Source: Candidatus Latescibacterota bacterium
Lineage (GTDB): Bacteria; Latescibacterota; UBA2968; UBA8231
Assembly (NCBI GenBank): GCA_965197905.1
Contig: CBDAOB010000003.1
Span: 736,001 to 800,000, forward strand
Length of the DNA stretch: 64,000 bases
Direction: 5' to 3'
Shown here: in pieces, positions 1-64,000 of the stretch
How the letters are laid out: the number at the start of each line of letters is the position of its first letter
Numbering within the stretch: position 1 is the stretch's first letter
The notes under the pieces: model-generated
What the model was told of the DNA's origin: nothing
The model's input: the letters and a program-made list of their open reading frames with translations, nothing else
Database searches by the model: none
Made by a program: the position numbers and the translations under genes

Positions 1-19
1 ACCCCATGTCGGCGGCTGA
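1..19 (+). CDS. 3' end of a gene ending ...P-H-V-G-G-stop; candidate ubiquitin-like (beta-grasp) protein, truncated by the window edge
   Basis: Frame 2 reads ccc cat gtc ggc ggc tga. The stop lies 2 nt before the GTG at 22, and a ThiF/E1 gene follows downstream. Confidence 0.45.
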
Positions 20-21
20 TC

Positions 22-1357
22 GTGCCTTACGGTGCCACGGTCAGACGGCTGCACCGCGAGCGACAGGATCGCCTGACTGCCCGGCGCATGCAGCATCGCT
101 TGGAGAGAAGGGCTCGTGCAGCTCCCAACCTTGCGCGGCGCCCTTTCGCGCTGCCCCGCGACACACGGCCCGAAACGCTGGTGGCGCTAGCTCCGGTAAG
201 GAGGGTCGAAGCTCGAATCGCCCCGGAGAGCGACAGTCGGTGCCCGCTCCACGTGGTCGAACTGCTTTCGACCTGGAGCGGCGGCGAGACGGCGGTGGTC
301 GCCGGCAAGGTTTTTGAGCTGCGGCGCCAACCCAAAACCTCAGGTTCGGTGCGAGGATATTCAGCCCGGCCCCTGGCGGACATCGCTGATCGACTGCAGC
401 ACCTGGCCGATCGGGGAGCTGCGCGTTTGGAAGCCTGGGCGACGGGTCACGGAGGTGGTGATCCGGAGCTGGATCGCTACCTCCCACCTCCAGCCCCCGC
501 TACGGCTGAAGCAATATCCGACTTCATAGCTAGCAAACTCGTGCCCCGGTTATCCGCCGTGAACGGTTCTGTGGAAGTGGTGGAAGAGCAGGAAGCCACC
601 CACCCCACAGCCAAGGTGGGCGAGCGTTTCGCGAATGAACTCAGGTCCGACTTTGCACTGGTTGGCGACGCGCTGTACAAACTGGCACGTTTCTATGGAA
701 AACCGGACGACCAGGAACTATATCTGGAGACACCCATGGGTCCATTCGTTGGTATGCGGGCCGAACCTCGGCAAGCGGCGTTGCATCGCTGCCAAACGCA
801 GTTGGTCGAGGTCCTCCGCAGCGCCTTCAGCTCCAGGTCTCATACTAAGGAGCTCTACAGGTCGGGAGACCACTATGTGCTCAACACGCCGCGAGGCAGG
901 TTCTACTATTGCCGCCATTGCCCGCCCTACGTTGTGGAAGCATCCGATGGACGACTCTATTATTTCGATGCAGTGCAGATCGGTATGCAGCTGACCCATC
1001 TCTGCTCGCGCGTTCTTATTTCGCGATCACGTTGTGCAAGCCCTGCACCCGTACGCCCATGTGTTCGTCCAGAATGCCTTCGGGGGCCGCATCGTCTGCA
1101 TGCCGCGGACACAGGAGTACTACGACCGTCTGCGTGACCTGCCACCCGAGGATGCACTGACAGAACACCTGGAGAATGCTCGCCTGACCTTGTGCGCCGG
1201 CTACTTACCCCACACCGCACCCTTTCATCCGATCGAAGAGGTGGGGCGCAAAACCATATCGGAAAATCGCGCACAGTCGCGCAACCTGCCGATCTACCGC
1301 TACGCTTCCAGAGCCGGATCTCATCGCTTCTCACACATCTTCGAGATGGATGAATAG
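22..1357 (+). CDS. Hypothetical protein with a C-terminal E2-like H..V...C segment; frameshifted near 1010-1035
   Basis: ORFs 22..1137 and 1034..1357 join by a single frame change: ...VLIS / RDHVVQALHPYAHVFVQNAFGGRIVCMPR. The end overlaps the start of the ThiF gene. Confidence 0.5.
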
Positions 1358-2634
1358 GTACTCGCGGCAGGAAGCCATTGGGGGTTGGGATCAATCCAGG
1401 TTGGCAGACGCCTGTGTCGTCGTTGCGGGATCGGGCGCCGCCGCTTTGCTGACGGCCCTCGCTGCCGTAGCCATGGGATTCGGCTCTATCGAGCTTCTTA
1501 AGCTGCGAGGACGCACCAGAGAAAACGGTATGTTCAGCCGCCTGGTATCTGGCACTGGAAGGGCGTGGGTAGATTTCCTACGCCAGGTGAATCCGACTAT
1601 TCGCATTGCAGAGGTATCAACTGGCAACGCATCCTCCCTGCGACGAACCTTCAGTCGTGCAAGCTGCGTTGCGCTTGTCGGCAGCACCGCCATCGAAAAC
1701 CGTTTTCACAGCCTGCTCGAACGATGCCCGGGTGTCCCGATCATCCGCGGGTGGACCGGCTCCTCCGGCATGTGTTGGGGCCCGGTCACCGCTTCCGCCG
1801 TAGAGGCGAGCGATCGGGGAGATGGGGTTTCTGATCTTTTGCTGGCAGGTTTTGTGGTGGAGGAGCTGCGTCAGACGATTTTGCCGCTGCCAGGCGATCC
1901 CGATGATCTTGACTTGGTGAAGCGGAGCACCCTGGCACGGGCTCCCTTCGTGCGGTCGCCTCCGCCGTGTGGCCGGCTTTCGATGGTGGGGGCGGGCGCG
2001 CTTGGAACCTGGGTCAGCCTTGGGCTGGGCTTGGCTAATGCCGCCGTCGAGCTCCACATATTCGATGCGGACCATGTGGAGGAGAACAACCTCAATCGAC
2101 AGGTGCTCTACTTTGGCGCTGTGGGGAAACCGAAATCACTTACCCTGGCAAGGCGAATCGCCAGGTTGTTTCCTTCCGTAAAGGCCAGCGGCTACGCCCT
2201 CTTTCTCGAAGAGAGTACGATGAACTGGCTGCCGCCATCTGGTCAGCTGGTTGCCTGCCCGGATAACTACGCAGTCCGTGACGTCCTCAATGACTGCGCG
2301 GTAGCAGCAGGCCACAGCCTCGTATCCGGGATCCTGCACCACCTATCTACCGGGCGGATCTCCATGTCTGGATTGTCAAATCGGCATCAAGCAACTCGCG
2401 CACCGAGAAGCGGCTGGCAACAGCTGCATGAGGCTCGACCCATCCGTAGTGACCAGCAACGTCATAGTGGGCGGCCTCATGGCTTGGCAGATTGTCGAAC
2501 TGATGAACGGGAAACTACAACCTGGAGTCTGGGAATACGACGGGCGTGCATCCGGATCGAGGTTTGGGGTACACTCGCAGCGGCCGGCGTGCGAGTGCCA
2601 CGTGCGATCTCCTGGTACCGCCGTCTGCAAATGA
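1350..2634 (+). CDS. E1-like protein with two ThiF/MoeB domains; frameshifted near 2330
   Basis: N-domain RYSRQ..WDQSRL..VVVAGSG. C-domain VGAGALG, DADHVEENNLNRQ, GKPKS, CPDN. A shifted frame continues GSCTTYLPGGSPCLDC..NSC..PSVVT..CEC to the stop at 2634. Confidence 0.8.
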
Positions 2635-2912
2635 TCGTGTGCCGCAAGCGGCATACCGCCTTGCGTATCGAATAAAAGCAGTTTATGCCGCTATCTTTCG
2701 GATGCCATCACGCCATTGCCGCTCCGCGATCTTAGACGCAGCCTTCGAAGCTTTTGACCGAACCTGACACAACGCAACTCGCTTGTGTATCTGAAAGACC
2801 CTCGCTATCTTTGCGGCATCCTGTGTATCCAGAATTATCACAACTCCCTCTGTCGCATCACAGTTCCCCCGTCACGCATGACACTTTCATTCCATTCTAC
2901 GGAGGAGAAGAA

Positions 2913-3620
2913 ATGAAAAAAGTGTTCATTCTGTTGGCCCTGTGCGCCCTGGTTGGCGCCAATGGGGCCGATGCCCAAGCGATGCATTACGATCTCTACT
3001 ACGGCTTGCCCGGTGAGATGGGCACGCGCACGGTCGACGTCGGCCTTGCAGCCGCCGACATCAGCAGCATCGGTGACGTTGGCGATGTCAACGTCATGGG
3101 CAAGTATTCCGTCAGTGACAAACTCGAAGTCGGCGCCGTCGCCACACTCGGTTTCCTCAACGATTTTCGGGACGACCTCTCGACCGTTTCCGCCGGCGGC
3201 AAGTGGAGTCTGTCCGACATGGGTGCTTTGACCGCGACCGCCGCGATTCCGGTCGGCGACGTCGATGACCTAGGCATTTCTTTGGGAATCATGCACACCA
3301 GAGCGGTTAGCGGCATAACGATCAACCACCTGCTGGCGGTAGGTTTGCTGGATGGCTACACTGGTGGCACGGGTATCGCCATTGCTGCCTTGATTGAACC
3401 GACCAAAGAGCTCAATGAGAAGCTGATCGGCTATCTGGATGTGATAATTGGCACCAATACAGACAGCATTGGAGACAATCTGGCGATTGATTTGGGACCA
3501 AACGTCGATATCATGGTCAACGACATGATCACCGTCAATGCCGGTGTCACCCTCGGCATCGCGGGCGATCTGAAGCAGGACGACCTGGGCATAGTGGCGA
3601 CTGCCATTATCGGCCTGTAA
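2913..3620 (+). CDS. Secreted, probable outer-membrane beta-barrel protein of unknown function
   Basis: GGAGGA RBS at 2901, signal peptide MKKVFILLALCALVGANGADA, alternating hydrophobic strands. Confidence 0.65.
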   Translation: MKKVFILLALCALVGANGADAQAMHYDLYYGLPGEMGTRTVDVGLAAADISSIGDVGDVNVMGKYSVSDKLEVGAVATLGFLNDFRDDLSTVSAGGKWSLSDMGALTATAAIPVGDVDDLGISLGIMHTRAVSGITINHLLAVGLLDGYTGGTGIAIAALIEPTKELNEKLIGYLDVIIGTNTDSIGDNLAIDLGPNVDIMVNDMITVNAGVTLGIAGDLKQDDLGIVATAIIGL

Positions 3621-3642
3621 CAACGATTTAGATTCCGCTCAG

Positions 3643-3680
3643 AGAAAACGGGTTCGATCGCATGATCGAGCCCGTTTTCT
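3643..3680. terminator. Bidirectional intrinsic terminator
   Basis: AGAAAACGGGTTCGATC-gcat-GATCGAGCCCGTTTTCT hairpin between convergent genes. Confidence 0.8.
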
Positions 3681-3710
3681 TCGTTCTGCTAGTAGGCGAG
3701 CTGTCGCTCT

Positions 3711-5315
3711 CTATTGGCAGTTCGCCGCCAATCTTTCCTGACGCATCCAGCGCTCCAGTATGTTGCGCGAGCGCATGAGCAGGCGGTAGTACCGATTCTC
3801 CACGGCCGCTTTGCCCCGCGAGCGTCTGCCGTTCGGCACCAGGTTGAAACGGCCGCGAACCTGGGTAATGATACGCGCTCGCGGATCCACAGCGATGGTT
3901 AGAATTCGTTCCAGTGGCTTGCCGTCTTCTCGGGCGCTCAACGACCAGATGGATGTGCTCCGCATGCGGCAGCTCTTGGCGTAGGACATGATGCAATGGT
4001 GCATATGTTGGCCCTCCGCCACCAGCTCGCGATTGCTAAGTAGCTCGCTAACCGTCCACCTGCAGCTTCGGCCGCCGCTGCTCCTGTCGATCTCTTCGAG
4101 AGAGAATTCACCCACCTCTGAATGCTCCCACACCATGAGGCGATGCCACTTCTTCTTGCTGCGTTTGAGGTCGAGCGGCGGTTCCTCGGGGTGCACCTGA
4201 TTGGCGAGCTCTTCGTGCCAATCATCCATCTGCCGCAGAAGCTTGCTAACGCTGCGCCCGCCCATGGAAAAGTTGGGTTGAGGCGGTTCTTCCGTTTCGA
4301 TATGCCCACCCGGACGCACGACTTGGCGCGATGCGAACTTCTGGTTGTGGATGTAATCGACCATGGGACCAACCTGGGCGGGATCCAACATCGGATTGCG
4401 GGCGAAGAAGATGATGACCGTCGCCCAGAACTCCTCGTTGTCGAAACAGGAGCCGAGACGAGAACCGATGACGGCCCCGGCCTGGTGTTCATTACCTCCT
4501 TGTCCCACCAACTGTCCCCATCGTAAGGCTTGGGCGACAGTGACATCACAAGGCGCCCGTAGGAATTCATGGGCCATCTTCTTGGTCAATCGCACCGGAG
4601 TGTCGGCCGTGCGAATATTGCCGCCGCGACCAACGTGGAGGAACCAATCCTGTTCCCGTTGAGTTGCCGTAGTGGCGCCCTGCAGCCAGGCGGCGTCCAT
4701 GAAGGCGGGGACGTCGTACTCCGCCGCCAGGTGTTGAACGAGACTTCTGAACTGACGTCGAGGATTGTGGATGTCGGGATTCCATCTCTCAACCGGCCGA
4801 ATCCAATCGGCGTGACGGCGAGCAAGCGCGGTCATACCCTCGATGTAGGTATTGCCCTCGATCTCACCCAGCTGTTCCAATGCCGGTCGCAGATCGAAGA
4901 GATCGCCTACTCGTTCAACCCTGGCAAATAGCCGGAACAGCGCGTGGCGCTCGGGACCATGGCCGATATGGTTGAACTGGCTGCGGATGCGGTAGAGGTA
5001 TGGGAGCCCCAGGCGACCCTTGTGGCCGGAGTGTTCATAGAGCTCTTTGATGGCATTTCCCGGTCGCCTGCTGTTGCGCCGCTTCGCGGCGAGAATCGTG
5101 TCCCCGGCTATGCGGTTCGCGAGCCGTCGTTCGTTCTCAATCTGACGATCGCTCTTGGCGATGCCGTTTCCAAGTCCCCGACGCTGGCACCAGGCCCGGT
5201 ACTCCTTTTCGGATTGGAGACCGAGCTTCTTGTAATGGCGTCTGATGTGCGCGCGGTTGTTGGCGCGTTCAATCTCCTGACTGTTCGATCTTCGCCGTCG
5301 CCGCTTGTGTGCCAT
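3711..5315 (-). CDS. PcfJ-like domain protein (paralogue 1)
   Basis: C-terminal ELLSNRELVAEGQHMHHCIMSY...ILTIAV...ITQVRGRFN. Strongly similar to 23009..24754. Confidence 0.75.
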   Translation of the reverse strand: MAHKRRRRRSNSQEIERANNRAHIRRHYKKLGLQSEKEYRAWCQRRGLGNGIAKSDRQIENERRLANRIAGDTILAAKRRNSRRPGNAIKELYEHSGHKGRLGLPYLYRIRSQFNHIGHGPERHALFRLFARVERVGDLFDLRPALEQLGEIEGNTYIEGMTALARRHADWIRPVERWNPDIHNPRRQFRSLVQHLAAEYDVPAFMDAAWLQGATTATQREQDWFLHVGRGGNIRTADTPVRLTKKMAHEFLRAPCDVTVAQALRWGQLVGQGGNEHQAGAVIGSRLGSCFDNEEFWATVIIFFARNPMLDPAQVGPMVDYIHNQKFASRQVVRPGGHIETEEPPQPNFSMGGRSVSKLLRQMDDWHEELANQVHPEEPPLDLKRSKKKWHRLMVWEHSEVGEFSLEEIDRSSGGRSCRWTVSELLSNRELVAEGQHMHHCIMSYAKSCRMRSTSIWSLSAREDGKPLERILTIAVDPRARIITQVRGRFNLVPNGRRSRGKAAVENRYYRLLMRSRNILERWMRQERLAANCQ

Positions 5316-5321
5316 CTTGCT

Positions 5322-6386
5322 CTACCTCGTTTTCAGATAGATCGAGATCCTGCGCAACCCTTCTTCGATCGACTCCAGATCCAACGCGTAGGAGAGCCGC
5401 ACCCGCTGCGGCGCCCCGAACCATTCTCCAAGGTAGGTGATCACCTTGTGGTTTTGGTACAGATCCCAGACGAAATCCCGGGGTGATTCGATCTTTGGCA
5501 TCACGTAGAACGCCCCTTCCGGTTTCCACAGCTCCAGCCCAAGGTCCTGCAGCCCTTGATAAATGCGATCGCGACGTTGGCGCCAGACTACCAGTTGCTC
5601 CTCGATGAAGCTGGCAGGCACACCAATGGCGGCCAGTGCCATCTCCTGACCGAGGATGTTGGTATTCATGGAGGTATGGGTCTTCATGGCGATGACGTTT
5701 TCTACCAACACCTGATCCAGGGACCACAGGTAACCCACACGAAAGCCGCACATAGCGTAGGTCTTGGAGAAGGAATTGATCGTCACAACGTGGGGCCCGT
5801 TGAGCAGGTAGTTCTCGCGCACATAGATGAGGTCTTTGTAGACCTCGTCGGAGAGCACATACACCCCTCGTTCGCTGGTTAGGCGCTCGACTGTCTTCAA
5901 GGTTTCGATCGCTTCGACGCGGCCGGTGGGATTACAGGGGGAATTGATGATCACTGCCTTGCATTCGCCGACCTTGGCCGCAAAGTCGTCCACGTCGATA
6001 AGCCCATCGACGGTTTCAGTATATAGAGGTTCCAAACCGGCAAATCTCACCATGTGTGGGTAGGAATAATAGTAGGGGCGTGTAACGAGGACCTTATTCC
6101 GATCACCGGGCATGTTGGCGATCGCCCGCAACGCCAGGTCGAGCGCCTCGGAGGCGCCATTGGTCACGACAAAACTCTCGGCCGTGGAATCGGGATACTG
6201 GCGCGCCAGGGCCTGGCGCAGCTCGTCCATTCCCTGAATCAGTCCGTACTTGAAGTCGCGGTAGTTTGGGAGAATCTTGTATGCTTCCGGTGGGGGCGGC
6301 AAATCGGGCTGCCCCGATCCGAAGGAAATAATGTCGTCGCCCTGGACCCCGATGAAAAGGGAGGGCGAGAGTTCGTCTTTACCCAT
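5322..6386 (-). CDS. PLP-dependent class I/II aminotransferase
   Basis: GQPD, TNGASEAL, NSPCNPTG, SDEVY, NSFSKTYAMCGFRVG motifs. Start uncertain (6386 or 6431). Confidence 0.9.
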   Translation of the reverse strand: MGKDELSPSLFIGVQGDDIISFGSGQPDLPPPPEAYKILPNYRDFKYGLIQGMDELRQALARQYPDSTAESFVVTNGASEALDLALRAIANMPGDRNKVLVTRPYYYSYPHMVRFAGLEPLYTETVDGLIDVDDFAAKVGECKAVIINSPCNPTGRVEAIETLKTVERLTSERGVYVLSDEVYKDLIYVRENYLLNGPHVVTINSFSKTYAMCGFRVGYLWSLDQVLVENVIAMKTHTSMNTNILGQEMALAAIGVPASFIEEQLVVWRQRRDRIYQGLQDLGLELWKPEGAFYVMPKIESPRDFVWDLYQNHKVITYLGEWFGAPQRVRLSYALDLESIEEGLRRISIYLKTR

Positions 6387-6734
6387 GTTGTGCTGCAGAC
6401 CTTTCTGTCTTTGCAAAGGTACTCGTCGCAACGAATTTCGTCACGGGAATCTGCGACCGATCATTCATTGTGGCACGATTGATTTCAATTGCCAGGCGTC
6501 TAGTTTCTGGTTCGTGGGTAACACCGTTCGATCAATCTGATGGTGTTGGCCGCGCAGGGATCCGATATTGCTGGTAGGCTCGATTCCCAGAGATGGAGCG
6601 TGTTGTGCGCCGCCCACCAGATTTGGCTTCATCTCAATTCTAAAATCGATCGTTGATAGTCACAAGATCGGCTCTGCGAACCGCGCGACCTTGCAGCTCC
6701 TCTGCACCAAGCCCGGCTAACCGCCAGAATCCGC

Positions 6735-6763
6735 TTGTGATACCTAGCCTGGGATATTATTCT
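6735..6763 (+). promoter_or_regulatory. Candidate sigma70 promoter
   Basis: TTGTGA-17 nt-TATTCT upstream of a GGAGGA RBS and the ATG at 6805. Confidence 0.4.
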
Positions 6764-6804
6764 GGTACAGATTGTGACGCTGGATAAATTTTCGGAGGAC
6801 CACT

Positions 6805-7819
6805 ATGTCCGAGCGAGTCGACGACACCCAAACTGCGCCGGATGCGACATCGTGCAGCTACACGCGCAGCGACGGTAGCCGTTGCCCTGGAGAGATCGTA
6901 GATACCGAGACCAACCTCTGTTTCTGGCACGATAGCTCCAGCCCCAAGGAAGGGCCCCAGGTACGGGTGCAGCTGGAGGAATGGGCGGAGAGCGGACGTT
7001 CGATGGAAGGTTTCGAGCTACGCTATGCCTCCCTAGAAGGACTCAAGCTCAGCAACAAACCGAACCGCGACCTGCGCAAGGCCAACTTGTTTCGCGCCAG
7101 TTTGCAGGGGGCTAGCCTGTTCAACGTCGACCTGCGCGGTGCCGAGCTGATGAAAGCAAATCTCGCCGGCGCCAACATGAACGAAACGAAAATGCAGGAT
7201 GTGAACCTCCTGGGCGCTACCCTGGACGCAACACGTCTCGAGCATGTGGAATGGAGCGATCTTTGCCTTAACGAACGGCAGGCGCTCGATGCGCGGCGCG
7301 CGGGCGACGAGGAGGACGCTCTGCAGAAGTTGAAGGAAGCTCAAGAGGTGTATCGCGCTCTACGCCGGGCGTACGGGAGCACAGTCTGAGCCGATACAGG
7401 CAGGTGTTTTTTTTCGGCGTGAGATGATTATGCGCCGCTGGCAGATGCCGCGGTGGTCGGGCGGCCGTCTCTGGTCTTGGATCGTGGACGCCTCTTGTGC
7501 CTACGGCGAGAGCCCGCCGCGGGTGATCGTGTCGTCTCTCGTTCTCAACATCGTGTGTGCGGTGGGTTATTTCTTCGCGGGTATCAACGGACCTGAAGGC
7601 CTAGCGGTATTCGATCCCGGTGCGGGGCTCAAGGCCAACGTCATTGCCTTCTTCGAATGCATCTACTACAGCGTCGTTACCTTCACCACCTTGGGATACA
7701 GCGATGAAGCGCGTCAGATCTGGATCGTTCGACCCCTGGCGTCGGCGCAGGCATTCATCGGCGCTTTTATGATGGCGCTGTTCGTGGTCACCTTTGGCAA
7801 GAGGATGACGCGAAGCTGA
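6805..7819 (+). pseudogene. Pentapeptide-repeat plus two-TM ion-channel-domain protein, frameshifted near 7375-7390
   Basis: N-terminal C-C-C-H motif and A(N/D)LxG repeats. The second frame is open through QAGVFFRREM to YYSVVTFTTLGYSD. The break may be an assembly error. Confidence 0.7.
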
Positions 7820-7844
7820 GCCGCACCATTAGACTGGTAATCGG

Positions 7845-8576
7845 TTAGCCGCCGAAGTCATACGCCACACCCACTCCCCATTGGAAATAGAACTCCTCGT
7901 CGGCGGGATCCCAAAGAAATCCGAATCCCGGATCGAGCAACACGCCGAGCTCCGGATGGAAAGAAATATCGCTCCATTTGGGCGTCAGGCGTGCCCCCAG
8001 GTTCAATGCCCAGAAATCGTCCGCCCCCTGCTTCACAAACCAGATGCCTTTGAGCGCAAGATTGAGTTCAGCGAGTTCGTTGATACGCTCGCTGGCCAGG
8101 AGGGTAGGATGCAATTGGTAGGAATCCCCGCGATCGATTCCGTCACCGAAGAAGAATCCGATCGGAAGGGAAAACGACAGTCGTTCCCGAGCGATACCTA
8201 CCTTGGGATCGATGGCGATAAACTGATAACCGTCCCCGATGCCGATACGACTGCACTTGATTCCCAAATCCAGCCTGGAACTCACTCCGTGCCGCACCTG
8301 AAGGTCAGCAACGGACCACAGATCGTCATACCTTCCGTCTGCTACGAACGCTTGACGGCTGATGCTTGGAGTTATCGATGTTTGTCCCGCATCCAATAAC
8401 CGGGCAGACTGAAACGTCGAAAACGAATAGCACCCCGAAATCGAGATCGAACCAATCAGGAGTACCGCCTTCGACGCCAGCCGCGGGAAGCAGCCGGCGC
8501 GCCGTTGCGGTGATTGGGAGCCAACCGCCCCGTCCACGTCTCGCGTTTGCAGCGATCGTCCACCAACCAGCGTCAT
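7845..8576 (-). CDS. Hypothetical lipoprotein / beta-barrel
   Basis: ISGC lipobox-like motif, aromatic C-terminal strand, ATGA overlap with the upstream gene. Confidence 0.55.
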   Translation of the reverse strand: MTLVGGRSLQTRDVDGAVGSQSPQRRAGCFPRLASKAVLLIGSISISGCYSFSTFQSARLLDAGQTSITPSISRQAFVADGRYDDLWSVADLQVRHGVSSRLDLGIKCSRIGIGDGYQFIAIDPKVGIARERLSFSLPIGFFFGDGIDRGDSYQLHPTLLASERINELAELNLALKGIWFVKQGADDFWALNLGARLTPKWSDISFHPELGVLLDPGFGFLWDPADEEFYFQWGVGVAYDFGG

Positions 8577-9313
8577 GATACTGCAGCCAGTCCAAGGTCG
8601 CAGAGTTCGGCTACTGGACCTTCGGACCAGCCGATCCAGCCGCGCAAGGTCGCGGTTTCGCCCGGTGCAACGTGCAAGGCATCCGGTCCTCCGTGAATGC
8701 AGTTGACCCCCGGATCCGAATTGCCGCTGTATTCGCTGTGCGTCTCCCAAGCGATTGCTGTGGCGCCACCGCTGCGCGCTTCAACGGCGATGACCGCGGG
8801 ACCGCGTTCCTTGTCTGGCATACTCATACCGCATCTCAGGGTGGGGTGGTGATGTTCGTGGCACTCGGGTGGAATACCGTCCTTAGCAATGTTGGCCAGG
8901 CGTCCATCCGCCCACGCGTAAGTGCGTTCGCCCTCCGGGTCACGGAAGTCTTCAGCCGCCGCCATCTGATAGCAGGTGCCGATGCCCGCTCGCTCCCACG
9001 TCAGACCGCTTTTGTTGTGCAGCTCGTATTGCAGCTCGAGATCATCGTCCCGAATGCGCGCCCACGCGGTCAATGCAGCATTCTCATTGTCGAAGGCCAG
9101 ACAACGGAAGGTGGCGCCACCATCCTCGACGGACCAGGTCTGAGGCCCCTCTTTGGCCTGACTGTAGAGGGCAACTCCATCCGTTCCCGAACCCTCCGGG
9201 AGCCAGAGGCGAAACACCTGCCGCGGAAACAATGAGGTGGAGATGTGTAGTACGGTCATCTTTTGGGCGTAGAACCGGATGGGAATTGTTTTTGGGTCGA
9301 TCGTGATCTGCAT
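8573..9313 (-). CDS. Hypothetical protein
   Basis: 246-aa ORF of normal composition, coupled to the downstream gene. Confidence 0.6.
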   Translation of the reverse strand: MQITIDPKTIPIRFYAQKMTVLHISTSLFPRQVFRLWLPEGSGTDGVALYSQAKEGPQTWSVEDGGATFRCLAFDNENAALTAWARIRDDDLELQYELHNKSGLTWERAGIGTCYQMAAAEDFRDPEGERTYAWADGRLANIAKDGIPPECHEHHHPTLRCGMSMPDKERGPAVIAVEARSGGATAIAWETHSEYSGNSDPGVNCIHGGPDALHVAPGETATLRGWIGWSEGPVAELCDLGLAAVS

Positions 9314-9459
9314 GTGGCGCTATCCCTGTTGGAAGATTACTGACCGGTCGCGTCAACCATCACAATATATGCCACCGTCCTTGAGTTCAAGATTCGGCTC
9401 AAAGAAACGTGTCGGGTATTGGCCCCCTACGGGAAGTAGGTCGCGTCGTTTGAGATACA

Positions 9460-11007
9460 TTGACCTTGATAGGGCGACGGTGTAGGTTGGCCGGCGTGGC
9501 CACACCTTCCGCAAAATGGTTCTCCTTTGGGGATCTGCTGGCGGGCATCAGTGTCGCGTTTGTCGTTATACCCCAGTCAATCGCCTACGCCGAATTGGCC
9601 GGCATGCCGCCGTACACTGGGCTGTTGGCCGCCGCCCTGCCCTCCATCGCCGCCTCTTTTTTCGTCTCCTCACCCTATCTGCAAACCGGACCGGTTGCCC
9701 TTACTTCGCTGCTGACGTTTGGAGTTCTCACCCAGCTTGCGACCCCTGGGACGACCGAGTACATCTCGCTGGCGGCCAGCCTTGCGTTGGTGGTCGGCGT
9801 CTTCCGGATCGCCATCGGCTTGCTCCGCCTGGGTCAGATCGCTTTTCTGATCTCCCAGCCCGTCCTCCAGGGTTTCACCACCGCCGCCGCTCTTTTGATT
9901 ATCTGTGCACAGCTGCCCAAGACCCTGGGGATGCACAGCGGTAGTCGCGGTGTGATCGAGGGGGCGCTTTTCAGCCTCAGTCGACCCCTGGAGTGGTTCG
10001 CGCCAGCCGCCGTTGTAGCTTTGGCCTCGGTCCTAATCATCGTATTGGGGCGGAAGATCCACCGAATCTTCCCGGGCACCCTGGTAGCGGTGGTTCTCGG
10101 ACTCGCCCTCTCGGCTTGGTTGCCCTACGAAGGAGCCGTGGTGGGTGAGATACCAGCCGCCTTCCCGTCTCTCTCGTTGCAGTTGCCGTGGTCCAGTTTG
10201 CCAGGCATCGTATTGGGGGGATTGATCATTGCCCTCGTGGGTTTCGCGGAGCCGGCTTCAATAGCCCGGCGTTATGCCATTCTGGACAAGCTGCCATGGA
10301 GCTCGAACCGGGAGTTCATTGGCCAGGGGGTCGCCAATGTCACCTCCGGCCTGATCGGTGGGTTTCCGGTCGGCGGGTCATTCTCGCGCACCTCCATCAA
10401 TAGGTTGGCCGGCGCCAGAAGCCGCGTCAGCGGCCTCGTCACCGGATGCGCGGTTCTCGCCTTCACTCCCTTCTGCCATGTTCTGGCACAACTGCCAACC
10501 GCCGTGTTGGGTGCGGTGGTCATCGCCGCCGTGCTGAATCTGATGAACTTCAAGGAGCTCTGGCATCTCCAGGTCTACTCCAAACCGCAAGCGATCATCG
10601 GTTGGCTCACCTTCGTGTCCTGTGTGGCCCTGGCGCCGCGGATTGATATCGCCATTCTCCTCGGTATCGGGGTTGCTGTCGGCCACCACTTGCGGCGCGA
10701 GCAACAACTGATCATCGACAGCTGGGTGTACGACAACGCTATTCACATCAAACCGAAGGGCGTGCTCTGGTTCGGATCGATCGCAAACTTCGAGGTAGAG
10801 TTTCGGCATCTTCTCAACGTCAACAGGGAAGCTGACCGTGTGGTCGTACAGCTTGAAGGGCTGGGTCGAATCGACTTGAGCGCGGCAATCAGTCTCTCGC
10901 ATCTCGTGCAGGACGCGGAGCAAATCGGGTTGGAGGTGAGCCTGGAGAACGTCCCACCGATGGCGAAAGCATGGACCGAGCGCCTGTGGAATCAGCCGCT
11001 CAAATAG
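9460..11007 (+). CDS. SulP family anion transporter with STAS domain
   Basis: GDLLAGISVAFVVIPQSIAYAELAG, GGSFSRT, C-terminal STAS-like LWFGS...IDLSA. Start uncertain. Confidence 0.9.
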   Translation: MTLIGRRCRLAGVATPSAKWFSFGDLLAGISVAFVVIPQSIAYAELAGMPPYTGLLAAALPSIAASFFVSSPYLQTGPVALTSLLTFGVLTQLATPGTTEYISLAASLALVVGVFRIAIGLLRLGQIAFLISQPVLQGFTTAAALLIICAQLPKTLGMHSGSRGVIEGALFSLSRPLEWFAPAAVVALASVLIIVLGRKIHRIFPGTLVAVVLGLALSAWLPYEGAVVGEIPAAFPSLSLQLPWSSLPGIVLGGLIIALVGFAEPASIARRYAILDKLPWSSNREFIGQGVANVTSGLIGGFPVGGSFSRTSINRLAGARSRVSGLVTGCAVLAFTPFCHVLAQLPTAVLGAVVIAAVLNLMNFKELWHLQVYSKPQAIIGWLTFVSCVALAPRIDIAILLGIGVAVGHHLRREQQLIIDSWVYDNAIHIKPKGVLWFGSIANFEVEFRHLLNVNREADRVVVQLEGLGRIDLSAAISLSHLVQDAEQIGLEVSLENVPPMAKAWTERLWNQPLK

Positions 11008-11019
11008 TGAGGGAAACCT

Positions 11020-11802
11020 TCACTCGGAGTCGTAGAATTGCGGGTAGATCGGCGAGAACAAGGTATTTTCCCACCCCAACGTGCGTATTTGCCACAGCCG
11101 CAGGATCCGACCCGGATTTCCTCTGAACTCCAGATAACCTCCAGGAAGCCGGCTGTAGAACCAGTGCTCGATCTGTAGCGCCGTTCCCGGGATCAGGTTG
11201 CGATAGTCTTTCTCGTTCAATACCGCGAACTGGCCCCAATTCAAGATGACGCCGTTGAGATCCTCGGCCGACCCCCACAGCGCGCTGACCTCGCTCGTTG
11301 CCAAAGACCTGGATAGATCAACCCTCACTACCCTGATCGGTATGTCGACATAGATGTCGCGGAACCCTACAACTATGCTGGTCTGACCCTCATCGCCGAA
11401 CAGCACCTCGCCCACCTCCGTTACCAACGCAATGGATGGGTTCCGGCTCACATAGGTTAATTCCACGGTCGAGTTTTGAATCCGAAAAAACCGGTTGTTC
11501 TCCAGGAAGGTAGCGCCTTGCAGTGGGCGGATCATGTATCCCCGAACCGATCGGAAACTCTCGTTGCTGGAGCGGTAGAACAGACTGTCGCCGTAGAGGA
11601 TCGTCAATGGGGAGATTGGAATGTCGAGCTCGGCGGGGTTTTCCCATTGAATCCGGGGCTCTTCGTACCCCAGTTCAGCCAGCAGAGCATCGGCGTCTTC
11701 CTGGGTGCTGGCCAGCGGCGAGTTGCCGCCGCTGCCGCACCCCACCACACCGACGGCAATGCCGATAAGTGATAAGAGAAGGTAGTGGCGCAACCGTGAC
11801 AT
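11020..11802 (-). CDS. Hypothetical lipoprotein with an Ig-like (Big_2-like) segment
   Basis: Lipobox VVGC; YVSRNPSIALVTEVGEV..GQTSIVV. Confidence 0.55.
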   Translation of the reverse strand: MSRLRHYLLLSLIGIAVGVVGCGSGGNSPLASTQEDADALLAELGYEEPRIQWENPAELDIPISPLTILYGDSLFYRSSNESFRSVRGYMIRPLQGATFLENNRFFRIQNSTVELTYVSRNPSIALVTEVGEVLFGDEGQTSIVVGFRDIYVDIPIRVVRVDLSRSLATSEVSALWGSAEDLNGVILNWGQFAVLNEKDYRNLIPGTALQIEHWFYSRLPGGYLEFRGNPGRILRLWQIRTLGWENTLFSPIYPQFYDSE

Positions 11803-11812
11803 GGTTGGTAAG

Positions 11813-12601
11813 TCAACAATTGGCGCCGGCAGGATCCTGCGCCGCCGGCGGCACCCGATACCAGTAGGTGTAGACATCCTCGAATCCCAGCTTGTGCTGC
11901 AAGCCCCGTGCCGGCTGATTGTTCGCCATCACCTGCAGATACGCCAGTCGGGCGCCCTGCTCATACCCCCAGCTCATGCGCGCGCCCACCAGCTTGGTAC
12001 CAAGGCCCTGGCCTCGATGCTCCGGGGCGACAAGCAGGTCAAACAGTCCAAGAAGGTCGCCCGAGCAGGCGGCGCGGGCGCAACCGACCGCCTCTCCATT
12101 CTCTCTCGCCAGCGCATACGCACTAGACGGCGGTGCGCTCCCGAGGAGTGTCCGGAGAATCTGACTGTGCTGGGTGCGGGACGAGAGCCGCTCCCAGGTC
12201 TCGAACCATTCATCCTCGGGTTCTTCACGGAGTTCGATATTGCTCGGAATCGAAGAGCCGGCATCGATCCGACGCGTCTGCACAACGGTGTCCGCATCCC
12301 GTTCATATCCCATGACCTTGAGGTGCCGATCTAGATCGACTGGTTGAGACGCAATGGTCATCTTGAAGACACAGGGCAGCGCGGCATCCTCGAAGATGGA
12401 TTCACAATGTGCCAACTTGCGATCCAAAGGCATGGTGGAATGGTACAGGGGTGTGACCGAGTTGGCGCGGCGACTGTACCCCTCCGACAGGCGCAATATC
12501 CAGCCGTCGTAATACTGGGTGCGCAGCGCCGGCAGTCCGTTGAGGGCAGCCTCCTCAAGTAAGACGATCAAGCGGGGGTTGGCCGTTTCGTCGATGTTCA
12601 T
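11813..12601 (-). CDS. GNAT family N-acetyltransferase
   Basis: GYSRRANSV, VAPEHRGQGLG, YLQVMANNQPARGL. Confidence 0.9.
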   Translation of the reverse strand: MNIDETANPRLIVLLEEAALNGLPALRTQYYDGWILRLSEGYSRRANSVTPLYHSTMPLDRKLAHCESIFEDAALPCVFKMTIASQPVDLDRHLKVMGYERDADTVVQTRRIDAGSSIPSNIELREEPEDEWFETWERLSSRTQHSQILRTLLGSAPPSSAYALARENGEAVGCARAACSGDLLGLFDLLVAPEHRGQGLGTKLVGARMSWGYEQGARLAYLQVMANNQPARGLQHKLGFEDVYTYWYRVPPAAQDPAGANC

Positions 12602-12605
12602 CTTG

Positions 12606-13304
12606 TCAAAACGCCTTGCGAAACTCTTCTACCGCCTTTGGTCCGTTGCGCTCCAAACCTTTGTAAAACGCCTCTTCGTCATGGTTGCGGAAGTCCAGGC
12701 GCTCGACATGAAAAGGTGCCAGAGGCTCGCGGTTCTTTCGGCGCTGGACCACATCCAGAAAGTAGTCGACGGCGTTGGAGAGGCTGCTGGCATCCGTCCA
12801 GTCGGACTTGTAGACGGGGAGCAGGTTGTTTCTGAAAATCCAGGACATGTTGGGCATCGAGCCATACGCCCGATGACAGGCGCCGTCCAGCACATCGAGG
12901 TAAATCTGCCGTGTGATTCCCAGCTTGTCGTGCAGGTCCCGCGCGTGGCTCGTCTTCTGTTCCATCGTCGTGAGGTGTGGGTAGTGCTCTCCCGGGTGCG
13001 CCTCATGAGTATAGATGAAAATCGAACCGACATCGCTGTTGGCCACGCGCTCGGCCAGCCTGTTCATGGATGGACCCGCCATCCCGCAATACGGTCAGGT
13101 GAAGCTCCCGAACTCTACGATCGTGTAGGTAGACGCCGCCACCACCTCCCTGAGCCTGGTTTCATTGCCGTCTAGATCCACCAGGACGAAATCGGGCGCG
13201 ACTTGACCCAAGGGGGGACTCTCTTCGAACCGCATCCAGGGTTCGAAGTTCTCTGGAACGAAAGAGTCGTAATTGTATCGAGATAGGAGATCGGTGTCGG
13301 TCAT
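12606..13304 (-). CDS. Deiodinase-like / peroxiredoxin-fold selenoprotein (in-frame UGA = Sec, UxxC motif)
   Basis: ORFs 13095..13304 and 12606..13082 are in frame: APDF...EFGSFT-TGA-PYC...IYTHEAHPG, 232 aa in total. Confidence 0.85.
13068..13084 (-). promoter_or_regulatory. Bacterial SECIS-like hairpin
   Basis: GGAUGG-CGGGU-CCAUCC. The stem starts 10 nt after the UGA and the G-containing loop 16 nt after it. Confidence 0.7.
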
Positions 13305-13405
13305 CGGTTTCGGAACAAAAACGTCATCGAAACGATCGCAAACGTCAAACCGCGCTACGAAATCGTCGCAACGCGGCTAAACAATCGCCTCTCGGCGGGA
13401 GGACG

Positions 13406-13449
13406 GGTTCGGCGCCTTGCCGCCGGTTGGTTCGGCGCCTTGCCGCCGG
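13406..13449. repeat. 21-bp direct repeat, two copies (GGTTCGGCGCCTTGCCGCCGG)
   Basis: Copies at 13406-13426 and 13429-13449, directly after the stop codon of the gene to the right. Confidence 0.85.
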
Positions 13450-14040
13450 CTACTCGGCCATTCGACGTTTTAGCCGGCCCCAACTCTCGGTTTGAACCGA
13501 GGTCGTAACAGCGCCTACCGAAATAACAGCAGGTGGCGAGTACTGGGTTGCTTCAAGAGCGCGACGCACTGAAGATACACCCCACGTTGAGTTGGTTTCG
13601 TCGTCGTACCGCATCACCGTGGCAAATACCCGAGCGCCCGCTGGGAGCGGATCGTCAGCACTCCACTCAATCCGATCAACGAGCGGCTCGGCAAGACGCA
13701 CGGTTGCGCCGCTGCCCTCTCGCCGATGGGTAACCTCAATCTCGATCCAAAGACTCTCGATGCTCCACGGTACCAGCCCGACGAACCCTTCGGCAGATCT
13801 CGTTACGCGCCCATCGCTGGCGCGCACATAATTGACTTCCACTTGCCGCCAAACCAAATAGCTGGCCTCATACGGCAGCGACTTCCAGCTGATAGTGATC
13901 GAGCGATCTGACTCCAATGCGGCTGACAGCAACTGAGGCGATTCGAGATCCCGATTCTCGACCAGGCTGCCACGCTCATCGGCAACGGTTCCCGAAGCCA
14001 GAATCAACACCGCCAGTATCAGTTTCGCGAAATACCGCAT
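13450..14040 (-). CDS. Secreted hypothetical protein with C-terminal SVQTESWGRLK motif
   Basis: Signal peptide MRYFAKLILAVLILASGTVA. Confidence 0.65.
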   Translation of the reverse strand: MRYFAKLILAVLILASGTVADERGSLVENRDLESPQLLSAALESDRSITISWKSLPYEASYLVWRQVEVNYVRASDGRVTRSAEGFVGLVPWSIESLWIEIEVTHRREGSGATVRLAEPLVDRIEWSADDPLPAGARVFATVMRYDDETNSTWGVSSVRRALEATQYSPPAVISVGAVTTSVQTESWGRLKRRMAE

Positions 14041-14258
14041 CCACGCCTCCTTATACGGACCCACCAGTTCTCCTCCTAAAACTACAATAATTTCTCCACT
14101 ATCCAAAATAAATAGCAGAGGGCCCCAATCACTCCGTTTTCATCCGCTCCAGGAAGTCCCTCTACGGCGGACGCTGACCCTGCGATAGTTTAACGCTGCT
14201 TCGACTCCCATTTTCCTAGTTGGCTGGCACGGCACCCATGCCGCTCACCCTGCTGAAT

Positions 14259-16635
14259 CTAGAACGCCCAGCTCGCGCCGATGGAGGGCAGTAGTGGGAA
14301 CCACTCCTCGTCGAAGTGTCTCTCCGTGATGAGATCGGTTCCCGGACCCAAGTACCGTACGTCGCCGGGATAACGCGCCTGGACATTGCCCCGATTATAG
14401 AGATTGACCACCTCACCGAAGACGGTGAGGCGCCCGCCGCGGAGCTTGAAGTACCTGCTGATCCTCAGATCCATCCTGTGATACGGAGGAAGTCGTGCTG
14501 CATTCCGCGGGCCGAAGGTCTCAGCGTACGGAAACGTTCCTTCGGGTACCTCGATCTGTACGTAGACCCGCTCGCTGTACGGCCACCCGGATCGATACTG
14601 CCAGGCCAGGTTGATCTGCCAGCGTGGGTTCGGACGGTAATAGCAGTCAAAGTAGATGGTATGCCGCTGATCCTGGTTCTTCGGCACGTCGATTCCGTTG
14701 AACCGCTCCTGGGCGCGAGCCAGGCCATAGCTCGTCCACCAGCTGAACCTGCCCCCGACGTCACGTTTCAGGTAGAGTTCGACGCCCCGTGCATCGCCGT
14801 GGTCCGGCTCGAGGAAGACACTTTCCTCTTCCAACTCGGGAAAGAACAAAACCTCCTTGGAGAAGTTTTCGTAGCGTGGACGAATTCGGGTAAGTTTCTT
14901 CTGATATCGTTCGAGACGCAGATCTATGCCGTTTCGGAACCCGTGCTCGAGCCCGACAACTCGGTGCTCTGCCCGCTGGCTGCGGTAAAAGATGGCCTCG
15001 CCGTAAGCCACATCCAGATCGCTGATGCTTTGTGCCTGATGGAACCGTCCCCATCCACCGCGAATAACGGTTCTCTTTCCGAAGCTGTAGACAAGGTTCA
15101 ACCGAGGACTGATGTCGTTGTCGTCGGTGTACGACGTATGGTCGTAGCGGGCACCAACCTCCAGAGTGAGTGGAGACGTTACCCTGAACCGGGTGCCAAA
15201 GTGGATCCCCAGATTGTAGCCGTCCGGCTTCAAGTCGACGTCGATGGTGTCGGTGACCGCCACTATTTCGCCGGCAGGATCTCCGGTGAGGTATTGCAGG
15301 TCCCAATTGAAATAGTCGAAGTCGGAATTGAGCCGCTTGAGGTCGAGCCCGAAGTTCAGATGTTGACGGTCGGTTGCCTCCCAGATCCAATCCTGCTTCA
15401 GATTGGCGACGTCGAAGGATCGTTGCTCGCGTATATCGAACCCGGTCAGGTTGATCTCCCGCTGTATCTCCGGTGTCCTTATGAAGATGGTGCGAAAATC
15501 GGTACCCGAGCGCCCATCGGCTACCCGGCCAAAACCCAACACGGTTTGCGCACTGAGCGTGGCGCCCAAAGAAGACCTGAGGCGTAACCAACCGTAGGTA
15601 TTCGCATAGTCGGTTTTGGCGATATCTCCGTCCTCGTTTTCGACAAACTCGAGATCGTCGTCGGCACGCAGGACATGGGCCGACAGCCGGTGACGGTCGT
15701 TCAGCTGGTACTCCGTTTTCGCCATTACGTCGTAATACTGCGGGGATATATCGTCTTCGTTCATGAGTGAGAGAACGATATCGAGATAGCCGCGGCGGGC
15801 GGAAAGGAACCAGCTACCGCGACCCTGGCCATACCGACCTTCGGTGAGGAACCGGGCATTCATCAGACTGATGCCGACAGCAGTACGGCCCGTTGCGTTC
15901 GGTTTCACCGAGGCAATGTCGAATACGCCGCTCATGTGGTTGCCGTACTGAGCCGGGAACCCACCAGTCATCATATCGATCCCGCCGATCGCCACGACGT
16001 CGACGATGCTGAGCGCCCCACCGTAGATATCCTTCATGTGGAAAGGCTCGTACATCTTGAGGCCATCCAGCATGACCAGCACCTCCTCATGCTCGCCCCC
16101 ACGAACGGTGAATTTGGATGAGAAGTCGTTTCCCGAGATGCCGGGTAGCCGTTTGATGGCGCGGTAGATATCCTCGCCGAGCTGCGGCAGGGTGTGGATG
16201 TCTTCTTTGGTAAGGGTCTGCTTGCGGACAGGGTCGTCGTGCATGATCGCGAAGCGCCCAGGTGTGACCACGATCTCACCCAGGGTGATGGGCTCGGGCT
16301 CCAAGCTGAAGTCCAGTCGAACCGCGCCGTCCGCTATCTTCACCATCGTCGCCTGCTGTGGACGATATCCCAACAGCGAAGCTTCGATCGTGTATTCGCC
16401 CGCGGGCACGCGGACGATGACGTAGCGCCCGTCCTTGTCTGCAACGGTCCCGATCGATTCAACCCACCACACGCACGACGGCGAACCCCAGGCCTTCGCC
16501 ACTACCCGCTTCCTCTGCGCGGCCCTCGACGGTACCCTGAGCGAGGCAGACACCCTTCATCAGATGTGCCGCCGCAAATGCTGCCAAGTGGGGCCGAAAA
16601 ATGTGTTTGATCAGGTATGACAGACGGATCTTCAA
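14259..16635 (-). CDS. TonB-dependent receptor; frameshift near 16460 detaches the signal peptide
   Basis: Carboxypeptidase-regulatory-like N-domain, plug (LPG..TVRGG), C-terminal barrel ending WAF. The N-terminus (TTG 16635 ...GTVEG...VVRVVG) is in another frame. Confidence 0.85.
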
Positions 16636-16689
16636 TTCACCAACGTCGTTCCTATGAGAGGACCGCGTGCGCAGGTGTAGACTCCTGGT

Positions 16690-17628
16690 TCATGACCACG
16701 TGTCGATCTCGATCAAGGCTCGGGCGATCTTCGACTTCAGCTCGGCCACCGATTCCGGCGTCCACTCGTAGAACCCCTTGCCTGCCTTCACCCCTAAATC
16801 GCCTTTTTCGACCTTCTCCTTCAACACCTGAGGCACCTCGGAGGTTGCCGAGAGGTGCGGCAGCACCCCCGATGCGACGTTCGAGATCAGGTCCCACCCG
16901 GCGATCTCGAGAATCTCGAAGATGCCTGCTACCGCCCAACGTCGACCTATGCTATTACACAACGCCATGTCGACGTCCTGCGCCTCGACCACCCCATTCT
17001 CCACCAACCAACACGCTTCCCGCAGCAATGCCATCTGCAGCCGATTGAGCACAAAACCAGGCACTTCCTTGCGTATGACGATGGGTCGCTTCCCGATCCC
17101 CTTGAGCAGTTCGGTGATGGCCGTTACGGTCTCTTCAGACGTCTGTTCGGTGGGGACCACCTCCACCAGCGGCACCAGATGGGGCGGATTGACATAATGC
17201 ACCACCAGCGCCTTGTCGCGACGGTGAATATCTGCGGTGAAGCTGCTCGGCATGAACCCCGAGGTATTGCTCGCCAGGATCGTCCGCTCGGGGCAGAGGT
17301 CGTCCAGCTCACGGAAGATCTGTTGCTTCAGTGCCAGATCCTCATGGACCGACTCGATGACTACATCCGCTGCTTGCACGGCTTTCCCTAGTTCGGCGTA
17401 TCCGTCAATCCTGACCAACGCCGCTGCAGCTCCATCTCTTGTGGTCTTCCCCACGCTCACAAGCTGATCCAAACTGGCCTCAACGTTTTCGATGCCCCGT
17501 TGCACACTCGCGTCCGACCGGGAATAGAGTGCGATCTGGTAACCACCGAGGGCGAACTCGAGGGCTAGCGCGTGCCCCATGAGGCCGGCGCCGAGCACGG
17601 TTATCTGCTTGATCTCATCAGGCTTCAT
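16690..17628 (-). CDS. 3-hydroxyacyl-CoA dehydrogenase family protein
   Basis: GAGLMG, ESVHEDLALK, LASNTS, HYVNPPHLVPLVE, PGFVLNRLQ. Confidence 0.92.
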   Translation of the reverse strand: MKPDEIKQITVLGAGLMGHALALEFALGGYQIALYSRSDASVQRGIENVEASLDQLVSVGKTTRDGAAAALVRIDGYAELGKAVQAADVVIESVHEDLALKQQIFRELDDLCPERTILASNTSGFMPSSFTADIHRRDKALVVHYVNPPHLVPLVEVVPTEQTSEETVTAITELLKGIGKRPIVIRKEVPGFVLNRLQMALLREACWLVENGVVEAQDVDMALCNSIGRRWAVAGIFEILEIAGWDLISNVASGVLPHLSATSEVPQVLKEKVEKGDLGVKAGKGFYEWTPESVAELKSKIARALIEIDTWS

Positions 17629-17650
17629 CGAACCATCCAATCCTTTCGAA

Positions 17651-18724
17651 TCAAAGCCCCGGCTGGGCTACCCGACCCGGGCTTAAGGCCATGTGCTCAG
17701 GTTGCTTGTTCCCCTTTATCCGCTCCCACAAAAGCGAAAAGAGATCGTTTCGCGAAAAATCTGCAGGGCGCCGCCGAAAATCTGTCACCGAGTTCGGATC
17801 ATCAAGGCCCCGCAACAATCGGAAGGAAAAAACATAGCTTCCGGCCGGGGTCAGCCAGCTGTCCGAGCGCCCGAATCGCAGATCGTTGAAATCGAGCTCA
17901 CCGTCATTTGCGGTAATCGTATAGTAGCCGCGCGAGAACCAAAGCAGCTTCTTCACCGGCTTCTCCTCAAGCATTGTGGCGATGAGATTCTGGTTCTTCT
18001 CGATTCGGTGAAATCGAATGTGAGAGTCCTGGTCGAATAAGGAGCGAAGACCGATCCACATATGGTCTCCGTTGTCTGCCACCCCCATCCACAGGAGGTT
18101 ATTGAGAGGCGTAGGCGTGGCGAAAAGGCGTTCGTAGGCAAGCTGCTGATCATCCAATGCAGCGGCAAATGCCGATTTCACGTGCGATTGGTTGGCCACG
18201 CCTACTAGCAGGTAGATCGTGCTCAGTCCGAGACCTACCCGATTGATCAAACGTCTCTTTGGGGAGGTCGGGTCGAAGAAAAGAGCGAGGAGCAATCCCA
18301 CAATTAGTGGCATGGTGTAGAGCGGGTCGATGATGAAGATAGTGGAAAACGCCACCGGGTAGGTGCTGAACGGGCTGAACAGCTGCGTGCCGTACATGGT
18401 AAAGCAATCGAGCAGAGCGTGCGTGAAAAATCCCAGGAAAGCCAGCAAACTCCACTCTTGCCACGTGGCACCTGTCTGTCGGTGAATTGCGAGTAGGAGT
18501 CTCCCCACTCCGACGCCCGCCACAACGGCAAAGACGACAGAGTGAGTGATGCCGCGATGGATGCCAAGCTGGGCCGTTTGCGAGACGAATGGCGAAACGA
18601 GCACATCCAGGTCCGGAATGGTTCCGGCGACGGCTCCCCAGATGGCGGCCTTCTTGCCAACCTTGCGGCCGAGGACGGCTTCCCCGACTGCCGCCCCAAG
18701 GGCGACTTGGGTTACCGTATCGAT
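17651..18724 (-). CDS. Membrane-bound metal-dependent hydrolase (YdjM-like)
   Basis: DTVTQVALGAAVG, TIPDLD, HRGITHS, THALLD..TMYGTQ, IIDP. The probable start is a non-canonical ATC at 18724. Confidence 0.85.
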   Translation of the reverse strand: MDTVTQVALGAAVGEAVLGRKVGKKAAIWGAVAGTIPDLDVLVSPFVSQTAQLGIHRGITHSVVFAVVAGVGVGRLLLAIHRQTGATWQEWSLLAFLGFFTHALLDCFTMYGTQLFSPFSTYPVAFSTIFIIDPLYTMPLIVGLLLALFFDPTSPKRRLINRVGLGLSTIYLLVGVANQSHVKSAFAAALDDQQLAYERLFATPTPLNNLLWMGVADNGDHMWIGLRSLFDQDSHIRFHRIEKNQNLIATMLEEKPVKKLLWFSRGYYTITANDGELDFNDLRFGRSDSWLTPAGSYVFSFRLLRGLDDPNSVTDFRRRPADFSRNDLFSLLWERIKGNKQPEHMALSPGRVAQPGL

Positions 18725-18870
18725 GGGACGATCTCCAGTACCAAATAATAATTGGCAGACACTGCACCTGGCCCCCAAGATACACAATCGTCGCGGACAC
18801 TTCAGGCAGAGGAAGGAGCTGCGAGAGAATGGAGAACGAAGAGGGGTGAGCTGCCGACGTGCTGGTGACC

Positions 18871-19200
18871 TTATCCGTCACGTGTGTCGGTAAGCTGAAT
18901 ATCTACCGCCTGGCACCAACCCGTGCTTGACGCATCGATCCGAATCCGATACCACGTCTCCATCTTCGACTCACCGCGTTTACCCGCATCTATGCAGAAC
19001 TTGGCCATCACCTTGATGGGGGTGCCCGGCTTCAGATGGGTGTTGACCGGCGAATGCCATCCCGGCTGCTGGCGCACCGGGAGATCCTCTTTACCCACCA
19101 CCCTGGCAGCACGCTCGGGATCGTACTCCTCGATCCCGTTGTCGCAGCCGAGGATGAACAAACTCAATAAGAAAGAGAGCGCTATCTTGGCCATATACAT
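18871..19200 (-). CDS. Small lipoprotein with an SH3-like domain
   Basis: ILGC lipobox; LPVRQQPG..LKPGTPIKV..WYRI..GW. Confidence 0.55.
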   Translation of the reverse strand: MYMAKIALSFLLSLFILGCDNGIEEYDPERAARVVGKEDLPVRQQPGWHSPVNTHLKPGTPIKVMAKFCIDAGKRGESKMETWYRIRIDASSTGWCQAVDIQLTDTRDG

Positions 19201-19448
19201 CAATGCATTGACCGACGTGAACAATGTCAACAAGCGGGCAAGTGAACGTCCGACCATCCCAGGCGTGCTTTCCGATGCTCTCGCCGGGACCATTCGGCGC
19301 GCGATACGTGCCCGAACTACCCGAGTGCGCGATTGCCGGTCTCATACTATTTTAGTAGGTATCTTATATCTTGAGTATTCTATGTTTGCAAATAATATTT
19401 TGAATCAGAAAGTGTCGGTCTACGAGCGGCGCGGCAGAAACGTCGAAC

Positions 19449-20522
19449 ATGGCAAAGCTGTCACTGCCTGACGGAGCCAAGATTGTCGACGGTAGCATTC
19501 GGTTCCAGGCTGCCGACGATCCCGATGAAACAATCAACCAGCTCCGCGGCAAACCTTTCAACGACGATGAATGCGAGGGTGTGCGGGAATTCCTCGTTGG
19601 CAATCTGTCGCTGAAGGAAACCGTAACAAAGCATCTCAGCCGCTTTCAGAATGAGGAAGAGACATCTCGTCTATTGGTCCGAGTCTGGATGCTGACCAAG
19701 TTCGGTGCGCGGTTCTCCTCCGTGCTCGACCAATTGAGTAAAAGTGTCGAAGCCGAACACGAAGACTTCACCGTAGTTTTCATGAAGCTGTATCAGCAGC
19801 TGGAGGATTACCGCAAGCGTTCGACGGAGTTGAATATTCGGCGACCTCCTGCCGTGGAACGGATCCAACTGAACATCGAGGAGTCGGCGGGGCGCAGGGT
19901 ATACTCTTGCGACGTCGAATCTCAAGGCAAACCCGTAGAGCATGCCGCGACAGACGATCGGAAGGATTCCGTCCTGCGCCGGCATATCGAGCAATTCAGG
20001 CGCATGACCGATGTGCCTGCACTGCGCAAGAGCGTCACAGCCATCGAAGAATTTCTGCTCGGACGAAAGTCACTGCAGAATTCAGTGACGTCGATGGCTG
20101 CCATGCCTTCCGGGTCTTCGCCCGCGGTTAGCGAAACCGCGGAAGAGAGAGAAGTCAATGCGGTTTCCAGTTTAATGGCAGCGTGGGTGGCGGTAGCGTT
20201 CGATCTGGCGTGGCGGGAGTTGAACGAGTACGTGAGATGGCTGTTGCGTCGTGGTGTGCCGCCGCTGGAGGAACTCTTCTACGGCCTGGTTGGTAGATTC
20301 GATAGCGTCGCAAACCTGGAAGAGGAGTACAAGCTGCACCATTCGACCATCGTTTCGCTAATGCAATACGCTATGGCACAATTGCAGCCTGCCGAAAATG
20401 AAAAAAGCGACTTGTCAAAGATCAGTTGGAAGCGGTTTGACGGCGACTCGGTGCCAGTCGAGCAGCGCCCGGAGGTTGCCGAGAAATTGATGCAGGCGCT
20501 TCAAGATTCGGACTCGTCTTAG
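19449..20522 (+). CDS. Hypothetical protein (helical, no recognised domain)
   Basis: 357-aa ORF following an AT-rich promoter-like stretch. Confidence 0.65.
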   Translation: MAKLSLPDGAKIVDGSIRFQAADDPDETINQLRGKPFNDDECEGVREFLVGNLSLKETVTKHLSRFQNEEETSRLLVRVWMLTKFGARFSSVLDQLSKSVEAEHEDFTVVFMKLYQQLEDYRKRSTELNIRRPPAVERIQLNIEESAGRRVYSCDVESQGKPVEHAATDDRKDSVLRRHIEQFRRMTDVPALRKSVTAIEEFLLGRKSLQNSVTSMAAMPSGSSPAVSETAEEREVNAVSSLMAAWVAVAFDLAWRELNEYVRWLLRRGVPPLEELFYGLVGRFDSVANLEEEYKLHHSTIVSLMQYAMAQLQPAENEKSDLSKISWKRFDGDSVPVEQRPEVAEKLMQALQDSDSS

Positions 20523-20603
20523 CACAGGAAACCAAGGTTCCCACCTCGGGGTCAGCTCACCTAGAATTCATACTCCCGCCGCCGGCGCGCCCTCTCCTCA
20601 CGA

Positions 20604-22106
20604 CTAGGTAAGAATCGACGGCTCCAATCCCGGGGCATCGCTATCCGCGGGGAAGTAGGGGCGCTCCAATTTCTTGAACTCCACGTGTTTGAGCGTCGCC
20701 GGTGTTGGTCCCGGCGTATCGAGAACGATCGCTCCTTGGGCGATTTTGCCGTAGGCCAGGCGGTAATTCATCGGGTTCTTGGCGACGATGAACTTGGCGG
20801 CCGCGGGATCGAGGTCGACAGCGCGAAACTGCTCGTCCGACCAGTCGTAGGTCGCGCGGCTCATGATGAGCACGTGGACAGCGCCGATGGAGAATACGAC
20901 CGAAGGACCCATCTCGGCGTGAAGACCCTCCCATTGCCCACCTGTGTAGGTGAAGTAACCTGCGCTCAATTGCTCAACCCGACCCTTGAAGGTGCGCGAC
21001 TCTCCCCAACGCGGATCGAGTTTGTGCCCGAGTCGGATCTCCAATTCCGCACCGTCGCCAGCACCATGACATTGGGCGGCCGCTTCCGGGTCGACCACCG
21101 GTACAAGGGAAAGCTCTTGCACGCCACAGTCGACCAGCGCCGACAAGGTAGCGATGCTGTCGCCGGCAGCCCCACCGCCGCAGCAGTCGGCCGCCTCTAC
21201 AAGAATGACCGGGCCGCCATCGATCTCGAGCCCTTCGCGGATGGCTACATCGGGAAGCAGGATCTCCGGTTCCAGGTCGTATCGGCGGTCCCAGTATCGG
21301 CGGGCAATATCTGCGGCCAACTCCCGCGCCAGATTGATATCGTCGTCGGTAATGACCAGGCCGCCACTGCCCATTTGCGCCACGTCCATGTACGGATGGA
21401 TCAGGAAGAGGCTGGTGGACAACACCCCGTCCCTTTGCTCCAGACTCTTGGCGTGGCGCATCAGCTCGGCGAACGGATCATCGTCGTTGGTGGAGCCGTT
21501 GATGGCACTGGTTATTACGGGAACCTTCGCCATCGCCATCGTGGGACGGCAATCCCCTCTCAACATCCGCAGAATCAGACGTGCAGTACGCTGGCCAGTG
21601 CCATACTGGTCATGGTGCGGATAGGTTTCCCAACCGAGCATCGCGTCGGCGTCCCGCACCATCGCAGCCGTGACATTGGCGTGTAGATCCAAGCAGGTAC
21701 CGATGGGCGTATCCGGGCCCACGATCTCGCGTACGGCGCGAATCATGTCCCCTTCCGGATCGTCGTTGCCTTCTGCGAGAGCCGAGCCGTGGATCGGCAT
21801 CAAAACGCCGTCTACCGGTGAGACCCTTCGAAGGCCGTCGAGAAGCTCTTCGCGCAGTTGCTCGTAACAGGAGGCAACGATGGGTCCCCCGGCGCAAGCG
21901 GAAGCGTAGAGGATCGGGAGGGGATCGGCCTCTTCCATCCGCAGTGCGTCGAGCATGCCACCGACAACGCTGGTATCACAGTTGAGGAGTTGATCGCCGC
22001 GCAGCAGCTCGTTTTGCTCGTAGGTTTGCAGATTTATGGGCAACCCTCCGAGATGGTTGCACTCGGTGAGGATGCCCCCAATGGCAATGCGAAATCTATC
22101 GCTCAC
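20604..22106 (-). CDS. M81 (MlrC-like) metallopeptidase
   Basis: TECN, HGS, DLHAN, YPHHD and D..GGG motifs. Confidence 0.88.
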   Translation of the reverse strand: MSDRFRIAIGGILTECNHLGGLPINLQTYEQNELLRGDQLLNCDTSVVGGMLDALRMEEADPLPILYASACAGGPIVASCYEQLREELLDGLRRVSPVDGVLMPIHGSALAEGNDDPEGDMIRAVREIVGPDTPIGTCLDLHANVTAAMVRDADAMLGWETYPHHDQYGTGQRTARLILRMLRGDCRPTMAMAKVPVITSAINGSTNDDDPFAELMRHAKSLEQRDGVLSTSLFLIHPYMDVAQMGSGGLVITDDDINLARELAADIARRYWDRRYDLEPEILLPDVAIREGLEIDGGPVILVEAADCCGGGAAGDSIATLSALVDCGVQELSLVPVVDPEAAAQCHGAGDGAELEIRLGHKLDPRWGESRTFKGRVEQLSAGYFTYTGGQWEGLHAEMGPSVVFSIGAVHVLIMSRATYDWSDEQFRAVDLDPAAAKFIVAKNPMNYRLAYGKIAQGAIVLDTPGPTPATLKHVEFKKLERPYFPADSDAPGLEPSILT

Positions 22107-22993
22107 GGTCGTCCGTTTCTAGCTGATGGAGTCACCTGATGGCGCTCGAATTCCTCTGAAATGAATCTCGCGACGCTGTCCTCTTCGTTGGAGCCGATTA
22201 CCGCCGTGGCTGCTCTACGCAAGACCTCCTTGGCGTTGGAAACAGCATAACATCTGTCTGCAACTTCAAACATCTTCAGGTCGTTCACGTGATCGCCGAA
22301 ACAAACGGTCTCCGTGCCGTTGAGACCGACCATAGCCATCATGCACTCTATACCACTGGCCTTGGTGGCCTTTGCGTCGTGAACGGTCAGCCAATGCCAT
22401 CCGGGATGATAGAGATTCTCCATAACGTGAACCTCGACGCCCCGTGGGATCTCCTTCTCCACCCGCGCCCTGATCTGCTCTACCGTGGAATGACGCTCGA
22501 TTGTCGTCAAACAGACCACGCTTTCCTCGAAATGGTCACTGACGTGTTCGACAACGGCGAACCGAGGGTCGCCGGCGACCTGCCTGTCGTGCACATACCA
22601 GTTCATTCCCTTATTTATGGAACTCTCGTAATAGACCCGGTCCGATTCGCCGTTGAATGTGGATACAAAAGGTTGGACCCCGAAGCTGATGATGATTTCG
22701 TACGCTGTTTCGAGAATGGCTTTCTCGAGGTCGTTGACCACCAGTTTCCGATCGGATCCCATATCGGTAACGAAAGCACCATTGAACTCGATTACGGGGA
22801 GCGGCAGTTCCAGCCCACGGAGCATCGGTCGCATGGATACGACACTGCGTGCGCTCGCGACCGTGAATTTCAAGCCGGCGTGGATCAGACGGCACAGAGC
22901 AGAGTGCGAATAGTCGGAAAGCGTAGCATCGCCGCGAAGCAACGTTCCATCTAGATCCGATATGTAAACGGGAGTTGACGACGTACGCGACAT
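22103..22993 (-). CDS. Cof-type HAD hydrolase
   Basis: SDLDGTLL, ASARS, TKASG, FGDHVNDLKMF. Confidence 0.92.
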   Translation of the reverse strand: MSRTSSTPVYISDLDGTLLRGDATLSDYSHSALCRLIHAGLKFTVASARSVVSMRPMLRGLELPLPVIEFNGAFVTDMGSDRKLVVNDLEKAILETAYEIIISFGVQPFVSTFNGESDRVYYESSINKGMNWYVHDRQVAGDPRFAVVEHVSDHFEESVVCLTTIERHSTVEQIRARVEKEIPRGVEVHVMENLYHPGWHWLTVHDAKATKASGIECMMAMVGLNGTETVCFGDHVNDLKMFEVADRCYAVSNAKEVLRRAATAVIGSNEEDSVARFISEEFERHQVTPSARNGRP

Positions 22994-23008
22994 GAACCCT
23001 GCGAGCTT

Positions 23009-24754
23009 CTAAAGGAAAGAACTGCGCACCAGTCCCTCCTGCTCTTCCCATTGATGCAGGATGGAGCGGGACCGACGCAAATAGTGACGATAGCGGTCGT
23101 CGAGCAAGTTTTTCGACCTGTTTCCCAAGCGACCTCCAATCAGCGCATTGTATTTTCCCCGGGCTTGGGTAACGCGCCGGCCCTTTGGGTTGACGGCGAT
23201 CGTCATCAAGCGCTGTGAGTTGCCACTCCCGTCGGAGATCTGTAGGGAAAACACCGCCTTGGAGCCGCGCCGGCAGGTGTGCACGTAGGTCCGCACACAG
23301 TGATGCATCGCTTTGCCTTCTGCTACCAGCTCGTGGGTAGTGGTCACCTCCGAGATGGACCATGTGAGCATCTTGTCGGTCTCTTCGTCGTGCTCTGTGA
23401 CGGAAAGCTCACCCACGCCACAGGGTTGCCATTGATTCGAGGGGACCCGTTGATCTCGCACCAACCTCGCATGCCATTGTTCAACGTAGCGCAACAGCTT
23501 GTCCACGCTGCGACTCTTCATCGAGAGATTCGCTTGGAGAGGATCTTGTAACTCTATGCGCCCACCCGGCAAAACCACCTCCTGTCGTTCGAATTTCTGA
23601 TCCTGTATGTAGTCGACGATCGGTCCGATCCATTCGGGATCTAGCATGGGGTGTAACGTCAGCCAATGAATGAAAGTGGACCAGAAGGCCTCGTTCTCGA
23701 GTGATTCTCCAAGGCGGGTGGCGACCACTGCTTCGACCAATTCCTCGGATCCGTCCTGGCCAACGATCTGACCATAGCGCAACGCTTCGAACAGGGAGTA
23801 GCGATCCGGGGCAAGCAGAAACTCATGAGCCATTCGTTTTGTGAGGTTCACCGCGAGATCGGGGGCCGTCCGAATGTTGGCCCCCATACCCACGTGTATG
23901 AACCATCTCTGCTGCCGGTCCGTCTCCAGGGCATCCTCGGTCGGATCATGAAAGAAGGCGGTGTCGAAAAAGGCGGGCACGTGATACCTGGCCAGCAGAT
24001 GGCGGGCCAACGATCCGAACTGAAGGCGGGGATTGTGTCTCTCCGGTCGCCAATGGTCGGGACCGCGCAGCCAGTCCGCCTGCCGTCTGGCAAGAGCGGC
24101 CAGGCCGTCGATCCAGGTATTGCCCGTCCGGGCGCCAAAGCGGGTGATGGCTGGCGTTGAAACATCGAACAGATCCGCCCGCGACCGATCGACATCGAGC
24201 AGTAGGTCGCGAAACGCCTGGCGAACCGGCTGTTGATCGGACAACTGCCCGGCAATCTCCGCGATGCGGGCCATGTACTCGGGTCGCAGATCGTCCGTGG
24301 CAACCGAACCTTCGAAAATCCCGGTGATCGTATCCCGGGGTCGTCGGGTAATCCGGCGCACCTTGCGCAGAACCGCCTGGCTGGTCAGGACGCGTACCAT
24401 GTCCAGCTCTTTGCGTCGTGGACGGTCCCCTTTGTGCAGCGCGTCACTCAAATTCTGCTCCCGACACCAAGCCTGATAGGCCTGCGTCGAACCCAATCCC
24501 AAAGCTTTTACGTGGGCAAGAACCGCTTTGTCCGCCGCCGCCGCTTTAGCATCGCGTTTAACTGCGGCGCGCTCAACCCGGCGATCTTGCCAGCTCTTGT
24601 TGAGGGCAGCCGTAAAACCGTGCTCACGACACCAGTATTGATATTGGGCGACCGTCTGTAGTCCCAGAGACTCGATGTGATCGGTCAGATGAGCATTGGC
24701 CCGTGCCTGAGCACCCCGGCGACGACGTTTCCTTTTTTCGTTGGTCTTTGGCAT
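23009..24754 (-). CDS. PcfJ-like domain protein (paralogue 2)
   Basis: ELVAEGKAMHHCVRTY...LMTIAV...VTQARGKYN. Start MPKTNEK chosen by analogy with paralogue 1. Confidence 0.75.
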   Translation of the reverse strand: MPKTNEKRKRRRRGAQARANAHLTDHIESLGLQTVAQYQYWCREHGFTAALNKSWQDRRVERAAVKRDAKAAAADKAVLAHVKALGLGSTQAYQAWCREQNLSDALHKGDRPRRKELDMVRVLTSQAVLRKVRRITRRPRDTITGIFEGSVATDDLRPEYMARIAEIAGQLSDQQPVRQAFRDLLLDVDRSRADLFDVSTPAITRFGARTGNTWIDGLAALARRQADWLRGPDHWRPERHNPRLQFGSLARHLLARYHVPAFFDTAFFHDPTEDALETDRQQRWFIHVGMGANIRTAPDLAVNLTKRMAHEFLLAPDRYSLFEALRYGQIVGQDGSEELVEAVVATRLGESLENEAFWSTFIHWLTLHPMLDPEWIGPIVDYIQDQKFERQEVVLPGGRIELQDPLQANLSMKSRSVDKLLRYVEQWHARLVRDQRVPSNQWQPCGVGELSVTEHDEETDKMLTWSISEVTTTHELVAEGKAMHHCVRTYVHTCRRGSKAVFSLQISDGSGNSQRLMTIAVNPKGRRVTQARGKYNALIGGRLGNRSKNLLDDRYRHYLRRSRSILHQWEEQEGLVRSSFL

Positions 24755-24911
24755 CGAAATCGTTGATGGCGGTGTCCAGTCAATCTGCCTCTTCCGCGTG
24801 GTCAATGTCAAGCAGTAGCCTGACCCTCGAAGTTGACCCGGCCTTCCTTTTCGGTTTGATTGAAAACACATCTTCGGCTGTCGGCATTCCTTTTTGCAAA
24901 CTTGGGAAACA

Positions 24912-25940
24912 ATGGTAGAGATTGATGATGATCGTGAGGGGGAAGAGCCCGATATTCCCGTATTGCAAAAGGTGGGTATCGTCATGGTGGCCCTAGGTGA
25001 GGAGGTCTCGGGCGAAGTCATGAAGCACCTCAGCGACTACGAAATCGAAGAGATCACTCAGGCGATCGCCTCCCTCAAGAACATCTCTACCGAGTTGATA
25101 GACCAGGTTCTCGACGAGTTTGAGCAACACTTGATGGCCGGCGAGTGGATAGCTCAGGGCGGCATGGACTTCGCGCGTGCCGCTTTGGAACGCGCCGTGG
25201 GACCGCGACGGGCGCAGGAAATCCTTGAACGGGTCGGCAGCAAGGTCTCCTCCGGGTTCTACATTCTCAAGAATGTCGCATCGGACCAGATCGCCCCGTT
25301 TATTTCCAACGAGCACCCTCAAACCATTGCCCTGATTCTATCTCAGCTGGATTTTGCCCAGAGCGCCGGAATCCTGGCGCAACTTGCGGAGCGCCTGCAG
25401 GCGGATGTCGCCTACCGCCTGGCAACAATGGAGAATATTACGCCCAACGTCATCAAGGAGATCGAAGAAGCCCTCGAACAGTCCTTGAAGGATATTCTTG
25501 GCGGCGATCAGGACGTAGGCGGGCCGAAGGTGGTCGCGGACATACTGAATCTAACCGGTTCCAGCGTGGAAAAGAGTGTTCTCGATCAGATGGATGGTCA
25601 GGATCCGGAAGTGGCCGAAGCCGTCCGCAACCTCATGTTCGTTTTTGCCGACATCGTCAAACTGACCGATCGCGAAATTCAGACTCTGCTGCGGGAAGTC
25701 GATCAGAAGGACCTGGTTATCGCCTTGAAGACTGCCGAGGACGAACTCAAGGACAAGGTGCTGGGCAACATGTCCGAGCGCGTGCGCACCTTCGTAAACG
25801 AAGAGATGGAATTCCTCGGGCCGATGCGTGTAAGCGAGGTCGAAGAGGTTCAACTGAGAGTAGTGCAACAGGTCCGTCAGTTGGAGGAACAAGGTCAGGT
25901 TACGATCGTCCGCGGCGACTCCGAGGATGAGTTCGTATAG
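24912..25940 (+). CDS. fliG: Flagellar motor switch protein FliG homologue (orphan)
   Basis: EHPQTIALILS, GGPKVVADILN, MFVFADI, NMSER, E..GP.R..EVEE. Confidence 0.9.
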   Translation: MVEIDDDREGEEPDIPVLQKVGIVMVALGEEVSGEVMKHLSDYEIEEITQAIASLKNISTELIDQVLDEFEQHLMAGEWIAQGGMDFARAALERAVGPRRAQEILERVGSKVSSGFYILKNVASDQIAPFISNEHPQTIALILSQLDFAQSAGILAQLAERLQADVAYRLATMENITPNVIKEIEEALEQSLKDILGGDQDVGGPKVVADILNLTGSSVEKSVLDQMDGQDPEVAEAVRNLMFVFADIVKLTDREIQTLLREVDQKDLVIALKTAEDELKDKVLGNMSERVRTFVNEEMEFLGPMRVSEVEEVQLRVVQQVRQLEEQGQVTIVRGDSEDEFV

Positions 25941-25959
25941 CTATTAGATTCAGCGTCTG

Positions 25960-26724
25960 TTGAGGCCAGTCTCGTTATTAATTTGCATCGTAATCGTCGC
26001 CTCGCATCCGGTATTCGCTCAAGTGAATATGGAGAAGCTCCGGAGGCTGGATGAGGGGAAGGATCTGTCGGGGTCGTTAGAGTTCGATCTATCCTTCCGC
26101 ACGGGAAATGTCGAGACCGTTGAAGTGGGATTGGGTGGACGGGTCGACTACGTGGGCGATACAGCGACGACCCTGTTTGTTAGCGACGGCGACCTGGGGT
26201 GGCAGGGGGGACGGCGTTATTCCAATCAAGGGCTGGCTCATTTGCGCCAGGTGTATCGGCGCCAATTCCGCGTACAACCAGAATTCTTCGTGCAATCCGA
26301 TTATGACAGGTCGCGGAATCTGAGCTTCCGCGGTCTTCTAGGTGCGGGATTTCGAACGAGCCTGTTTAGCAGCCATGCCGCGCAGTTCTGGTGGGGTTCC
26401 GCTTACATGTTCGAACACGAACGGCTCGAGCTCAAGGCCAAAGACGATCATTCGGAGCGGGCGTCGGTCCACCGCTTGAGCAGCTACGTCTCGTCCAGGG
26501 TCAGACTCGAGAAGACGACGGCGCTGGCTTGGACGATCTACCTGCAACCCAAGTTGGACGAAATTGGCGACCTGCGAGTCCTGAGTGAGGGAGACGTGGA
26601 GCTGAAGCTGAGGCGTTCGCTTGTGCTCGTAACTACCGCTAGCATGCGCTACGACAGCCGCCCGCCCGCGAAAACGAAGTCGTTGGACACGGCGCTGAAG
26701 AGCGGCATCGCGTTTCGATTCTGA
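25960..26724 (+). CDS. DUF481-like outer-membrane beta-barrel
   Basis: Signal peptide, RTGN, RYDSRPP, terminal F. Confidence 0.75.
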   Translation: MRPVSLLICIVIVASHPVFAQVNMEKLRRLDEGKDLSGSLEFDLSFRTGNVETVEVGLGGRVDYVGDTATTLFVSDGDLGWQGGRRYSNQGLAHLRQVYRRQFRVQPEFFVQSDYDRSRNLSFRGLLGAGFRTSLFSSHAAQFWWGSAYMFEHERLELKAKDDHSERASVHRLSSYVSSRVRLEKTTALAWTIYLQPKLDEIGDLRVLSEGDVELKLRRSLVLVTTASMRYDSRPPAKTKSLDTALKSGIAFRF

Positions 26725-26787
26725 TCCGGAAGCGTGGCCGTGGAGGCAGCGATGACTGCCTACCGATCGCTTTGGCCAGTGGCAGGC

Positions 26788-28176
26788 TCAGTTGGTAGGC
26801 AACCCCGCAGCCAGCCAAGCTTCGAGTCCACCAACAAAGTCCAAAACCCTGGTTTCGGACCGGTCACGCATGATTAGACTGGTCGCGACCGAAGACCGAT
26901 ATCCGCTGGCGCAATGAATGACCACTTCGCCATTTGGAATCTCCTCCAGCCGCCTGCTGAGCTGACTCAGAGGTAGATTGACGCTCCCGGGGATGTGACT
27001 CTCTTGCCATTCGGCCGGGGCCCGCACATCGATCACCTGCAAAGCCTTCGACTGAAGTCGTTCTGACAACGTCGCGGCCGTGATGCGGTCCACCCTGCAG
27101 ATCAGCTCCTGTTTGGATTCGAGCGCCAGCATGCCGCTCTCCAAATACCCTGCTACCCCATCGAAGCCGATGCGTCCCAACCGCATCGCCGACTCTTCTT
27201 CGCGCCCGGGCTCGGCGATCAGTACGATCGGATCTTCGGCATCCAGCAGGGTGCCCGCCCATGTGGCATATTTTCCCTGGAGACCGACGTTGAGAGACCC
27301 CCTCCAGTGGGCGCCTGCGAACTCGGACGGCTCGCGGGTGTCGAGCAGAATAGCGCCTTGCTGCTGACGCTCGCAGACCTCATCTACAGACAGTCCCTTG
27401 AGCCCGTGACTGAGGGATGTGGCCAGCGTCGGATGTTCCCTGGTGTTCAAAATGGCGTCGTAGGTGAAATAGTCGGGGGTGTCCGGCTGATCGGCGGTGA
27501 CGATGCGAATGAACTCGTCCCTGCTCATCGGCTGCAGCGCATAGTTGTACTGGCGCTGGACGCCGATGGTAGAGACAGTGTCTTCGCTCATGTTCTTGCC
27601 GCACAGCGAGCCCGCTCCGTGTGCCGGATAGACCAGGGTCTCGTTCGGTAGCGGCAGCAGCTTTTGATGCACACTGTCGTACAACAACGCCCCAAGTTCA
27701 TCGGCGCTCCACCCCAACGCGGCGCGAAGATCCGGCCGGCCCACATCGCCAATGAAAAGAGTGTCTCCGGTGAGCACCGCATGGGGTTTGGTGTCATCCG
27801 CTTCCAGATCGTACACGAGAATCGAAATCGACTCGGGTGAGTGCCCGGGGGTCTCTAGAATCTGGAGTCGCACCTGGCCGAACTCGAGGGTGTCCCGGTC
27901 CTTCATCGGCGTAAACTCGTATTCCGCCTGCGCCCTAGATCCCAGATAGATCGTGGTACCCACCTGGTCCCTGAGTTCCAGATGCCCGGCCAGGAAGTCG
28001 GCGTGGAAGTGGCTGAGAAAGACGTGGCGAATCTCCATATCCAGGCTCTGCGCGTCTTCGAGGTAGCGGTCTATATCCCTTTGGGGATCGACAACGGCTG
28101 CAGTTCCGCTCTCCACATCGCCAATTAAGTACGAAGCGTGCGCGAGGCACCCGAGGTAGTACTGATTTAGGATCAT
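26788..28176 (-). CDS. MBL-fold hydrolase fused to rhodanese domains
   Basis: HFHADF, TPGHSPE, GDTLF.GDVGRPD, PAHGAGSLCG, HCASGYRS. Confidence 0.92.
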   Translation of the reverse strand: MILNQYYLGCLAHASYLIGDVESGTAAVVDPQRDIDRYLEDAQSLDMEIRHVFLSHFHADFLAGHLELRDQVGTTIYLGSRAQAEYEFTPMKDRDTLEFGQVRLQILETPGHSPESISILVYDLEADDTKPHAVLTGDTLFIGDVGRPDLRAALGWSADELGALLYDSVHQKLLPLPNETLVYPAHGAGSLCGKNMSEDTVSTIGVQRQYNYALQPMSRDEFIRIVTADQPDTPDYFTYDAILNTREHPTLATSLSHGLKGLSVDEVCERQQQGAILLDTREPSEFAGAHWRGSLNVGLQGKYATWAGTLLDAEDPIVLIAEPGREEESAMRLGRIGFDGVAGYLESGMLALESKQELICRVDRITAATLSERLQSKALQVIDVRAPAEWQESHIPGSVNLPLSQLSRRLEEIPNGEVVIHCASGYRSSVATSLIMRDRSETRVLDFVGGLEAWLAAGLPTN

Positions 28177-28227
28177 GGTCCTCTCCTATCCAAAAACCCA
28201 AGAAATCCTGGGTTAAAGGTAGGTCGA

Positions 28228-29151
28228 TCAGTCCGGCAAACAATCGAAGTTCTTAAAAATCCACAGCCGGCGCACGGTATTGACCCCCTGCCACTTCTTC
28301 TTCGCTGCTTCCCAGGCCTCGGGAAAGCTATCGCCCCAATTGTGCGCCGGCTCCCAACATCCGTTCTCTGCTTGTGCTTCGATTTCGAACGAGAGGTTTG
28401 CGGTGACCGCATCCTTGTGTTCGGAGAACAACCTGGAGTTTGGCGACGGAATTATCTCGAGGGGAGTGGTGCAGTAGGTGTGCCACTTGGTGGGATCCGT
28501 CTCGATGCTCCGATTCACGATTCCGGGAAGGTGTTTCTGCAACGCCTCCTCCAGAGAGCGGGGCAAAGATTCGACCTCGAACAGTCTGGTGTAACAAGCC
28601 AGATCGTGTACCTGCAGAGTTTCGATTGCAGGGAGACGATCGACTACGGCATCCAGCACCTCCTGCTGGATATCCGCGGTAGATCCGAAATTATACAGAT
28701 AGCCCAATACTTCGGGCCGTGGGTTATCTCGGTAGAAACTCCAGATCTCGTCGAAGTTTTCGGTATAGTGCCACCAGGGGGCGTGTGGTTTGCTGTTGTC
28801 GTGCGGCGTGATGAGCGGCCAGCTCTTGTACTTCTCAACGTAGGACTCAGCCAGAAAGTTCACGGCCTCCTGCGCCAGCTGGTGAGATTTGTCCAGCCCG
28901 AGTTCCATGAAGGTCTGCAGCGCGTGGGTGGTGCTGAGAACGTTCGGCTCGTTCGACCCGAAATCCGACTCGATGGCGCCGAATCCCCCATCCGCATGCC
29001 TGAACTCGGTCAACTCGTCAATAACCTGCTCGGGAGTTCCGCCTTCGAACAGAAACGAGAACTTCGCCTTCTCCAGGGGTCTGGCGTGCGCTTTGATGTA
29101 ACCGGCGGCCCTGTCGAACGCTTCGCGTGAAAACCGGGGCACCTTCGCCAT
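28228..29151 (-). CDS. Conserved hypothetical protein (prenyltransferase/terpene-cyclase-like barrel)
   Basis: ARPLE, DGGFG.IESD, PHAPWW, QAENGCWEP..WG. Confidence 0.65.
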   Translation of the reverse strand: MAKVPRFSREAFDRAAGYIKAHARPLEKAKFSFLFEGGTPEQVIDELTEFRHADGGFGAIESDFGSNEPNVLSTTHALQTFMELGLDKSHQLAQEAVNFLAESYVEKYKSWPLITPHDNSKPHAPWWHYTENFDEIWSFYRDNPRPEVLGYLYNFGSTADIQQEVLDAVVDRLPAIETLQVHDLACYTRLFEVESLPRSLEEALQKHLPGIVNRSIETDPTKWHTYCTTPLEIIPSPNSRLFSEHKDAVTANLSFEIEAQAENGCWEPAHNWGDSFPEAWEAAKKKWQGVNTVRRLWIFKNFDCLPD

Positions 29152-29242
29152 GAGAATCTCCTCTCCCAACAATAAATCAACTGCCAAACGGTGGTTGGCA
29201 AATAATCATTACAACTTTCAAGCAGGTTCGCAATAGCAGACC

Positions 29243-29308
29243 TTGCCTTTGAGTCTCCTTAAGCGTATTATTCAACAATCTGGTTTTCTTTAGCGAACTA
29301 AATGGAGG
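29243..29308 (+). promoter_or_regulatory. Sigma70-type promoter and RBS of the fused RNAP gene
   Basis: TTGCCT (29243-48), 17 nt, TATTAT (29266-71). GGAGG at 29304-08; ATG at 29313. Confidence 0.65.
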
Positions 29309-29312
29309 TTCT

Positions 29313-32300
29313 ATGACTGTCGGGGAATGTGCAACCCATTCAAAGAGATCCGCAACGCTGCGGTTGGGTCCGCTGATGCGCTCGACCGCTGAGGAATTCG
29401 GATCAGCGTTGCGTCGAACCTTGATGCGCTTGCCGGGTCTGGCCGCACGCGCCGTGAAAATGGAGGCGGCTCACGAATTCTCTTTGCTCCCGGGGGTCGT
29501 CGAGGACGCGCTAGAGATCGTGGAGAATCTAAGATTGATCCAGTTCCGGGGTGGCGATGGACCGCACTACGTGACCATCGATGTGGAGGGGCCGGCTGCA
29601 GTGACCGGATCGGATCTGGCTGGTCCCGGACTGCAGGTGGTGAACCCGAATCAACCGATTGCCACGGTGAATCACGGTGGACGCCTCGAAATGAAGGTTG
29701 AGGTGGCTCTCTCGTTGGATCGGGAATCAGGCCGAGACCGTCGCACCGGGGGTTTCCTGGAGGTCGGCGGCGTCTCTCATCCCGTTACTCGGGTGCAGCT
29801 ACACGTGGAAGAGCGCGATAAAGGGGCGTTCTTGAGCTTGAGCGTGGCGACCAACGGAAGCGTCGAGCCCCGGGTGGCCATCGATCAGGCGGCAACTCTG
29901 CTAGCGTCAGTAGCGACAGGCGAAAGGACTCGGGCCCTCTGCCGCCAGGTTTTGAACGCAAAGACGTTGTCGGAGCCGGCGACTAAGGCGCCACCTCCGG
30001 TCCCGACAGCCCGTGACCTGAGCAAGATGCCACCGGGCATCGAAGTTCCAGACCTTACGGAGTTGTGCCACAGTTCGTTCGAATCCTTTGCACAGCGCGG
30101 GGTGGCACCCAGCCGGCGCCGAAACTCGGGGTTGCAACGATTGCTAAAAGAGGCCTTCGCGGTACAGGAGGAAGCCGAGTTCTCCAGCTACACCCTTAGC
30201 GAGCCGCACTCTGAACCCTCGGAATGTGTGAAATACGGTACGAGCTACCAAGCCGAGTTGACGGTTCGTCACAAGCGGAATGGTGCCCATACAGCCGAAG
30301 ATACGGTTGTGGGTCACCTACCCGTGATGACGGCTCGCGGAACCTTCGTGGTCTCTGGTGTGGAGAAGGTGGCGATGGGCGAGTTGGTGGACGCCTGCGC
30401 GAACAGGACCACGCGGGAGAACGATCTGGCCGAGCGCCGTATAAGGCTCGTAGGAGAGCAGCTGTTCGAGGCATTGGCCGGTGCTTTCGACAGTGCCACC
30501 GAGCAGGAGAATGAACTCCGATTTCCTTACTTCGCTGAAACCGTTAGTAGTTTTTTTACCGCAAATCCGTTGGTGCAACGAGCGGAGACCACAAACCCGC
30601 TGGCGCTCTTGACCCAGCTGCGCCGGGTGGTGCAAACGGATGTGGGTCGGCAACGGGGCTATCTGCCGCGCCAGATTCACCGGTCCCATTGGGGCCGTCT
30701 CTGCAGCATCGATACGCCGGAAGGGGAGCGGATCGGTCTGAATCTGACCGTGGCGGTCCTCGCAGGGGTAGACGAGGATGGCTTCCTTACCGCACCGTAC
30801 CGGCGTCGAACGGACGGCGATCTGGCGTATCTCAACGCCGCCGAGCAGGCGGCCACGACCGTCACCGACGGTTGCTGCTCGGATGGTGACCTGGTCGCCC
30901 GCTACGGCGGCAAGATTCTGGCGCTGAAAGCGGGCGAGATCGTGCGAACCGAGGAAGGTGATGTTGAGTACCTCACCACTCACTCGGCGCACACCCTGGG
31001 TCCTTCCGCCAGCCTCATTCCGTTTCTGGCCAACGACGATTCCAACCGTGCGTTGATGGGGAACAATATGCAAAAGCAGGCGCTGCCTCTGCTCCATCCT
31101 CAGGCTCCGATGGTGCGGACGGGAATGGAAGGCCGCGTCGCCACAGATGCGCGCGCCGCCGTTCTGGCGCCCGCTGAAGGGGTGGTTGAGCGGGTGTCGG
31201 CGGAAGAGATCGTCGTCCGCGGTCACGGCGAACACTCCTTTGGACTGGAAGGGTTTGTTCCCTCTGCCCTCAGTACCTGTCAACGGCAACGACCGTTGGT
31301 TCGACGCGGCCAGAGTGTCACCGCAGGTCAGGTCCTGGCGGACGGTCCTGCCACCGACCATGGAGATCTGGCGCTGGGTCGCAACGTCCTGGTCGGTTTC
31401 CTGCCGTGGGATGGGTTCAATTTCGAGGATGCTGTCGTTGTAAGTCAGCGACTGGTTGACGAAGAAGCGTTCACCTCAGTCAAGGTGAAGGAATACATCG
31501 ACGTGATCCGGAATACCGACACAGATCGCCTCTCCATCGGGATCGGCCACTTGCCACGCAGCACCGGTGACAACCTGTCTCCGTCCGGAATCGTACGCGA
31601 GGGAGCGTCGGTCGCGGGAGGCGATATTTTGGTCGCCAAGTCGACCTCCGGAGCGGAGAGGATCGACCGCTCGCTGCGCCTGCCGTCCGGGCATGCGGGC
31701 ACCGTAATCGGAGTCGATCATTTCATCGCGGACCAGGGCGACCCGTTGGCCGCGAATGTCGAGCAGCTCATCAAGATAAGGGTGGCTGTGCGCCGGCCAC
31801 TGAAGGTTGGGGACAAGCTGGCCAGTCGTCATGGCGCCAAGGGAGTGGTGGGATTGGTTCTTCCCGAAGACGAGATGCCGGTGTTGCCCGACGGAAGGGC
31901 GCTGGAGATGTTGGTGAGCCCGCTGGGATTGCCCAGCCGCATGAACTTCGGCCAGATCCTCGAAGCCCACACCGGCTTTGCTGCCCACGCGCTCAATTGC
32001 ACCGTCGAATCGCCCGGTTTCAACGGTGCCCTTGCCGAGGAGGTGGGTGGCCTCCTGGAAGAGGCCGGCCTGCCGCGCAGCGGCATGTTGCGGCTGCGCG
32101 ACGGGCGCACCGGACAGCTCTTCGAGCGCGAGACGACCGTCGGGTATATCTACTACATGAAGCTGCACCACATGGCCGAGGATCTGATCAAAACGAGGCC
32201 CGCCGGCCCAATGACCACGGAGGAAAACCCCGAGAAACCGCAGGGATATCGGCTGGGCATCATGGAAACCTGGGCTCTGCAAGCTCACGGCGCCGCACAC

Positions 32301-35066
32301 ATGTTGCGCGAGATGTCGACGGTACAAGGCGGGCAGGAGCAGGAGGTGACCTACGACGCCCTCGTGCACGGGGTTGATTTTCCGCCGCCCCAGCCGACCC
32401 AATCTATTGCCAGGCTTGCCAGGCAGCTGCGCGGGCTCTGCCTCGATCTCCAGCTGCACGACGCCGGCGGTCATCAAATCAGTCTGAAGGAAGCGGGAGA
32501 AGCGCCGGATCTGGATGCGATCGAGATGGCATCCGTAGAATTCGCAACATCGCAGACCGTCGATAGTTGGGGAATCGTAACCGAACTTCCGGACGCGACG
32601 GCAGTGGAAGCGTTTTTGCAGGGCGATGCCCGAGACGGTGTAGGTCTGATCCCGTTGGCCTGTCCGGTACTGCACCCCTGGCGAACCATGTTGCCCGCGG
32701 ATACGACGCCATCGGAGATTGCCAAGCTTCCAGTGCTGGCGCGATCCCTGAGGAATGGGCGCGCCCACGATTCGCTCTATCTGGCGCTGGCAGCCGTGAA
32801 CGACATCGTGCGGTCGGATGATACCTCCGACCACGAAATCCGCACGGCACTCCAGGAGGCGGTGGACGAGCTTTTCGGCGACGGCGGCGGCGGCGATGGC
32901 TTGAATCGATTGCTCTACGGGAAGCGTGGTTGGTTTGCCGCCGCAATGACCGGAACTAGGGTGGACTACTCGGGCAAGGCGGTCATCGCGCCAGGACCGA
33001 ACCTGCTCCAGGATGAATGCGGACTGCCGCGAAGAATGGCACGTTCTTTGTTCGCGCCATTCGTGGTCGGAGCCTTGTTGCGAGCCGGGAAAGCGAAGTC
33101 GGAAGAGGAGGCGCGCCGCATGATACGAGACGGGCGCGCCGAACGAGAGCTGGACGAGATTGCCTCGACGAAGCTGGTACTGCTACACCGGGCGCCGGTC
33201 CTGCACCGCTGGGGCATTCAAGCGTTCAAGCCGGTGTTGACCGAGGAGGAGGTTCTGCGGCTGCACCCGCTGACCAACGTGACCTTCAACGCCGACTTCG
33301 ACGGCGATGCGCTGGAGGTGTTCCTCCCTCTATCCGCTATCGCACAGCGCGAAGCGCAGGAGATGAGACCCACCAACAACCAGTTGGGCTCGGCCGACGG
33401 CACCTACATCCACGGCTTGAGCCAGGAGATGGTATTCGGTTGTTATTACGCGACCGCCGCGACCGCCACGGAGAAGCCGGTAATTGACCTCGCCAGCACG
33501 GACGCGGTGGCGGCCACCTTCGACCGCGGAGACGTGCGCATTCATGACCCGGTGAGAGTAATGGATGGGAGCTCACGCATTTCATCCGTGGGTCGCGTTT
33601 TGTTCGGTCAGCTGCTGCCGGATGGGTTGGAATGGACGGACGGGCAAGTCGACAAACGGGCACTGAAGGACCTGCTCGATCGGTGTTGGCACCAGTTGGG
33701 CCCCCCGTCTGCTGCCGAGCTGGCGAACGCAATGATGGTTTTCGGCTTTCGCATGGCAACCCGGTCAGGCGTATCGATCGGCAAAGACACCTATTCTCAG
33801 TTCAGCGGCTACGACGAGATGCTCGCCGCCGCGTGGCAGCGTGCGGACGAGCTCGCGGCCACCGACAACGACGAGCAAAGGATCGTCGATCACTGGATGG
33901 AAGTGCGTGATCGAATGACCGTGCAGGCGTTGGAAGAGCATGCCGCCATAGAGGACGGTCTCAATCCGACCCACATGATGGTTGTATCCGGAGCGCGGGG
34001 CAATTCGAATCAGCTGCTCCAGCAGATCGCCATGCGTGGTCTTTTTGTGCGCCAGGACGGTTCCCTTTATTCGATCCCATGTACGACCACCAACGTGCGG
34101 GGACAAAACCCGCTCGAGTTCCTTGCGGGGGTTGAAGGAGCACGCCGAGGTCTGGCGGATTGCACCTTGAAGGCTGCGCGCTCAGGATATCTCTTCAAGA
34201 GGATCGTCAGCTCGGTACAAGACGTGTTGATCACCGAGGAGAACTGCGGCACCGATGCCAGCCTGGAAAAACGGCCGCTCCGTGTGCGCCAGCGGGAAGT
34301 GCAAACGCTTGAGAACCGAATCGCCGGGCGGTTTGCCGCCGCCGATATCCTGTTTCCGGGAAGTAAAGCTCCGATCGTGGCGGCCGGGAACCTGATTGGC
34401 AGAGTTGAAGCTGCCGAGATTGGAGAAAGTGCCGTCGAGTCGGTTCTCGTTCGCTCGCCCATAACATGCGAATCCTCACGGGGCGTCTGCAGCAAATGTT
34501 ATGGGGTCGAGCTGAGCCGCTGGTCGCCGGCGACGGCCCACCTGCCGGTCGGTATCATCGCTGCCCAATCACTGGGCGAGCCGCTGACGCAGCTCACCAT
34601 GCGGTCGTTCACCTTGTCGATGCAGGGACAGCCTCCATCTGCAAACATCATCGCCAGCCTACCTGGACTGGAGGATTTGTTCGAGGCGGGCAAAAGACCC
34701 GGGAAGGAAGCATCGGAACTGCGAACCGCTCTGGTCGAGATGCTGGAGAAGGAAGGTTCGGGGTGCGCAGGAGCCTACCTTCTGGACGCGGTGCTCCTGC
34801 ACTATCGCAACATGGGAGTTCCCCTCGACGACAGACACCTGGAGATCGTCATCCGTCGGATGGTCCGTAGCGACGGGATCGACAGTGGACCGACTATCAG
34901 GGGCGTGACTGAAGTTGCGCGTCAGGGCAACGACTTCATGACGGCGGCGGTTTCCTTCGATGGAGTAGCCGCGCTGGCGCGGGCGGCCGCCAGCAGCCAA
35001 CGGATGCACCTGGATGGTGTGAGCAGCAGCACCGCTTTCGGCAAGCTTATGCCTGCAAGGGTCTAG
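29313..35066 (+). CDS. Single-chain minimal RNA polymerase: alpha-NTD + reduced beta + reduced beta' fusion (1917 aa)
   Basis: Alpha: ALRRTL, HEFSLLPGVVED, VVNPNQPIAT, TNGSVEP. Beta: TPEG..IGL, LIPFL..DD.NRALMG.NMQ.QA, NFED, GDKLASRHGAKG, PSRMN.GQ, KLHH. Beta': RVDYSG, RAPVLHR, NADFDGD, SGARG, GARRGLAD, GEPLTQLTMR. Confidence 0.95.
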   Translation: MTVGECATHSKRSATLRLGPLMRSTAEEFGSALRRTLMRLPGLAARAVKMEAAHEFSLLPGVVEDALEIVENLRLIQFRGGDGPHYVTIDVEGPAAVTGSDLAGPGLQVVNPNQPIATVNHGGRLEMKVEVALSLDRESGRDRRTGGFLEVGGVSHPVTRVQLHVEERDKGAFLSLSVATNGSVEPRVAIDQAATLLASVATGERTRALCRQVLNAKTLSEPATKAPPPVPTARDLSKMPPGIEVPDLTELCHSSFESFAQRGVAPSRRRNSGLQRLLKEAFAVQEEAEFSSYTLSEPHSEPSECVKYGTSYQAELTVRHKRNGAHTAEDTVVGHLPVMTARGTFVVSGVEKVAMGELVDACANRTTRENDLAERRIRLVGEQLFEALAGAFDSATEQENELRFPYFAETVSSFFTANPLVQRAETTNPLALLTQLRRVVQTDVGRQRGYLPRQIHRSHWGRLCSIDTPEGERIGLNLTVAVLAGVDEDGFLTAPYRRRTDGDLAYLNAAEQAATTVTDGCCSDGDLVARYGGKILALKAGEIVRTEEGDVEYLTTHSAHTLGPSASLIPFLANDDSNRALMGNNMQKQALPLLHPQAPMVRTGMEGRVATDARAAVLAPAEGVVERVSAEEIVVRGHGEHSFGLEGFVPSALSTCQRQRPLVRRGQSVTAGQVLADGPATDHGDLALGRNVLVGFLPWDGFNFEDAVVVSQRLVDEEAFTSVKVKEYIDVIRNTDTDRLSIGIGHLPRSTGDNLSPSGIVREGASVAGGDILVAKSTSGAERIDRSLRLPSGHAGTVIGVDHFIADQGDPLAANVEQLIKIRVAVRRPLKVGDKLASRHGAKGVVGLVLPEDEMPVLPDGRALEMLVSPLGLPSRMNFGQILEAHTGFAAHALNCTVESPGFNGALAEEVGGLLEEAGLPRSGMLRLRDGRTGQLFERETTVGYIYYMKLHHMAEDLIKTRPAGPMTTEENPEKPQGYRLGIMETWALQAHGAAHMLREMSTVQGGQEQEVTYDALVHGVDFPPPQPTQSIARLARQLRGLCLDLQLHDAGGHQISLKEAGEAPDLDAIEMASVEFATSQTVDSWGIVTELPDATAVEAFLQGDARDGVGLIPLACPVLHPWRTMLPADTTPSEIAKLPVLARSLRNGRAHDSLYLALAAVNDIVRSDDTSDHEIRTALQEAVDELFGDGGGGDGLNRLLYGKRGWFAAAMTGTRVDYSGKAVIAPGPNLLQDECGLPRRMARSLFAPFVVGALLRAGKAKSEEEARRMIRDGRAERELDEIASTKLVLLHRAPVLHRWGIQAFKPVLTEEEVLRLHPLTNVTFNADFDGDALEVFLPLSAIAQREAQEMRPTNNQLGSADGTYIHGLSQEMVFGCYYATAATATEKPVIDLASTDAVAATFDRGDVRIHDPVRVMDGSSRISSVGRVLFGQLLPDGLEWTDGQVDKRALKDLLDRCWHQLGPPSAAELANAMMVFGFRMATRSGVSIGKDTYSQFSGYDEMLAAAWQRADELAATDNDEQRIVDHWMEVRDRMTVQALEEHAAIEDGLNPTHMMVVSGARGNSNQLLQQIAMRGLFVRQDGSLYSIPCTTTNVRGQNPLEFLAGVEGARRGLADCTLKAARSGYLFKRIVSSVQDVLITEENCGTDASLEKRPLRVRQREVQTLENRIAGRFAAADILFPGSKAPIVAAGNLIGRVEAAEIGESAVESVLVRSPITCESSRGVCSKCYGVELSRWSPATAHLPVGIIAAQSLGEPLTQLTMRSFTLSMQGQPPSANIIASLPGLEDLFEAGKRPGKEASELRTALVEMLEKEGSGCAGAYLLDAVLLHYRNMGVPLDDRHLEIVIRRMVRSDGIDSGPTIRGVTEVARQGNDFMTAAVSFDGVAALARAAASSQRMHLDGVSSSTAFGKLMPARV

Positions 35067-35111
35067 GTCGAACGAGTTCGCGCAGACGGCACGCCCAATC
35101 CCAAACCATGC

Positions 35112-36086
35112 TCAAAAAGGAGACTTGACCCCCAGCTCCATGGCGATGCGCTCCAACGCCACCTGATGTTCGGGACCCACGGGAATCCCATGCCGGCGGT
35201 TCTCCTGCTCCCACCGCCATTCGGACCCCCCGGCCACTTCTGCCCCGTCTGACCCGGGCAAAGGCTCCAGAGTTCGGACCTCCGCGACGTACCGGTCCAC
35301 CGCCTCGCACAACTCGTCCAGCGGCATGAAGTGGCTGATATCGACGACCAGAATGAAGGATCCCTGGTTCGATTCCCATGGAGAATCTGGCGCTCGGAGG
35401 TCAGGCTGGTAGATCCCCGGGAATACCCCGCCCAACAGTTGAACGATGTTGCTCAGTCCCATGGCTTTAAAGAACGGAAACGGGTTTTCGACACATGAGG
35501 ATTCGTCGAAAGAGAGGAAGCTACTCCCCATGTCTAGAACTACCGGAGGTTGATTCTTCGTGGGGAACGCAACGCTTACGGGTGAATTGGTCACCGTGCT
35601 AAATATCGATTCTCCCGCTTCCCGGGAGGTCCGATGGGAGGACACCGCCATGCCGATGCAACCTGCCGACAGAGCCAAGCGAGTATAGTTACCGGCTGCC
35701 CCGAAATGATAGTGGTTTCGCGTTGTCAGCGCGGCAACGCCACTCGCCCGTGCTTTCGTTATCGCCCGCTGCGTACCCCGATAGCAAGGGAAATACCCCA
35801 ATCCTCCATCCCCGTCGATGACCAGGGCACCTGTTGACTCGCTGACGTCTCGAAGCTCGGGACGCGGATTCACGGCCCCTGTGGCTATCTTGCGAACATA
35901 ATCGGGAATCTGCAGCGTTCCGTGGCTGAACACACAGCGAAGATCGTTCGCTACGAGCAACTCACTCATCAGCAGCGCATCCTCGTGTGTGGTGCCGGCG
36001 CGCTCGAAAAGTTGAGCGGTAAAGCCATCCATGACCTCGCGCGGTATTCGAACGCCGGTTTCAGGAGGCCGATTCTGTTTCGCCAC
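35112..36086 (-). CDS. Ldh_2 family (type 2 malate/L-lactate dehydrogenase-like) oxidoreductase
   Basis: DLR...SHG, DGDGGLG, N.YHFGA, TNSP, LDM. Confidence 0.85.
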   Translation of the reverse strand: MAKQNRPPETGVRIPREVMDGFTAQLFERAGTTHEDALLMSELLVANDLRCVFSHGTLQIPDYVRKIATGAVNPRPELRDVSESTGALVIDGDGGLGYFPCYRGTQRAITKARASGVAALTTRNHYHFGAAGNYTRLALSAGCIGMAVSSHRTSREAGESIFSTVTNSPVSVAFPTKNQPPVVLDMGSSFLSFDESSCVENPFPFFKAMGLSNIVQLLGGVFPGIYQPDLRAPDSPWESNQGSFILVVDISHFMPLDELCEAVDRYVAEVRTLEPLPGSDGAEVAGGSEWRWEQENRRHGIPVGPEHQVALERIAMELGVKSPF

Positions 36087-36105
36087 GTTGCCCGATCTGA
36101 CGGTG

Positions 36106-36453
36106 CTATTTCAGGTAGGTATCTTTGACGACGATTTTCCCGTCCCTGAAGGTAAAGACGTCGCAGCCCCGCTGCTCAACAACAGTTCCATCCTCTGTGT
36201 CGGTTCCTGCAAATACCCACTCCGACACCCCGCGATCGGCGCTGACGAAATGCCGCGGGGATTCGAAGCGGACATCAGGGAACGATTCCAGCACGGAACA
36301 GAAGGTTTCGCGCACCTGTGCAGCGCCCTCCACCTTCGTGCCATCAGATGAAACGAACACGCTATCTTCGGCCATGTGCGCCATAATGGCATCCACATCG
36401 TGCCTGTTCCAGGCGTCGGCGAACGCCTCCAGGAATGAGATCGTCGGCATCAA
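36106..36453 (-). CDS. SnoaL-like / NTF2-fold protein
   Basis: FADAWNRHDVDA, GCDVFTFRDGKIVVKDTY. Confidence 0.85.
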   Translation of the reverse strand: MMPTISFLEAFADAWNRHDVDAIMAHMAEDSVFVSSDGTKVEGAAQVRETFCSVLESFPDVRFESPRHFVSADRGVSEWVFAGTDTEDGTVVEQRGCDVFTFRDGKIVVKDTYLK

Positions 36454-36612
36454 TTACCTCCCCTTTCTTGACCGTTCTTCTTCTCCAATCAAGGCTCAGA
36501 GCCGAATAATACCAAGTCGTCATTGATATCTGAGTGCGTCGGTGTAATTTATCAAGTTGGCCCCTTAGCGTCAGACCAGGAAGAACCCCCAAACCTACCC
36601 TTTGGAGAGAGG

Positions 36613-37008
36613 ATGCCCAAACCACCTACATCCGATGTCCAGCAAGTCATTCAAGGGGCGCCTGTCGTTCAGGTCGAGAGCCCGCAAAAGACCGCGGAAT
36701 ACTATCGCGACGTGCTCGGATTCAAGTTCGATTACGGTACCGATGACTACGCCGTCGTCTGGCGCGACAACGCCGCCATTCACTTTTTCAAGGGCGAAAA
36801 ACCTGCTTCAGGGATAAAGATCTTTCTCTGGGTCAAGAATGCGGATGAGGTGCGCTCTGAACTCGGGAAAACGGGCGCAAAAATATCGGTCGAAGTCGAC
36901 GATCGCGACTACGGCATTCGTGATTTCGGTGTCACCGATTGCAACGGCCTCGAGCTGGTGATAGGCCATGACCTACATTGGAGCCCAGATGAATGCGCGG
37001 AATCCTAA
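36613..37008 (+). CDS. VOC / glyoxalase-bleomycin-resistance family protein
   Basis: YYRDVLGF, DRDYGIRDFGVTD.NG. Confidence 0.85.
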   Translation: MPKPPTSDVQQVIQGAPVVQVESPQKTAEYYRDVLGFKFDYGTDDYAVVWRDNAAIHFFKGEKPASGIKIFLWVKNADEVRSELGKTGAKISVEVDDRDYGIRDFGVTDCNGLELVIGHDLHWSPDECAES

Positions 37009-39250
37009 ATCCACTCTGGTGACATTAGCACTGGCCGCGTGCTGGATAGGGTCGCCAGTTCCTGCTCAGGAGATCGACGATCTCCTCGAGTTCTCCTTGG
37101 CAGAGCTGGTGGAGATGGATGTCACACTGGCCTCCGGCATCGAGGAGAGCATCTTCGACGCACCGGCGGCGATGGTGGTGATAACCGACGAGGAAATACG
37201 GCAGAGAGGATACACGAATCTCGCCGAAATCATTACCGACCTTCCCGGCTTCGACGTGGTGCTCGCCAACGGCATTCCCTACCTCTACGCCTATCAGCGG
37301 GGTTACAGACACCCCTCGACGCAACGCACTCTACTGATGATCGACGGACACGTCGACAACCACCTGTGGACACACCAGGCCGTCTTCAGTCGGCGATTTC
37401 CGGTTTCCAGCATCGAACGCGTGGAGGTGCTCTACGGACCGGCATCCGCCATTTACGGTCCCAACGCGTTTCTCGGCATCGTCAATATCGTAACCCAGGA
37501 TGGCAGCGAACTGAGGGACGCTGGTTATACCAGCAACATTCGAATTCATGGAGGCAGCTTCGACTCAAAGGGTGTGGACGTTTCAGTCAGAGGCAAGGTA
37601 GGTGCTGTCGAAAGTGGCGGCGTCTCCTTCGGCTTGGCGGGGCGTGTTTTCCGCAGCGAAGAGCCGGATTTCTCGAACGACTTCGGCTTCATCAGCAACG
37701 AACTGTATTCCGATGCCAATACGTGGGGTCCGATTCTCGATCTGGAACACCGCAATCGCAGTTTCGGGACCTACTACGATCCCACCGACGACAGTTCGAT
37801 TCTCGGTAACGTGAGCTACAAAGGCGCGAAGCTCGGCTTCGTGCACTGGGTCAGGAAGGAAGGCTACGGTCCCCACTATGTTGCCGACCGCGTACAGAAC
37901 AACATTTTCTGGAATTCCTCGGGAACACAGATTTACGGTGAGACTGAAAAACGCGTCCACGACAGACTGGTCAGCAGCTCCCTGTTGTCCTATCGGACGA
38001 GCCGAACGTGGGGAGGCTGGCCGGAAGCGTTGCCCGACTGGCGCGAGGGGATGCAAGACTTCTCGTTCGTCAGTCTCACCCAATGGAACTCGATCAGCGA
38101 CAGCTGGCTTTTCAAACAACAGTTCGAGGCCGCTGCGACCGACGATCTGGTACTGACCGGTGGACTCAAATTCGAACGCAAAGAACTCACGAAAGCGTAC
38201 GACATCCCCGGCTACTGGGGCGCATTCAGCTCCACCGTGCCTTCGAACGACCCCGGTCTCCACGGACAGGGTGCCGGTATCGGACACAGCACGGATTCTA
38301 CCTACGCGGCACCACCCCCACCCAACCCCAACATGCCACCGCAAAACCTGGCATTGACCGAAGACATTGGAGGATTCGTCCAGGGGATCTGGAACTGGGC
38401 GCCGTTTCGATTCAACGCCGGACTTCGCTATGACGACAATTCGCTCTATGGCAACTCGATCAACCCGAGGGTTTCAGCCGTTTACCACTTCTCATCCCGC
38501 AGCGCGTTCAAGTTGCTCTATGGAGAAGCGTTCCAGGAGCCGGCGCCGATCCAGGTTTGGGGCGGATGGAACGGCCGCCTGGCCAACCCCGACCTGGAGC
38601 CTGAGAAAGCACGCAACATCGAGGCGATCGCCATGTATCAGACCGACCGGATCTTTCATGACGCCTCCCTGTTCTTCTCACACTATGAAGACGTGATCAA
38701 GGAAGAGGCCGAGAATGCCGGAACGCGGGATATTTGGGGCCTCGAGTACCGTGGTCGTTTCACCCTGCCAAACCTGCTCGTCGGCGCTCCCGACATCAAC
38801 GGATTCCTCTACTATTCGTTCACCAGTGTGAAGAGCAGTACCCATTTCGATCATGAAGCGGGTCGGTGGGAGGACGGCGACACCGACCTGGGAGACATTG
38901 CTCCGCACAAAGTCAATCTCGGCCTCAACCTACCCGCCGCGAGACACTGGAACTTCAACCTGAGAGCCAACTTCGTGGGCGAACGCAAGCTTTACTCGCA
39001 GAATCCCCTGCGGGCACGCGGAAGAGCCGTGGACAGCTACGTAGTGGTCAACGGCGCAGCGTCCTACAGCGTCGGCGTTTTCGATCTCACATTGAAGGTG
39101 ACCAACCTTCTCGATCGCTCTTATTTCCACCCCGGCGTGGAGCAGGCGGATAGCGGAGATGACTTTAGTCAGAGGAGCCTGGGGTTTCGGAACTCGCTCA
39201 TCCCCCAGCCGGGTCGCTCCTTCATCTTGAAGCTGGGCATCGCCTACTAG
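36989..39250 (+). CDS. TonB-dependent receptor
   Basis: SLAELVEMDV, APAAMVVIT, IERVEVLYGPASAIYG, terminal Y. Confidence 0.92.
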   Translation: MNARNPKSTLVTLALAACWIGSPVPAQEIDDLLEFSLAELVEMDVTLASGIEESIFDAPAAMVVITDEEIRQRGYTNLAEIITDLPGFDVVLANGIPYLYAYQRGYRHPSTQRTLLMIDGHVDNHLWTHQAVFSRRFPVSSIERVEVLYGPASAIYGPNAFLGIVNIVTQDGSELRDAGYTSNIRIHGGSFDSKGVDVSVRGKVGAVESGGVSFGLAGRVFRSEEPDFSNDFGFISNELYSDANTWGPILDLEHRNRSFGTYYDPTDDSSILGNVSYKGAKLGFVHWVRKEGYGPHYVADRVQNNIFWNSSGTQIYGETEKRVHDRLVSSSLLSYRTSRTWGGWPEALPDWREGMQDFSFVSLTQWNSISDSWLFKQQFEAAATDDLVLTGGLKFERKELTKAYDIPGYWGAFSSTVPSNDPGLHGQGAGIGHSTDSTYAAPPPPNPNMPPQNLALTEDIGGFVQGIWNWAPFRFNAGLRYDDNSLYGNSINPRVSAVYHFSSRSAFKLLYGEAFQEPAPIQVWGGWNGRLANPDLEPEKARNIEAIAMYQTDRIFHDASLFFSHYEDVIKEEAENAGTRDIWGLEYRGRFTLPNLLVGAPDINGFLYYSFTSVKSSTHFDHEAGRWEDGDTDLGDIAPHKVNLGLNLPAARHWNFNLRANFVGERKLYSQNPLRARGRAVDSYVVVNGAASYSVGVFDLTLKVTNLLDRSYFHPGVEQADSGDDFSQRSLGFRNSLIPQPGRSFILKLGIAY

Positions 39251-39350
39251 ATAGCGTTGGCGCAGCACCTGTCGGCATGGTCCCAGCTTCTCGACAGCTT
39301 GGTCGAGACTCGAGTAGCTTGCCGGAGCTGACGAAACCTTCGACGGAAAG

Positions 39351-41639
39351 GTGGTCAACCTGAGTCAGTCCAGATCCCGTTCTCCTTCGAGGGCGGGTTT
39401 TTTAGCGCCCGCCCGATTTTGTGCCCCGGCTTTTCTTGCGCTCTTATCCACCTCCGCCTTCTGTGGTACGATCAGCGGCCGGGTCTCTGAGAGCAGTACC
39501 GATCTGCCCATCCGTGGCGCCGTGGTTCGCATTCAATCTTCATCCCCGCATATGCTCGGCGGCTCAGCTCTTAGCGATTCCACCGGAGCGTTCGCATTTC
39601 GTGGGCTTGAAACGGGCGACTGGATGCTGTCGGCGAAGATGGTCGGCTATCGGAGCTGGCGGCGCGCCATCTCGCTCAATCGGGAGCCGAGTGTGGTGGA
39701 AGTGCAGCTGGAAACCCAGCCGCTGCGCATGGAGCCTCTGGTCGTGTGGGCGCAGCGAGGCGAGGATCGTCATACCCCGGCCTACGTGGAAACCATACCA
39801 ATCGAGACCTTGCAGGCCCCCGGCGCCAATCTGGCGCAAGCCCTTGATGTTGCGACAAACGTCAATGTCCGGCGCTATGGCGGTCTCGGCAGTTTCAGTA
39901 CCGTCTCGATTCGCGGCTCCACCTCCGAACAGGTTCAGGTCTACCTGGATGGCGTGCTCCTCAATCAGGCGCTCGGCGGCGGCGTCAACCTGGGCAACCT
40001 GCCGCTCGCCGGAGTCGAAAGTGTGCAGATATACCGAGGCGCAACGCCCGCCCGGTTCGGCGGCAACAGCCTGGGCGGTGTCGTGCACTTGCGCACGAGT
40101 TCCTTGTCGCGATCCAAGAAGACCTATGTCCGCACGACGGCCGGTTCCTTCGGAACCCGTCACCTAGACGCGTCCGTTGCCGGCCCCTTGCAACGTTGGG
40201 AATACCTGGCATTGGCCAATCTCAGTACCAGCAAGAATGACTTTCGCTTTTGGGACGACAACGGCACCGCCTACAATTCGAACGACGACGGCTGGGCGCG
40301 CCGGGCCAACAGCGATTTTCAGTCGTTCCGTCTGCTCACGAAACTCGGCCGGCGTCTCGGTGAAAAACTCGTTCAGGTTCACAACACGCTGGATCTGAGC
40401 CATTCCGGGATTTCTGGAATTGGCGTTCATCAAGCCAAACACACCCGCTTGGACTCGTGGCGCAAGCTGTCGGAAGCCAACCTGCACGGCACTCTCGTCC
40501 GGGGGTTTGGCGGGTATGCGGTCAGGGCGTACCACTCCATCCAGACCAGCGAATACAAGGACCTCAAGAATGAGATCGGGGTCGGCACCCAGCATAACCG
40601 CAACACGACGACAAGCGTCGGCGTTCGCGGTGAGATCACTGGGATCATCCCGGGCCGGGGACTTTTCACCCTGTTTGGGTCCGGGTTGTACGAAAATTTC
40701 GAACCCGTGAATCTGATTCAGTCAACCCGGAAATCGATACGCAGCCGTCGCTACCGATCTTCATTGGGCGGCGAAATTGAATCGCTACCTCTGCTCCAGC
40801 GATTCACGTTGACGGCTGGCGCCCAGATCGAACGACTCGACAACCGTCTGCTGACCCACCAGGAGGTCGTGACCACCGCCCTGGAACGTGGCCGGCACGA
40901 CACAGAGACAGTTTGGGGATTTCGAATCGGAACGGGAATAGAGCTGGCCGAAGAGGTGCATCTCAAGGCACATCGGGGGCGGTATCAGCGTCCGCCCAAT
41001 TTCTTCGAGCTCTTTGGCGATCGCGGTTCCGTCGTGGGCAATCCGGACCTGGCGAGCGAGCGAGGCGAGAAATGGGACGTGGGTTTGGACGTTCGCAACG
41101 CTCTGGGGGGGGTCGTGCGACGCGGCGAGTTGGTGTATTACAGGAATTCCATCGAGAACCTGATCCGCTTCGTACAAAGCACGCAGCAGGTGTCTGAACC
41201 GCACAACATAGACGAGACTGCACTCAGCGGACTGGAAACGAGATTCAACATTCGCGTCGATTCCCGCTTGAGTCTGGGGGGAAATTATGTGTATCAGCGG
41301 GCCAGGAGCCGCGCTCCCTTTTCCTACGAAAGAGGAAATGACCTCCCGAACGCTCCACGTCATAGATTCGGCCTCGAATTGAGTGGCAGTTGGTCGGGAA
41401 ACGGTTTCCGCTACTCCTTCAACCGCGAAAGCAGAAGTTTTATCGACCGCGCCAATCTCAATCCAGTGCCGGCGCGTTCGGTGCACGGGATTGGTATCGA
41501 TTTCCCATTGATGGAGGGTACCAAGATAACCATGGAGGTGCGCAATCTCGGAAACAACCAGATTGCCGACGTGTGGGGATACCCTCTTCCGGGAAGGTCT
41601 TATTTCATCTCGGCGGCACTGGAACGCCCGTCAAACTGA
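39351..41639 (+). CDS. TonB-dependent receptor
   Basis: GGLGSFSTVSIRGS, VYLDG, GNPDL.SE, GYPLPGR. Start uncertain. Confidence 0.9.
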   Translation: MVNLSQSRSRSPSRAGFLAPARFCAPAFLALLSTSAFCGTISGRVSESSTDLPIRGAVVRIQSSSPHMLGGSALSDSTGAFAFRGLETGDWMLSAKMVGYRSWRRAISLNREPSVVEVQLETQPLRMEPLVVWAQRGEDRHTPAYVETIPIETLQAPGANLAQALDVATNVNVRRYGGLGSFSTVSIRGSTSEQVQVYLDGVLLNQALGGGVNLGNLPLAGVESVQIYRGATPARFGGNSLGGVVHLRTSSLSRSKKTYVRTTAGSFGTRHLDASVAGPLQRWEYLALANLSTSKNDFRFWDDNGTAYNSNDDGWARRANSDFQSFRLLTKLGRRLGEKLVQVHNTLDLSHSGISGIGVHQAKHTRLDSWRKLSEANLHGTLVRGFGGYAVRAYHSIQTSEYKDLKNEIGVGTQHNRNTTTSVGVRGEITGIIPGRGLFTLFGSGLYENFEPVNLIQSTRKSIRSRRYRSSLGGEIESLPLLQRFTLTAGAQIERLDNRLLTHQEVVTTALERGRHDTETVWGFRIGTGIELAEEVHLKAHRGRYQRPPNFFELFGDRGSVVGNPDLASERGEKWDVGLDVRNALGGVVRRGELVYYRNSIENLIRFVQSTQQVSEPHNIDETALSGLETRFNIRVDSRLSLGGNYVYQRARSRAPFSYERGNDLPNAPRHRFGLELSGSWSGNGFRYSFNRESRSFIDRANLNPVPARSVHGIGIDFPLMEGTKITMEVRNLGNNQIADVWGYPLPGRSYFISAALERPSN

Positions 41640-41677
41640 ATCATGGTTGTCGGTCGGACAACTGCCACGCCGAACCC

Positions 41678-44600
41678 TCATTTTACCAACAGCAAGCGGC
41701 TCGTTCTCACATCGCGACCGGTCGATAACTGATACATGTAGATACCCGTTGCCACCGCTCGTCCGGCGTCGTCGGTACCGTCCCAGGTTATAGAGTGGTG
41801 GCCGGACCTTTCCGCCGCGGCGACGATGTGTCGAATCCGTTGCCCCGTCACGTTGTAGATGGAGAATTCGACGGGACTCGCCTCGGGAAGATGGTAGTTT
41901 ATTACGGTTTGCGCGTTGAACGGATTCGGAAAGTTCGGGAAGAGCGTCAAGACCTCGGGTAGCGCTTGTCCATCGGCCGCTATCGACATAGGCAGCTCGG
42001 GATACGACACTTGCAGTTGCCGGTTTGCCTTCAGGTCGGTGCGGATGCTCTCGCGCCCATCCGGCCAGACGATGCGCAACGTGTCAACTCGAGTCCCGGC
42101 GCCCAAGCCGAAGTGAATCTCGAGAGGCGCCTGGCTGCCGTATCCGAATCCGGGATGCAGCTCTTTGTACTGTCGCCCTTCCTGCGTAACCAGTAAGATC
42201 TGGGCGCCCAGTGCGTCTCGATTACCGCCGATCCCGATGAGGTCCAGCTGCAGCCAGCGGCTCTCTTCCAACTCGCTGCGATACAAACGACTCGACACCG
42301 CGTCGGCAACCAGCAGATCTTGATCGCCATCTCCGTCGAAATCGGCAACGCTGAGGCCGCGCCCGGCCGATTCCTTCTCGAGGCCGGAAAAACCACCCAG
42401 CGATCTCCACCCGTCGGAACCGTTGTTGTACAACTGGTCTCCGCCGTTTGCAGAGCCCACTCCCGTAGTGATCAGATCGAGATCGCCGTCGTTGTCGGTA
42501 TCGACGAAAGCGGCGCCGGCACACGAGGTTCCCAGCTTCCCCGGTCTCTCCTCAGTGACCCAGTTGAAACCCGTTCCGTCCAGATTCTTGAACAGCCGAT
42601 TGTCTGACGTTTCCCCGGTGGTGAAAAGGTCGACAAATCCATCCCCGTCGTAGTCGCCGAAGACACCGGCCACGTCGTCGTTGGAAAACGGCACTCCCAA
42701 TTCCTCGCCGACCTCGGTAAACTGCCCGGTGTCATTCCGGTAGAGCCGGCTTGGACCGTTCCTGTTCGCCACCAGAACGTCAGCATCGCCATCGCGATCG
42801 AAGTCGCCGAAAGACAGACCGCGACCGTCTCCGGTATCGTTCAATCCCTTCTGTGCTGCCATATCGACAAAAGCTGTCCCGTCGTTGCGAAACAATCGAT
42901 TGGTATCCGGGCTGGCGTTTACCAGGAACAGATCCAGATCGCCATCGGCATCGGCATCCCAGAAACCGGCGCTGCGGCCGGAACCATCATCTCCCAATGA
43001 ACCGCCTTCACCGCCGACAAACTGCGTGGTTACGTCCGTGAACTGGGAATCTTCGTTGCGCAACAACCGATTGGCCTGGCCCTGGCGGACGAGATACAGA
43101 TCCAGATCGCCGTCGCCGTCGTAATCGCCCACGGCGAACCCGCGACCCACACCCTCGTCTGCAAGACCTACCTCTGCATCGACCAGACGAAATGCATCGC
43201 CGTCGTTGCGCAACAGCTGATCCTCATCTCCCTGTCGCACGAGCAGAAAATCGAGATCGTTGTCGCCGTCAAAGTCGAAGAATCCGGCGCCGTTACTGTT
43301 GTTCAGATCCGCTTCGATCTCCACCGTCGAATAGGTAACCGGCACCTCCACCAGTTCGAGGGGCCGCGGATCGAGAAAGGTCGCCAAACTCTCGAATGAC
43401 GTCGATATACCGAATTGCAGTTCATAATTCCCACCTGCTAGCCCTGAGACCGACGGAAATTCGATCTCTCTGTCGGTAAATGGCACCAGCGGCGGCTGCT
43501 GTTGTTGGTAAGAAGCTACCACTCGGCCGTCCCGCAAAATCCGGTATTCCACCGGGAAGGGCTGGGACTTTCCATTACCACCGTTGGATACCAGAAGTCG
43601 AGGAACTACATCGCTCGCGGCCGCCGCCGACTCGGGAGCCAACACCGATTTGATCTCCAGACGCGGTTTCACTTCAGCTTCCACATCTCCCATGAGGAAG
43701 GTGATCTGATCGCCGAGGAAGCGCTGTCGGCTTTCCGACAACGTCCGCGGAAGATCAAGACCGACGAATATGGTGCGAAAGCGACCGGCATCGAATCGCA
43801 CCGCGGCGACGCGCCCCAACGTGTCCTGCAAAATCGATTCCGTGCCGTCGTTAGGCCGGACAGAGGCGAAGTTTATGCTGCCGTCGGCCCGATCCCCTGT
43901 CACAGACTCGAACGCACCGAAACCTGCGCGGGTTAGCTGCGGTGCAATCCCCAGGATATTGCTTCGGAATTCGCCTCCAGTTGGAGAATACGCCATGTAC
44001 GGAGTCGCCAGGAGTATCCTCCCTCCCTGGTGTGCGAACTCCTCGACGAAGTTTTGTTCTAATTCGTTGATTCTCGGCATCAGCCATATCACGAATTTAC
44101 CCGCGCCGATGTAGTGCCGTAGGAGGAGGTCGTAGAGTGATTTATCGGATAGATCCGAACTCTTGTTCAACACGTTCGCTTCCAAACCCCTTTTTTCCAG
44201 GATCGAGCGGAGGTCGTCGACTAGCGGGGCACCCTTTTTTAGATGTTTGTCGATGATCAGAACGGGACTCCACCGGGTGAAGTTCACCGCTTCCACGGTC
44301 AGTAGTCGGGACCCCATGAGCCGGCGTCCGTTTTTGTCGCGCACGCGAGCCACGATCTTGTAGTTGCCGGGCGCCGGGGGATTGAACTTGATTTGGAACA
44401 GGCGGTGATCTTTGTCCTCGCTTCGTACTAGAGGAAGCACGAGCCCGCCCGGGGCACCGCCTCCTCGGCGAGAAAAGGCGGATCCACGCACCAGCAGCTC
44501 GACCGATTCCACTGCCGCCGTCGTCGTCACCTGTAGCAAGATTGAATCGCCGTGCAGGACGAGAGCCCCATCATTGCGAATGATTGTCCCTGGAATCTCC

Positions 44601-47600
44601 ATTTCCATCTCTTGACGGAGACTCTGATTCAGCAGTGGAATGGCATTCGCGACGATTTCGCCTATATCTGGCAAACGCGCCACGTCGAAGGCGAGGAACA
44701 CCGCCCGGTAGCCACCTGCATCCACGTGTACTCCTGCCGCATTGCCGGTCGTACTCAGGATCAGCGGGATAGCGTGTTCGTGGGGGACCAGCTTGCGATG
44801 GGTGATCCTTGCCCCCTGGCTCAAAAACGTTCCCGCGCTGTCGGAGAACACAGACTCGAGTTGCTTCTCTTCGTAGTTGCCGGCTGTTGTGTGCAGGTAG
44901 GTCTCGACGAATTCGGCAAAGCTGTGCGGAGAGCCGCCTTTCGAACCAAGGAACAATCGTCCGTGGCGATCGAGGAACTTCTGCAGAATTTCTGGCACGC
45001 CGTTCGCCCCGAACATCCCGAGCCAGAAGAGCGCCTTGTTTTCTCCGGCGTAGCTTAGAATCAACTCTTCGTACAGCCTTTTGTCCCTCTCGGGGTAATC
45101 GATGATGTCGGCGGAGGTATTGTTCTTGGACATCGCATGCACGATCTCCTCCCGCAAGAAAGACCGGATGCGTCCCGAAATCGATTGGTTGACGAAGACC
45201 AGGTTTGGTCGATCCATGAGCCGCAGAACCTGACGTCGGGCCGAGCTGGGCATACTGTTTCCCTGTTCATCAAAAATGCGTGCTGAATAGAGGAAGTGGC
45301 CCGATTCGGGGACCCGTACCGATCCCGTAAATCCGCCCCCTGCTTTTCGAGCCAATGGTACGGTCTCGACGAGGGCCATGGTCGGCAGCAGACGCACCTC
45401 AAGCTCGGAACGGACAACCTCTTCCGGTGCGTGGATATGAACCGTGGGTGCTTCGGACCCCTTCAGCAATACTGACTCCCCGACCAGTTCGTCCGTTTCA
45501 AACTCCAGCGCGACGTCTGATATATTCTCGGAGGTTAGATACGCCAACCCCGATTCGAGGAGGGAACGGGTTATGTAGGCGTCTAGCGGACCGAGATCGA
45601 AAGGGAAATAGATCATGCGGAAGGTGCCCGTGTCGACCCGCATTGCCGCGGCGTTGGAGGTGGCGTCATACAGCATCGGTTCAGCGGGATCTAAGAGCAT
45701 CAGGGACGAGTAGCTCGAGTTGAACGGATCCGATGACTGCAGGTCCAGCCCGGTAATCATGCTCGTCCTTCGAGACGATTGCTGCTGAATGTGCAACACC
45801 TCCCTCCCGAATGTTCCCCATGACCGTTGCCTGGAGGAGATCATCATCCGGCCCCCTTGCTCGAGGAATGAACGCATATGGATTCGTGCCTCCCGGCTGA
45901 TCTTCTCACCCATCCATAGCACCGTTCCACCGGTGCGAGCGAACGCGGGCAACAGAACCTCGTAAAGCTCGCCTTCCTCTGGTGCACCATCGATCATGTA
46001 GTGAGACTGACCCCGGGCGGTCATAACCTGGTCGAGGATTTCGACCAGGTTAGCACGGCTCTCTTCGTCTATCTCCTTGCTCACGAAGGTCAGTACTTCC
46101 GCCTCGCCAGATGTCCTCCCTAAGAGGAGCGTCGAGTCGGCGAAAGTTGCGTACCCATTCTGACCGTAGACCCGGACGAAAATTTCGTAGAAACCCTCGT
46201 ACTCGGGAGGAATCGAAGCTTCAAAAATATGGGCATCGCCTTGCATACCGAGCTTCTCCATCGATACGGTCAACACGTGATCGTGTTCTTGGAGGGTACG
46301 TATCATCAGATCCGCCTGGGAGATCTCGCCCTGCACCAAGGCTCGCACAGGAGTCGCAACTCCGCGTGGCACAACTGCTGCGCGGCCGAGGATTTCGTGG
46401 CCGGGGACTTCGAAGTCGACATCGTTTTCCGGGTATTCGCCCTCGACGACGAGCTTCAGGGTGTCCCGTTTTATCTGCGCGAACGCTGCGTTGTAGCTCG
46501 CGTAGATCTGGCGCCCGTATTCCACCACGATCTCGATCTCGGTGCCTGGCTCCGCTTCCCGGCTCACTCTCAGCGGGATAACCTCGACGTGGCTCTTACC
46601 GGGATCCAGATCGAACGATTCTTCGACCCTCAGCGTTTTGGATCGCGGCGTCCAGTTTCCGCGCTCCCATGCGGGCTCGATGAATTCCGAGTCCCAGCGT
46701 AAGGTGGGTCGCAGACGCTTGAAGTTCCGTAGGGTCCAATTGTCAAGGGTCAATTCCAGCTGGATGGTCTCTCCAGGATTGAGGCGCCCGTCGCCATTTC
46801 CCGCCGTATCAAAGGTCGGGGTGTCCACCAGGTCGAGATTGAAGTCCAGCATCAGTTCCAACAAACCGGAGGGAGCGCGCTGAAACACGAAACCGTGGAG
46901 AACCCCGTCGAGCACGATATTCGACGATGAAACCTCGATGCGGCTCGAGTCCGCCGGATCGATGAGGATTCCGTACCAGCTGTCTCCCAGCTGCATCGAT
47001 TTGAAGAAAACATCCGACTTTGAATGGTCACCGACGATCAGGTCGCCGTTGATCTCCAGCTCCGACAGGTTGGGATCCACTCCACCGCGCATCCGGTCGC
47101 TTCCCGACATGCGTACATTCGTCTCCCCGTGGATGTGCAGCTCGCCGTCGACCGCTACGCGCACATCTCCGTCGACTACGACATCGCCCGCCCAATCCAC
47201 CCGTTCATTGATGATGCCTGCCCAGCGGGGTTGGGTTACGTCGACGATCATGGTTGTGCCCCTGCGATTCATATCGAGGCTCAGACCTGTTGTGGCCGCC
47301 GAGGAGTGCCCCCACGGGTTGTTCGAAGGGTTGGAAAACTGATCCAATCGCTTCGCCTTCACGCCGTCGAAAGGGTCGGTGGCGTCGCCGAAGTTACCCC
47401 CGTTCAGCTGTGAATACGCGGTGTCATGGGCCCAATAATCGAGATTGTCGCGACCGAAACGACCATCCGGAAGGCGGCCTTTTGGGAATCCTGAATCGGC
47501 GTACAGACCGTCGGCACAGACCAGGTCCAAGGTCTTGGCGGTTTCGTCAGCGTTTCCCCACAATTGAGGTCGGACGTGCCAGACCAAGAGGCCTTCTCCG

Positions 47601-48709
47601 GGGATGTTCCGTCGGTAGAACGAACTCGACCGGGTCACTTGCTCGAGCAGGAGATACTCCTGGGTGGCGGAGCGGTCGCCCCTGGCAACCATACGCAGCG
47701 GAATCTTAAAGATGCTACCTCCGGAAAGGCGATCGGACACCTCCAGGCCGGTCGCATCCGTTTCAACCTCAATCAGCTGCTGATTGTCCACCCCGATCCA
47801 GCCGAGGAGCTCCAGACTGCGGGCGCTGAAGGGCGCGGGCCCGTCTTGACCGGTCCATCCGTGGGCACCCCATCCCATCAATCCCCAACGGCCGATGCCG
47901 GCGCTGTCCTCTTCAGGTGTGCCAAAAGCCCGGTCGTATAAGTCGGGGAGTCCCAGCCGGTGTCCGAACTCGTGGGCCATGGAACCAACCGTCTGGGCGT
48001 AGTTCCCCTCCTGCTGCAAGGCCCCATGCCTGATGGATCCGGCGATGGCGACCGTGCCGCCCTTGGCGGCAGCGTCATCGCTGTCGAGCATGAGCGAACC
48101 GAGGTTCGCAATGCCCGTGGCGCCTCCCGTAATGAATCCGCGAGGGGTGGACAGGGTGTTGACGAAGATGTAGTCGACGAACCCATCATCGTCACCGGAG
48201 TTCGGAACGCCATCCTCGCCGTCGTTGTCGAATTGCGACATGTCGACGTCCCGGTCGACCTGGGCCAAAATCTCGGCCAGGAATTCGTCATATTTGCCGT
48301 ATCGCGACGGGTCGTGCACCACGTATGCCGAAGCAGGGCGATCGGAGCTGTACCGTTTGGGCAGCACGCTACCATTGACCGTGAGCCGCGCACCGGACAT
48401 CTCGCTGAAAAAGTGAGAAAAGCTTCCTGGAAGATTCTCGTCGAAAAGCTTGCTGGCGAAGGGCGGCGCCGTCTGAATCTGTGGCGCCTCATTCTTGAAT
48501 TTCGCGTAGACGACGAGGACATTGACAGTTCCCGTCGTGTGTGACAAGGTCATCTTCGCCACCGCGCCGGCAGGTAGCGGCGGAGACTCGTATCCCGAAC
48601 AGACGAATTCTTGCGCGGCAAGCGGTACGGACGTACTGAGGCCCAGGAGGAGGGGGAGAATCCTTGGGGTGCATTTAAGATGCTCCAGTTTCCGTAAAGT
48701 ACCCAACAT
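41678..48709 (-). CDS. Giant secreted M6-family metalloprotease with internal repeats, FG-GAP/ASPIC region and FlgD-Ig tail
   Basis: HEFGHRLGLPDLY, WGLMG, repeated GDYDGDGDLDLY, IHFGLG..IVWPDG, NFPNPFN..WDGTDDAGR..TGIY. The ATG at 48709 has a GGAG RBS. Confidence 0.88.
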   Translation of the reverse strand: MLGTLRKLEHLKCTPRILPLLLGLSTSVPLAAQEFVCSGYESPPLPAGAVAKMTLSHTTGTVNVLVVYAKFKNEAPQIQTAPPFASKLFDENLPGSFSHFFSEMSGARLTVNGSVLPKRYSSDRPASAYVVHDPSRYGKYDEFLAEILAQVDRDVDMSQFDNDGEDGVPNSGDDDGFVDYIFVNTLSTPRGFITGGATGIANLGSLMLDSDDAAAKGGTVAIAGSIRHGALQQEGNYAQTVGSMAHEFGHRLGLPDLYDRAFGTPEEDSAGIGRWGLMGWGAHGWTGQDGPAPFSARSLELLGWIGVDNQQLIEVETDATGLEVSDRLSGGSIFKIPLRMVARGDRSATQEYLLLEQVTRSSSFYRRNIPGEGLLVWHVRPQLWGNADETAKTLDLVCADGLYADSGFPKGRLPDGRFGRDNLDYWAHDTAYSQLNGGNFGDATDPFDGVKAKRLDQFSNPSNNPWGHSSAATTGLSLDMNRRGTTMIVDVTQPRWAGIINERVDWAGDVVVDGDVRVAVDGELHIHGETNVRMSGSDRMRGGVDPNLSELEINGDLIVGDHSKSDVFFKSMQLGDSWYGILIDPADSSRIEVSSSNIVLDGVLHGFVFQRAPSGLLELMLDFNLDLVDTPTFDTAGNGDGRLNPGETIQLELTLDNWTLRNFKRLRPTLRWDSEFIEPAWERGNWTPRSKTLRVEESFDLDPGKSHVEVIPLRVSREAEPGTEIEIVVEYGRQIYASYNAAFAQIKRDTLKLVVEGEYPENDVDFEVPGHEILGRAAVVPRGVATPVRALVQGEISQADLMIRTLQEHDHVLTVSMEKLGMQGDAHIFEASIPPEYEGFYEIFVRVYGQNGYATFADSTLLLGRTSGEAEVLTFVSKEIDEESRANLVEILDQVMTARGQSHYMIDGAPEEGELYEVLLPAFARTGGTVLWMGEKISREARIHMRSFLEQGGRMMISSRQRSWGTFGREVLHIQQQSSRRTSMITGLDLQSSDPFNSSYSSLMLLDPAEPMLYDATSNAAAMRVDTGTFRMIYFPFDLGPLDAYITRSLLESGLAYLTSENISDVALEFETDELVGESVLLKGSEAPTVHIHAPEEVVRSELEVRLLPTMALVETVPLARKAGGGFTGSVRVPESGHFLYSARIFDEQGNSMPSSARRQVLRLMDRPNLVFVNQSISGRIRSFLREEIVHAMSKNNTSADIIDYPERDKRLYEELILSYAGENKALFWLGMFGANGVPEILQKFLDRHGRLFLGSKGGSPHSFAEFVETYLHTTAGNYEEKQLESVFSDSAGTFLSQGARITHRKLVPHEHAIPLILSTTGNAAGVHVDAGGYRAVFLAFDVARLPDIGEIVANAIPLLNQSLRQEMEMEIPGTIIRNDGALVLHGDSILLQVTTTAAVESVELLVRGSAFSRRGGGAPGGLVLPLVRSEDKDHRLFQIKFNPPAPGNYKIVARVRDKNGRRLMGSRLLTVEAVNFTRWSPVLIIDKHLKKGAPLVDDLRSILEKRGLEANVLNKSSDLSDKSLYDLLLRHYIGAGKFVIWLMPRINELEQNFVEEFAHQGGRILLATPYMAYSPTGGEFRSNILGIAPQLTRAGFGAFESVTGDRADGSINFASVRPNDGTESILQDTLGRVAAVRFDAGRFRTIFVGLDLPRTLSESRQRFLGDQITFLMGDVEAEVKPRLEIKSVLAPESAAAASDVVPRLLVSNGGNGKSQPFPVEYRILRDGRVVASYQQQQPPLVPFTDREIEFPSVSGLAGGNYELQFGISTSFESLATFLDPRPLELVEVPVTYSTVEIEADLNNSNGAGFFDFDGDNDLDFLLVRQGDEDQLLRNDGDAFRLVDAEVGLADEGVGRGFAVGDYDGDGDLDLYLVRQGQANRLLRNEDSQFTDVTTQFVGGEGGSLGDDGSGRSAGFWDADADGDLDLFLVNASPDTNRLFRNDGTAFVDMAAQKGLNDTGDGRGLSFGDFDRDGDADVLVANRNGPSRLYRNDTGQFTEVGEELGVPFSNDDVAGVFGDYDGDGFVDLFTTGETSDNRLFKNLDGTGFNWVTEERPGKLGTSCAGAAFVDTDNDGDLDLITTGVGSANGGDQLYNNGSDGWRSLGGFSGLEKESAGRGLSVADFDGDGDQDLLVADAVSSRLYRSELEESRWLQLDLIGIGGNRDALGAQILLVTQEGRQYKELHPGFGYGSQAPLEIHFGLGAGTRVDTLRIVWPDGRESIRTDLKANRQLQVSYPELPMSIAADGQALPEVLTLFPNFPNPFNAQTVINYHLPEASPVEFSIYNVTGQRIRHIVAAAERSGHHSITWDGTDDAGRAVATGIYMYQLSTGRDVRTSRLLLVK

Positions 48710-48838
48710 TTTGTACTCCGTCTGTTTGCGGAACACAGTGTCTTGGGGAGACCTGAGGTTCAACGGTCGCTCATCCACAACGCGGATGGCGGTGGGACAG
48801 GAGAAAAGAGTCGTGGGGGAAGTTCGAGTATATCCAAT

Positions 48839-48854
48839 TGCAACTTGTGTGCCA
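48839..48854 (-). promoter_or_regulatory. Sigma54 (-24/-12) promoter of the M6 protease gene
   Basis: Minus strand reads TGGCAC-ACAAG-TTGCA. Confidence 0.75.
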
Positions 48855-48884
48855 AACCCTTTATGATTCTTATATCTTGTTTAA

Positions 48885-48897
48885 TATCAATATCTTA
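48885..48897 (+). promoter_or_regulatory. IHF binding site
   Basis: TATCAAtatcTTA matches WATCAANNNNTTR, about 30-45 bp upstream of the sigma54 -24 box. Confidence 0.6.
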
Positions 48898-49027
48898 TGT
48901 GGATCTCATCGTCCCAATAACCACATGATACCATATATTTTTACGCAATTAGCATTTTAAGACTTGACATTCGCCCTCTTATTGGTTATCTTAAATATAA
49001 GAAAAACAAGCAATACGGGAGCGAAGA

Positions 49028-49897
49028 ATGAACTTGATTACCGTGACAGAGAGATTCCCGACGCAAGAATCCTGCATTGCTCATCTGGAGCGGATACGCT
49101 TCGGCGATGAGCCCTTTTGCCCCTTGTGCGGCACGGTCGGGGAATGCGCCCGCAAGAAGCAGGGGAATGTAATCGGGCGTTGGAACTGTCACGCTTGCAA
49201 ATCCAGCTTCAATGTCTTATCCCAGACCATGTTTCAAGGCACGCATCTTCCCTTGCAAAAGTGGTTCTGCGCCATCGCCCTGATCGTGAACGCCAAGAAA
49301 AGCCTGTCCAGTTGCCAGCTCGGGCGTGACTTGAACCTGAATCAGCGGTCCGCCTGGTACATGCAACAGCGCATCCGGGCTGAAATGGCTACCAAGCAGG
49401 GAAGAATCAGGTTAACTGGACTCATCGAAGCCGACGAGACCTACGTCGGCGGACGCCCCAGGAAGCGCAACAGGCGCGACGACGACAAACCCAACCTCAG
49501 AGGACGGGGAACGCGCAAGACCGCGGTTATCGGCGCTGTGGAGCGCTCAGGGAAGGTTGTGGCTCAGGTCGCCGACGATCTCTCCGCTAAGGGCGTGCTC
49601 GAGTTTATCAAACGTGCCATCAATCCTGACGCCTCGACGTTGGTCACGGACGAATATGGGGCCTACAACGTAGTGCGGCGGATCATGGATCACTGCGTGA
49701 TTCAGCATTCCAAGCGTTATGTTGATGGCACGATTCACACGAACACGATCGAAGGCGTGTGGTCTTTGCTCAAGCGGGCGTGGTATGGATCGCATCATCA
49801 CTACACGCCGCTTTACGTGGCCGAGGCTTGTTTCAAGTACAATCACCGCGACGACGACAACGCCTTCGGTTCTTTCCTACAAGGGTGCTTCAAGTAA
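49028..49897 (+). CDS. IS1595-family DDE transposase
   Basis: Zn ribbon CPLC..CHAC, EADETYVGG, VTDE, HTNTIEGVWSLLKR. Confidence 0.95.
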   Translation: MNLITVTERFPTQESCIAHLERIRFGDEPFCPLCGTVGECARKKQGNVIGRWNCHACKSSFNVLSQTMFQGTHLPLQKWFCAIALIVNAKKSLSSCQLGRDLNLNQRSAWYMQQRIRAEMATKQGRIRLTGLIEADETYVGGRPRKRNRRDDDKPNLRGRGTRKTAVIGAVERSGKVVAQVADDLSAKGVLEFIKRAINPDASTLVTDEYGAYNVVRRIMDHCVIQHSKRYVDGTIHTNTIEGVWSLLKRAWYGSHHHYTPLYVAEACFKYNHRDDDNAFGSFLQGCFK

Positions 49898-49983
49898 TTG
49901 CGGATTCGCCGTTGGCCTGGCCTCGAAGTGAGGAAGCTTACGGGAATTATCGCAAACCACTTTAGGGGGAAAGGCCAAAGTCG

Positions 49984-50422
49984 TTAATAAGAGAAGGTAA
50001 AATGACCGTCACATGACACCGTTAAAACGCCTCGTTTTAAAACGTCTTGGCCTAAAAGAACTCCATACTTAGCATTTGAACCAGGATTGAAATGTATAGC
50101 TTGAACCAACATAAGTTGTAATTTTGCTCCATTCGGATCTTGTTCGTCTTCAAACGCGAATCCAACCAGAACGTTATAAGCGTTCATGGTTACAGCCCGC
50201 GTTATAAGCGTTCATGGTTACAGCCCGCTCAGAGTTTTGAATATCTACTTGCCCGATTGGTTCTAAGTTTAGAGCTTCAACAACTGACGGTGATATGCAT
50301 GTGTATGGGGCTCCAGTGTCAACTAATGCGGTGCAAGGATGGATATTATCTTCATCGACAGCTATAGCAACGTCACATGTAATGCCAACTGCCCAGTCAA
50401 ACCGAGATACTACCACGGACAT
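49984..50422 (-). pseudogene. Retropepsin-like aspartyl protease split by a 28-bp tandem duplication
   Basis: ALVDTGA and LLGQDVL lie in two ORFs. Removing one repeat copy gives 411 nt in one frame. Confidence 0.8.
50173..50228. repeat. 28-bp perfect tandem duplication
   Basis: GTTATAAGCGTTCATGGTTACAGCCCGC occurs twice. Confidence 0.95.
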
Positions 50423-50654
50423 GAGAAAAATACCCCAAATCTATAGGTCGTGAAGATACCTTTTGAATGGAAAATAATTTTCCAGGCAGGAACGTTTTTC
50501 CTGCTTCAATAGCATCCTGGCCGGTTTCAAACAAAGCCACAATTCCCCCGTTATGCATTAGAGCCGTTTTCCCATAATCGGTCTTGGACAGATTTGCAAG
50601 TTGCTCTTTGAAAGCATGGTAATTTCTCTCCACTTCTTCCTGCTGGGTTGGCAT
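50397..50654 (-). CDS. Small DUF5678-like protein paired with the aspartyl protease
   Basis: NYHAFKEQL..YGKTALMHNGGIV..F.T..DAI..G; overlaps the protease start. Confidence 0.6.
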   Translation of the reverse strand: MPTQQEEVERNYHAFKEQLANLSKTDYGKTALMHNGGIVALFETGQDAIEAGKTFLPGKLFSIQKVSSRPIDLGYFSHVRGSISV

Positions 50655-50759
50655 GTGAGTACCCTCGTGGCTTTTAGTGGGTGCTACACTGAAAACCTAG
50701 TCGAATGGTGTATACGCTATAATACGCGCATTTGAGCGTATTATCAAGAATTATTCAGT

Positions 50760-50984
50760 TCACCCAGTTCCCAACCCCGGGCTCTTGCCAATTTCAACAT
50801 AAAAATCTCCATCCAAATGCAAGAAGCGTTCTTCGAATTCGCTATAAGGTATGATTGTTTCTGGTTCACAAACCAACCTTAAGATTTTCGCATATCCCAA
50901 CTTCTCTTCTATTATTCCTTTGCTTGTGTCTGTTCCTCCCGTTTGATGCTCCAATAGAATAACTGTTCCAATTGGCGAAGCCAT
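50760..50984 (-). CDS. Small hypothetical IS cargo protein
   Basis: AGGAGG RBS, 74 aa, low GC. Confidence 0.55.
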   Translation of the reverse strand: MASPIGTVILLEHQTGGTDTSKGIIEEKLGYAKILRLVCEPETIIPYSEFEERFLHLDGDFYVEIGKSPGLGTG

Positions 50985-51021
50985 GATACCTCCTTCTAAA
51001 AGTTGGGTAGTATCCTAATAA

Positions 51022-51078
51022 CCGAATGTCAAGATTGTCGCCAGTCCAAATTGTTCTATTTTTGAAGTTGGGTTCCAT
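51022..51078 (-). pseudogene. N-terminal remnant of a site-specific DNA methyltransferase
   Basis: MEPNFKNRTIWTGDNLDI resembles N4/N6 MTase starts, but no DPPF/Y motif follows. Confidence 0.5.
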
Positions 51079-51214
51079 TGCGCGTTGACAAGGGGAATGT
51101 ATTGAAGTTACTTCGCGAGGGCAAGTCTTAAAATGCTAATTGCGTATTTTTATCGGTCGGGCTCGGGTGCAAGCGGGAGGCCTCCTGGTTTTTGTTCTCG
51201 TCCGCACACGCTTG

Positions 51215-53203
51215 TCACTTGGGCCATCCGTGAACGTAATGCCCGGCCGCGGGAAACCAGACGTAATCGACCGCGGTTGACAGTATTACCCCCAGCACGT
51301 AGGCGATCCCCAATCCATAGAAGAAGGGTTTTCCTGCCAGGTAGGCACGAACTCCGCCGTAGTGCAGCAGGGTCAGTTTGATGAGCCAGATCACGAAGAT
51401 ATTAGCCCCGTACCACCAGGTGGCATGGGTGGACTGGAAGATCAGACCAATGGGATGGATCGGAAACCAGTGAAACCGGGCGCGCAGGAAGGTGATGGAT
51501 GCGGCCTCGAAAAAGCCGCTCCACCAGATGGCCCACTTGCCCCAGTGGGGCGCGATCGGATTATCGAGCAGGTGGACGATCCCGTCGTAGAAGAACACAG
51601 GGCTGGCGCTGCCGGCCGTACCGTCCGCATAGGAAAGCTCGATGACCCCCCACACGGCCACGCCAAAGCCGACCACAAACGAGATGAAGACGGCGGACGT
51701 GGCCCGCGCGGGCCGGAGCCTGAAGGAAAAGATCCGCAGATGGTGGGCGATCGCCGGCCACGCCGGAATGCAGAATCCTCCAAAAAAAGCGTAGCTGGTG
51801 AACATCTTGTACGGCACCAGCTTCTCGGCCGACACGTAGACCGAGCCGATCAGCTCCATGGAGAACGATTCTCCCTTCAGATAGGACCGGTTGGGATAGA
51901 CGTAGGCGATGCCGCTGGCGGCCACCAGCTTTACAGTGACAAAGTACACCATGCTCATCAGCGCAAAGGTCCCAATTGCCATGAGCGGGCTCACCCCCAG
52001 ATGCATGGCCCACGCGATGACATAAACCGCCGCCAGCACCATTCCGGCCACGGCCAGTCGATAAGCTCGCACTTCGCGGGGATCGCCCTCGCCGCTCCGC
52101 ACCTGGCGCCACACCTGCCGCAGGTAGCTGCGGGCGATCCAGATCGACCACAGCCCCACGAAGACCATGGCCCCGTTGCTCTCGGTGTGAAGGATCATCT
52201 GACGGTCGAGAAACTTCCATCCGGAGAAGTCCAGGCTCGGAGTGCCCAAGTGCTTCATCAGACCCAGCTTGATAGTGGCGATCCAGTGGAAGAGCACCAT
52301 GCTGCCGAGGATGTCCACCGGGCACAGGTAGATGACCATCAGCATCAGCGGCATCAGGCGGATATATCCCACAAAGAGACCGTCGCCGAAATTGTAGACA
52401 TAGTGGGTCCAGAATAGGTCGAACGACGGCAGCCCCGGGGTGAAATAGGTGCCGATGTTATAGAGCTGGGGCAGAAACACCACGCCGCAACCGATCCAGA
52501 AGAGCCGCTTGTAGAAGATCTCCGGGAAGCGGCGCTTGCCGTCGAACCCATCGGTCATGTCCGCCGGCAGCTGTGCCAGCGGATAGGTGAGTTTTTCGGC
52601 GTCCTGCCATTGGCGCTGGAAAACCACCAGAAGACAGTAGCCGAACGCCACCATGGCTACCGAGAGTCCCATCCAGTTTGCGATTGGTCCCAGCCAGCCG
52701 TCCCAGGGAATGGCCATACCCTCGGGCAAGCCGTACCAGAAATAGTCGATCACCCGCGAGGTCGTGGGGGGCAGGACGTGCCAGGGCAGGTAGTCGAAGA
52801 AGCTCTCGGCCCAGCGGTTTTCAGCGTCGGCAAAATGGGCCGGGGTCGCCAGGATCGAGGCCAGGGACGGGATCCACACCGGGATAGCGGCCACCACCCA
52901 GGTCATGGAGAAGAGGGTCAGCATTTCACCCCGGCGCAGTGCCAGGCGCGGCCAAACGAGCTTGAGTGCCACGTTGGCTACGAGCCAGAGTACGAAGGGC
53001 ATGAACGCCGCGATGGGGTACTGCGACTGAACGTACCGACCCGAACCCTGGCGTTGGGCGATCAGAATGATGTAGTAGAACATCGCCGCAATGGTCAACA
53101 CGCCCAGGACCACCGCGCGGACGGTAATCAGGGGCGGGTCCGACCGAGCGGGCCCCTTTATGTCTTCCGAAGTCGCCAACGCTGGCAGTCGCCTTCGAAC
53201 CAT
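51215..53203 (-). CDS. Polytopic membrane protein (DUF6785/DUF6784-like)
   Basis: ITVRAVVLG, QWQDAEKLTYPL, WFPIHPIG, KPFFYGL; many TM helices. Confidence 0.7.
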   Translation of the reverse strand: MVRRRLPALATSEDIKGPARSDPPLITVRAVVLGVLTIAAMFYYIILIAQRQGSGRYVQSQYPIAAFMPFVLWLVANVALKLVWPRLALRRGEMLTLFSMTWVVAAIPVWIPSLASILATPAHFADAENRWAESFFDYLPWHVLPPTTSRVIDYFWYGLPEGMAIPWDGWLGPIANWMGLSVAMVAFGYCLLVVFQRQWQDAEKLTYPLAQLPADMTDGFDGKRRFPEIFYKRLFWIGCGVVFLPQLYNIGTYFTPGLPSFDLFWTHYVYNFGDGLFVGYIRLMPLMLMVIYLCPVDILGSMVLFHWIATIKLGLMKHLGTPSLDFSGWKFLDRQMILHTESNGAMVFVGLWSIWIARSYLRQVWRQVRSGEGDPREVRAYRLAVAGMVLAAVYVIAWAMHLGVSPLMAIGTFALMSMVYFVTVKLVAASGIAYVYPNRSYLKGESFSMELIGSVYVSAEKLVPYKMFTSYAFFGGFCIPAWPAIAHHLRIFSFRLRPARATSAVFISFVVGFGVAVWGVIELSYADGTAGSASPVFFYDGIVHLLDNPIAPHWGKWAIWWSGFFEAASITFLRARFHWFPIHPIGLIFQSTHATWWYGANIFVIWLIKLTLLHYGGVRAYLAGKPFFYGLGIAYVLGVILSTAVDYVWFPAAGHYVHGWPK

Positions 53204-53279
53204 GACGCGTAACTCAAGTCTGATTGCCTCGGTCTGTACCTACTTGAAAGCCGGCATCTTGCCAACTATACTCGCGTTC

Positions 53280-54368
53280 ATGGCGATGCTACTCTCTGTA
53301 GTGATGATATGCTGCTTCCTGGGTTTTGCTCAATGCTCCAATGAGTCGAACCAAACCTTCGACACCGGCGAGGGCCCACGCTTCGATCTCAAAACAGCCG
53401 CGGCGTACTACGAACTCGGCACCAGGCTCCACTCGCAGGGCGACATTGCCGGCGCCATGCGAACCTTCCAGCAGGCCGTTCGTATGGATCCGGAGTACGC
53501 CCCTGGCTACTATGGAGTGGCTACGATCTTCTACAGCGGTCGCGAGTTCGATCGCGCCATCGAGGCGTATCGCCAGACCATAAGCGTCGACCCCACCCAC
53601 ATCAATGCCCATTACAACCTGGGGCACTCCCTCAAGAAAATGGGTGACCTGGATGGCGCCAAATGGGCCTTTCGCCAGACCATTCGCCTGGATCCGAAAT
53701 TCACCCGCGCGCGCAACAGTCTGGGTAAAATTTTCCTCGAACAGGGCCACGAGGACAGCGCCGCGCGTGAATTCCGGGAAGGGCTCCGCTACGACCCCGA
53801 TAATGCCAGCCTCCACACCAACCTGGGTGTTGCGCTTTGGACGGATCGCGATCTGGACGGCGCGGTGGAGGTGCTGGGTACGGCCATTCGCCTCGATCCC
53901 AACCAGGGCAGAGCCCACTACGTGCTGGGCAACATCCTGAAAGAGCAGCACGACCCGGACGGGGCTATTGAGCATTACCGTGCAGCCATCCGGCTAGCCC
54001 CGGAGTACTCCGCCAATGCCCACTACCACCTCGCTCTGGTACTCATAAAGAAGGGGGAGGTGGACGAGGCAATCCGTAACTTCCGCCACGTTGTGCGGCT
54101 CGATCCCGGCCACAGCCGCGCCTACAACAACTTGGCCGCAACCCTTTACCAGCAGGGGAACAGCAAGGCGGCAGCCCGCGAGTACCGACAAGCCATCCGC
54201 ATCAAGCCCGATTTCGCCGGTGCCCGTCTTGGTCTGGCGACCATCCTCATGGAGCAGGGACAGAGGGCCGGTGCCATAGAACAGTACCGCGAAATCGTTC
54301 GCACAGGCGACGACCAACACCTGCAGGACATGAGCGCAAAGATCCTCCGCTCCCTGGGCGAGCGGTGA
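53280..54368 (+). CDS. Tetratricopeptide-repeat protein
   Basis: Multiple 34-aa AHYNLG..GD.DGA...R..IRLDP repeats after a hydrophobic N-terminus. Confidence 0.9.
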   Translation: MAMLLSVVMICCFLGFAQCSNESNQTFDTGEGPRFDLKTAAAYYELGTRLHSQGDIAGAMRTFQQAVRMDPEYAPGYYGVATIFYSGREFDRAIEAYRQTISVDPTHINAHYNLGHSLKKMGDLDGAKWAFRQTIRLDPKFTRARNSLGKIFLEQGHEDSAAREFREGLRYDPDNASLHTNLGVALWTDRDLDGAVEVLGTAIRLDPNQGRAHYVLGNILKEQHDPDGAIEHYRAAIRLAPEYSANAHYHLALVLIKKGEVDEAIRNFRHVVRLDPGHSRAYNNLAATLYQQGNSKAAAREYRQAIRIKPDFAGARLGLATILMEQGQRAGAIEQYREIVRTGDDQHLQDMSAKILRSLGER

Positions 54369-54392
54369 GTAACCTGGACCGTCAGACCCACG

Positions 54393-57362
54393 CTAAGGCA
54401 GAGCGCCGAAACTGGGAAAACCTATGAGCGCTCTAACAAAGATCGACATGCCATTCAGCCCCTCGGTTCGCCGCGGGCGATCGTCGAAATTCGTCTCGTC
54501 GCGAACAAAACCGATTATCGTCGTTAGATCGTAGCCGAAATAGCGCGACCGGTTGGCCAGGGTGATGATGGTGGTTCGTCGGTCATAACTAGAGGATGGG
54601 TGCGCACGGTCCTCCAAGCGATACGGCAATGGTCCAATGCCCTGTATTCCTGCACCCAGGGTGGTGCGGGCCAGCAGTGGATAGCTCAGCTGCACGATCG
54701 GGATCGTCTCGAACTCCCAGCGAATGGTCAGGTCCCGCTGTTGGTCGACGAAGCGCAGGAGCTGAAATTTGAATTTCGGCTGTACGCTCAACGCCCCGAG
54801 ATTCCATGTGTAATCCACCCGGCTGACCGTGGTCCAGTGATCCAGCCGGCTATCTCGCTGGAAGAGTCCTCCGTGCAGGTGCCCGCCCTGCTGCCAGTTG
54901 ACCCGCAGGCGTAGCTTTTGCACTACATTGAAAGTCGACAAGGGCCGCAGTCTTCCTTCGAGGTAGGTCTCGTTGACAAAACTGTCCTTGTAGAGCAGCG
55001 GATCCGCCCGCTGCCGGCCCGGAAACACTGGAAAATCGAGGATACCGCCACCGCGTAGGTATTGGGAGTGCTGGGTTTGAGTAAAATCGCGTCGCTCCAC
55101 AATCGAGTTGTATGCATCGGGGATATCGTCCTGGACCCGGCGAAAGTGGTTCTCGAAAAACAGCCGACGGACGCGATCGAGCCCGTCCCTGCGGTAGGTC
55201 AGAATCGCGTAGGTGGATTTGTAGCGCCCCGCACCGGCGATCTCCTCCACATCATGGCGCCCGACGGTCGCGGACCAGCGACGGCTTAAATCCATCTGTC
55301 CAAAGAGATGAAATCCGCGCTGGTCCGGGTCATACGGATAGTCGGGGTCCAGGTCGTCTTCGCGGTGATCGGGCTCGTCGTTGTTGTTGCGATCCAGGCC
55401 GTAGACGTACTCGTTCGGCTCTACATCGTACATCAGAAACGGTTCGTCGTAGTCCGGTTCCAGGTTGTGGTTGCGGTTGGTATCGGGAAAACCGTCGCCG
55501 TCCTCATCCTGGCTCAGATAGACCCCGTCCGGATCGACGCCGCGCGTGTCGTATATGGAGGAGGTTAGGAATTTGCCGATCCTCTTGTCGGGAAACGCGT
55601 CGCCGTCCTCATTGTCCTGTACCAGATCCCAGTAGATCGTGTTGTTGACCACGCCATTTATGGGGCTGAAGGGATGTAAGTCCCCGCCATCCGGCCGCAG
55701 GAAATTGCGCATCGAGGTCCTGTAGTCCGGATTCATGGAGAAGTACTCGCCGCCCAGCCGCCAGCGCCCGAACCAGCGCGTCGCATTGACGAAGTAGGCC
55801 GAGCCGCGATCGGCGAAGCGCGGACTCTCATCGAACAGGGGTTCCCCTGATCTCCGCGCCGGATAGCGGGCGTAGAGGGCCGAACGCGCGTACTCGCCGT
55901 TGATCTCCAGACCGGCCAGTCGCAGGTTCACATCCGTGCTGTAGGTAAAGATCGCCGTGTTCTCCCCCACCCTGAAGCGCACTGACTTCAGGTTCGACAT
56001 ATCCTGAACATTTCCTTCGGCGCGTCCGACGGTGCCATAGAAGGTGCTCTTGAATCGCTTCACATAGTCAGTGGAGCTCGGATTCAACGTGTACAGAGTC
56101 GCCACCTCCACTCGGTAATCGTTGCCCACCAAAGCCTCCACCTCTACCTCTGCGACGTGGGGTTCCCTTGAAACGTCGAACAGGTAGACCAGTTGTTCGT
56201 CTCCGTTAGCTCGCAAAACCTCGTCGGGCGATTCCAGTGCAAGATTGGCCACCAGTCCCTCGAGATTCGTCTGGCCGCTGACATCGATCCCGTTGGCGTG
56301 ATCCAGGCGGTAGAGATAGTCGGCAAACACTGGAATCTCGTCCCGACCCCGGAAAAAGAGAGGTTGTGGTATTACGCCGCCACCCGCATAACCATAGTTG
56401 ACCGCTTCGTACCCATTCGCGCTAAATGCTCCTGTAATCCGTGAGAGCCTTCCCACCTGGGATTGCACGTTGGCGATATGGCGTATGACTACGGCCTTGA
56501 TATCCGGCCGCGCCTGACCATCGACCACCAGCTGCACCTGCTGCACTACGGCACCACCCCTGCCATCCGCAGGCGAGTCGTCCGCAAAGCGCACCAGGAT
56601 CCAGTCGATCAAAGGCTGGTTGGGCCGCAGCCGGCCCTTGAGACCGTTGCCCGGCTGCGTGCTATTGTACACATGCAGGTTCACCCCGTTGAGACCCACG
56701 CGCAACCGACCGACTTCAGCCTGCAAGCGACCGCCTAGGAGCAGACTGGAATCCTCGGCGAACTGGCTTTGCTCGCGTTGCCACGGAGCTCTCGCCGAGG
56801 TGCCGGTTGGTAAAATGAAGTGGGGCCTCTCGATACGGGATGCCAGGGCGGTGAACTTTAGATAGGGAACGGCCCCATCCAGCCGGATCCCGCTGAAATC
56901 GGTCATCGACAGGGTCAGAGGCGTAAAGCGCGCCGTGAGCGCATCCCCTACCACTAGACTGTAGTTCCAACTACCGTACCCGTCACCCCCTACTACAACG
57001 GACCCGAACAAGTCGCTCCAGGAAAGCTCTTCTTTGAAGGTTTGGCTGCCATAGACTTGACTGTGCCTGCGGCGCTCAAGCCAATTGTACAGGTCGTATC
57101 CCGTGGTGAGATAGTCCCCGGTATGGCCGTAGAAGGACTTCGGAGTATCTTCGTAGGGAGACGCGTGGTTTGGGTAGTTTTCGAACGGATGAAACGCGTA
57201 GTTGCGGTAGGACGGCAAGTTCTGCCGCAGAAAGGTCCGTGGCGGATCAATTCCACGTAAGGATAAACGCGGCCGCTCCTCTGCGCTGCTCTCTGATGCG
57301 ACGATCCAGGTTGCGAGCAGGAAGAGGCATCCAACAACCGTGCGGACCGGGGAAAATACCAT
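54393..57362 (-). CDS. Large secreted / outer-membrane hypothetical protein with DxDxDG-type loops
   Basis: Signal peptide; DNEDGDAFPD, DEDGDGFPD, DRNNNDEPD; beta-rich C-terminus. Confidence 0.7.
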   Translation of the reverse strand: MVFSPVRTVVGCLFLLATWIVASESSAEERPRLSLRGIDPPRTFLRQNLPSYRNYAFHPFENYPNHASPYEDTPKSFYGHTGDYLTTGYDLYNWLERRRHSQVYGSQTFKEELSWSDLFGSVVVGGDGYGSWNYSLVVGDALTARFTPLTLSMTDFSGIRLDGAVPYLKFTALASRIERPHFILPTGTSARAPWQREQSQFAEDSSLLLGGRLQAEVGRLRVGLNGVNLHVYNSTQPGNGLKGRLRPNQPLIDWILVRFADDSPADGRGGAVVQQVQLVVDGQARPDIKAVVIRHIANVQSQVGRLSRITGAFSANGYEAVNYGYAGGGVIPQPLFFRGRDEIPVFADYLYRLDHANGIDVSGQTNLEGLVANLALESPDEVLRANGDEQLVYLFDVSREPHVAEVEVEALVGNDYRVEVATLYTLNPSSTDYVKRFKSTFYGTVGRAEGNVQDMSNLKSVRFRVGENTAIFTYSTDVNLRLAGLEINGEYARSALYARYPARRSGEPLFDESPRFADRGSAYFVNATRWFGRWRLGGEYFSMNPDYRTSMRNFLRPDGGDLHPFSPINGVVNNTIYWDLVQDNEDGDAFPDKRIGKFLTSSIYDTRGVDPDGVYLSQDEDGDGFPDTNRNHNLEPDYDEPFLMYDVEPNEYVYGLDRNNNDEPDHREDDLDPDYPYDPDQRGFHLFGQMDLSRRWSATVGRHDVEEIAGAGRYKSTYAILTYRRDGLDRVRRLFFENHFRRVQDDIPDAYNSIVERRDFTQTQHSQYLRGGGILDFPVFPGRQRADPLLYKDSFVNETYLEGRLRPLSTFNVVQKLRLRVNWQQGGHLHGGLFQRDSRLDHWTTVSRVDYTWNLGALSVQPKFKFQLLRFVDQQRDLTIRWEFETIPIVQLSYPLLARTTLGAGIQGIGPLPYRLEDRAHPSSSYDRRTTIITLANRSRYFGYDLTTIIGFVRDETNFDDRPRRTEGLNGMSIFVRALIGFPSFGALP

Positions 57363-57465
57363 AAACCCAATCCTCTACAAGCGAAACTTCAGTTGCTGGC
57401 GAATGTAAGTTCTCCAGAAAACTAATGCAATTTCCCGGACGTGTACATCATACTGAGGAGGACTC

Positions 57466-58272
57466 ATGTTGACTTCAGATCAAGTTGAAATCTACAAGGA
57501 GCAAGGATACCTCATCTACGACCAACCCGTGTTTTCACACGACAAGTTCACGGCGCTCAAGAAGCATTGCGAATCTCGCATGGCGGCATGGAGTGAGGCC
57601 CTTGGCAGACCGCTCGAATCAATCGATCGCTCCCACTTCATCGATCCGAAGTTGAATGAGTGGCTCCTGGCCGATGCAGTGCTCGATCTTGTCGAGCCGA
57701 TTATCGGTCCGGACATCGCCCTCTTTGCCAGCTCCTTCATGATCAAGTCCGCGACTGTCGTCAAGAGAGCTCCCTGGCACGAAGATGCGTCGTATTGGGG
57801 CAAGCTGGCGGATCCCGTCGAAGCGTGTACAATATGGCTCGCCATCGACCCTTCTGTGGTCGAAAACGGCTGCATGCGCGTCATCCCCGGTTCGCATCTC
57901 GAACCGAACCGCGAGCACGTCTACTTGAGCGATGCCAGTCAGTCTTTCCTGAGCAGGGAGGCTAAGCCGGATACCTTCGATGAATCGAAAGCCGTCGATT
58001 GCATTCTCGAGCCCAACACCTGCTCACTGCACGATGCCTATTTGATACACGGCTCGAACACCAATACGGGCACCATACGCCGTTGTGGATTTCAGATGCG
58101 CTACATGCCGACAACGGTCAAGGCGAAAGATTACAAAGGGCACCAGATGTACCTGGCTCGCGGCAAAGATCACGCCGGCAACGACTACGGCGATCCGACG
58201 AAGGTCAACGAGCAATGGCTCGTAGAGAATCCTGAGCACATGATGGCCCGTATCAGTCAGGAGATCAGCTGA
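57466..58272 (+). CDS. PhyH-family Fe(II)/2OG dioxygenase
   Basis: PWHED, WLAID, ENGCMRVIPGSH, IHGS..N..RR. Confidence 0.9.
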   Translation: MLTSDQVEIYKEQGYLIYDQPVFSHDKFTALKKHCESRMAAWSEALGRPLESIDRSHFIDPKLNEWLLADAVLDLVEPIIGPDIALFASSFMIKSATVVKRAPWHEDASYWGKLADPVEACTIWLAIDPSVVENGCMRVIPGSHLEPNREHVYLSDASQSFLSREAKPDTFDESKAVDCILEPNTCSLHDAYLIHGSNTNTGTIRRCGFQMRYMPTTVKAKDYKGHQMYLARGKDHAGNDYGDPTKVNEQWLVENPEHMMARISQEIS

Positions 58273-58429
58273 AGGGTGTAGAGGGCGCTGTCTCGGCCCT
58301 CCTCATTGCGCTATATTCTGGGAGATTTCGGAAATTTTGTCCTCGATTGAGGGGTAGTTGAGGGACAGACGAAAGGCGACTCCGTAGTCCAGTAGTCGTA
58401 ACCTCCTTATTTAACAAGGGGATAAGCAA

Positions 58430-59317
58430 ATGCTGGAAATGACCGAGCGCGAGAAGTTCCTCTTCGACCTGCAGGGGTTCCTCCACATCAAAGGTTTTCT
58501 CACCGCCGAGGAGGTAAAGGCGCTCAACGATGCGGTGGATGCCAATGTCGTACCCATGGACGAGTACGAGTGGAAGGGACCCAGTACCTACGGTGGGGGC
58601 ATGGGCGGGGAGTACAGAATCCGCAGTGTGAGCGGGATGCTCACCTGGGACCAACCGTGGTGTCAGCCGTTCCGCGACCTGCTCGCCCATCCCAAGCTGA
58701 TTCCGTACATGAACTCGCTTTTCGGGCGCGGATGGCGCTGCGAGAGCGAGCCAGGTCTCATCATGGCTCGCAAAGGATGCGGCGGGCACGGCCTGCATGG
58801 GTTCACCAGCCGACAGCACGACGGATCCCAGCATTATACCTACGCCAACGGGCAGTTTCGCACCGGCATGTCGGTGATCCAATATCAGCTGCACGATATC
58901 GAAGAGGGGATGGGTGGGGTGACGGTGATGCCCGGAAGTCACAAGGCCAACTTCAAATGCCCGGAAGACATCATGCTCTACAACACCGACAAGGAGGTGG
59001 CGCGAAACATCGGGTGCAAGGCGGGTGACCTCGTAATTTTCATGGAGGCGACCATTCACGGATCACTGCCGTGGAAGTCGGATTGGGAGCGCCGATCGCT
59101 GCTATTTCGCTACAGTCCCAGGCACTTGGCCTTCGCCCCGGGGATCTACGAGACTGAGATGCCCGAGTGGTACGACGAGCTCACCGAGGTCCAGAAATCC
59201 GTGCTCGAGCCTCCGTACGTCTACAGCCGGCCGCTCATCGAGGACGACGTCGAAACTCTGGTCAGTCCCTCGAACGAGCCCAAGGACCACATCCCCCGCA
59301 AACGCCACGAGTATTAG
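58430..59317 (+). CDS. PhyH-family dioxygenase-like protein
   Basis: FDLQGF, LHG, PGSHK, AGD, HGSLPW..ERR. Confidence 0.85.
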   Translation: MLEMTEREKFLFDLQGFLHIKGFLTAEEVKALNDAVDANVVPMDEYEWKGPSTYGGGMGGEYRIRSVSGMLTWDQPWCQPFRDLLAHPKLIPYMNSLFGRGWRCESEPGLIMARKGCGGHGLHGFTSRQHDGSQHYTYANGQFRTGMSVIQYQLHDIEEGMGGVTVMPGSHKANFKCPEDIMLYNTDKEVARNIGCKAGDLVIFMEATIHGSLPWKSDWERRSLLFRYSPRHLAFAPGIYETEMPEWYDELTEVQKSVLEPPYVYSRPLIEDDVETLVSPSNEPKDHIPRKRHEY

Positions 59318-60792
59318 TGGCCCAATCCACAAAGCAGAAATACCCGAACATCGTCCTGATCGCGATTGATTCGCTGCGCGCCGATCACATGAGCTGCTAT
59401 GGGTATGATCGGCTGACGACACCGCATATCGATCGCTTCGCCCAGTCAGGCACGTTGTTCGAACGCACCTTTAGTGCCCACATCCCTACAACGAGCGCGT
59501 ACGCCTCCATGCTCACCGGCAAGGACTGCTTTGGCACCCAGGTGGTGGCGCTGCGCCACCAGGGGGGATTGCGCGCCGATATCAAGACCCTGCCAGAGAT
59601 ACTGCGCAAATCGGGGTACAGCTCAACCTGTGTCGGCTTTTCGGGCAATGCCGCTTCGCGCGGATTCGATACCTATCTCGAGTATCCGGCATGGGGTAGC
59701 TGGAGCGAAGGACGCAGTCCGAAGGCCCAGCTGTTGAACGACGTGGCGTTGCCGGAGCTGGATCGGCTTGCTTCGGGCAAGGATCCGTTTCTTCTCTTCC
59801 TGCGCCACATGGATCCCCACGCTCCATACCTGCCCCCGGAACCGTTTGAAAGACTCTTCTACCACGGCGACGAGTGCGATCCGAAGAACAGGTCGATGAA
59901 GCCGGTGATGTCTTTCAAGCCGTTCTGCGATTTCTTCGCCAAATGGATGCCGCCGGGGATCACCGACAAGGATTACGTCATAGCGCAGTACGACGGGGCC
60001 ATCGCCTATATGGACGCCTGTATACGGAACATCTTCAATGCCCTTGAGGCTTGTGGAATCCTCGATGACACCATCGTCATCCTCAATGGCGATCACGGCG
60101 AGACGCTCTACGATCACGAGTGCTGGTTCGACCATCACGGCATCTACGACGTGACCCTGCGCGTGCCGAGACGCTCTACGATCACGAGTGCTGGTTCGAC
60201 CATCACGGCATCTACGACGTGACCCTGCGCGTGCCATTGATTATCCGCTACCCGTCCCATTCCGGCGGGGAAGAGGATTGCCGGATACAACCAGCACAAG
60301 GATCTGGTGCCGACCATCCTCGAGCTGGCCGGCATCAAGAAACCCCGAGGCACCACTTTCGACGGCCAAAGCCTGATGCCGATGATCCGCGGCGAGGTGG
60401 CTTCCCACGAGAGTGAGTTCTACATCAGCGAGTGCACCTGGATGCGCAAACATGGTTGGCGCACCCCTCAGTGGAAGCTGATCGTGGCCCTGGAACGGGA
60501 CTTCCATTTCAAACCACCGGTAGAGCTGTACAACCTGGTCGAAGACCCTGACGAAAACCGAAACCTGGCGGAGGAGCATCCCGACGTCGTAAGGACGCTG
60601 AAGAAGAGGATGCGGGCGTGGATCTCGCTTCGGGAGGAGCAGACCGGGAAGAAGAACCCGATGTTGAGCCAGGGGGCTTGGCACGGCCACGAGAGGATTG
60701 GGGCGTTCAAAAACTCGCAGCAAGCCTACGATACCCTGCACATCGGCAATGCCGGTGAGGCGCAGAGACTGCAAGCAAAAGGCCGGAAGTAA
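59317..60792 (+). pseudogene. Sulfatase / alkaline-phosphatase-superfamily hydrolase interrupted by a 68-bp duplication and a small indel
   Basis: PNIVLIAIDSLRADH, MDPHAPY, GDHGE, DLVPTIL, ELYNLVEDPDE. Confidence 0.85.
60100..60235. repeat. 68-bp perfect tandem duplication inside the sulfatase gene
   Basis: GAGACGCTCTAC...CTGCGCGTGCC at 60100-60167 and 60168-60235. Confidence 0.95.
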
Positions 60793-60817
60793 GTCACGCG
60801 AAGGACGGTAGGATCAG

Positions 60818-61615
60818 GTGAGACTGGGGGCAAACACGGTACTGTTTGGCGGATACGACATGCAGACCGCGTTCAAACATCTGGCTATGGCGGGGTACGA
60901 CGGAGTTGAGCTGTCGGCGATCAGCAGCATGAGCGAGCATCTCGTACTAAGCCGCTGGCAGGAGATTGCACCGGAGGTTAAACGCCTCAGTAGCGAGTAC
61001 GGCCTTGAGCTCTTGGCTATGGAACAGCCGTCCCAGGATCCCCAAATCATGGAAGAGGCCTTCCGCGCCGCGGTTGAGACGGGGATTCCACTCGTGAACT
61101 GTGGCCCGGGTGGAAAGACTGGAGACGAGGAGAGTTTTCGGCATTCGATCGATTCTCTCGGGGGATTGGCGGCGATGGCCGAGAAATACGGCGTCACCCT
61201 ATGTGTAAAAGCGCACGTCGGTGCTTGTATTCACGACACCCCCACCACCCTGCGGGTGATGGCCGCGATCGATTCCCCCGCCTTCGGCATCGACATGGAT
61301 CCCTCTCACATCCACCGTGCGAACGAGAATCCGGTGGAGGCGATCGCGGCTGTAATCTCGCGGGTGAAACATGTGCACATTCGCGACTGCAAGGGGAAGC
61401 AGGCGGGACCGGGGAATCCGGAGGATCAGGCGAACGGGCGGGGAGACATCGATCTGGTGGGGTACGTCCGGGTGCTGCACGAAAACGGCTACGACGGACC
61501 CCTCGATCTGGAGGTGATCGGGGCCAAGGAGTACGCACTGGAACAATGCTGCGTTATCGCCGCCGAAACCCGCGGTCACATGCAGGCTTGTCTGCAGGCG
61601 TGCGGAGCGCGGTAG
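60818..61615 (+). CDS. Sugar phosphate isomerase/epimerase (AP endonuclease 2 TIM barrel)
   Basis: GYDGVEL, DMDPSH, HVHIRD, GYDGPLDLE. Confidence 0.85.
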   Translation: MRLGANTVLFGGYDMQTAFKHLAMAGYDGVELSAISSMSEHLVLSRWQEIAPEVKRLSSEYGLELLAMEQPSQDPQIMEEAFRAAVETGIPLVNCGPGGKTGDEESFRHSIDSLGGLAAMAEKYGVTLCVKAHVGACIHDTPTTLRVMAAIDSPAFGIDMDPSHIHRANENPVEAIAAVISRVKHVHIRDCKGKQAGPGNPEDQANGRGDIDLVGYVRVLHENGYDGPLDLEVIGAKEYALEQCCVIAAETRGHMQACLQACGAR

Positions 61616-61665
61616 TCATCTCCACACACCTGTCTTCCCACGCGATGCTAACGCGCCACGGCGGG

Positions 61666-62526
61666 TCAATCCCGCTCCCTCGAAAGCTCCTCCGCGGTAA
61701 TGAACCGGCCCTCAACTTGCCGGGCGGTAACGGCGGCAGCCTGCCGCAACGCCTCATCGATATCCGCACCTTCGTAGAGGTGGTAGGTCAAGTAGGTGGC
61801 GAAGAAGACGTCGCCGGCCCCTGTGGGATCGGCGACCTCGCCGACGTTGGCGGCGCGAAAATCGTAACGTTTCCCGGAACGGCTCTGTAACCAGCCACCT
61901 CTCTTGCCATCCGTGGTGAGCCATTGTTCGATACCGTACTCCTGCATCAGGGTCCCTACCTCGCGGCTGCAAAAATTCACCACAGCCTCGGTTTCGTCCC
62001 GCGAGGCGGTGACGATATCGGCCTGCTCGAGGGCAAACCGCACGTGCGGGGAGACTCCGGGTCGCACCTCGGTCCCCTCGAGCTGTCGAGTGTACCCCTG
62101 GATGTCCACGCTTACTCGATCCACACCCTGTAACACCTGTAACGCCTCCGGGTCGATGTCGAGTGGATGCAGCGGCCCCAGGTAGACATGGTCGACGCTG
62201 GAGGCGATCCCTGCCAGCTGCGAGGCCGAGATCGGTGTGGCACGCGAAAGCAGCTCCTGGCGTCGTTCGTCCCCGGTTACATGATTGACGAACTCGGTGG
62301 TGACCTCGCTGTCGCCGACCTCGACGGCGACTCCGGCATTTGTTAGCAGGTCCACCACGGCGCGGTCGCGAGCAGCGATATTTGTCAGGACGCCGACAGA
62401 AATCCTCAACCGCGCAAAGGTCAGTCCGGAGTAGACCACAACACCGCCCCACTTGAGGCGATTGACCTCACCAAGTACGACCCGATCTCGGGTAGCGGGT
62501 CCGATGACGGCCACCTGTGCATTCAA
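61666..62526 (-). CDS. PfkB family carbohydrate kinase
   Basis: GG.V.Y, DIQG, T.G..G, DPTGAGDVF. Confidence 0.88.
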   Translation of the reverse strand: MNAQVAVIGPATRDRVVLGEVNRLKWGGVVVYSGLTFARLRISVGVLTNIAARDRAVVDLLTNAGVAVEVGDSEVTTEFVNHVTGDERRQELLSRATPISASQLAGIASSVDHVYLGPLHPLDIDPEALQVLQGVDRVSVDIQGYTRQLEGTEVRPGVSPHVRFALEQADIVTASRDETEAVVNFCSREVGTLMQEYGIEQWLTTDGKRGGWLQSRSGKRYDFRAANVGEVADPTGAGDVFFATYLTYHLYEGADIDEALRQAAAVTARQVEGRFITAEELSRERD

Positions 62527-62609
62527 CGCTCAGGTGCTCTTCTTTCCGACGGAGTTTGGTGCCACGGTTCCCCTAGCGCGGTCGAGCGTGAGCCAGGGAT
62601 CTCGATGCG

Positions 62610-64000
62610 TTAGAATTCCAGCTCGAAACCGCCGATAGGCAGGAGCTTCCACTGATCGATCCGATCCACTTCCCGATCCTCGTTGTCCCAGTAGTAGGTG
62701 AAAATATTGGCTCTATTGTAGGTATTCAACACGCTGAAAAACAGAACCAGATTGTAGCTGGCATAGTGACGACGATGGTCAAATCGAAGATCCAACCGGT
62801 GATAGGATTCGTAGCGCTTCGAGTTCACCAAATCCGGATCGATAATCCCGGTATTGAGGGCACTCGAGGTTTCCACGTCGAAGGGGGTGCGGGGTCTGCC
62901 CCCGGCATAGACCCAGCGCAGGCTGTACTCCCACCGGTCGGAAGGGCGGTAGCCGACGATCAGTGAGACCAGGTGCCGGTTGTCGAAATTGCGGTCCCGT
63001 TCTGTGCCCAGCAGATCGGTGTAACGTGAGCGGCTAAACGAATAACCGGCGGTTCCGTAGAGGGCCTGAGCCAGCTTTTTCTGCAGTAGGAGCTCGATGC
63101 CGTCGGACTTGGCCGTGCCGCCCCCGATGAGCCGACCGGGAACCGGGGAACCGAAGTCGGCATAGGCGTCCACCACCGAAATCGTCGGATCATCCGGGTC
63201 GTACGGCAGTTCGCGGTATTTCTTGCGGTAGGCCTCAACGGTGAGCTGCGTGCTGGTCGTTACCTGCCGATTGATCCCCATGACGAAATGATCGGCGCGC
63301 GGATTCTCCAGCCGTCGATTGTCGGGGTGCTGGACCAGGAGGGAGGGGGGCAGGTTCTGGTAATAGATGCCCCAGGCAGCATTCAGCGAAGTCAGGTCGT
63401 TCAGTTTGAAGCTGGCGGCCAATCGCGGGCTCCAATCTACTTCCTCGTTGTAATCGAAATAGTCCAAACGGGCGCCGGCCCGCAGCTGAACGCGCAAGGC
63501 CAACTCCTGCTTGAAGCCCACGTAGCCTCCCAGCTTCGTGGTGGAGACGTCGTTTTCGATCCTCAACTCTGGGATGACGACGTTGACGCGATTGGTATCC
63601 GCGGCGACGAAAAACTGGAAGTCCGACCCGATGCGTTTGATGTCGAATCCGCTCTCAACCGCCAGTCCCGGCTTCGGGCGGTAGAAGGATTTATTCCGCA
63701 GGGTGATCTCGCGTTCCCGAGAGTCGTTGTCAAAGAGCCGAACCCGGGTGGGGTTGTCATTCACCCTTATGCCGAAATCATTGGCAGTGAGCGCCAGTGA
63801 GGTTTCACTGTAGCCCGACTGGCTGAACAGCCACCGCCAATTGGCACCCGCCACAACCTGGTTGACGTCCTGCTTGAAGAAATCCTCGCCGTCGACCGCG
63901 TCGTCGGCATCCTTCGGTTTGAGCTCTATTAGATCGAAGCCGGCAACGCCCAGCAGGTCGAATTGGTGCCGATCATTGAAGTCATAGGAGAGCTTGCCCT
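62610..64000 (-). CDS. TonB-dependent receptor, C-terminal part (runs off the window)
   Basis: Frame open to the edge; WSPRLAAS, YHRLDLR, LPIGGFELEF. Confidence 0.88.
   Translation of the reverse strand, partial: GKLSYDFNDRHQFDLLGVAGFDLIELKPKDADDAVDGEDFFKQDVNQVVAGANWRWLFSQSGYSETSLALTANDFGIRVNDNPTRVRLFDNDSREREITLRNKSFYRPKPGLAVESGFDIKRIGSDFQFFVAADTNRVNVVIPELRIENDVSTTKLGGYVGFKQELALRVQLRAGARLDYFDYNEEVDWSPRLAASFKLNDLTSLNAAWGIYYQNLPPSLLVQHPDNRRLENPRADHFVMGINRQVTTSTQLTVEAYRKKYRELPYDPDDPTISVVDAYADFGSPVPGRLIGGGTAKSDGIELLLQKKLAQALYGTAGYSFSRSRYTDLLGTERDRNFDNRHLVSLIVGYRPSDRWEYSLRWVYAGGRPRTPFDVETSSALNTGIIDPDLVNSKRYESYHRLDLRFDHRRHYASYNLVLFFSVLNTYNRANIFTYYWDNEDREVDRIDQWKLLPIGGFELEF

What the first reader, a model, noticed from the sequence alone, without database searches (positions are those of the whole stretch)
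29313..35066. Single-polypeptide alpha-beta-beta' minimal RNA polymerase
Seen: one stop-free 5754-nt ORF reads in order as an RpoA N-terminal domain (aa ~10-200), a short linker, RpoB (aa ~235-1045) and RpoC (aa ~1070-1917), with conserved blocks in canonical order. Established: housekeeping alpha, beta and beta' total about 3000 aa and are encoded in ribosomal-protein operons. Beta-beta' fusions occur in Helicobacter and Wolbachia, and single-chain two-barrel RNAPs such as YonO and crAssphage gp66 are far more distant. I know of no alpha-beta-beta' triple fusion. Inference: this is a specialised second RNAP derived from the cellular enzyme and pared down to its catalytic core.
Basis: partly seen in the sequence, partly recalled or inferred. 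Interest (0 to 1): 0.97.

Follow-up and report, generated by a model that had tools for sequence, protein, structure and literature searches.

The report
One-chain alpha-beta-beta' RNA polymerase
A bacterium that already has a normal RNA polymerase carries an extra gene in which the alpha, beta and beta-prime subunits are joined into one trimmed protein, a layout I could not find described, and it may be a self-contained second transcription enzyme.

Summary
Window 29313-35066 (+) is one 1917-aa ORF. HMMs read it, in order, as RpoA N-terminal domain (aa 8-199), RpoB (236-1051) and RpoC (1074-1915).

- It is not an assembly artefact. Contigs from three studies bridge both junctions. A same-genus genome has an intact 83%-identical copy in the same neighbourhood. 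Fourteen other 90%-identity clusters of 1919-2003 aa share the architecture.
- dN/dS is 0.22, and the catalytic residues are invariant across 15 family members.
- The genome keeps normal rpoA, rpoB and rpoC. The fusion was found in 4 of 168 genomes of the phylum.
- Alignment to E. coli shows these parts lost or shortened: beta lobe, beta flap tip, beta' zinc-binding domain, lid, rudder, jaw. The clamp-helix arginines are changed and the rifampicin pocket is altered.

Best reading: an accessory, probably active, single-chain RNA polymerase of cellular type that cannot dock sigma in the canonical way. Its template, its initiation mode, its biological role and the source of a second alpha are unknown.

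Longer triple fusions also exist in metagenomes.

The parts
29243..29271 (+). sigma70-like promoter candidate (TTGCCT-17-TATTAT) in the 125-bp gap upstream of the gene
   Evidence: Consensus scan, 9 of 12 matches. This is a consensus match only, not evidence of function.
29303..29307 (+). Shine-Dalgarno GGAGG, 5 nt before the ATG
   Evidence: Read directly from the sequence.
29313..35066 (+). Whole ORF, 1917 aa: single-chain alpha-NTD / beta / beta' RNA polymerase paralogue
   Evidence: An 83%-identical intact orthologue lies in G002. dN/dS is 0.22.
29334..29912 (+). alpha N-terminal domain module (aa 8-200), with no alpha CTD
   Evidence: Pfam RNA_pol_L and RNA_pol_A_bac. rpoA models match 8-199. 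31% identity to own RpoA 30-220. ALRR (aa 32-35) is kept.
29913..30017 (+). alpha-beta connector (aa 201-235), with a conserved 'ALCRAV'-type helix
   Evidence: The family consensus is conserved here. The AF2 model gives helix 204-214 and strands 217-220 and 232-235, with pLDDT 96/96/79/92 per 10-residue block. Contigs of 2 studies bridge it.
30018..32465 (+). beta module (aa 236-1051). It lacks the lobe (E. coli ~152-437), the flap tip (~888-909) and SI2 (~938-1037)
   Evidence: Alignment to E. coli and own RpoB; BLASTP; Pfam Rpb2_3/6/7.
30591..30632 (+). Rifampicin-pocket region (aa 427-440): E. coli D516->E, H526->Q, S531->V
   Evidence: Alignment and positions. The link of these positions to rifampicin resistance is recalled knowledge.
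31419..31430 (+). beta NFED (aa 703-706 = E. coli 811-814), active-site acidic pair
   Evidence: N703, E705 and D706 are invariant in 15 of 15 family members. Alignment.
31809..31844 (+). beta GDKLASRHGAKG (aa 833-844; E. coli K1065 and K1073 equivalents)
   Evidence: G833, D834, K835, R839, H840, G841, K843 and G844 are invariant. Alignment.
32466..32531 (+). beta-beta' joint (aa 1052-1073), poorly conserved
   Evidence: dN/dS of aa 1046-1100 is 0.29. Contigs of 3 studies bridge it.
32532..35063 (+). beta' module (aa 1074-1917). It starts with the beta' N-terminal strand. It lacks the zinc-binding domain (E. coli ~39-101) and ~117-235. Lid and rudder are shortened, there is no SI3, and the jaw is deleted
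   Evidence: Alignment; BLASTP; Pfam Rpb1_2-5 with no Rpb1_1.
33288..33308 (+). NADFDGD (aa 1326-1332), catalytic Mg2+ triad
   Evidence: N1326, A1327, D1328, D1330, G1331 and D1332 are invariant in 15 of 15. Position.
34137..34208 (+). Bridge helix core (aa 1609-1632)
   Evidence: Alignment to E. coli 778-801. The model shows one long helix at aa 1600-1635.
34575..34691 (+). Minimal trigger loop (aa 1755-1793) without insertion. Met and Arg are kept, and the E. coli His936 position is Thr (Tyr in the family consensus)
   Evidence: pLDDT is below 50 here, as expected for a mobile loop.
34245..34505 (+). Second beta' zinc site: Cys 1645, 1719, 1726, 1729
   Evidence: All four Cys are invariant in 15 of 15. 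They align with the E. coli C814/C888/C895/C898 region (that numbering is recalled).

Best explanation
The ORF is a real, selected gene for an accessory RNA polymerase of the bacterial multisubunit type, in which one alpha N-terminal domain, a trimmed beta and a trimmed beta' are translated as one 1917-residue chain.

Shown:
- The architecture, its recurrence in independent genomes, and purifying selection on all three modules.
- A complete set of catalytic elements: both double-psi barrel motifs, bridge helix, short trigger loop, second zinc site.
- The presence of the normal rpoA, rpoB and rpoC elsewhere in the genome.

Inferred:
- The protein folds like the cellular core and makes RNA by the usual two-metal mechanism.
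- Covalent linkage replaces the alpha-dimer-driven assembly pathway, with the fused alpha sitting on beta as alpha-I does.
- The beta flap tip is deleted, the clamp-helix arginines are replaced, and the beta' zinc-binding domain, lid and rudder are gone or shortened. It therefore cannot form a canonical sigma holoenzyme. It must start either without a factor (ends, nicks, single-stranded or primed templates) or with an unknown factor.
- Loss of the lobe and jaw predicts a weaker grip on downstream duplex DNA.
- The changed rifampicin pocket predicts insensitivity to rifamycins.

Its cellular job is not known. It is dispensable for the lineage and evolves several times faster than rpoB.

The confidence of 0.62 is for the whole statement, including activity and the loss of canonical sigma docking. 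For the architecture and its reality alone I would give about 0.97.
For: - Domain order by Pfam and NCBIfam, and 30-45% identity to the genome's own subunits.
- Invariant NADFDGD, NFED, GDK..RHG.KG, DD.NRALMG and PSR.N, plus four zinc-site Cys, in 15 of 15 full-length members that are 45-83% identical.
- dN/dS against the G002 orthologue: 0.22 overall, alpha 0.33, beta 0.21, beta' 0.19, with only one 2-codon indel.
- Contigs bridge both junctions. Alpha-beta: X1 29202-30754, X6 29220-32171, X7 29220-30644. Beta-beta': X1 32111-33700, X3 29978-32933, X6 32434-32807. These come from 3 studies. The X6 variant has 101 substitutions in 2953 nt, and the only indels listed lie outside the ORF.
- 14 further 90%-identity clusters of 1919-2003 aa cover 99-100% of the query and carry the alpha domain.
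- AF2 models: aa 1-1100 has pLDDT 87.7 and pTM 0.85; aa 620-1800 has pLDDT 85.3 and pTM 0.85. The best fold matches are bacterial beta and beta' chains, for example E. coli 8igr_J at rmsd 4.1 A over 701 columns.
- Canonical rpoA, rpoB and rpoC are present.
- The fusion is in 4 of 168 genomes of the phylum.
- Deletions and substitutions are mapped on E. coli.
Against: - No activity, expression or partner data exist. No RNA run was listed, so expression is simply unknown.
- The trigger-loop His is not conserved, which in E. coli slows catalysis (recalled).
- Only one alpha is present, whereas every characterised bacterial core has two. The enzyme may therefore need host alpha, or be incomplete alone.
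- The loss of sigma docking is inferred from alignment and from recalled E. coli residue roles, not tested.
- The AF2 alignments contained canonical subunits, so the models largely restate homology. Foldseek compares single chains and cannot check how alpha sits on beta.
- No conserved neighbour gene points to a function.
Confidence: 0.62

Rival explanations
1. Alternative core that still lives off host parts. The chain recruits one host alpha (as alpha-II), omega and host sigma factors, and acts as a second core enzyme competing for the normal promoters, for example a drug- or inhibitor-resistant back-up.
For: - The alpha dimerisation helices stay conserved: A26, E27, R34, R39, A193 and A194 are invariant.
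- The clamp helices and dock are present, though altered.
- The rifampicin pocket is changed at three positions.
- A subclade (P0018-P0022) lacks the fused alpha and starts exactly at the beta N-terminus, so alpha can be supplied in trans in relatives.
Against: - The flap-tip helix that holds sigma region 4 is deleted.
- The E. coli R275, R278 and R281 equivalents on the clamp helix are V, I and S.
- The zinc-binding domain, lid and rudder are lost or shortened.
- The beta' chain ends at the 'IPA' motif, without the C-terminal tail.
Confidence: 0.15
2. Polymerase for an unconventional template. It copies single-stranded DNA or RNA (primer synthesis, RNA-templated RNA synthesis, or small-RNA production), as the two-barrel enzymes QDE-1 and YonO-like proteins do, rather than transcribing duplex genes.
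For: The elements lost are those that hold the downstream duplex (lobe, jaw) and manage the upstream edge of the bubble and the RNA exit (lid, rudder, zinc-binding domain, flap tip). Fork loop 2 is 4 residues shorter. No sigma gene lies next to it.
Against: Longer relatives keep the lobe, and one (P0026) carries an alpha CTD, a DNA- and activator-binding domain, which points to promoter-directed duplex transcription in the wider group. It is no closer to RdRPs than any bacterial RNAP. There is no defence or mobile-element context.
Confidence: 0.15
3. Catalytically idle decoy or scaffold: an RNAP look-alike that soaks up inhibitors, phage anti-RNAP proteins or transcription factors.
For: It evolves faster than rpoB: 83% versus 97% identity in G002, and about 50% versus 80-82% in G157 and G023. 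The trigger-loop His is not conserved.
Against: All metal-binding and substrate-binding residues are invariant across members that are 45-83% identical, which a decoy would not need. No PADLOC hit.
Confidence: 0.05
4. Assembly chimera or decaying pseudogene.
For: The source is an uncultured-type assembly (5 contigs, 91% complete). X3 has a 43-nt gap in contig cover at 29935-29977.
Against: Other runs bridge that spot. An intact orthologue sits in a one-contig genome. 14 full-length clusters come from other assemblies. dN/dS is 0.22.
Confidence: 0.01

Closest known systems
Housekeeping bacterial RNA polymerase core (alpha2-beta-beta'-omega)
   Same: The domain families appear in the same order. 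Catalytic motifs, bridge helix, trigger loop and second zinc site are all present. It is 30-45% identical to bacterial beta and beta', and the best sequence and fold matches in the PDB are bacterial beta and beta' chains.
   Different: It is one polypeptide with a single alpha NTD and no alpha CTD. It lacks the lobe, flap tip, beta' zinc-binding domain and jaw, and the lid and rudder are shortened. It scores far below every NCBIfam equivalog cut-off (for example rpoB 638.8 versus 801). It is accessory and patchy (4 of 168 genomes), it does not lie in the ribosomal-protein gene region where the canonical genes sit, and it evolves faster.
Natural beta-beta' fusions (NCBIfam PRK09603 and PRK14844; Helicobacter and Wolbachia by recall)
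   Same: Beta is followed in frame by beta'. These two models give the best NCBIfam E-values.
   Different: Those are full-length housekeeping enzymes (models of 2839-2890 positions). The scores here are 790 and 742 bits against cut-offs of 5372 and 4632. They have no fused alpha, and in their genomes they are the only core (recalled).
Single-chain two-barrel RNAPs of phages and prophages (YonO, crAss-like gp66, P23-45 TMP-RNAP)
   Same: One polypeptide carries both barrels, and many peripheral modules of the cellular enzyme are lost. The names come from the listings and abstracts, and YonO from the passages read in PMC7824862.
   Different: Those are very remote from cellular RNAPs and have no alpha. 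YonO-like enzymes also lack the SBHM flap insert, according to the PMC7824862 passages. This protein is plainly bacterial-type and has an alpha NTD. No phage record covers 80% or more of it, and the best true phage hits (Vibrio phages D69, D148, D181) are 24-25% identical. I made no direct comparison with a YonO sequence.
ECF-sigma-coupled miniature beta-beta' RNAP
   Same: It is an extra, trimmed, fused RNAP in the same genome.
   Different: It is half the size (1019 aa), has no alpha, and sits directly behind an ECF sigma gene. It is common (66 of 168 genomes), and only short stretches are 27-42% identical to P0001. No sigma gene lies next to the triple fusion.
Unnamed longer alpha-beta-beta' fusions from metagenomes (P0025, P0026, P0029, P0141, P0230, P0247, P0264)
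   Same: An N-terminal alpha NTD is followed by beta and beta' in one chain. P0025, P0026 and P0029 lie next to the short family on the beta' tree.
   Different: They are 1948-2437 aa. Six of the seven keep part of Rpb2_1 and/or Rpb2_2 (P0230 shows neither), and all keep part of Rpb1_1. P0026 ends in an alpha CTD, and P0141 has a second Rpb11-like dimerisation domain after the alpha NTD. Best local identity to P0001 is 35-39% for P0025, P0026 and P0029.

Membership tests
Multisubunit (two double-psi-barrel) RNA polymerases | beta' NADFDGD metal-binding triad | tested here: met
   aa 1326-1332, invariant in 15 of 15 members.
Multisubunit (two double-psi-barrel) RNA polymerases | beta barrel with the two catalytic lysines and the NFED acidic pair | tested here: met
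   K835 and K843 in GDK..RHG.KG, and E705 and D706, are invariant.
Multisubunit (two double-psi-barrel) RNA polymerases | Bridge helix and trigger loop | tested here: met
   Aligned to E. coli. The model has a long helix at 1600-1635. The trigger loop is short and its His is replaced (T1767).
Housekeeping rpoB, rpoC and rpoA orthologues (NCBIfam equivalogs) | Score above the curated equivalog cut-off | tested here: not met
   TIGR02013 638.8 versus 801.15; TIGR02386 486.3 versus 963.5; TIGR02027 93.7 versus 227.8. The true orthologues lie elsewhere in the genome.
Housekeeping bacterial core | Beta lobe, beta flap tip, beta' zinc-binding domain, beta' jaw | tested here: not met
   No Pfam Rpb2_1, Rpb2_2 or Rpb1_1 hit. 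Gaps opposite E. coli beta ~152-437 and ~888-909, and beta' ~39-101 and ~1150-1213.
Housekeeping bacterial core | Two alpha subunits (alpha dimer), each with a CTD | tested here: not met
   There is one alpha NTD and no PF03118. Only one other rpoA-like gene is in the genome, the canonical one. Whether a host alpha joins is not testable here.
Sigma70-family holoenzyme | Flap-tip helix (sigma region 4 dock) and basic clamp-helix surface (sigma region 2 dock) | tested here: not met
   The flap tip is deleted. The E. coli R275, R278 and R281 positions are V, I and S. The roles of these residues are recalled, and binding itself was not tested.
Natural beta-beta' fusion (PRK09603 / PRK14844) | Full-length beta joined to full-length beta', acting as the only core of the genome | tested here: not met
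   790 and 742 bits against cut-offs of 5372 and 4632. Separate rpoB and rpoC are present.
RpoA N-terminal domain | RNA_pol_L dimerisation fold with the RNA_pol_A_bac insert, and the conserved 'LRR' of helix 1 | tested here: met
   Pfam 20-197 and 52-138. ALRR lies at 32-35 with R34 invariant. That the second Arg is the beta-binding R45 of E. coli is recalled.
YonO-like single-chain RNAPs | No alpha-like module and only remote similarity to cellular beta and beta' | tested here: not met
   An alpha NTD is present, and Pfam Rpb2_6 scores E 4.6e-79. No direct comparison with YonO was run.
ECF-sigma-coupled mini RNAP (scan notes) | About 950-1020 aa, with a sigma gene immediately upstream | tested here: not met
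   It is 1917 aa, and the neighbours are a divergent 319-aa protein without Pfam hits and a convergent Ldh_2 gene.

The most novel reading that the evidence does not exclude
A cellular-type RNA polymerase that is complete in one polypeptide. It would need no alpha dimer, no omega and no sigma, with the conserved helix after the alpha domain taking the place of the second alpha. It would work on templates that the housekeeping enzyme does not use (single-stranded DNA, RNA or primed ends), for instance to make primers or small RNAs. The short form would be the end point of a fusion-then-reduction series, of which the longer metagenomic alpha-beta-beta'(-alphaCTD) proteins are earlier stages.
Probability: 0.2. 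Interest if true: 0.92.

Novelty: new variant of a known kind. Interest (0 to 1): 0.82.

Why it matters
All characterised cellular RNA polymerases are assembled from separate subunits on an alpha (or Rpb3/Rpb11) dimer platform. The known natural fusions join only beta and beta'. A conserved natural chain that also includes alpha, with only one copy of it, raises three questions:
- Is the alpha dimer needed once the subunits are tethered?
- Which peripheral modules does a cellular-type enzyme really need?
- How can such an enzyme start without the sigma docks?

The practical interest is a roughly 210-kDa, single-gene, bacterial-type RNAP that is predicted to be insensitive to rifamycins. That would be a convenient object for structural work and for orthogonal expression systems.

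This genome has three RNAP-like enzymes: the canonical one, the triple fusion, and a sigma-coupled mini enzyme. Together with the graded series of longer triple fusions in metagenomes, this suggests that paralogous 'second polymerases' are an overlooked layer of bacterial transcription.

Tried and rejected
- Genome-contig scan with the full family alignment. The patterns chosen were universal RNAP motifs.
- Metagenome scan with a family-specific 114-aa alignment. It returned 5 loci. Four are contigs of 2.6 kb or less, and one of 11.3 kb is only 28% identical. None was usable for neighbourhood analysis.
- Viral-contig scan: 53 pattern matches, none confirmed.
- tblastn against phages and plasmids: 64 and 100 records matched, and none covers 80% or more of the query. 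The top rows are ordinary rpoBC in records filed as phage or plasmid.
- Other phyla. 0 of 5 genomes reached through loci. 0 of 79 in the phylum of G168. 0 of 301 sampled in the phylum of G169 (only the two best candidates per genome were scored). This means not found in those searched, not absent.
- The look-up of sequencing runs: no RNA holder listed.
- Complex prediction of the fused alpha (aa 1-240) with host RpoA 1-240: no answer, score 0.07 against a mark of 0.32.
- PADLOC on the protein and seven other proteins (three more from the window, two from G023 and the third RNAP): 0 hits.
- Conserved neighbours. G002 is syntenic throughout, but G023 shares no flanking gene apart from a 34%-identical Ldh_2 paralogue at a different position. 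The 166-aa ORF just upstream in G023 has no Pfam hit and looks like a spurious low-complexity frame.
- The 'alpha+beta only' protein P0024. Its last ~60 residues do not match the family, so it is probably a frameshifted full-length gene.
- P0004 (1613 aa) simply starts at residue 306 of the family.
Full report
**1. The observation**

Window 29313-35066 (+) is a single ATG-started ORF of 1917 codons. A GGAGG lies 5 nt upstream, and a sigma70-like hexamer pair sits at 29243-29271.

- Pfam places an alpha N-terminal domain at aa 20-197 (RNA_pol_L with the RNA_pol_A_bac insert at 52-138).
- Beta domains: Rpb2_3 (423-485), Rpb2_6 (622-968, E 4.6e-79) and Rpb2_7 (978-1011).
- Beta' domains: Rpb1_2 to Rpb1_5 (1282-1769).
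- NCBIfam rpoA, rpoB and rpoC models match 8-199, 407-1049 and 1098-1798, all far below their equivalog cut-offs.
- BLASTP against the genome's own subunits gives alpha 20-197 (31%), beta 236-1051 in three pieces (30-45%), and beta' 1097-1768 (35%) plus 1809-1915.

**2. It is real**

- Logan contigs of four runs from three studies were laid on 29100-35300.
  - The alpha-beta junction is bridged by X1 (29202-30754, 0 differences), X6 (29220-32171) and X7 (29220-30644).
  - The beta-beta' junction is bridged by X1 (32111-33700), X3 (29978-32933) and X6 (32434-32807).
  - X3 has a 43-nt gap in cover at 29935-29977. X1 may be the assembly's own source.
  - The X6 variant differs at 101 of 2953 positions, and the only indels listed lie just outside the ORF (29311 and 35105).
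- A one-contig genome of the same genus (G002) has an intact 1919-aa orthologue, 83% identical, with the same flanking genes over at least 24 kb.
- Nei-Gojobori dN/dS between the two is 0.22 (alpha 0.33, beta 0.21, beta' 0.19, the two joints 0.42 and 0.29), with a single 2-codon indel.
- The word-indexed protein search scored 7997 candidates and found 334 hits. Among the 120 listed, 14 clusters other than the window's own (P0003, P0005-P0017; 1919-2003 aa; 43-83% identity) cover 99-100% of the query and carry the alpha domain.
- In an alignment of 15 full-length members, the NADFDGD triad, NFED, GDK..RHG.KG, DD.NRALMG, PSR.N and four zinc-site cysteines are invariant.

**3. Anatomy**

I aligned the protein with the genome's own RpoB and RpoC and with E. 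coli RpoB and RpoC taken from NC_000913. Names and ranges of E. coli structural elements are recalled. The gaps themselves are seen in the alignments.

Beta:
- Kept: the N-terminal protrusion part, fork-loop/rifampicin region, both barrel segments and the C-terminal clamp part.
- Lost: the whole lobe (E. coli ~152-437), the flap tip (~888-909) and SI2 (~938-1037).
- Fork loop 2 is 4 residues shorter.
- In the rifampicin pocket, E. coli D516, H526 and S531 are E, Q and V.

Beta':
- It begins with the N-terminal strand (aa 1074-1086, like E. coli 20-38) and the 'PVxHxW' motif (1118-1124).
- Lost: the zinc-binding domain between them (~39-101), ~117-235, the jaw (~1150-1213) and the tail after the 'IPA' motif.
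- The lid and rudder are shortened by about 10 and 11 residues.
- The clamp helices are present, but E. coli R275, R278 and R281 are V, I and S.
- The trigger loop has no insertion. It keeps Met and Arg, but Thr replaces His936 (Tyr in the family consensus).

Alpha:
- It keeps helix 1 with ALRR (32-35) and helix 3.
- There is no CTD.

Connector:
- The 35-residue alpha-beta connector is conserved ('ALCRAV').

**4. Models**

- AF2 on aa 1-1100 (88-row alignment) gave mean pLDDT 87.7 and pTM 0.85. The connector was modelled confidently: helix 204-214 and two short strands, with pLDDT 96/96/79/92 per block.
- AF2 on aa 620-1800 (75 rows) gave pLDDT 85.3 and pTM 0.85, a 36-residue bridge helix, and a low-confidence trigger loop.
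- Foldseek's best matches are Thermus beta chains (E 3.6e-74, TM 0.64) and bacterial beta' chains (E. coli 8igr_J, rmsd 4.1 A over 701 columns, 33% identity).
- The alignments contained canonical subunits and Foldseek compares single chains. The models therefore confirm the folds but do not independently prove the inter-module geometry. The pTM values are the only indication of that.

**5. Context and distribution**

- The genome (6.69 Mb, 5 contigs, 91% complete) has canonical rpoB and rpoC at C5:2204329-2210875 and rpoA at C5:2186327-2187211. No other alpha-like gene was found.
- The fusion gene stands alone. A divergent 319-aa gene without Pfam hits lies upstream and a convergent Ldh_2 gene downstream. 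Further out are a rhodanese/MBL protein, DUF481, an orphan FliG, a PcfJ-like protein and TonB receptors. No sigma, integrase or phage gene is nearby, and there is no PADLOC hit.
- GC is 0.62 inside the gene, against 0.55-0.60 in most of the window.
- Among 168 genomes of the phylum, 4 have the gene (G000, G002, G157, G023). That is 3 of 49 genera, all in one family.
- The second same-genus genome, G001 (89% complete), shows none.
- In G023 the gene is split by contig ends, still begins with the alpha domain, and has different neighbours.
- Canonical RpoB is 97, 91, 82 and 80% identical in G002, G001, G157 and G023, against 83, none, 50 and 49% for the fusion. The gene therefore evolves several-fold faster. 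The pattern fits vertical descent with losses but does not exclude transfer.
- One family member carries the public name of a Candidatus Latescibacteria MAG.
- The family was not found in one viral scan, in phage or plasmid collections, or in samples of two other phyla.

**6. The wider group**

- On a beta' tree (56 rows: every second canonical row dropped, quick search, LG+G4), the 23 short-family rows form one clade (SH-aLRT 100).
- The three long triple fusions P0025, P0026 and P0029 form another clade (100). It lies between the short family and 30 canonical rows (93). The program warned of long-branch attraction.
- Seven rows without a fused alpha are nested inside the short family. Five of them (P0018-P0022) start exactly at the beta N-terminus, so alpha was detached or lost there.
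- A full phmmer pass of aa 1-420 over 1.84 billion representatives gave 9 hits at E <= 1e-30. Among the 150 listed, seven proteins of 1948-2309 aa carry the alpha match at their N-terminus. Pfam confirms alpha + beta + beta' in the six scanned here.
- Variants:
  - P0026 ends in an alpha CTD (2368-2425).
  - P0141 has a second, Rpb11-like dimerisation domain (234-301) after the alpha NTD.
  - Of the seven long forms scanned with Pfam (P0025, P0026, P0029, P0141, P0230, P0247, P0264), six keep part of Rpb2_1 and/or Rpb2_2 (P0230 shows neither) and all keep part of Rpb1_1.
- Triple fusion is thus a small, graded, rare group, not a one-off.

**7. How it most likely works**

- Shown: a conserved chain with every catalytic element of a bacterial RNAP.
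- Inferred: it makes RNA by the normal two-metal mechanism. Covalent tethering replaces alpha-dimer-driven assembly, with the fused alpha on beta like alpha-I.
- Inferred: the sigma region 4 dock (flap tip) is gone, the region 2 dock is altered, and the RNA-exit and bubble-edge elements are trimmed. Canonical holoenzyme formation, -35 recognition, and hairpin-dependent pausing and termination are therefore unlikely.
- Inferred: loss of the lobe and jaw predicts a weak hold on downstream duplex, and the pocket changes predict rifamycin insensitivity.
- Open: the source of a second alpha (host alpha, none, or the conserved connector helix as a cap). The complex prediction gave no answer.
- The rivals are listed with their odds in the Rival explanations section: a host-dependent alternative core, an unconventional-template polymerase, a decoy, and an artefact.

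**8. Comparison with what is known, and novelty**

- Closest relatives are the housekeeping bacterial core and the natural beta-beta' fusions. It fails their membership tests on scores, on deleted modules and on being accessory.
- It resembles YonO-type single-chain enzymes in principle, but it is far closer to cellular RNAP and has alpha.
- Seven full-text searches returned no paper describing a natural alpha-beta-beta' fusion. I saw only the listings and abstracts.
- I read passages of PMC13374769, where 'fused' and 'fusion' occur 0 times and the one 'single polypeptide' passage concerns vaccinia Rpo35. I also read passages of PMC7824862 on phage RNAPs, which do not mention an alpha fusion.
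- Subscription-only papers are not covered, so prior description cannot be excluded.
- The scan's own notes hold no earlier triple fusion.

**9. Verdict**

This is a new architectural variant of a known enzyme class. Interest is high, and the function is open.

Noticed in passing
outside the window: G000:C5:903590-906646 (-), = L117:8588-11647; sigma gene at L117:11608-12204 (-): A third RNAP-like gene. It encodes a 1019-aa single chain with beta (Rpb2_3, Rpb2_6) and beta' (Rpb1_2) motifs and no alpha. An ECF sigma gene on the same strand directly precedes it and overlaps it by 40 nt. It was found in 66 of 168 genomes of the phylum, often as two adjacent pieces. Earlier notes of this scan describe the same sigma + mini-RNAP pair in other genomes.
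   Followed up: partly
proteins P0025, P0026, P0029, P0141, P0230, P0247, P0264 (metagenomes): Longer alpha-beta-beta' triple fusions (1948-2437 aa) that keep more of beta and beta'. P0026 has an alpha CTD at its extreme C-terminus. P0141 has a second Rpb11-like dimerisation domain right after the alpha NTD, which could be a built-in pseudo alpha dimer.
   Followed up: partly
proteins P0018-P0022: A subclade of the short family has beta-beta' only and starts exactly at the beta N-terminus. It is nested among alpha-fused members on the tree. Whether a separate alpha gene lies upstream could not be read.
   Followed up: partly
window 24894-25940 (+): A complete FliG (N, M and C domains) stands alone between a PcfJ-like gene and a DUF481 gene. 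It is 98.8% identical in G002, the most conserved protein of the neighbourhood. None of the neighbouring ORFs scanned (window 14259-49897) had a hit to a flagellar family.
   Followed up: no
window 23009-25021 (-): A 670-aa protein with a PcfJ-like domain. In G002 the same gene is split into two ORFs of 257 and 383 aa.
   Followed up: no
window 41678-48778 (-): A 2366-aa secreted-type giant protein with an M6 peptidase domain, FG-GAP repeats, ASPIC/UnbV and a FlgD-Ig / Por-secretion-like tail. An IS1595-family transposase lies next to it at 49028-49897, and GC dips to 0.50 at 50001-52000.
   Followed up: no
window 28228-29187 (-): A 319-aa protein without Pfam or PADLOC hits, transcribed divergently from the RNAP gene across a 125-bp gap. 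It is 87% identical in G002. It is not present next to the RNAP gene in G023.
   Followed up: partly

Follow-up and report, generated by a model that had tools for sequence, protein, structure and literature searches.

A gene in a 64,000-nucleotide stretch of a Candidatus Latescibacterota genome (the window) joins the N-terminal domain (NTD) of the RNA polymerase alpha subunit, a shortened beta and a shortened beta' in a single 1917-aa open reading frame (29313-35066, forward strand). We suggest, at a probability of about 0.5, that its product is a conserved accessory single-chain polymerase working beside the housekeeping enzyme, and that a private trans-acting factor is the most likely means by which it initiates. 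In the textbook view a bacterium has one RNA polymerase core, and promoter choice comes entirely from sigma factors; this genome also carries canonical rpoA, rpoB and rpoC. No description of a reduced alpha-beta-beta' paralogue was found in literature searches or in passages of PMC8195603, PMC2919709, PMC11515920 and PMC7826278.

Architecture of the fused gene

The reading frame and its principal parts are as follows.

29243..29271, forward strand: sigma-70-type promoter-like site, TTGCCT, 17 nt, TATTAT, about 40 nt 5' of the start codon (consensus scan)
29304-29308, forward strand: ribosome-binding site GGAGG upstream of the fused polymerase frame (sequence read)
29313..35066, forward strand: fused polymerase reading frame, encoding in a single chain the alpha-NTD followed by the reduced beta and the reduced beta'; same layout in independent assemblies
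29334..29909, forward strand: RpoA N-terminal (dimerisation and insert) domain, aa 8-199, without the alpha C-terminal domain (CTD) (Pfam, NCBIfam)
29910..30047, forward strand: Pro-/Ala-rich linker from the alpha-NTD to the beta N-terminus, aa 200-245 (alignment; dN/dS 0.32)
30048..32522, forward strand: reduced beta, aa 246-1070, with the N-terminal part and domains 3, 6 and 7 retained along with the catalytic barrel motifs
32535..32681, forward strand: start of beta', aa 1075-1123, with the zipper segment and the Cys4 zinc-binding domain missing (alignment against canonical beta')

The promoter-like site is weak when taken alone, as the consensus scan of the region returned two sites against 1.1 expected from shuffles. 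The alpha-NTD is recognised by Pfam RNA_pol_A_bac (56.0 bits, cut-off 33.9) and RNA_pol_L (31.2 bits, cut-off 24), and the NCBIfam rpoA models align to the fused protein only over model positions ~3-224. PDB beta chains match the protein at E ~1e-160 and beta' chains at ~1e-113, with BLASTP identities of ~31-41% to canonical beta and beta' proteins. It falls far short of every NCBIfam equivalog cut-off: 93.7 against 227.8 for rpoA, 638.8 against 801 for rpoB, 486.3 against 963.5 for rpoC, and 789.8 against 5372 for the fused beta/beta' model.

That separate genes were joined by an assembly or gene-calling artefact is hardly credible. The source genome is metagenome-assembled (91% complete, 4.5% contamination), but the same continuous frame is found in independent contigs and in the relative G098, whose one-contig 6.7-Mb chromosome carries both the fused gene and a canonical rpoC. 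The stretch also occurs in public contigs from three studies, the best of which may be the source sample; for window positions 31000-34000, six DNA or contig sets from three studies were listed and no RNA data.

Catalytic core and constraint

The fused protein is homologous to the canonical alpha2-beta-beta'-omega core, with the same catalytic loop, bridge helix, switch 2, barrel motifs and alpha-NTD fold. Unlike that core it is an accessory protein and a single polypeptide, its one alpha-NTD has no CTD attached, its lid and rudder are stumps, and the flap tip, the zinc domain, the zipper, the clamp head, the beta lobe and the jaw are absent.

33288..33308, forward strand: NADFDGD catalytic metal-binding loop, aa 1326-1332 (column counts)
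34137..34208, forward strand: bridge helix, aa 1609-1632 (alignment)
34551..34712, forward strand: short trigger loop, lacking the 172-aa insert found in the host beta' (alignment)

Across 21 family members the N, A, D, D, G and D of the catalytic loop are present in 21/21, the remaining position being F in 19 and Y in 2. In the bridge helix G1609, A1610, R1611, G1613, L1614, D1616 and K1629 are invariant. The beta barrel is matched by Pfam Rpb2_6 (266.7 bits), and the beta active-site residues E705 and D706, R839 H840 G841 x K843 G844, and P874 S875 R876 x N878 are invariant in 21/21; switch 2 is retained as well. We would expect the fused polymerase to transcribe DNA into RNA through ordinary two-metal catalysis. 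A stretch of beta resembling the Rif pocket, which we presume to be the part that makes drug contacts, is heavily changed.

Against its 83%-identical orthologue the gene has a dN/dS of 0.219 overall and 0.214 across 31620..32905, and the ratio is well below 1 in every segment. As the figure for housekeeping rpoC is 0.033, some sevenfold lower, constraint on the fused gene is relaxed relative to rpoC. In a beta' tree the fused family is recovered as one long-stemmed clade (SH-aLRT 100), apart from the host RpoC. The fused gene occurs in 4 of 168 Latescibacterota genomes and also in Lentisphaerota, and the frame is intact, at least 5.7 kb, across the two phyla.

These data bear on whether the protein could be a decaying or non-catalytic paralogue, for instance a scaffold or decoy for polymerase-binding proteins. 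The relaxed constraint (0.219 against 0.033) and the patchy distribution in the phylum would fit such a fate, as would the variable column of the canonical trigger-loop His, which is Thr here and Y in 8, H in 7, A in 3, T in 2 and S in 1 of the 21 members. The relaxed constraint and this variable column also count against our preferred account of a working accessory polymerase. We regard it as improbable, given the intact frame in two phyla, the Asp triad and beta lysine motif invariant in 21/21, and a dN/dS well below 1 in all segments. With invariant catalytic motifs, a dN/dS of 0.22 and a single clade found in several genomes, the gene is, as judged from its sequence, real and functional.

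Loss of docking and RNA-separating elements

A preliminary description of this DNA, made against the E. coli sequence, had proposed that sigma-docking and initiation elements were selectively removed from the fused polymerase. Our MAFFT alignments instead took as reference the canonical RpoB and RpoC of the same genome (contig C5), and we compared segment lengths in 21 family members with those in five canonical beta and four canonical beta' proteins. Every string quoted in the description lies where it had been placed in the translation of 29313-35066 (forward strand), with DSWG at aa 1084-1087 and GLIPLACPVLHPW at aa 1111-1123, and the alignments agree that the flap tip and Cys4 zinc domain are absent and that the lid and rudder are stumps.

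30390..30428, forward strand: beta-lobe scar (alignment; no Pfam Rpb2_1 or Rpb2_2 match)
31620..31685, forward strand: flap arm without the tip helix, aa 770-791 (alignment; strands only in a low-confidence AF2 model)
32205..32258, forward strand: switch 3 region, rewritten and 5 aa shorter (alignment; limited to the fused protein and its 83% orthologue)
32682..32747, forward strand: clamp-head scar (alignment, segment lengths)
32748..32768, forward strand: lid stump LRNGRAH, aa 1146-1152 (alignment, segment lengths)
32877..32900, forward strand: rudder stump GDGGGGDG, aa 1189-1196 (alignment, segment lengths)

In the flap, 20 aa are deleted relative to canonical beta 817-836, leaving a loop of 8-17 aa in 21/21 members where all five canonical proteins have 31. 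The zinc-binding domain is missing through deletion of 32 aa with four Cys (beta' 62-93), together with 11 preceding residues (32-42); its site measures 30-38 aa with at most two Cys in the 21 members against 81 aa with five Cys in each of the four canonical proteins, and Pfam Rpb1_1 finds no match in the fused protein. The lid has lost 10 aa (beta' 243-252; 8-9 aa in the family against 19 canonical) and the rudder 11 aa (beta' 305-315; 3-9 against 20). The clamp head is missing too, with ~107 aa deleted from canonical beta' 108-220 and 16-22 aa left in the family against 126-128. Seen across the 21 members, the flap-tip, zinc-domain, clamp-head, lid and rudder reductions are conserved family traits and not chance or sequencing damage. 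The rewriting of switch 3 (aa 965-982), which had been listed with them, holds for the fused protein and its 83%-identical orthologue and not for the rest of the family: the fused protein has 24 aa there, and the family median equals the canonical length of 29, with few members shorter.

The idea of selective removal did not survive the wider comparison. A beta lobe of 231 aa (canonical beta 136-371, in two adjoining blocks), the jaw, the trigger-loop insert, a C-terminal block and the alpha CTD have been deleted as well, and the pattern of loss reads as a general paring down to the catalytic core.

Clamp coiled-coil and the route to initiation

In the canonical enzyme the flap-tip helix anchors sigma region 4 and NusA, the clamp coiled-coil is the main anchor of sigma region 2, and the zinc domain, zipper and lid shape the RNA exit channel. 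Because the flap-tip helix, zinc domain and zipper are absent and the lid is a stump, a textbook holoenzyme is unlikely for the fused protein. The coiled-coil is a different case.

32757..32876, forward strand: clamp coiled-coil, a shorter hairpin with helices at ~aa 1149-1168 and 1173-1188 (AF2 models, column counts)

The motif LYLALAAVND, said earlier to replace the coiled-coil, is present at aa 1155-1164 and the first helix is rewritten, with its basic residues replaced; the element as a whole is remodelled, not lost. At 20-30 aa in the 21 members it is 6-16 aa shorter than the canonical 36, and its second helix is conserved (L1180 and L1187 in 21/21, V1184 in 20/21, Q1181 and A1183 in 19/21). 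The hairpin appears in both AF2 models with a local pLDDT of ~66-87; overall confidence in the models is low (pLDDT 62.7 and 57.3), and they were used for local secondary structure only. A Foldseek search with the first model returned bacterial beta' chains at TM ~0.33-0.35, which adds nothing beyond the sequence result.

The neighbourhoods of family members offer a candidate for what the coiled-coil might bind. Three distinct relatives that lack the alpha domain, at four loci (L019/L023, L022 and L021), have a gene for a divergent ECF-like sigma immediately downstream, in the same orientation and ~115-330 nt away, with TIGR02937 scores of 49.5, 42.6 and 44.4 bits (cut-off 42.9). These sigma-linked relatives likewise lack the flap tip, which leaves such a sigma without the usual seat for its region 4 and weighs against this reading, and synteny among them may partly reflect kinship. 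Another alpha-less relative, L018, has no adjoining sigma gene. Inspection of the window and of L016, L018, L020, L024 and G154 turned up neither a sigma-like gene nor any other conserved neighbour, and the window and L017-L024 have no conserved neighbour in common. Upstream of the fused gene, a 319-aa open reading frame has no Pfam match. A single-protein search of G000 with the relatives' sigma-like protein found no homologue, and a three-row profile of that protein, run without a positive control, had no match at E<=0.01 in the four Latescibacterota genomes with the fused gene (G000, G098, G150 and G154). A complex prediction for an alpha-less relative's beta' N-terminal module with the neighbouring sigma-like protein scored 0.00 and, having been run without controls, counts neither way.

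A second, miniature polymerase in the same genome provides a further parallel. This fused beta-beta' of 1019 aa (C5:903587-907203) has an intact catalytic loop and an overlapping ECF sigma gene upstream, a pair kept in G098 and G150. Like the 1917-aa protein it is an accessory, single-chain, pruned polymerase beside the normal enzyme, but it belongs to a separate family of ~1000 aa, half the size, with no alpha, a very long tree branch and a sigma gene always adjacent. Matches to it occur in 66/168 genomes of the phylum (E<=1e-40), as against 4/168 for the 1917-aa type; three of the four carriers have both, too few to judge whether the larger protein depends on the smaller.

Given the ECF-like sigma of the alpha-less relatives and the miniature polymerase's own sigma, initiation through a private partner is at least as likely as initiation with none. 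A polymerase that needs no factor is the less probable account, though one of some weight. Lacking a lid, rudder, zipper or zinc domain that could hold a bubble and peel off RNA, such an enzyme would start at nicks, ends or single-stranded DNA; it may leave long RNA:DNA hybrids, as a maker of primers or R-loops, or copy single-stranded or RNA templates. It would suit the solitary position of the gene, the alpha-bearing members having no conserved neighbour, and the hybrid-separating elements that are stumps in 21/21. Lid deletions in bacterial RNA polymerase impair RNA displacement on single-stranded templates, and YonO is a relative built as a single chain. It does not explain why the second helix of the coiled-coil is conserved without obvious catalytic reason, or why alpha-less relatives have a sigma-like gene in an operon-like position.

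More doubtful is the borrowing of a host sigma, primary or ECF, through the coiled-coil alone, which would make the protein an alternative core for normal regulons, for example an inhibitor-resistant back-up. Actinomycetes have rpoB paralogues that alter the drug response, and the changes in the Rif-pocket-like stretch, the predicted hairpin and its conserved second helix are consistent with such a role. Set against it are the deletion in 21/21 members of the flap-tip helix that positions sigma region 4, the replaced basic residues of the first coiled-coil helix, and the absence of the zinc domain and beta lobe.

The private trans-acting factor of our preferred reading would engage the coiled-coil through its conserved helix 2. 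This factor may be similar to the divergent ECF-like sigma beside the alpha-less relatives, its gene in this genome not being adjacent. Without the flap tip, the polymerase would be unable to form a textbook holoenzyme or dock NusA, and NusG docking, for which the coiled-coil tip and beta lobe are needed, would probably be lost too; with all three gone, it would work apart from the host sigma/Nus machinery. The RNA exit channel is predicted to be open, and hairpin-dependent pausing and termination may be blunted.

As to mobile origin, no transposase was seen within ~14 kb, the flanking frames scanned gave no integrase or phage-type Pfam match, and the flanks are syntenic with a congener.

Relationship to other polymerases and implications

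We put forward more tentatively a broader proposal: that free-living bacteria of two phyla possess an orthogonal second enzyme, a self-scaffolded alpha-NTD/beta/beta' chain without docking for host sigma region 4, NusA and NusG and without RNA-DNA separating elements, which starts either free of factors or with a private divergent sigma, and which may yield products beyond the reach or control of the host polymerase, for instance persistent RNA:DNA hybrids or read-through transcripts. The family amounts to a test by evolution of how small a part of the bacterial enzyme suffices: its descent is plainly bacterial, yet it forms one chain, brings its own alpha scaffold and has lost the modules to which sigma, NusA and NusG bind. 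If active, it would show which parts are dispensable for catalysis, supply a compact single-gene bacterial-type polymerase for structural and synthetic work, and point to a further, so far unseen tier of transcription in uncultured phyla, and its sigma-linked relatives would give a handle on sigma function without a flap tip.

Among known systems, fusions of the Helicobacter/Wolbachia type (NCBIfam PRK09603 and PRK14844) have the same beta-beta' order in one polypeptide and give the best NCBIfam scores, 789.8 and 741.9 bits, but with cut-offs of 5372 and 4632 bits the 1917-aa protein is no member. Those fusions are the sole, full-size housekeeping enzyme of their hosts, with a separate alpha. 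Passages of one account mention beta-beta' fusions only in Candidatus Adlerbacteria and Wolinella (PMC11515920).

YonO of the Bacillus prophage SP-beta (PMC5467207, PMC2919709) and yeast pGKL2 Orf6, a single-chain two-barrel polymerase (PMC2919709), are described as single polypeptides reduced to the core, without the usual docking modules. Both are set apart by description, being ~100 kDa, extremely divergent and on mobile elements, whereas the 1917-aa protein is ~210 kDa, plainly bacterial in sequence, equipped with an alpha domain and encoded among ordinary chromosomal genes. The non-virion polymerases of the jumbo phages phiKZ and AR9 are reduced beta/beta' homologues that work apart from host factors (PMC5449584, PMC10612078). 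They are likewise set apart by description, being phage-encoded, unfused and made of several chains. These phage enzymes have no alpha or omega and contain a distant sigma-like fifth subunit, which parallels the sigma-like gene beside the alpha-less family members.

Three larger metagenomic alpha-beta-beta' fusions, P0025, P0026 and P0029 (2338-2437 aa), also have an alpha-NTD at the N-terminus, and the beta' tree places them as sister to the family (SH-aLRT 93). Unlike the 1917-aa protein, they retain the beta lobe, the full rudder and Pfam Rpb1_1, Rpb2_1 and Rpb2_2.

The fused gene is a polymerase paralogue

The fused gene (29313–35066, + strand) is a single open frame of 1917 codons, with a GGAGG ribosome-binding site 5 nt 5′ of its ATG and a sigma-70-like hexamer pair upstream. 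Pfam and NCBIfam models place an RpoA N-terminal domain (aa 8–199) first, followed by RpoB domains 3, 6 and 7, then RpoC domains 2–5. The Pfam models for the beta lobe and protrusion (Rpb2_1, Rpb2_2) and for the beta′ clamp and zinc region (Rpb1_1) have no match in the protein, which also falls far under the cut-off of every NCBIfam equivalog. Canonical rpoA, rpoB and rpoC are present on contig C5 of the same genome (G000; 6.69 Mb, 91% complete), so that the fused gene is a paralogue beside the cell's own polymerase. A binning artefact is ruled out by the congener G098, where a single 6.7-Mb contig holds both the fused gene and canonical rpoC. The fused gene is flanked by ordinary chromosomal genes, in synteny with that congener.

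All 21 aligned members of the pruned family, that is, the fused gene and its relatives, share the NADFDGD loop, the beta barrel motifs and the bridge helix with little or no variation. In the trigger-loop motif (34593–34619, aa 1761–1769) the canonical His column is Thr in the query and varies across the 21 members (Y 8, H 7, A 3, T 2, S 1), and the adjoining Arg and Phe never vary. Comparison with the 83%-identical orthologue gives a whole-gene dN/dS of 0.219 and segment values of 0.19–0.33, rewritten segments included, versus 0.033 for housekeeping rpoC in the same genome pair. These ratios indicate that the paralogue is under clear purifying selection, yet with constraint much more relaxed than that on rpoC.

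Extent of the reductions

The preliminary description held that sigma-docking and initiation elements had been selectively removed within 31620–32905, which encodes aa 770–1198, the stretch across the beta–beta′ junction. The query and 11 relatives were aligned with RpoB and RpoC of G000 and four more canonical sequences of each.

Deletions of at least 8 aa in the alignment (G000 sequences as reference)
beta 136–371: beta lobe, 231 aa
beta 817–836: flap tip, 20 aa
beta, after the flap: 119-aa insert of G000, also absent from two of the four other canonical sequences
beta: three minor gaps of 9–14 aa
beta′ 32–42: zipper segment
beta′ 62–93: four-Cys zinc domain
beta′ 108–220: clamp head, ~107 aa
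beta′ 243–252: lid
beta′ 305–315: rudder
beta′ 646–653: 8-aa gap
beta′ 913–1084: trigger-loop insert, 172 aa
beta′ 1110–1175: jaw, 56 aa
beta′ C-terminus: 34-aa block and tail
alpha: everything beyond the N-terminal domain

Every motif string quoted earlier lies where it was claimed to be, and the alignment bears out the reductions of flap tip, zinc domain, lid and rudder; all 21 members are short at the flap loop, the zinc-domain and clamp-head sites, the lid and the rudder. The reductions are genuine and ancient. Two claims stood only in part: switch 3 is rewritten only in the query and the 83% orthologue, most of the family having it at canonical length, and the clamp coiled-coil has lost the canonical run of basic residues from helix 1 but keeps a predicted hairpin. 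Both AlphaFold2 models, in which overall confidence is low (pLDDT 62.7 and 57.3), predict a helical hairpin at aa 1149–1188, and few stretches of the region are as well conserved as helix 2. Selectivity was not upheld, as the pruning is general and not aimed at sigma.

The beta stretch aligned with the rifampicin pocket (30573–30668, aa 421–452) is heavily altered and 4 aa shorter, which may bear on drug binding.

Distribution and history of the family

A word-indexed search found 22 other 90%-identity clusters in the family which, with the window's own, make up P0002–P0024 (BLASTP identity to the query 43–100%); the alpha domain is present in 16 of the 23 and absent from seven. An exhaustive profile search of 50%-identity representatives, against a background of 29,231 polymerase matches at E≤0.001, returned only three proteins that align unbroken over all 809 profile positions, a fourth that aligns in two pieces, and a few fragments. 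Among named records the family occurs twice in Latescibacterota and once each in Victivallales and Lentisphaerae; metagenomes contributed six further loci, of which one is no more than a weak relative at 29%. A junction probe matched 12 of 168 Latescibacterota genomes, and four hold true orthologues (G000, G098, G150 and G154). The other eight matches involve the beta′ half of the probe only (E ~1e-11) and lie in frames that look like canonical beta′ or pieces of it.

In an unrooted beta′-core tree (37 rows, short search) the family forms one clade on a long stem (SH-aLRT 100), apart from host RpoC and sister to three larger alpha-beta-beta′ fusions (SH-aLRT 93). These three (P0025, P0026, P0029; 2338–2437 aa) have a ~110-aa insert between alpha and beta and, unlike the pruned family, retain the lobe of beta and the rudder. 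In P0026 an alpha-CTD-like tail (PF03118) closes the chain, which leaves alpha circularly split, with beta-beta′ in between. Alpha-less forms nest within alpha-bearing ones, and the order suggested by this unrooted, briefly searched tree is therefore fusion, then pruning, then loss of alpha.

Sigma-like genes and the route to initiation

In three alpha-less relatives (L019/L023, L022 and L021) a 225–247-aa putative member of the sigma-70/ECF superfamily, scoring at or near the cut-off and weakly matched by solved ECF sigmas, is encoded ~115–330 nt 3′ of the polymerase on the same strand. It opens a conserved trio, continued by a 123–142-aa ORF of no family and a ~310-aa IrrE/M78-peptidase protein, which may be a stress-gated control module.

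Trio coordinates
L019: 8500–10537
L022: 5670–7709
L021: 5299–7277

A fourth alpha-less relative, L018, has no sigma-like gene alongside its polymerase.

Outside the window, the same genome encodes a second accessory polymerase (G000:C5:903587–907203; locus L038, 7588–11204), a miniature beta-beta′ fusion of 1019 aa that retains its catalytic loop intact and whose start is overlapped by 40 nt by a 198-aa ECF sigma gene. The pairing is seen in three genomes, being kept in G098 (89% and 92% identity) and in G150, of another genus (51% and 41%). The miniature family is matched at E≤1e-40 in 66 of 168 Latescibacterota genomes, and its dN/dS is 0.14.

The roles of the flap tip, coiled-coil tip, beta lobe and RNA-exit elements are known from the E. 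coli and Thermus enzymes. By homology, the fused polymerase would have lost the flap-tip anchor for sigma region 4 and NusA, both NusG contacts (the coiled-coil tip context and the beta lobe), and the parts lining the RNA exit and splitting the hybrid. The coiled-coil, the one sigma-docking element that plays a structural part too, is kept with a conserved face. Since it is kept and sigma genes adjoin pruned polymerases of two related types, we favor initiation via a private trans-acting partner; this is our best single guess, at a probability of roughly 0.5. Factor-free initiation seems unlikely, and borrowing of the host sigmas less likely still. A query for RNA runs covering 31000–34000 returned none, which weighs neither way among these readings.

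The fused polymerase is classed as a form of the non-canonical multisubunit-type polymerases. Searches of the main texts of openly available papers turned up no account of a pruned paralogue that joins alpha, beta and beta′ in one chain.

Neighboring genes

Among the loci compared, no neighbor genes are common to the window and the more distant family members. ORFs with no Pfam match adjoin several of the polymerases:

28228–29187 (−): 319 aa, divergent from the fused gene, 87% conserved in the congener
L018 3925–5433 (+), Victivallales contig: 502 aa, directly upstream of the polymerase
L049 12012–13964 (−), G154: 650 aa, directly downstream of the polymerase

Elsewhere in the window, 23009–25940 encodes a 670-aa PcfJ-like domain protein and, adjoining it, a stand-alone FliG-like gene product with all three FliG domains and no other flagellar genes nearby. 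A 2366-aa protein (41678–48778, −) combines an M6 peptidase domain, FG-GAP repeats and ASPIC/UnbV, with a weak, sub-cut-off match to a C-terminal secretion sorting domain. An IS1595-family transposase gene (49028–49897, +) adjoins a dip in G+C to 0.50 at ~50–52 kb.

Follow-up and report, generated by a model that had tools for sequence, protein, structure and literature searches.

The window analysed here, a stretch of 64,000 nucleotides (64 kb) from a Candidatus Latescibacterota bacterium, contains an open reading frame of 1917 amino acids without internal stop at positions 29313-35066 of the plus strand. Its product, P0001, is a single-chain fusion of an RNA polymerase alpha N-terminal domain (alpha-NTD) with beta and beta' parts. 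In a Pfam scan, RpoA domains (PF01000/PF01193, corresponding to the N-terminal alpha-NTD) are followed by beta domains 3, 6, and 7 and then by beta' domains 2-5, while beta domains 1-2 and beta' domain 1 were not found. An earlier note on this DNA had placed the altered polymerase at 30339-34920; this range begins about 1 kb inside the reading frame and omits the alpha-NTD. In the list of features given below, window coordinates of protein parts were derived by hand from residue numbers, the E. coli domain names and several of the residue roles are presumed to apply to P0001, and fractions of 24 refer to the family set (n = 24), from which the self match P0002 and the partial sequences P0024 and P0027 were excluded.

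29225-29242, no strand: putative operator copy 1, an 18-bp palindrome (RGTTYKC-W4-GMRAACY) that abuts the -35 hexamer; identical in the sister species
29243-29271, plus strand: sigma-70-type promoter-like site with 9/12 consensus matches and a 17-bp spacer (1 found versus 0.2 expected); both hexamers conserved in locus L001
29282-29299, no strand: second putative operator copy, spaced 57 bp from copy 1 and just 3' of the -10 hexamer
29304-29308, plus strand: predicted ribosome-binding site 5' of the start codon; conserved in L001
29313-35066, plus strand: single-chain RNA polymerase paralogue P0001, 1917 aa
29313-29960, plus strand: one alpha-NTD plus an extra helix, lacking the alpha-CTD; beta-binding R45 kept in 14/15
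30006-32462, plus strand: beta part; model fold beta-like, best Foldseek TM 0.64
30387-30422 (aa 359-370), plus strand: 12-aa linker in place of the beta lobe (E. coli beta 154-443), net -288; 24/24
30636-30665, plus strand: fork loop 2, 4-5 residues shorter (9-10 residues versus 14, 24/24), adjacent rifamycin-pocket positions changed
31407-32171, plus strand: beta barrel with the equivalents of E813, D814, K1065, K1073, R1106, and H1237, each 24/24
31641-31661, plus strand: linker in place of the flap-tip helix, 9-24 residues versus 32
32451-32522, plus strand: beta-beta' fusion joint, located by alignment
32586-32639, plus strand: linker in place of the beta' zinc-binding domain, its four Cys missing; short in 23/24, one with longer unrelated filler
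32682-32726 (aa 1124-1138), plus strand: 15-aa linker in place of the clamp head; 24/24
32739-32900, plus strand: lid and rudder trimmed, clamp helices shortened, R275 lost in 24/24
32919-32978, plus strand: switch 2, K334 and R/K352 retained, R337 replaced by W, R339 by A/T
33288-33308, plus strand: catalytic loop with N458 and the triad D460/D462/D464; 24/24
34137-34223, plus strand: bridge helix, full length
34575-34685, plus strand: trigger helices retained (Q929, R933, F935 24/24), SI3 absent, Thr in place of H936 (a His in 7/24 only)
34689-34730, plus strand: linker in place of the jaw; 24/24
34869-34895 (aa 1853-1861), plus strand: 9-aa linker in place of beta' 1269-1304, net -34, followed by Glu at the K1311 position; 15/24, variable

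Canonical rpoB, rpoC, and rpoA are present separately, amid ribosomal genes, at 2.19-2.21 Mb of contig C5, and the P0001 gene sits outside this ribosomal superoperon. A third polymerase of the genome, a beta-beta' fusion of 1019 aa, is encoded at C5:903587-906646. Metabolic and transport genes surround the P0001 gene in the window, where no defence island is seen and where an Rfam search returned zero RNA families. With a GC3 of 0.715 versus 0.705 for rpoB the gene is host-like and chromosomal, and the locus is syntenic in the sister species. Identity to bacterial RpoA, RpoB, and RpoC amounts to 30-45% in matched stretches, and scores remain below the NCBIfam cut-offs for rpoA, rpoB, and rpoC (639/801, 486/964, 94/228 bits). 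As in the two-barrel superfamily, two double-psi barrels are found, one carrying the aspartate triad and the other a pair of lysines. An AlphaFold model of residues 225-1396 (47-row alignment, mean pLDDT 80), which matches beta subunits in Foldseek, has a pLDDT of 76-89 over the lobe and clamp-head linkers and low values at fork loop 2 and switch 3; it is a plausible fold and says nothing on function. Fold prediction from the single sequence gave a pLDDT of only 35. P0001 is a real, selected paralogue of bacterial RNA polymerase, descended from alpha, beta, and beta'.

Replacement of the beta lobe, the clamp head, the jaw, and a fourth stretch of beta' by short linkers had been claimed in the earlier note. 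Alignments to the E. coli subunits and to the genome's own housekeeping subunits confirm all four deletions as real and in frame, with linkers of 12, 15, about 40 (versus 95), and 9 residues. Beta' 115-243 (clamp head) is reduced to 18 residues in P0001 versus 129 in E. coli, and beta' 1147-1241 (jaw) to 40 versus 95. Since the housekeeping subunits of the same genome retain all four regions (240, 128, 94, and 48 residues), the deletions are not lineage traits. An assembly artefact is ruled out, since independent contigs from three studies (runs X1, X3, and X6, of which X1 may represent the source sample) span the junctions gap-free. Lobe, clamp head, lid, rudder, jaw, and flap tip are cut back in the whole family set, residue counts versus E. 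coli being 10-13 versus 297 for the lobe, 16-24 versus 129 for the clamp head, 11-12 versus 22 for the lid, 7-13 versus 24 for the rudder, 39-45 versus 95 for the jaw, and 9-24 versus 32 for the flap tip; the zinc-binding region comprises 10-21 residues versus 59 in 23/24. The fourth deletion (beta' 1269-1304) is scattered across several tree branches and, therefore, either recurs or is optional.

Flap tip, zinc-binding domain, lid, rudder, SI3, fork loop 2 (4-5 residues), and alpha-CTD are losses absent from the earlier note. Beta inserts i9 and i11, which vary among ordinary bacteria, are also missing from P0001, and the host's own beta is without i11. The set of lobe, flap tip, zinc-binding domain, clamp head, lid, rudder, and jaw that defines a canonical core is, thus, not there in P0001, and neither R339 (0/24) nor H936 (7/24) is invariant in the family. 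As judged from the alignments, P0001 has lost duplex-gripping and sigma-docking surfaces.

The catalytic centre, in turn, is kept. In beta', N458, D460, D462, D464, R425 (which we take to be the ribose-selecting residue), P427, R731, Q929, R933, and four zinc cysteines are invariant in 24/24, as are R678, N684, Q688, E813, D814, K1065, K1073, R1106, and H1237 in beta, and this although the sequences share just 43-50% identity. Template contacts near the active site are retained as well (K334 and R/K352 in 24/24, beta R1269 in 21/24, bridge-helix A791 in 23/24), together with the template-side positions aromatic 795, A426, and P427. Loss of H936 could mean slow or negligible catalysis. The K1311 position is acidic in 22/24 and R1330 is Arg in 1/24; both are presumably downstream-DNA contacts, a role which the literature search did not confirm. 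In switch 2, every member has Trp in place of R337 and Ala or Thr in place of R339. The two arginines are listed as template contacts, and R339 as absolutely conserved, in the cited part of PMC2943606.

On the RNA side, the pocket is remodelled, N568 being Arg or Lys in 21/24, and the rifamycin pocket shows the changes Q513R (21/24), H526Q (19/24), and S531V (21/24), while Arg at the beta 542 column is retained in 16/24. The alpha-NTD is altered in the R191 loop and at the dimer-face positions F35, T38, L228, and F231 (the roles of these residues, and of R45, are assumed from E. coli alpha); less-reduced fusions instead bear a second, minimal alpha-like segment.

The earlier proposal that selection rather than decay shaped the protein is supported by the substitution pattern, which indicates purifying selection, and by the invariant catalytic residues. 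Against the sister species, dN/dS is 0.226 (dN 0.094, dS 0.418; 83% identity) and, thus, not near 1, with values of 0.045 for rpoB, 0.023 for rpoC, and 0.04-0.28 for seven neighbouring genes; 21 distant pairs gave 0.13-0.51 at a dS near or beyond saturation. That P0001 is a duplicate in decay, or a catalytically inactive decoy for proteins that bind RNA polymerase, is very improbable: dN/dS is indeed 5-10 times that of rpoB and rpoC, H936 is lost, and some cluster members are in pieces (possibly assembly errors), but the active-site residues are invariant at this divergence, dN/dS is inside the range of the neighbours, and a decoy would retain rather than shed binding surfaces.

The family comprises at least 22 clusters besides the query's own, of 43-86% identity, plus one fragment (among the best 120 of 334 matches). 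Within the phylum it was found in four of 168 genomes (G000, G098, G150, G154), while the same-genus genome G097 (89% complete) gave no match. No member was found in IMG/VR or in the plasmid and phage sets, where the best ten matches each for plasmids and phages were at the level of ordinary rpoC, and a search of the ESM Atlas gave merely generic fused-polymerase clusters, under 0.9. In both trees, which are quick, without secure root, and prone to long-branch attraction, a branch with an SH-aLRT of 100 sets the family apart, and the alpha-less members fall within the family. The concatenated tree (32 rows) separates 12 canonical enzymes, with a support of 100, from every alpha-fused single-chain form and from the odd fusion P0282. 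Since other alpha-fused forms retain subsets of the lost parts (the less-reduced fusions are P0025, P0026, P0029, P0150, P0151, and P0171), the comparison suggests that stepwise reduction followed fusion.

Insight into the possible role of P0001 comes from its promoter. Two copies of the palindrome, spaced by 57-58 bp, flank a sigma-70-type promoter in the window and in loci L001, L011, and L018; L015 has a single copy. With a matrix built from nine sites, all from polymerase promoters, the genome (6.69 Mb) contains 92 sites scoring at least 10, among which only two pairs are spaced by 50-65 bp, both by 57 bp. One is the P0001 promoter, which belongs to the training set; the other lies upstream of an operon on contig C1 (G000:C1:112606-113933) that encodes a CapH/DdrO-like XRE repressor and a CapP/IrrE-like M78 peptidase with an HExxH motif. 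It is the pairing that carries the weight, because lone high scores are not rare in controls with shuffled columns (11 sites above 16 in the genome versus 1-54 in ten controls). In an independent test, the matrix scored at least 17 upstream of 12 of 14 XRE orthologues and at most 10.7 downstream; as background, 3 of 5252 upstream windows reach 17, one of them the training promoter. A strict pattern found 20 sites in 12/14 genomes, 18 of them at XRE or polymerase promoters, and none in the control, a count that is not independent because these sites contributed to the pattern. No clear target could be assigned to the two exact lone sites (G101, G158), and seven one-mismatch candidates (G000, G098, G101, G102, G104) appear intragenic or without consistent target.

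All four polymerase-bearing genomes fall among the 14 with an XRE orthologue; they are kin and, thus, not independent. Because the remaining 10 of the 14, including the near-complete G101, G102, and G104, show no polymerase match, the XRE-peptidase pair is not dedicated to the polymerase everywhere. It adjoins the polymerase gene in L015 (in tandem) and G154 (divergently) and is unlinked in G000, G098, and G150. In the alpha-less loci L012-L014 the polymerase gene is followed by an ECF sigma gene, a small ORF, and a CapP-like peptidase gene; no operator was seen upstream of these three, L012 having less than 100 bases of upstream DNA. Altogether, a link is found in 9/9 loci, several of which are kin: in five the peptidase gene is no more than 1.5 kb away, in three the operator is combined with an unlinked pair, and in one (L011) there is the operator alone.

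PADLOC assigned the XRE protein to capH (E 1.7e-14) and the peptidase to capP (E 1.7e-20); its models gave no match to the polymerase. The best PDB matches of the XRE protein are DdrO, aligned over nearly the full length (residues 2-129, E 3e-11), and chain 7t5u_A, and the peptidase, whose HExxH motif is intact in 14/14 orthologues, matches IrrE structures weakly (E 0.07-0.11). In the cited parts of 10.1101/2022.04.27.489752 and PMC13228613, CapP is described as ssDNA-activated, CapP and IrrE-type peptidases as cleaving their own repressors in the presence of ssDNA, and most CapH/CapP operons as known or putative defence systems. These operons share with the P0001 system the XRE repressor, the M78 HExxH peptidase, and conserved (here putative) repressor sites around the regulated promoter; an RNA polymerase paralogue is not seen among the regulated operons listed in the parts cited, and, unlike there, the regulator pair of P0001 can be unlinked and would act via a shared putative operator. 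No operator was seen upstream of either recA, and the operator scans found no repair gene in the regulon. The patchy spread and the two-operon regulon resemble CapH/CapP more closely than a global DdrO repair regulon, and by sequence a CapH/CapP-like switch probably controls the polymerase promoter. SOS control was considered separately and rejected: a Geobacter LexA-box pattern matches operator copy 1 but shows no enrichment in the genome (68 matches versus 85 in the control), and it lies at neither recA nor at the two LexA-HTH matches.

Among known polymerases, the bacterial RpoA/RpoB/RpoC core, including natural full-length RpoBC fusions, shares with P0001 the fold (TM 0.64 to beta), the full active site, bridge helix, trigger helices, and structural zinc, whereas P0001 is a single chain with one alpha-NTD, lacks modules, and is accessory beside canonical genes. 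Nocardia and Nonomuraea carry duplicate rifamycin-resistant rpoB genes, a likewise altered Rif pocket in a second polymerase gene; unlike P0001, however, their products are near full-length beta subunits joining the normal core. YonO of SPbeta and gp64/gp96 of P23-45 are likewise single chains with a reduced periphery and the aspartate triad, but are deeply diverged, phage-borne enzymes of gene expression, while P0001 is chromosomal and recognizably RpoABC-derived, with extensive homology to RpoA, RpoB, and RpoC and no family member in the IMG/VR, phage, or plasmid sets. The mini beta-beta' polymerase at C5:903587-906646 is also fused, keeps the aspartate triad, and apparently has the same lobe junction; it differs in its size of about 1020 aa, in lacking alpha and trigger loop, in its occurrence in 65/168 genomes, and in travelling with sigma, and it forms a separate long branch. 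To our knowledge, no family of mini beta-beta' polymerases with ECF sigma has been published.

The earlier note had taken the lost modules as a sign of an open cleft that may suit single-stranded or RNA templates, primase-like synthesis of short products, or nucleotide addition independent of a template. The step from lost modules to a template other than duplex DNA is unsafe by itself, because YonO, gp96, and the polymerase of yeast virus-like elements (VLE, killer plasmids) lack at least as much and nevertheless transcribe genes. According to the cited parts of the sources, YonO is processive and DNA-dependent without most conserved domains (PMC5467207), and the VLE enzyme, which derives from a multisubunit ancestor but is without most of clamp, lid, and rudder, serves duplex elements (PMC6211774); the latter, however, is eukaryotic and poxvirus-related, has helicase and capping enzyme partners, and is without the rim helices that P0001 keeps. 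Clamp-less gp96 transcribes phage genes. What stands is that P0001 appears not to be built for holding and opening downstream duplex, with R339 replaced by A/T and R337 by W in 24/24 and the K1311 position acidic in 22/24, and the regulatory link to a peptidase of ssDNA-sensing type fits such a cleft.

Mutant studies, each as reported in the cited part of its source, bear on both sides. E. coli enzyme without the lobe fails to escape from the promoter unless the downstream DNA has been melted beforehand (PMC3632114). The R339A substitution impairs downstream melting and makes both open and elongation complexes less stable, and a primer stimulates the mutant enzyme, although R339A supported growth of E. 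coli (PMC2943606). An archaeal switch-2 Arg mutant is described as inactive on downstream duplex; archaeal deletions of lid, rudder, and fork 2 yielded only short products on an ssDNA template, but when downstream duplex was present the lid and rudder mutants extended to about 40 nt (PMC2241882). Loss of the lid is stated to impair transcription of ssDNA more than that of dsDNA (PMC6211774). Short products of P0001 are plausible by analogy with these mutants.

With a probability of roughly 40%, P0001 would be an accessory, sigma-independent, templated polymerase that is induced by ssDNA and copies DNA which is already open into short RNA, with defence as its probable purpose. The XRE protein would bind both operators and block the sigma-70 promoter. 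Single-stranded DNA arising from damage or phage replication would activate the peptidase, leading to cleavage of the repressor, and the polymerase would then be made. Without sigma or bubble opening it would load on DNA that is already open, such as gaps, forks, and phage replication intermediates, and its output would be short templated RNA or RNA:DNA hybrids, produced slowly and with low processivity. The likeliest purpose would be that of a defence or stress effector obstructing invader DNA or draining NTPs, and not gene expression.

A stress-induced backup or specialist polymerase that transcribes duplex DNA with a partner (a helicase or a dedicated sigma) or by compensating changes is an unlikely but serious contender. 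It keeps this standing because large losses can coexist with gene transcription, as YonO, gp96, and the VLE enzyme demonstrate. The lost surfaces would, according to this explanation, be those attacked by phage inhibitors and rifamycins, whose targets are jaw, lobe, flap tip, zinc domain, alpha-CTD, and Rif pocket; the Rif-pocket changes Q513R, H526Q, and S531V can be read in this way. Arg at beta 542, present in 16/24, also speaks for transcription of duplex DNA. An ECF sigma gene directly behind the polymerase gene in 3/9 loci, and adjacent to the related mini polymerase in 21/30 loci, would provide the partner. The sigma of L012-L014, however, has no tblastn match in G000 and may be a regulator released by the peptidase, and neither sigma nor helicase is encoded beside the gene in the window or in five other alpha-bearing loci. 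The flap tip is gone, the clamp helices are shortened, and R275 is lost in 24/24; unlike in YonO, parts have been lost from a full bacterial scaffold without visible replacements.

More doubtful is a role in repair, in which the same chemistry on open template would serve primase-like repriming or RNA patches on gaps as part of a DdrO/IrrE response. The nearly full-length alignment of the XRE protein to DdrO (2-129, E 3e-11) and the chromosomal, syntenic gene of host-like GC3 would agree with such a role, which is difficult to reconcile with an occurrence in only 4/168 genomes, with the absence of a match in G097, and with a regulon in which no repair gene was found.

An RNA-templated polymerase, copying or extending RNA, is improbable. 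The widened cleft could admit A-form templates, but the linked sensor type answers to ssDNA, no RNA family was found in the window, and no partner RNA was seen. Template-independent nucleotide addition, also proposed in the earlier note, or synthesis of a short signal oligonucleotide is slightly more improbable still. It is disfavoured because the template-holding residues of the active site (K334, R/K352, beta R1269, A791, aromatic 795, A426, P427) are kept; in addition, no receptor or effector gene is linked. CapH/CapP, it is true, are best known from CBASS operons, makers of nucleotide signals, and the remodelled RNA-side pocket (N568 to R/K in 21/24, Q513R) might limit product length.

Returning to the reading of an ssDNA-induced polymerase on open DNA, P0001 could, somewhat more tentatively, represent an inducible effector class, namely, a one-chain, sigma-free cellular polymerase under an ssDNA-sensing protease switch, which would write RNA onto exposed ssDNA in an immune or damage response and would stand at the end of a stepwise-reduced alpha-beta-beta' series. 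In the literature searched, which took in few subscription papers, no description of such a paralogue was found, and the one file cited of the ECF reclassification supplement PMC7826278 makes no mention of Rpb domains; the single-chain paralogue is apparently undescribed.

While the textbook view is that of one RNA polymerase core per bacterium, P0001 adds a second core, conserved and chromosomal, that consists of one polypeptide and, as far as its regulatory sequences indicate, is apparently subject to damage-type control. As a deletion experiment done by nature, it bears on the need for lobe, clamp head, jaw, lid, rudder, R339, and H936, and P0025, P0026, P0029, P0150, and P0151 are intermediates that retain subsets of these parts. 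Expression from one gene is simple, so that long-standing questions about the minimal core of bacterial type and about assembly on a single alpha become accessible to direct tests. If the defence reading is true, RNA synthesis itself may be a defence output.

A third RNA polymerase-like gene of the source genome, distinct from the canonical genes and the 1917-aa polymerase, encodes a 1019-amino acid beta-beta' fusion and is accompanied by a sigma gene:

Contig C5:903587-906646 (= locus L017:7588-10647), minus strand: 1019-aa beta-beta' fusion
L017:10608-11204: sigma gene

The aspartate triad of this fusion is kept in all 30 loci, the trigger loop is absent, and dN/dS is 0.14. Within the flanking DNA examined, an ECF sigma gene lies upstream of and overlaps the fusion gene at 21 of 30 loci; 65 of 168 genomes of the phylum carry the fusion. 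Further single-chain alpha-beta-beta' fusions, of 1950-2440 amino acids, are found in the protein clusters P0025, P0026, P0029, P0150, P0151, and P0171, with fewer losses than in the 1917-aa polymerase; at least three of them contain a second minimal alpha-like segment, and P0026 ends C-terminally in an alpha-CTD.

Other genes of the window, and one element upstream of the polymerase gene of L011, are as follows (all but the PcfJ-like pair labelled by eye):

22-2675, plus: ubiquitin-like E1/ThiF-resembling protein and uncharacterised upstream partner
3711-5315 and 23009-25021, both minus: two similar-looking PcfJ-like proteins
24894-25940, plus: orphan FliG-like gene
41678-48778, minus: 2366-aa secreted-type protein
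49028-49897, plus: IS1595-like transposase
L011:6620-6760: apparent integron-type integrase tail

The E1/ThiF-like frames could be a bacterial ubiquitin-type system interrupted by the window edge. Pfam PF14284 was confirmed for the PcfJ-like protein at 23009-25021. The FliG-like gene is strongly conserved (dN/dS 0.04), and further flagellar genes were not noticed in its neighbourhood. By eye, the 2366-aa protein contains a metalloprotease region (HExxH) together with FG-GAP-like repeats, and the domain at its C-terminus looks like a sorting-type one; the transposase adjoins the gene of this protein in a low-GC patch.

The source genome has two recA genes and two LexA-HTH matches, each inside an open frame of about 105 amino acids:

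C5:2561274: frame apparently frameshifted, which looks like an assembly error or a pseudogene
C5:1444547: second match

Two kinds of gene group encode putative proteolytic switches:

Contig C1:112606-113933 (= L056:12607-13934), minus: operon of XRE regulator and M78 peptidase
L012:5299-7277, L013:5670-7709, L014:8470-10507: conserved ECF sigma, 123-142-aa ORF, and CapP-like peptidase

The former has an operator pair of its own and possibly a weak third site, and is kept in 10 genomes that lack a match to the 1917-aa-type polymerase. In the latter, the small ORF has no Pfam match; the arrangement is possibly a sigma/anti-sigma switch, in which the sigma factor would be set free by proteolysis.
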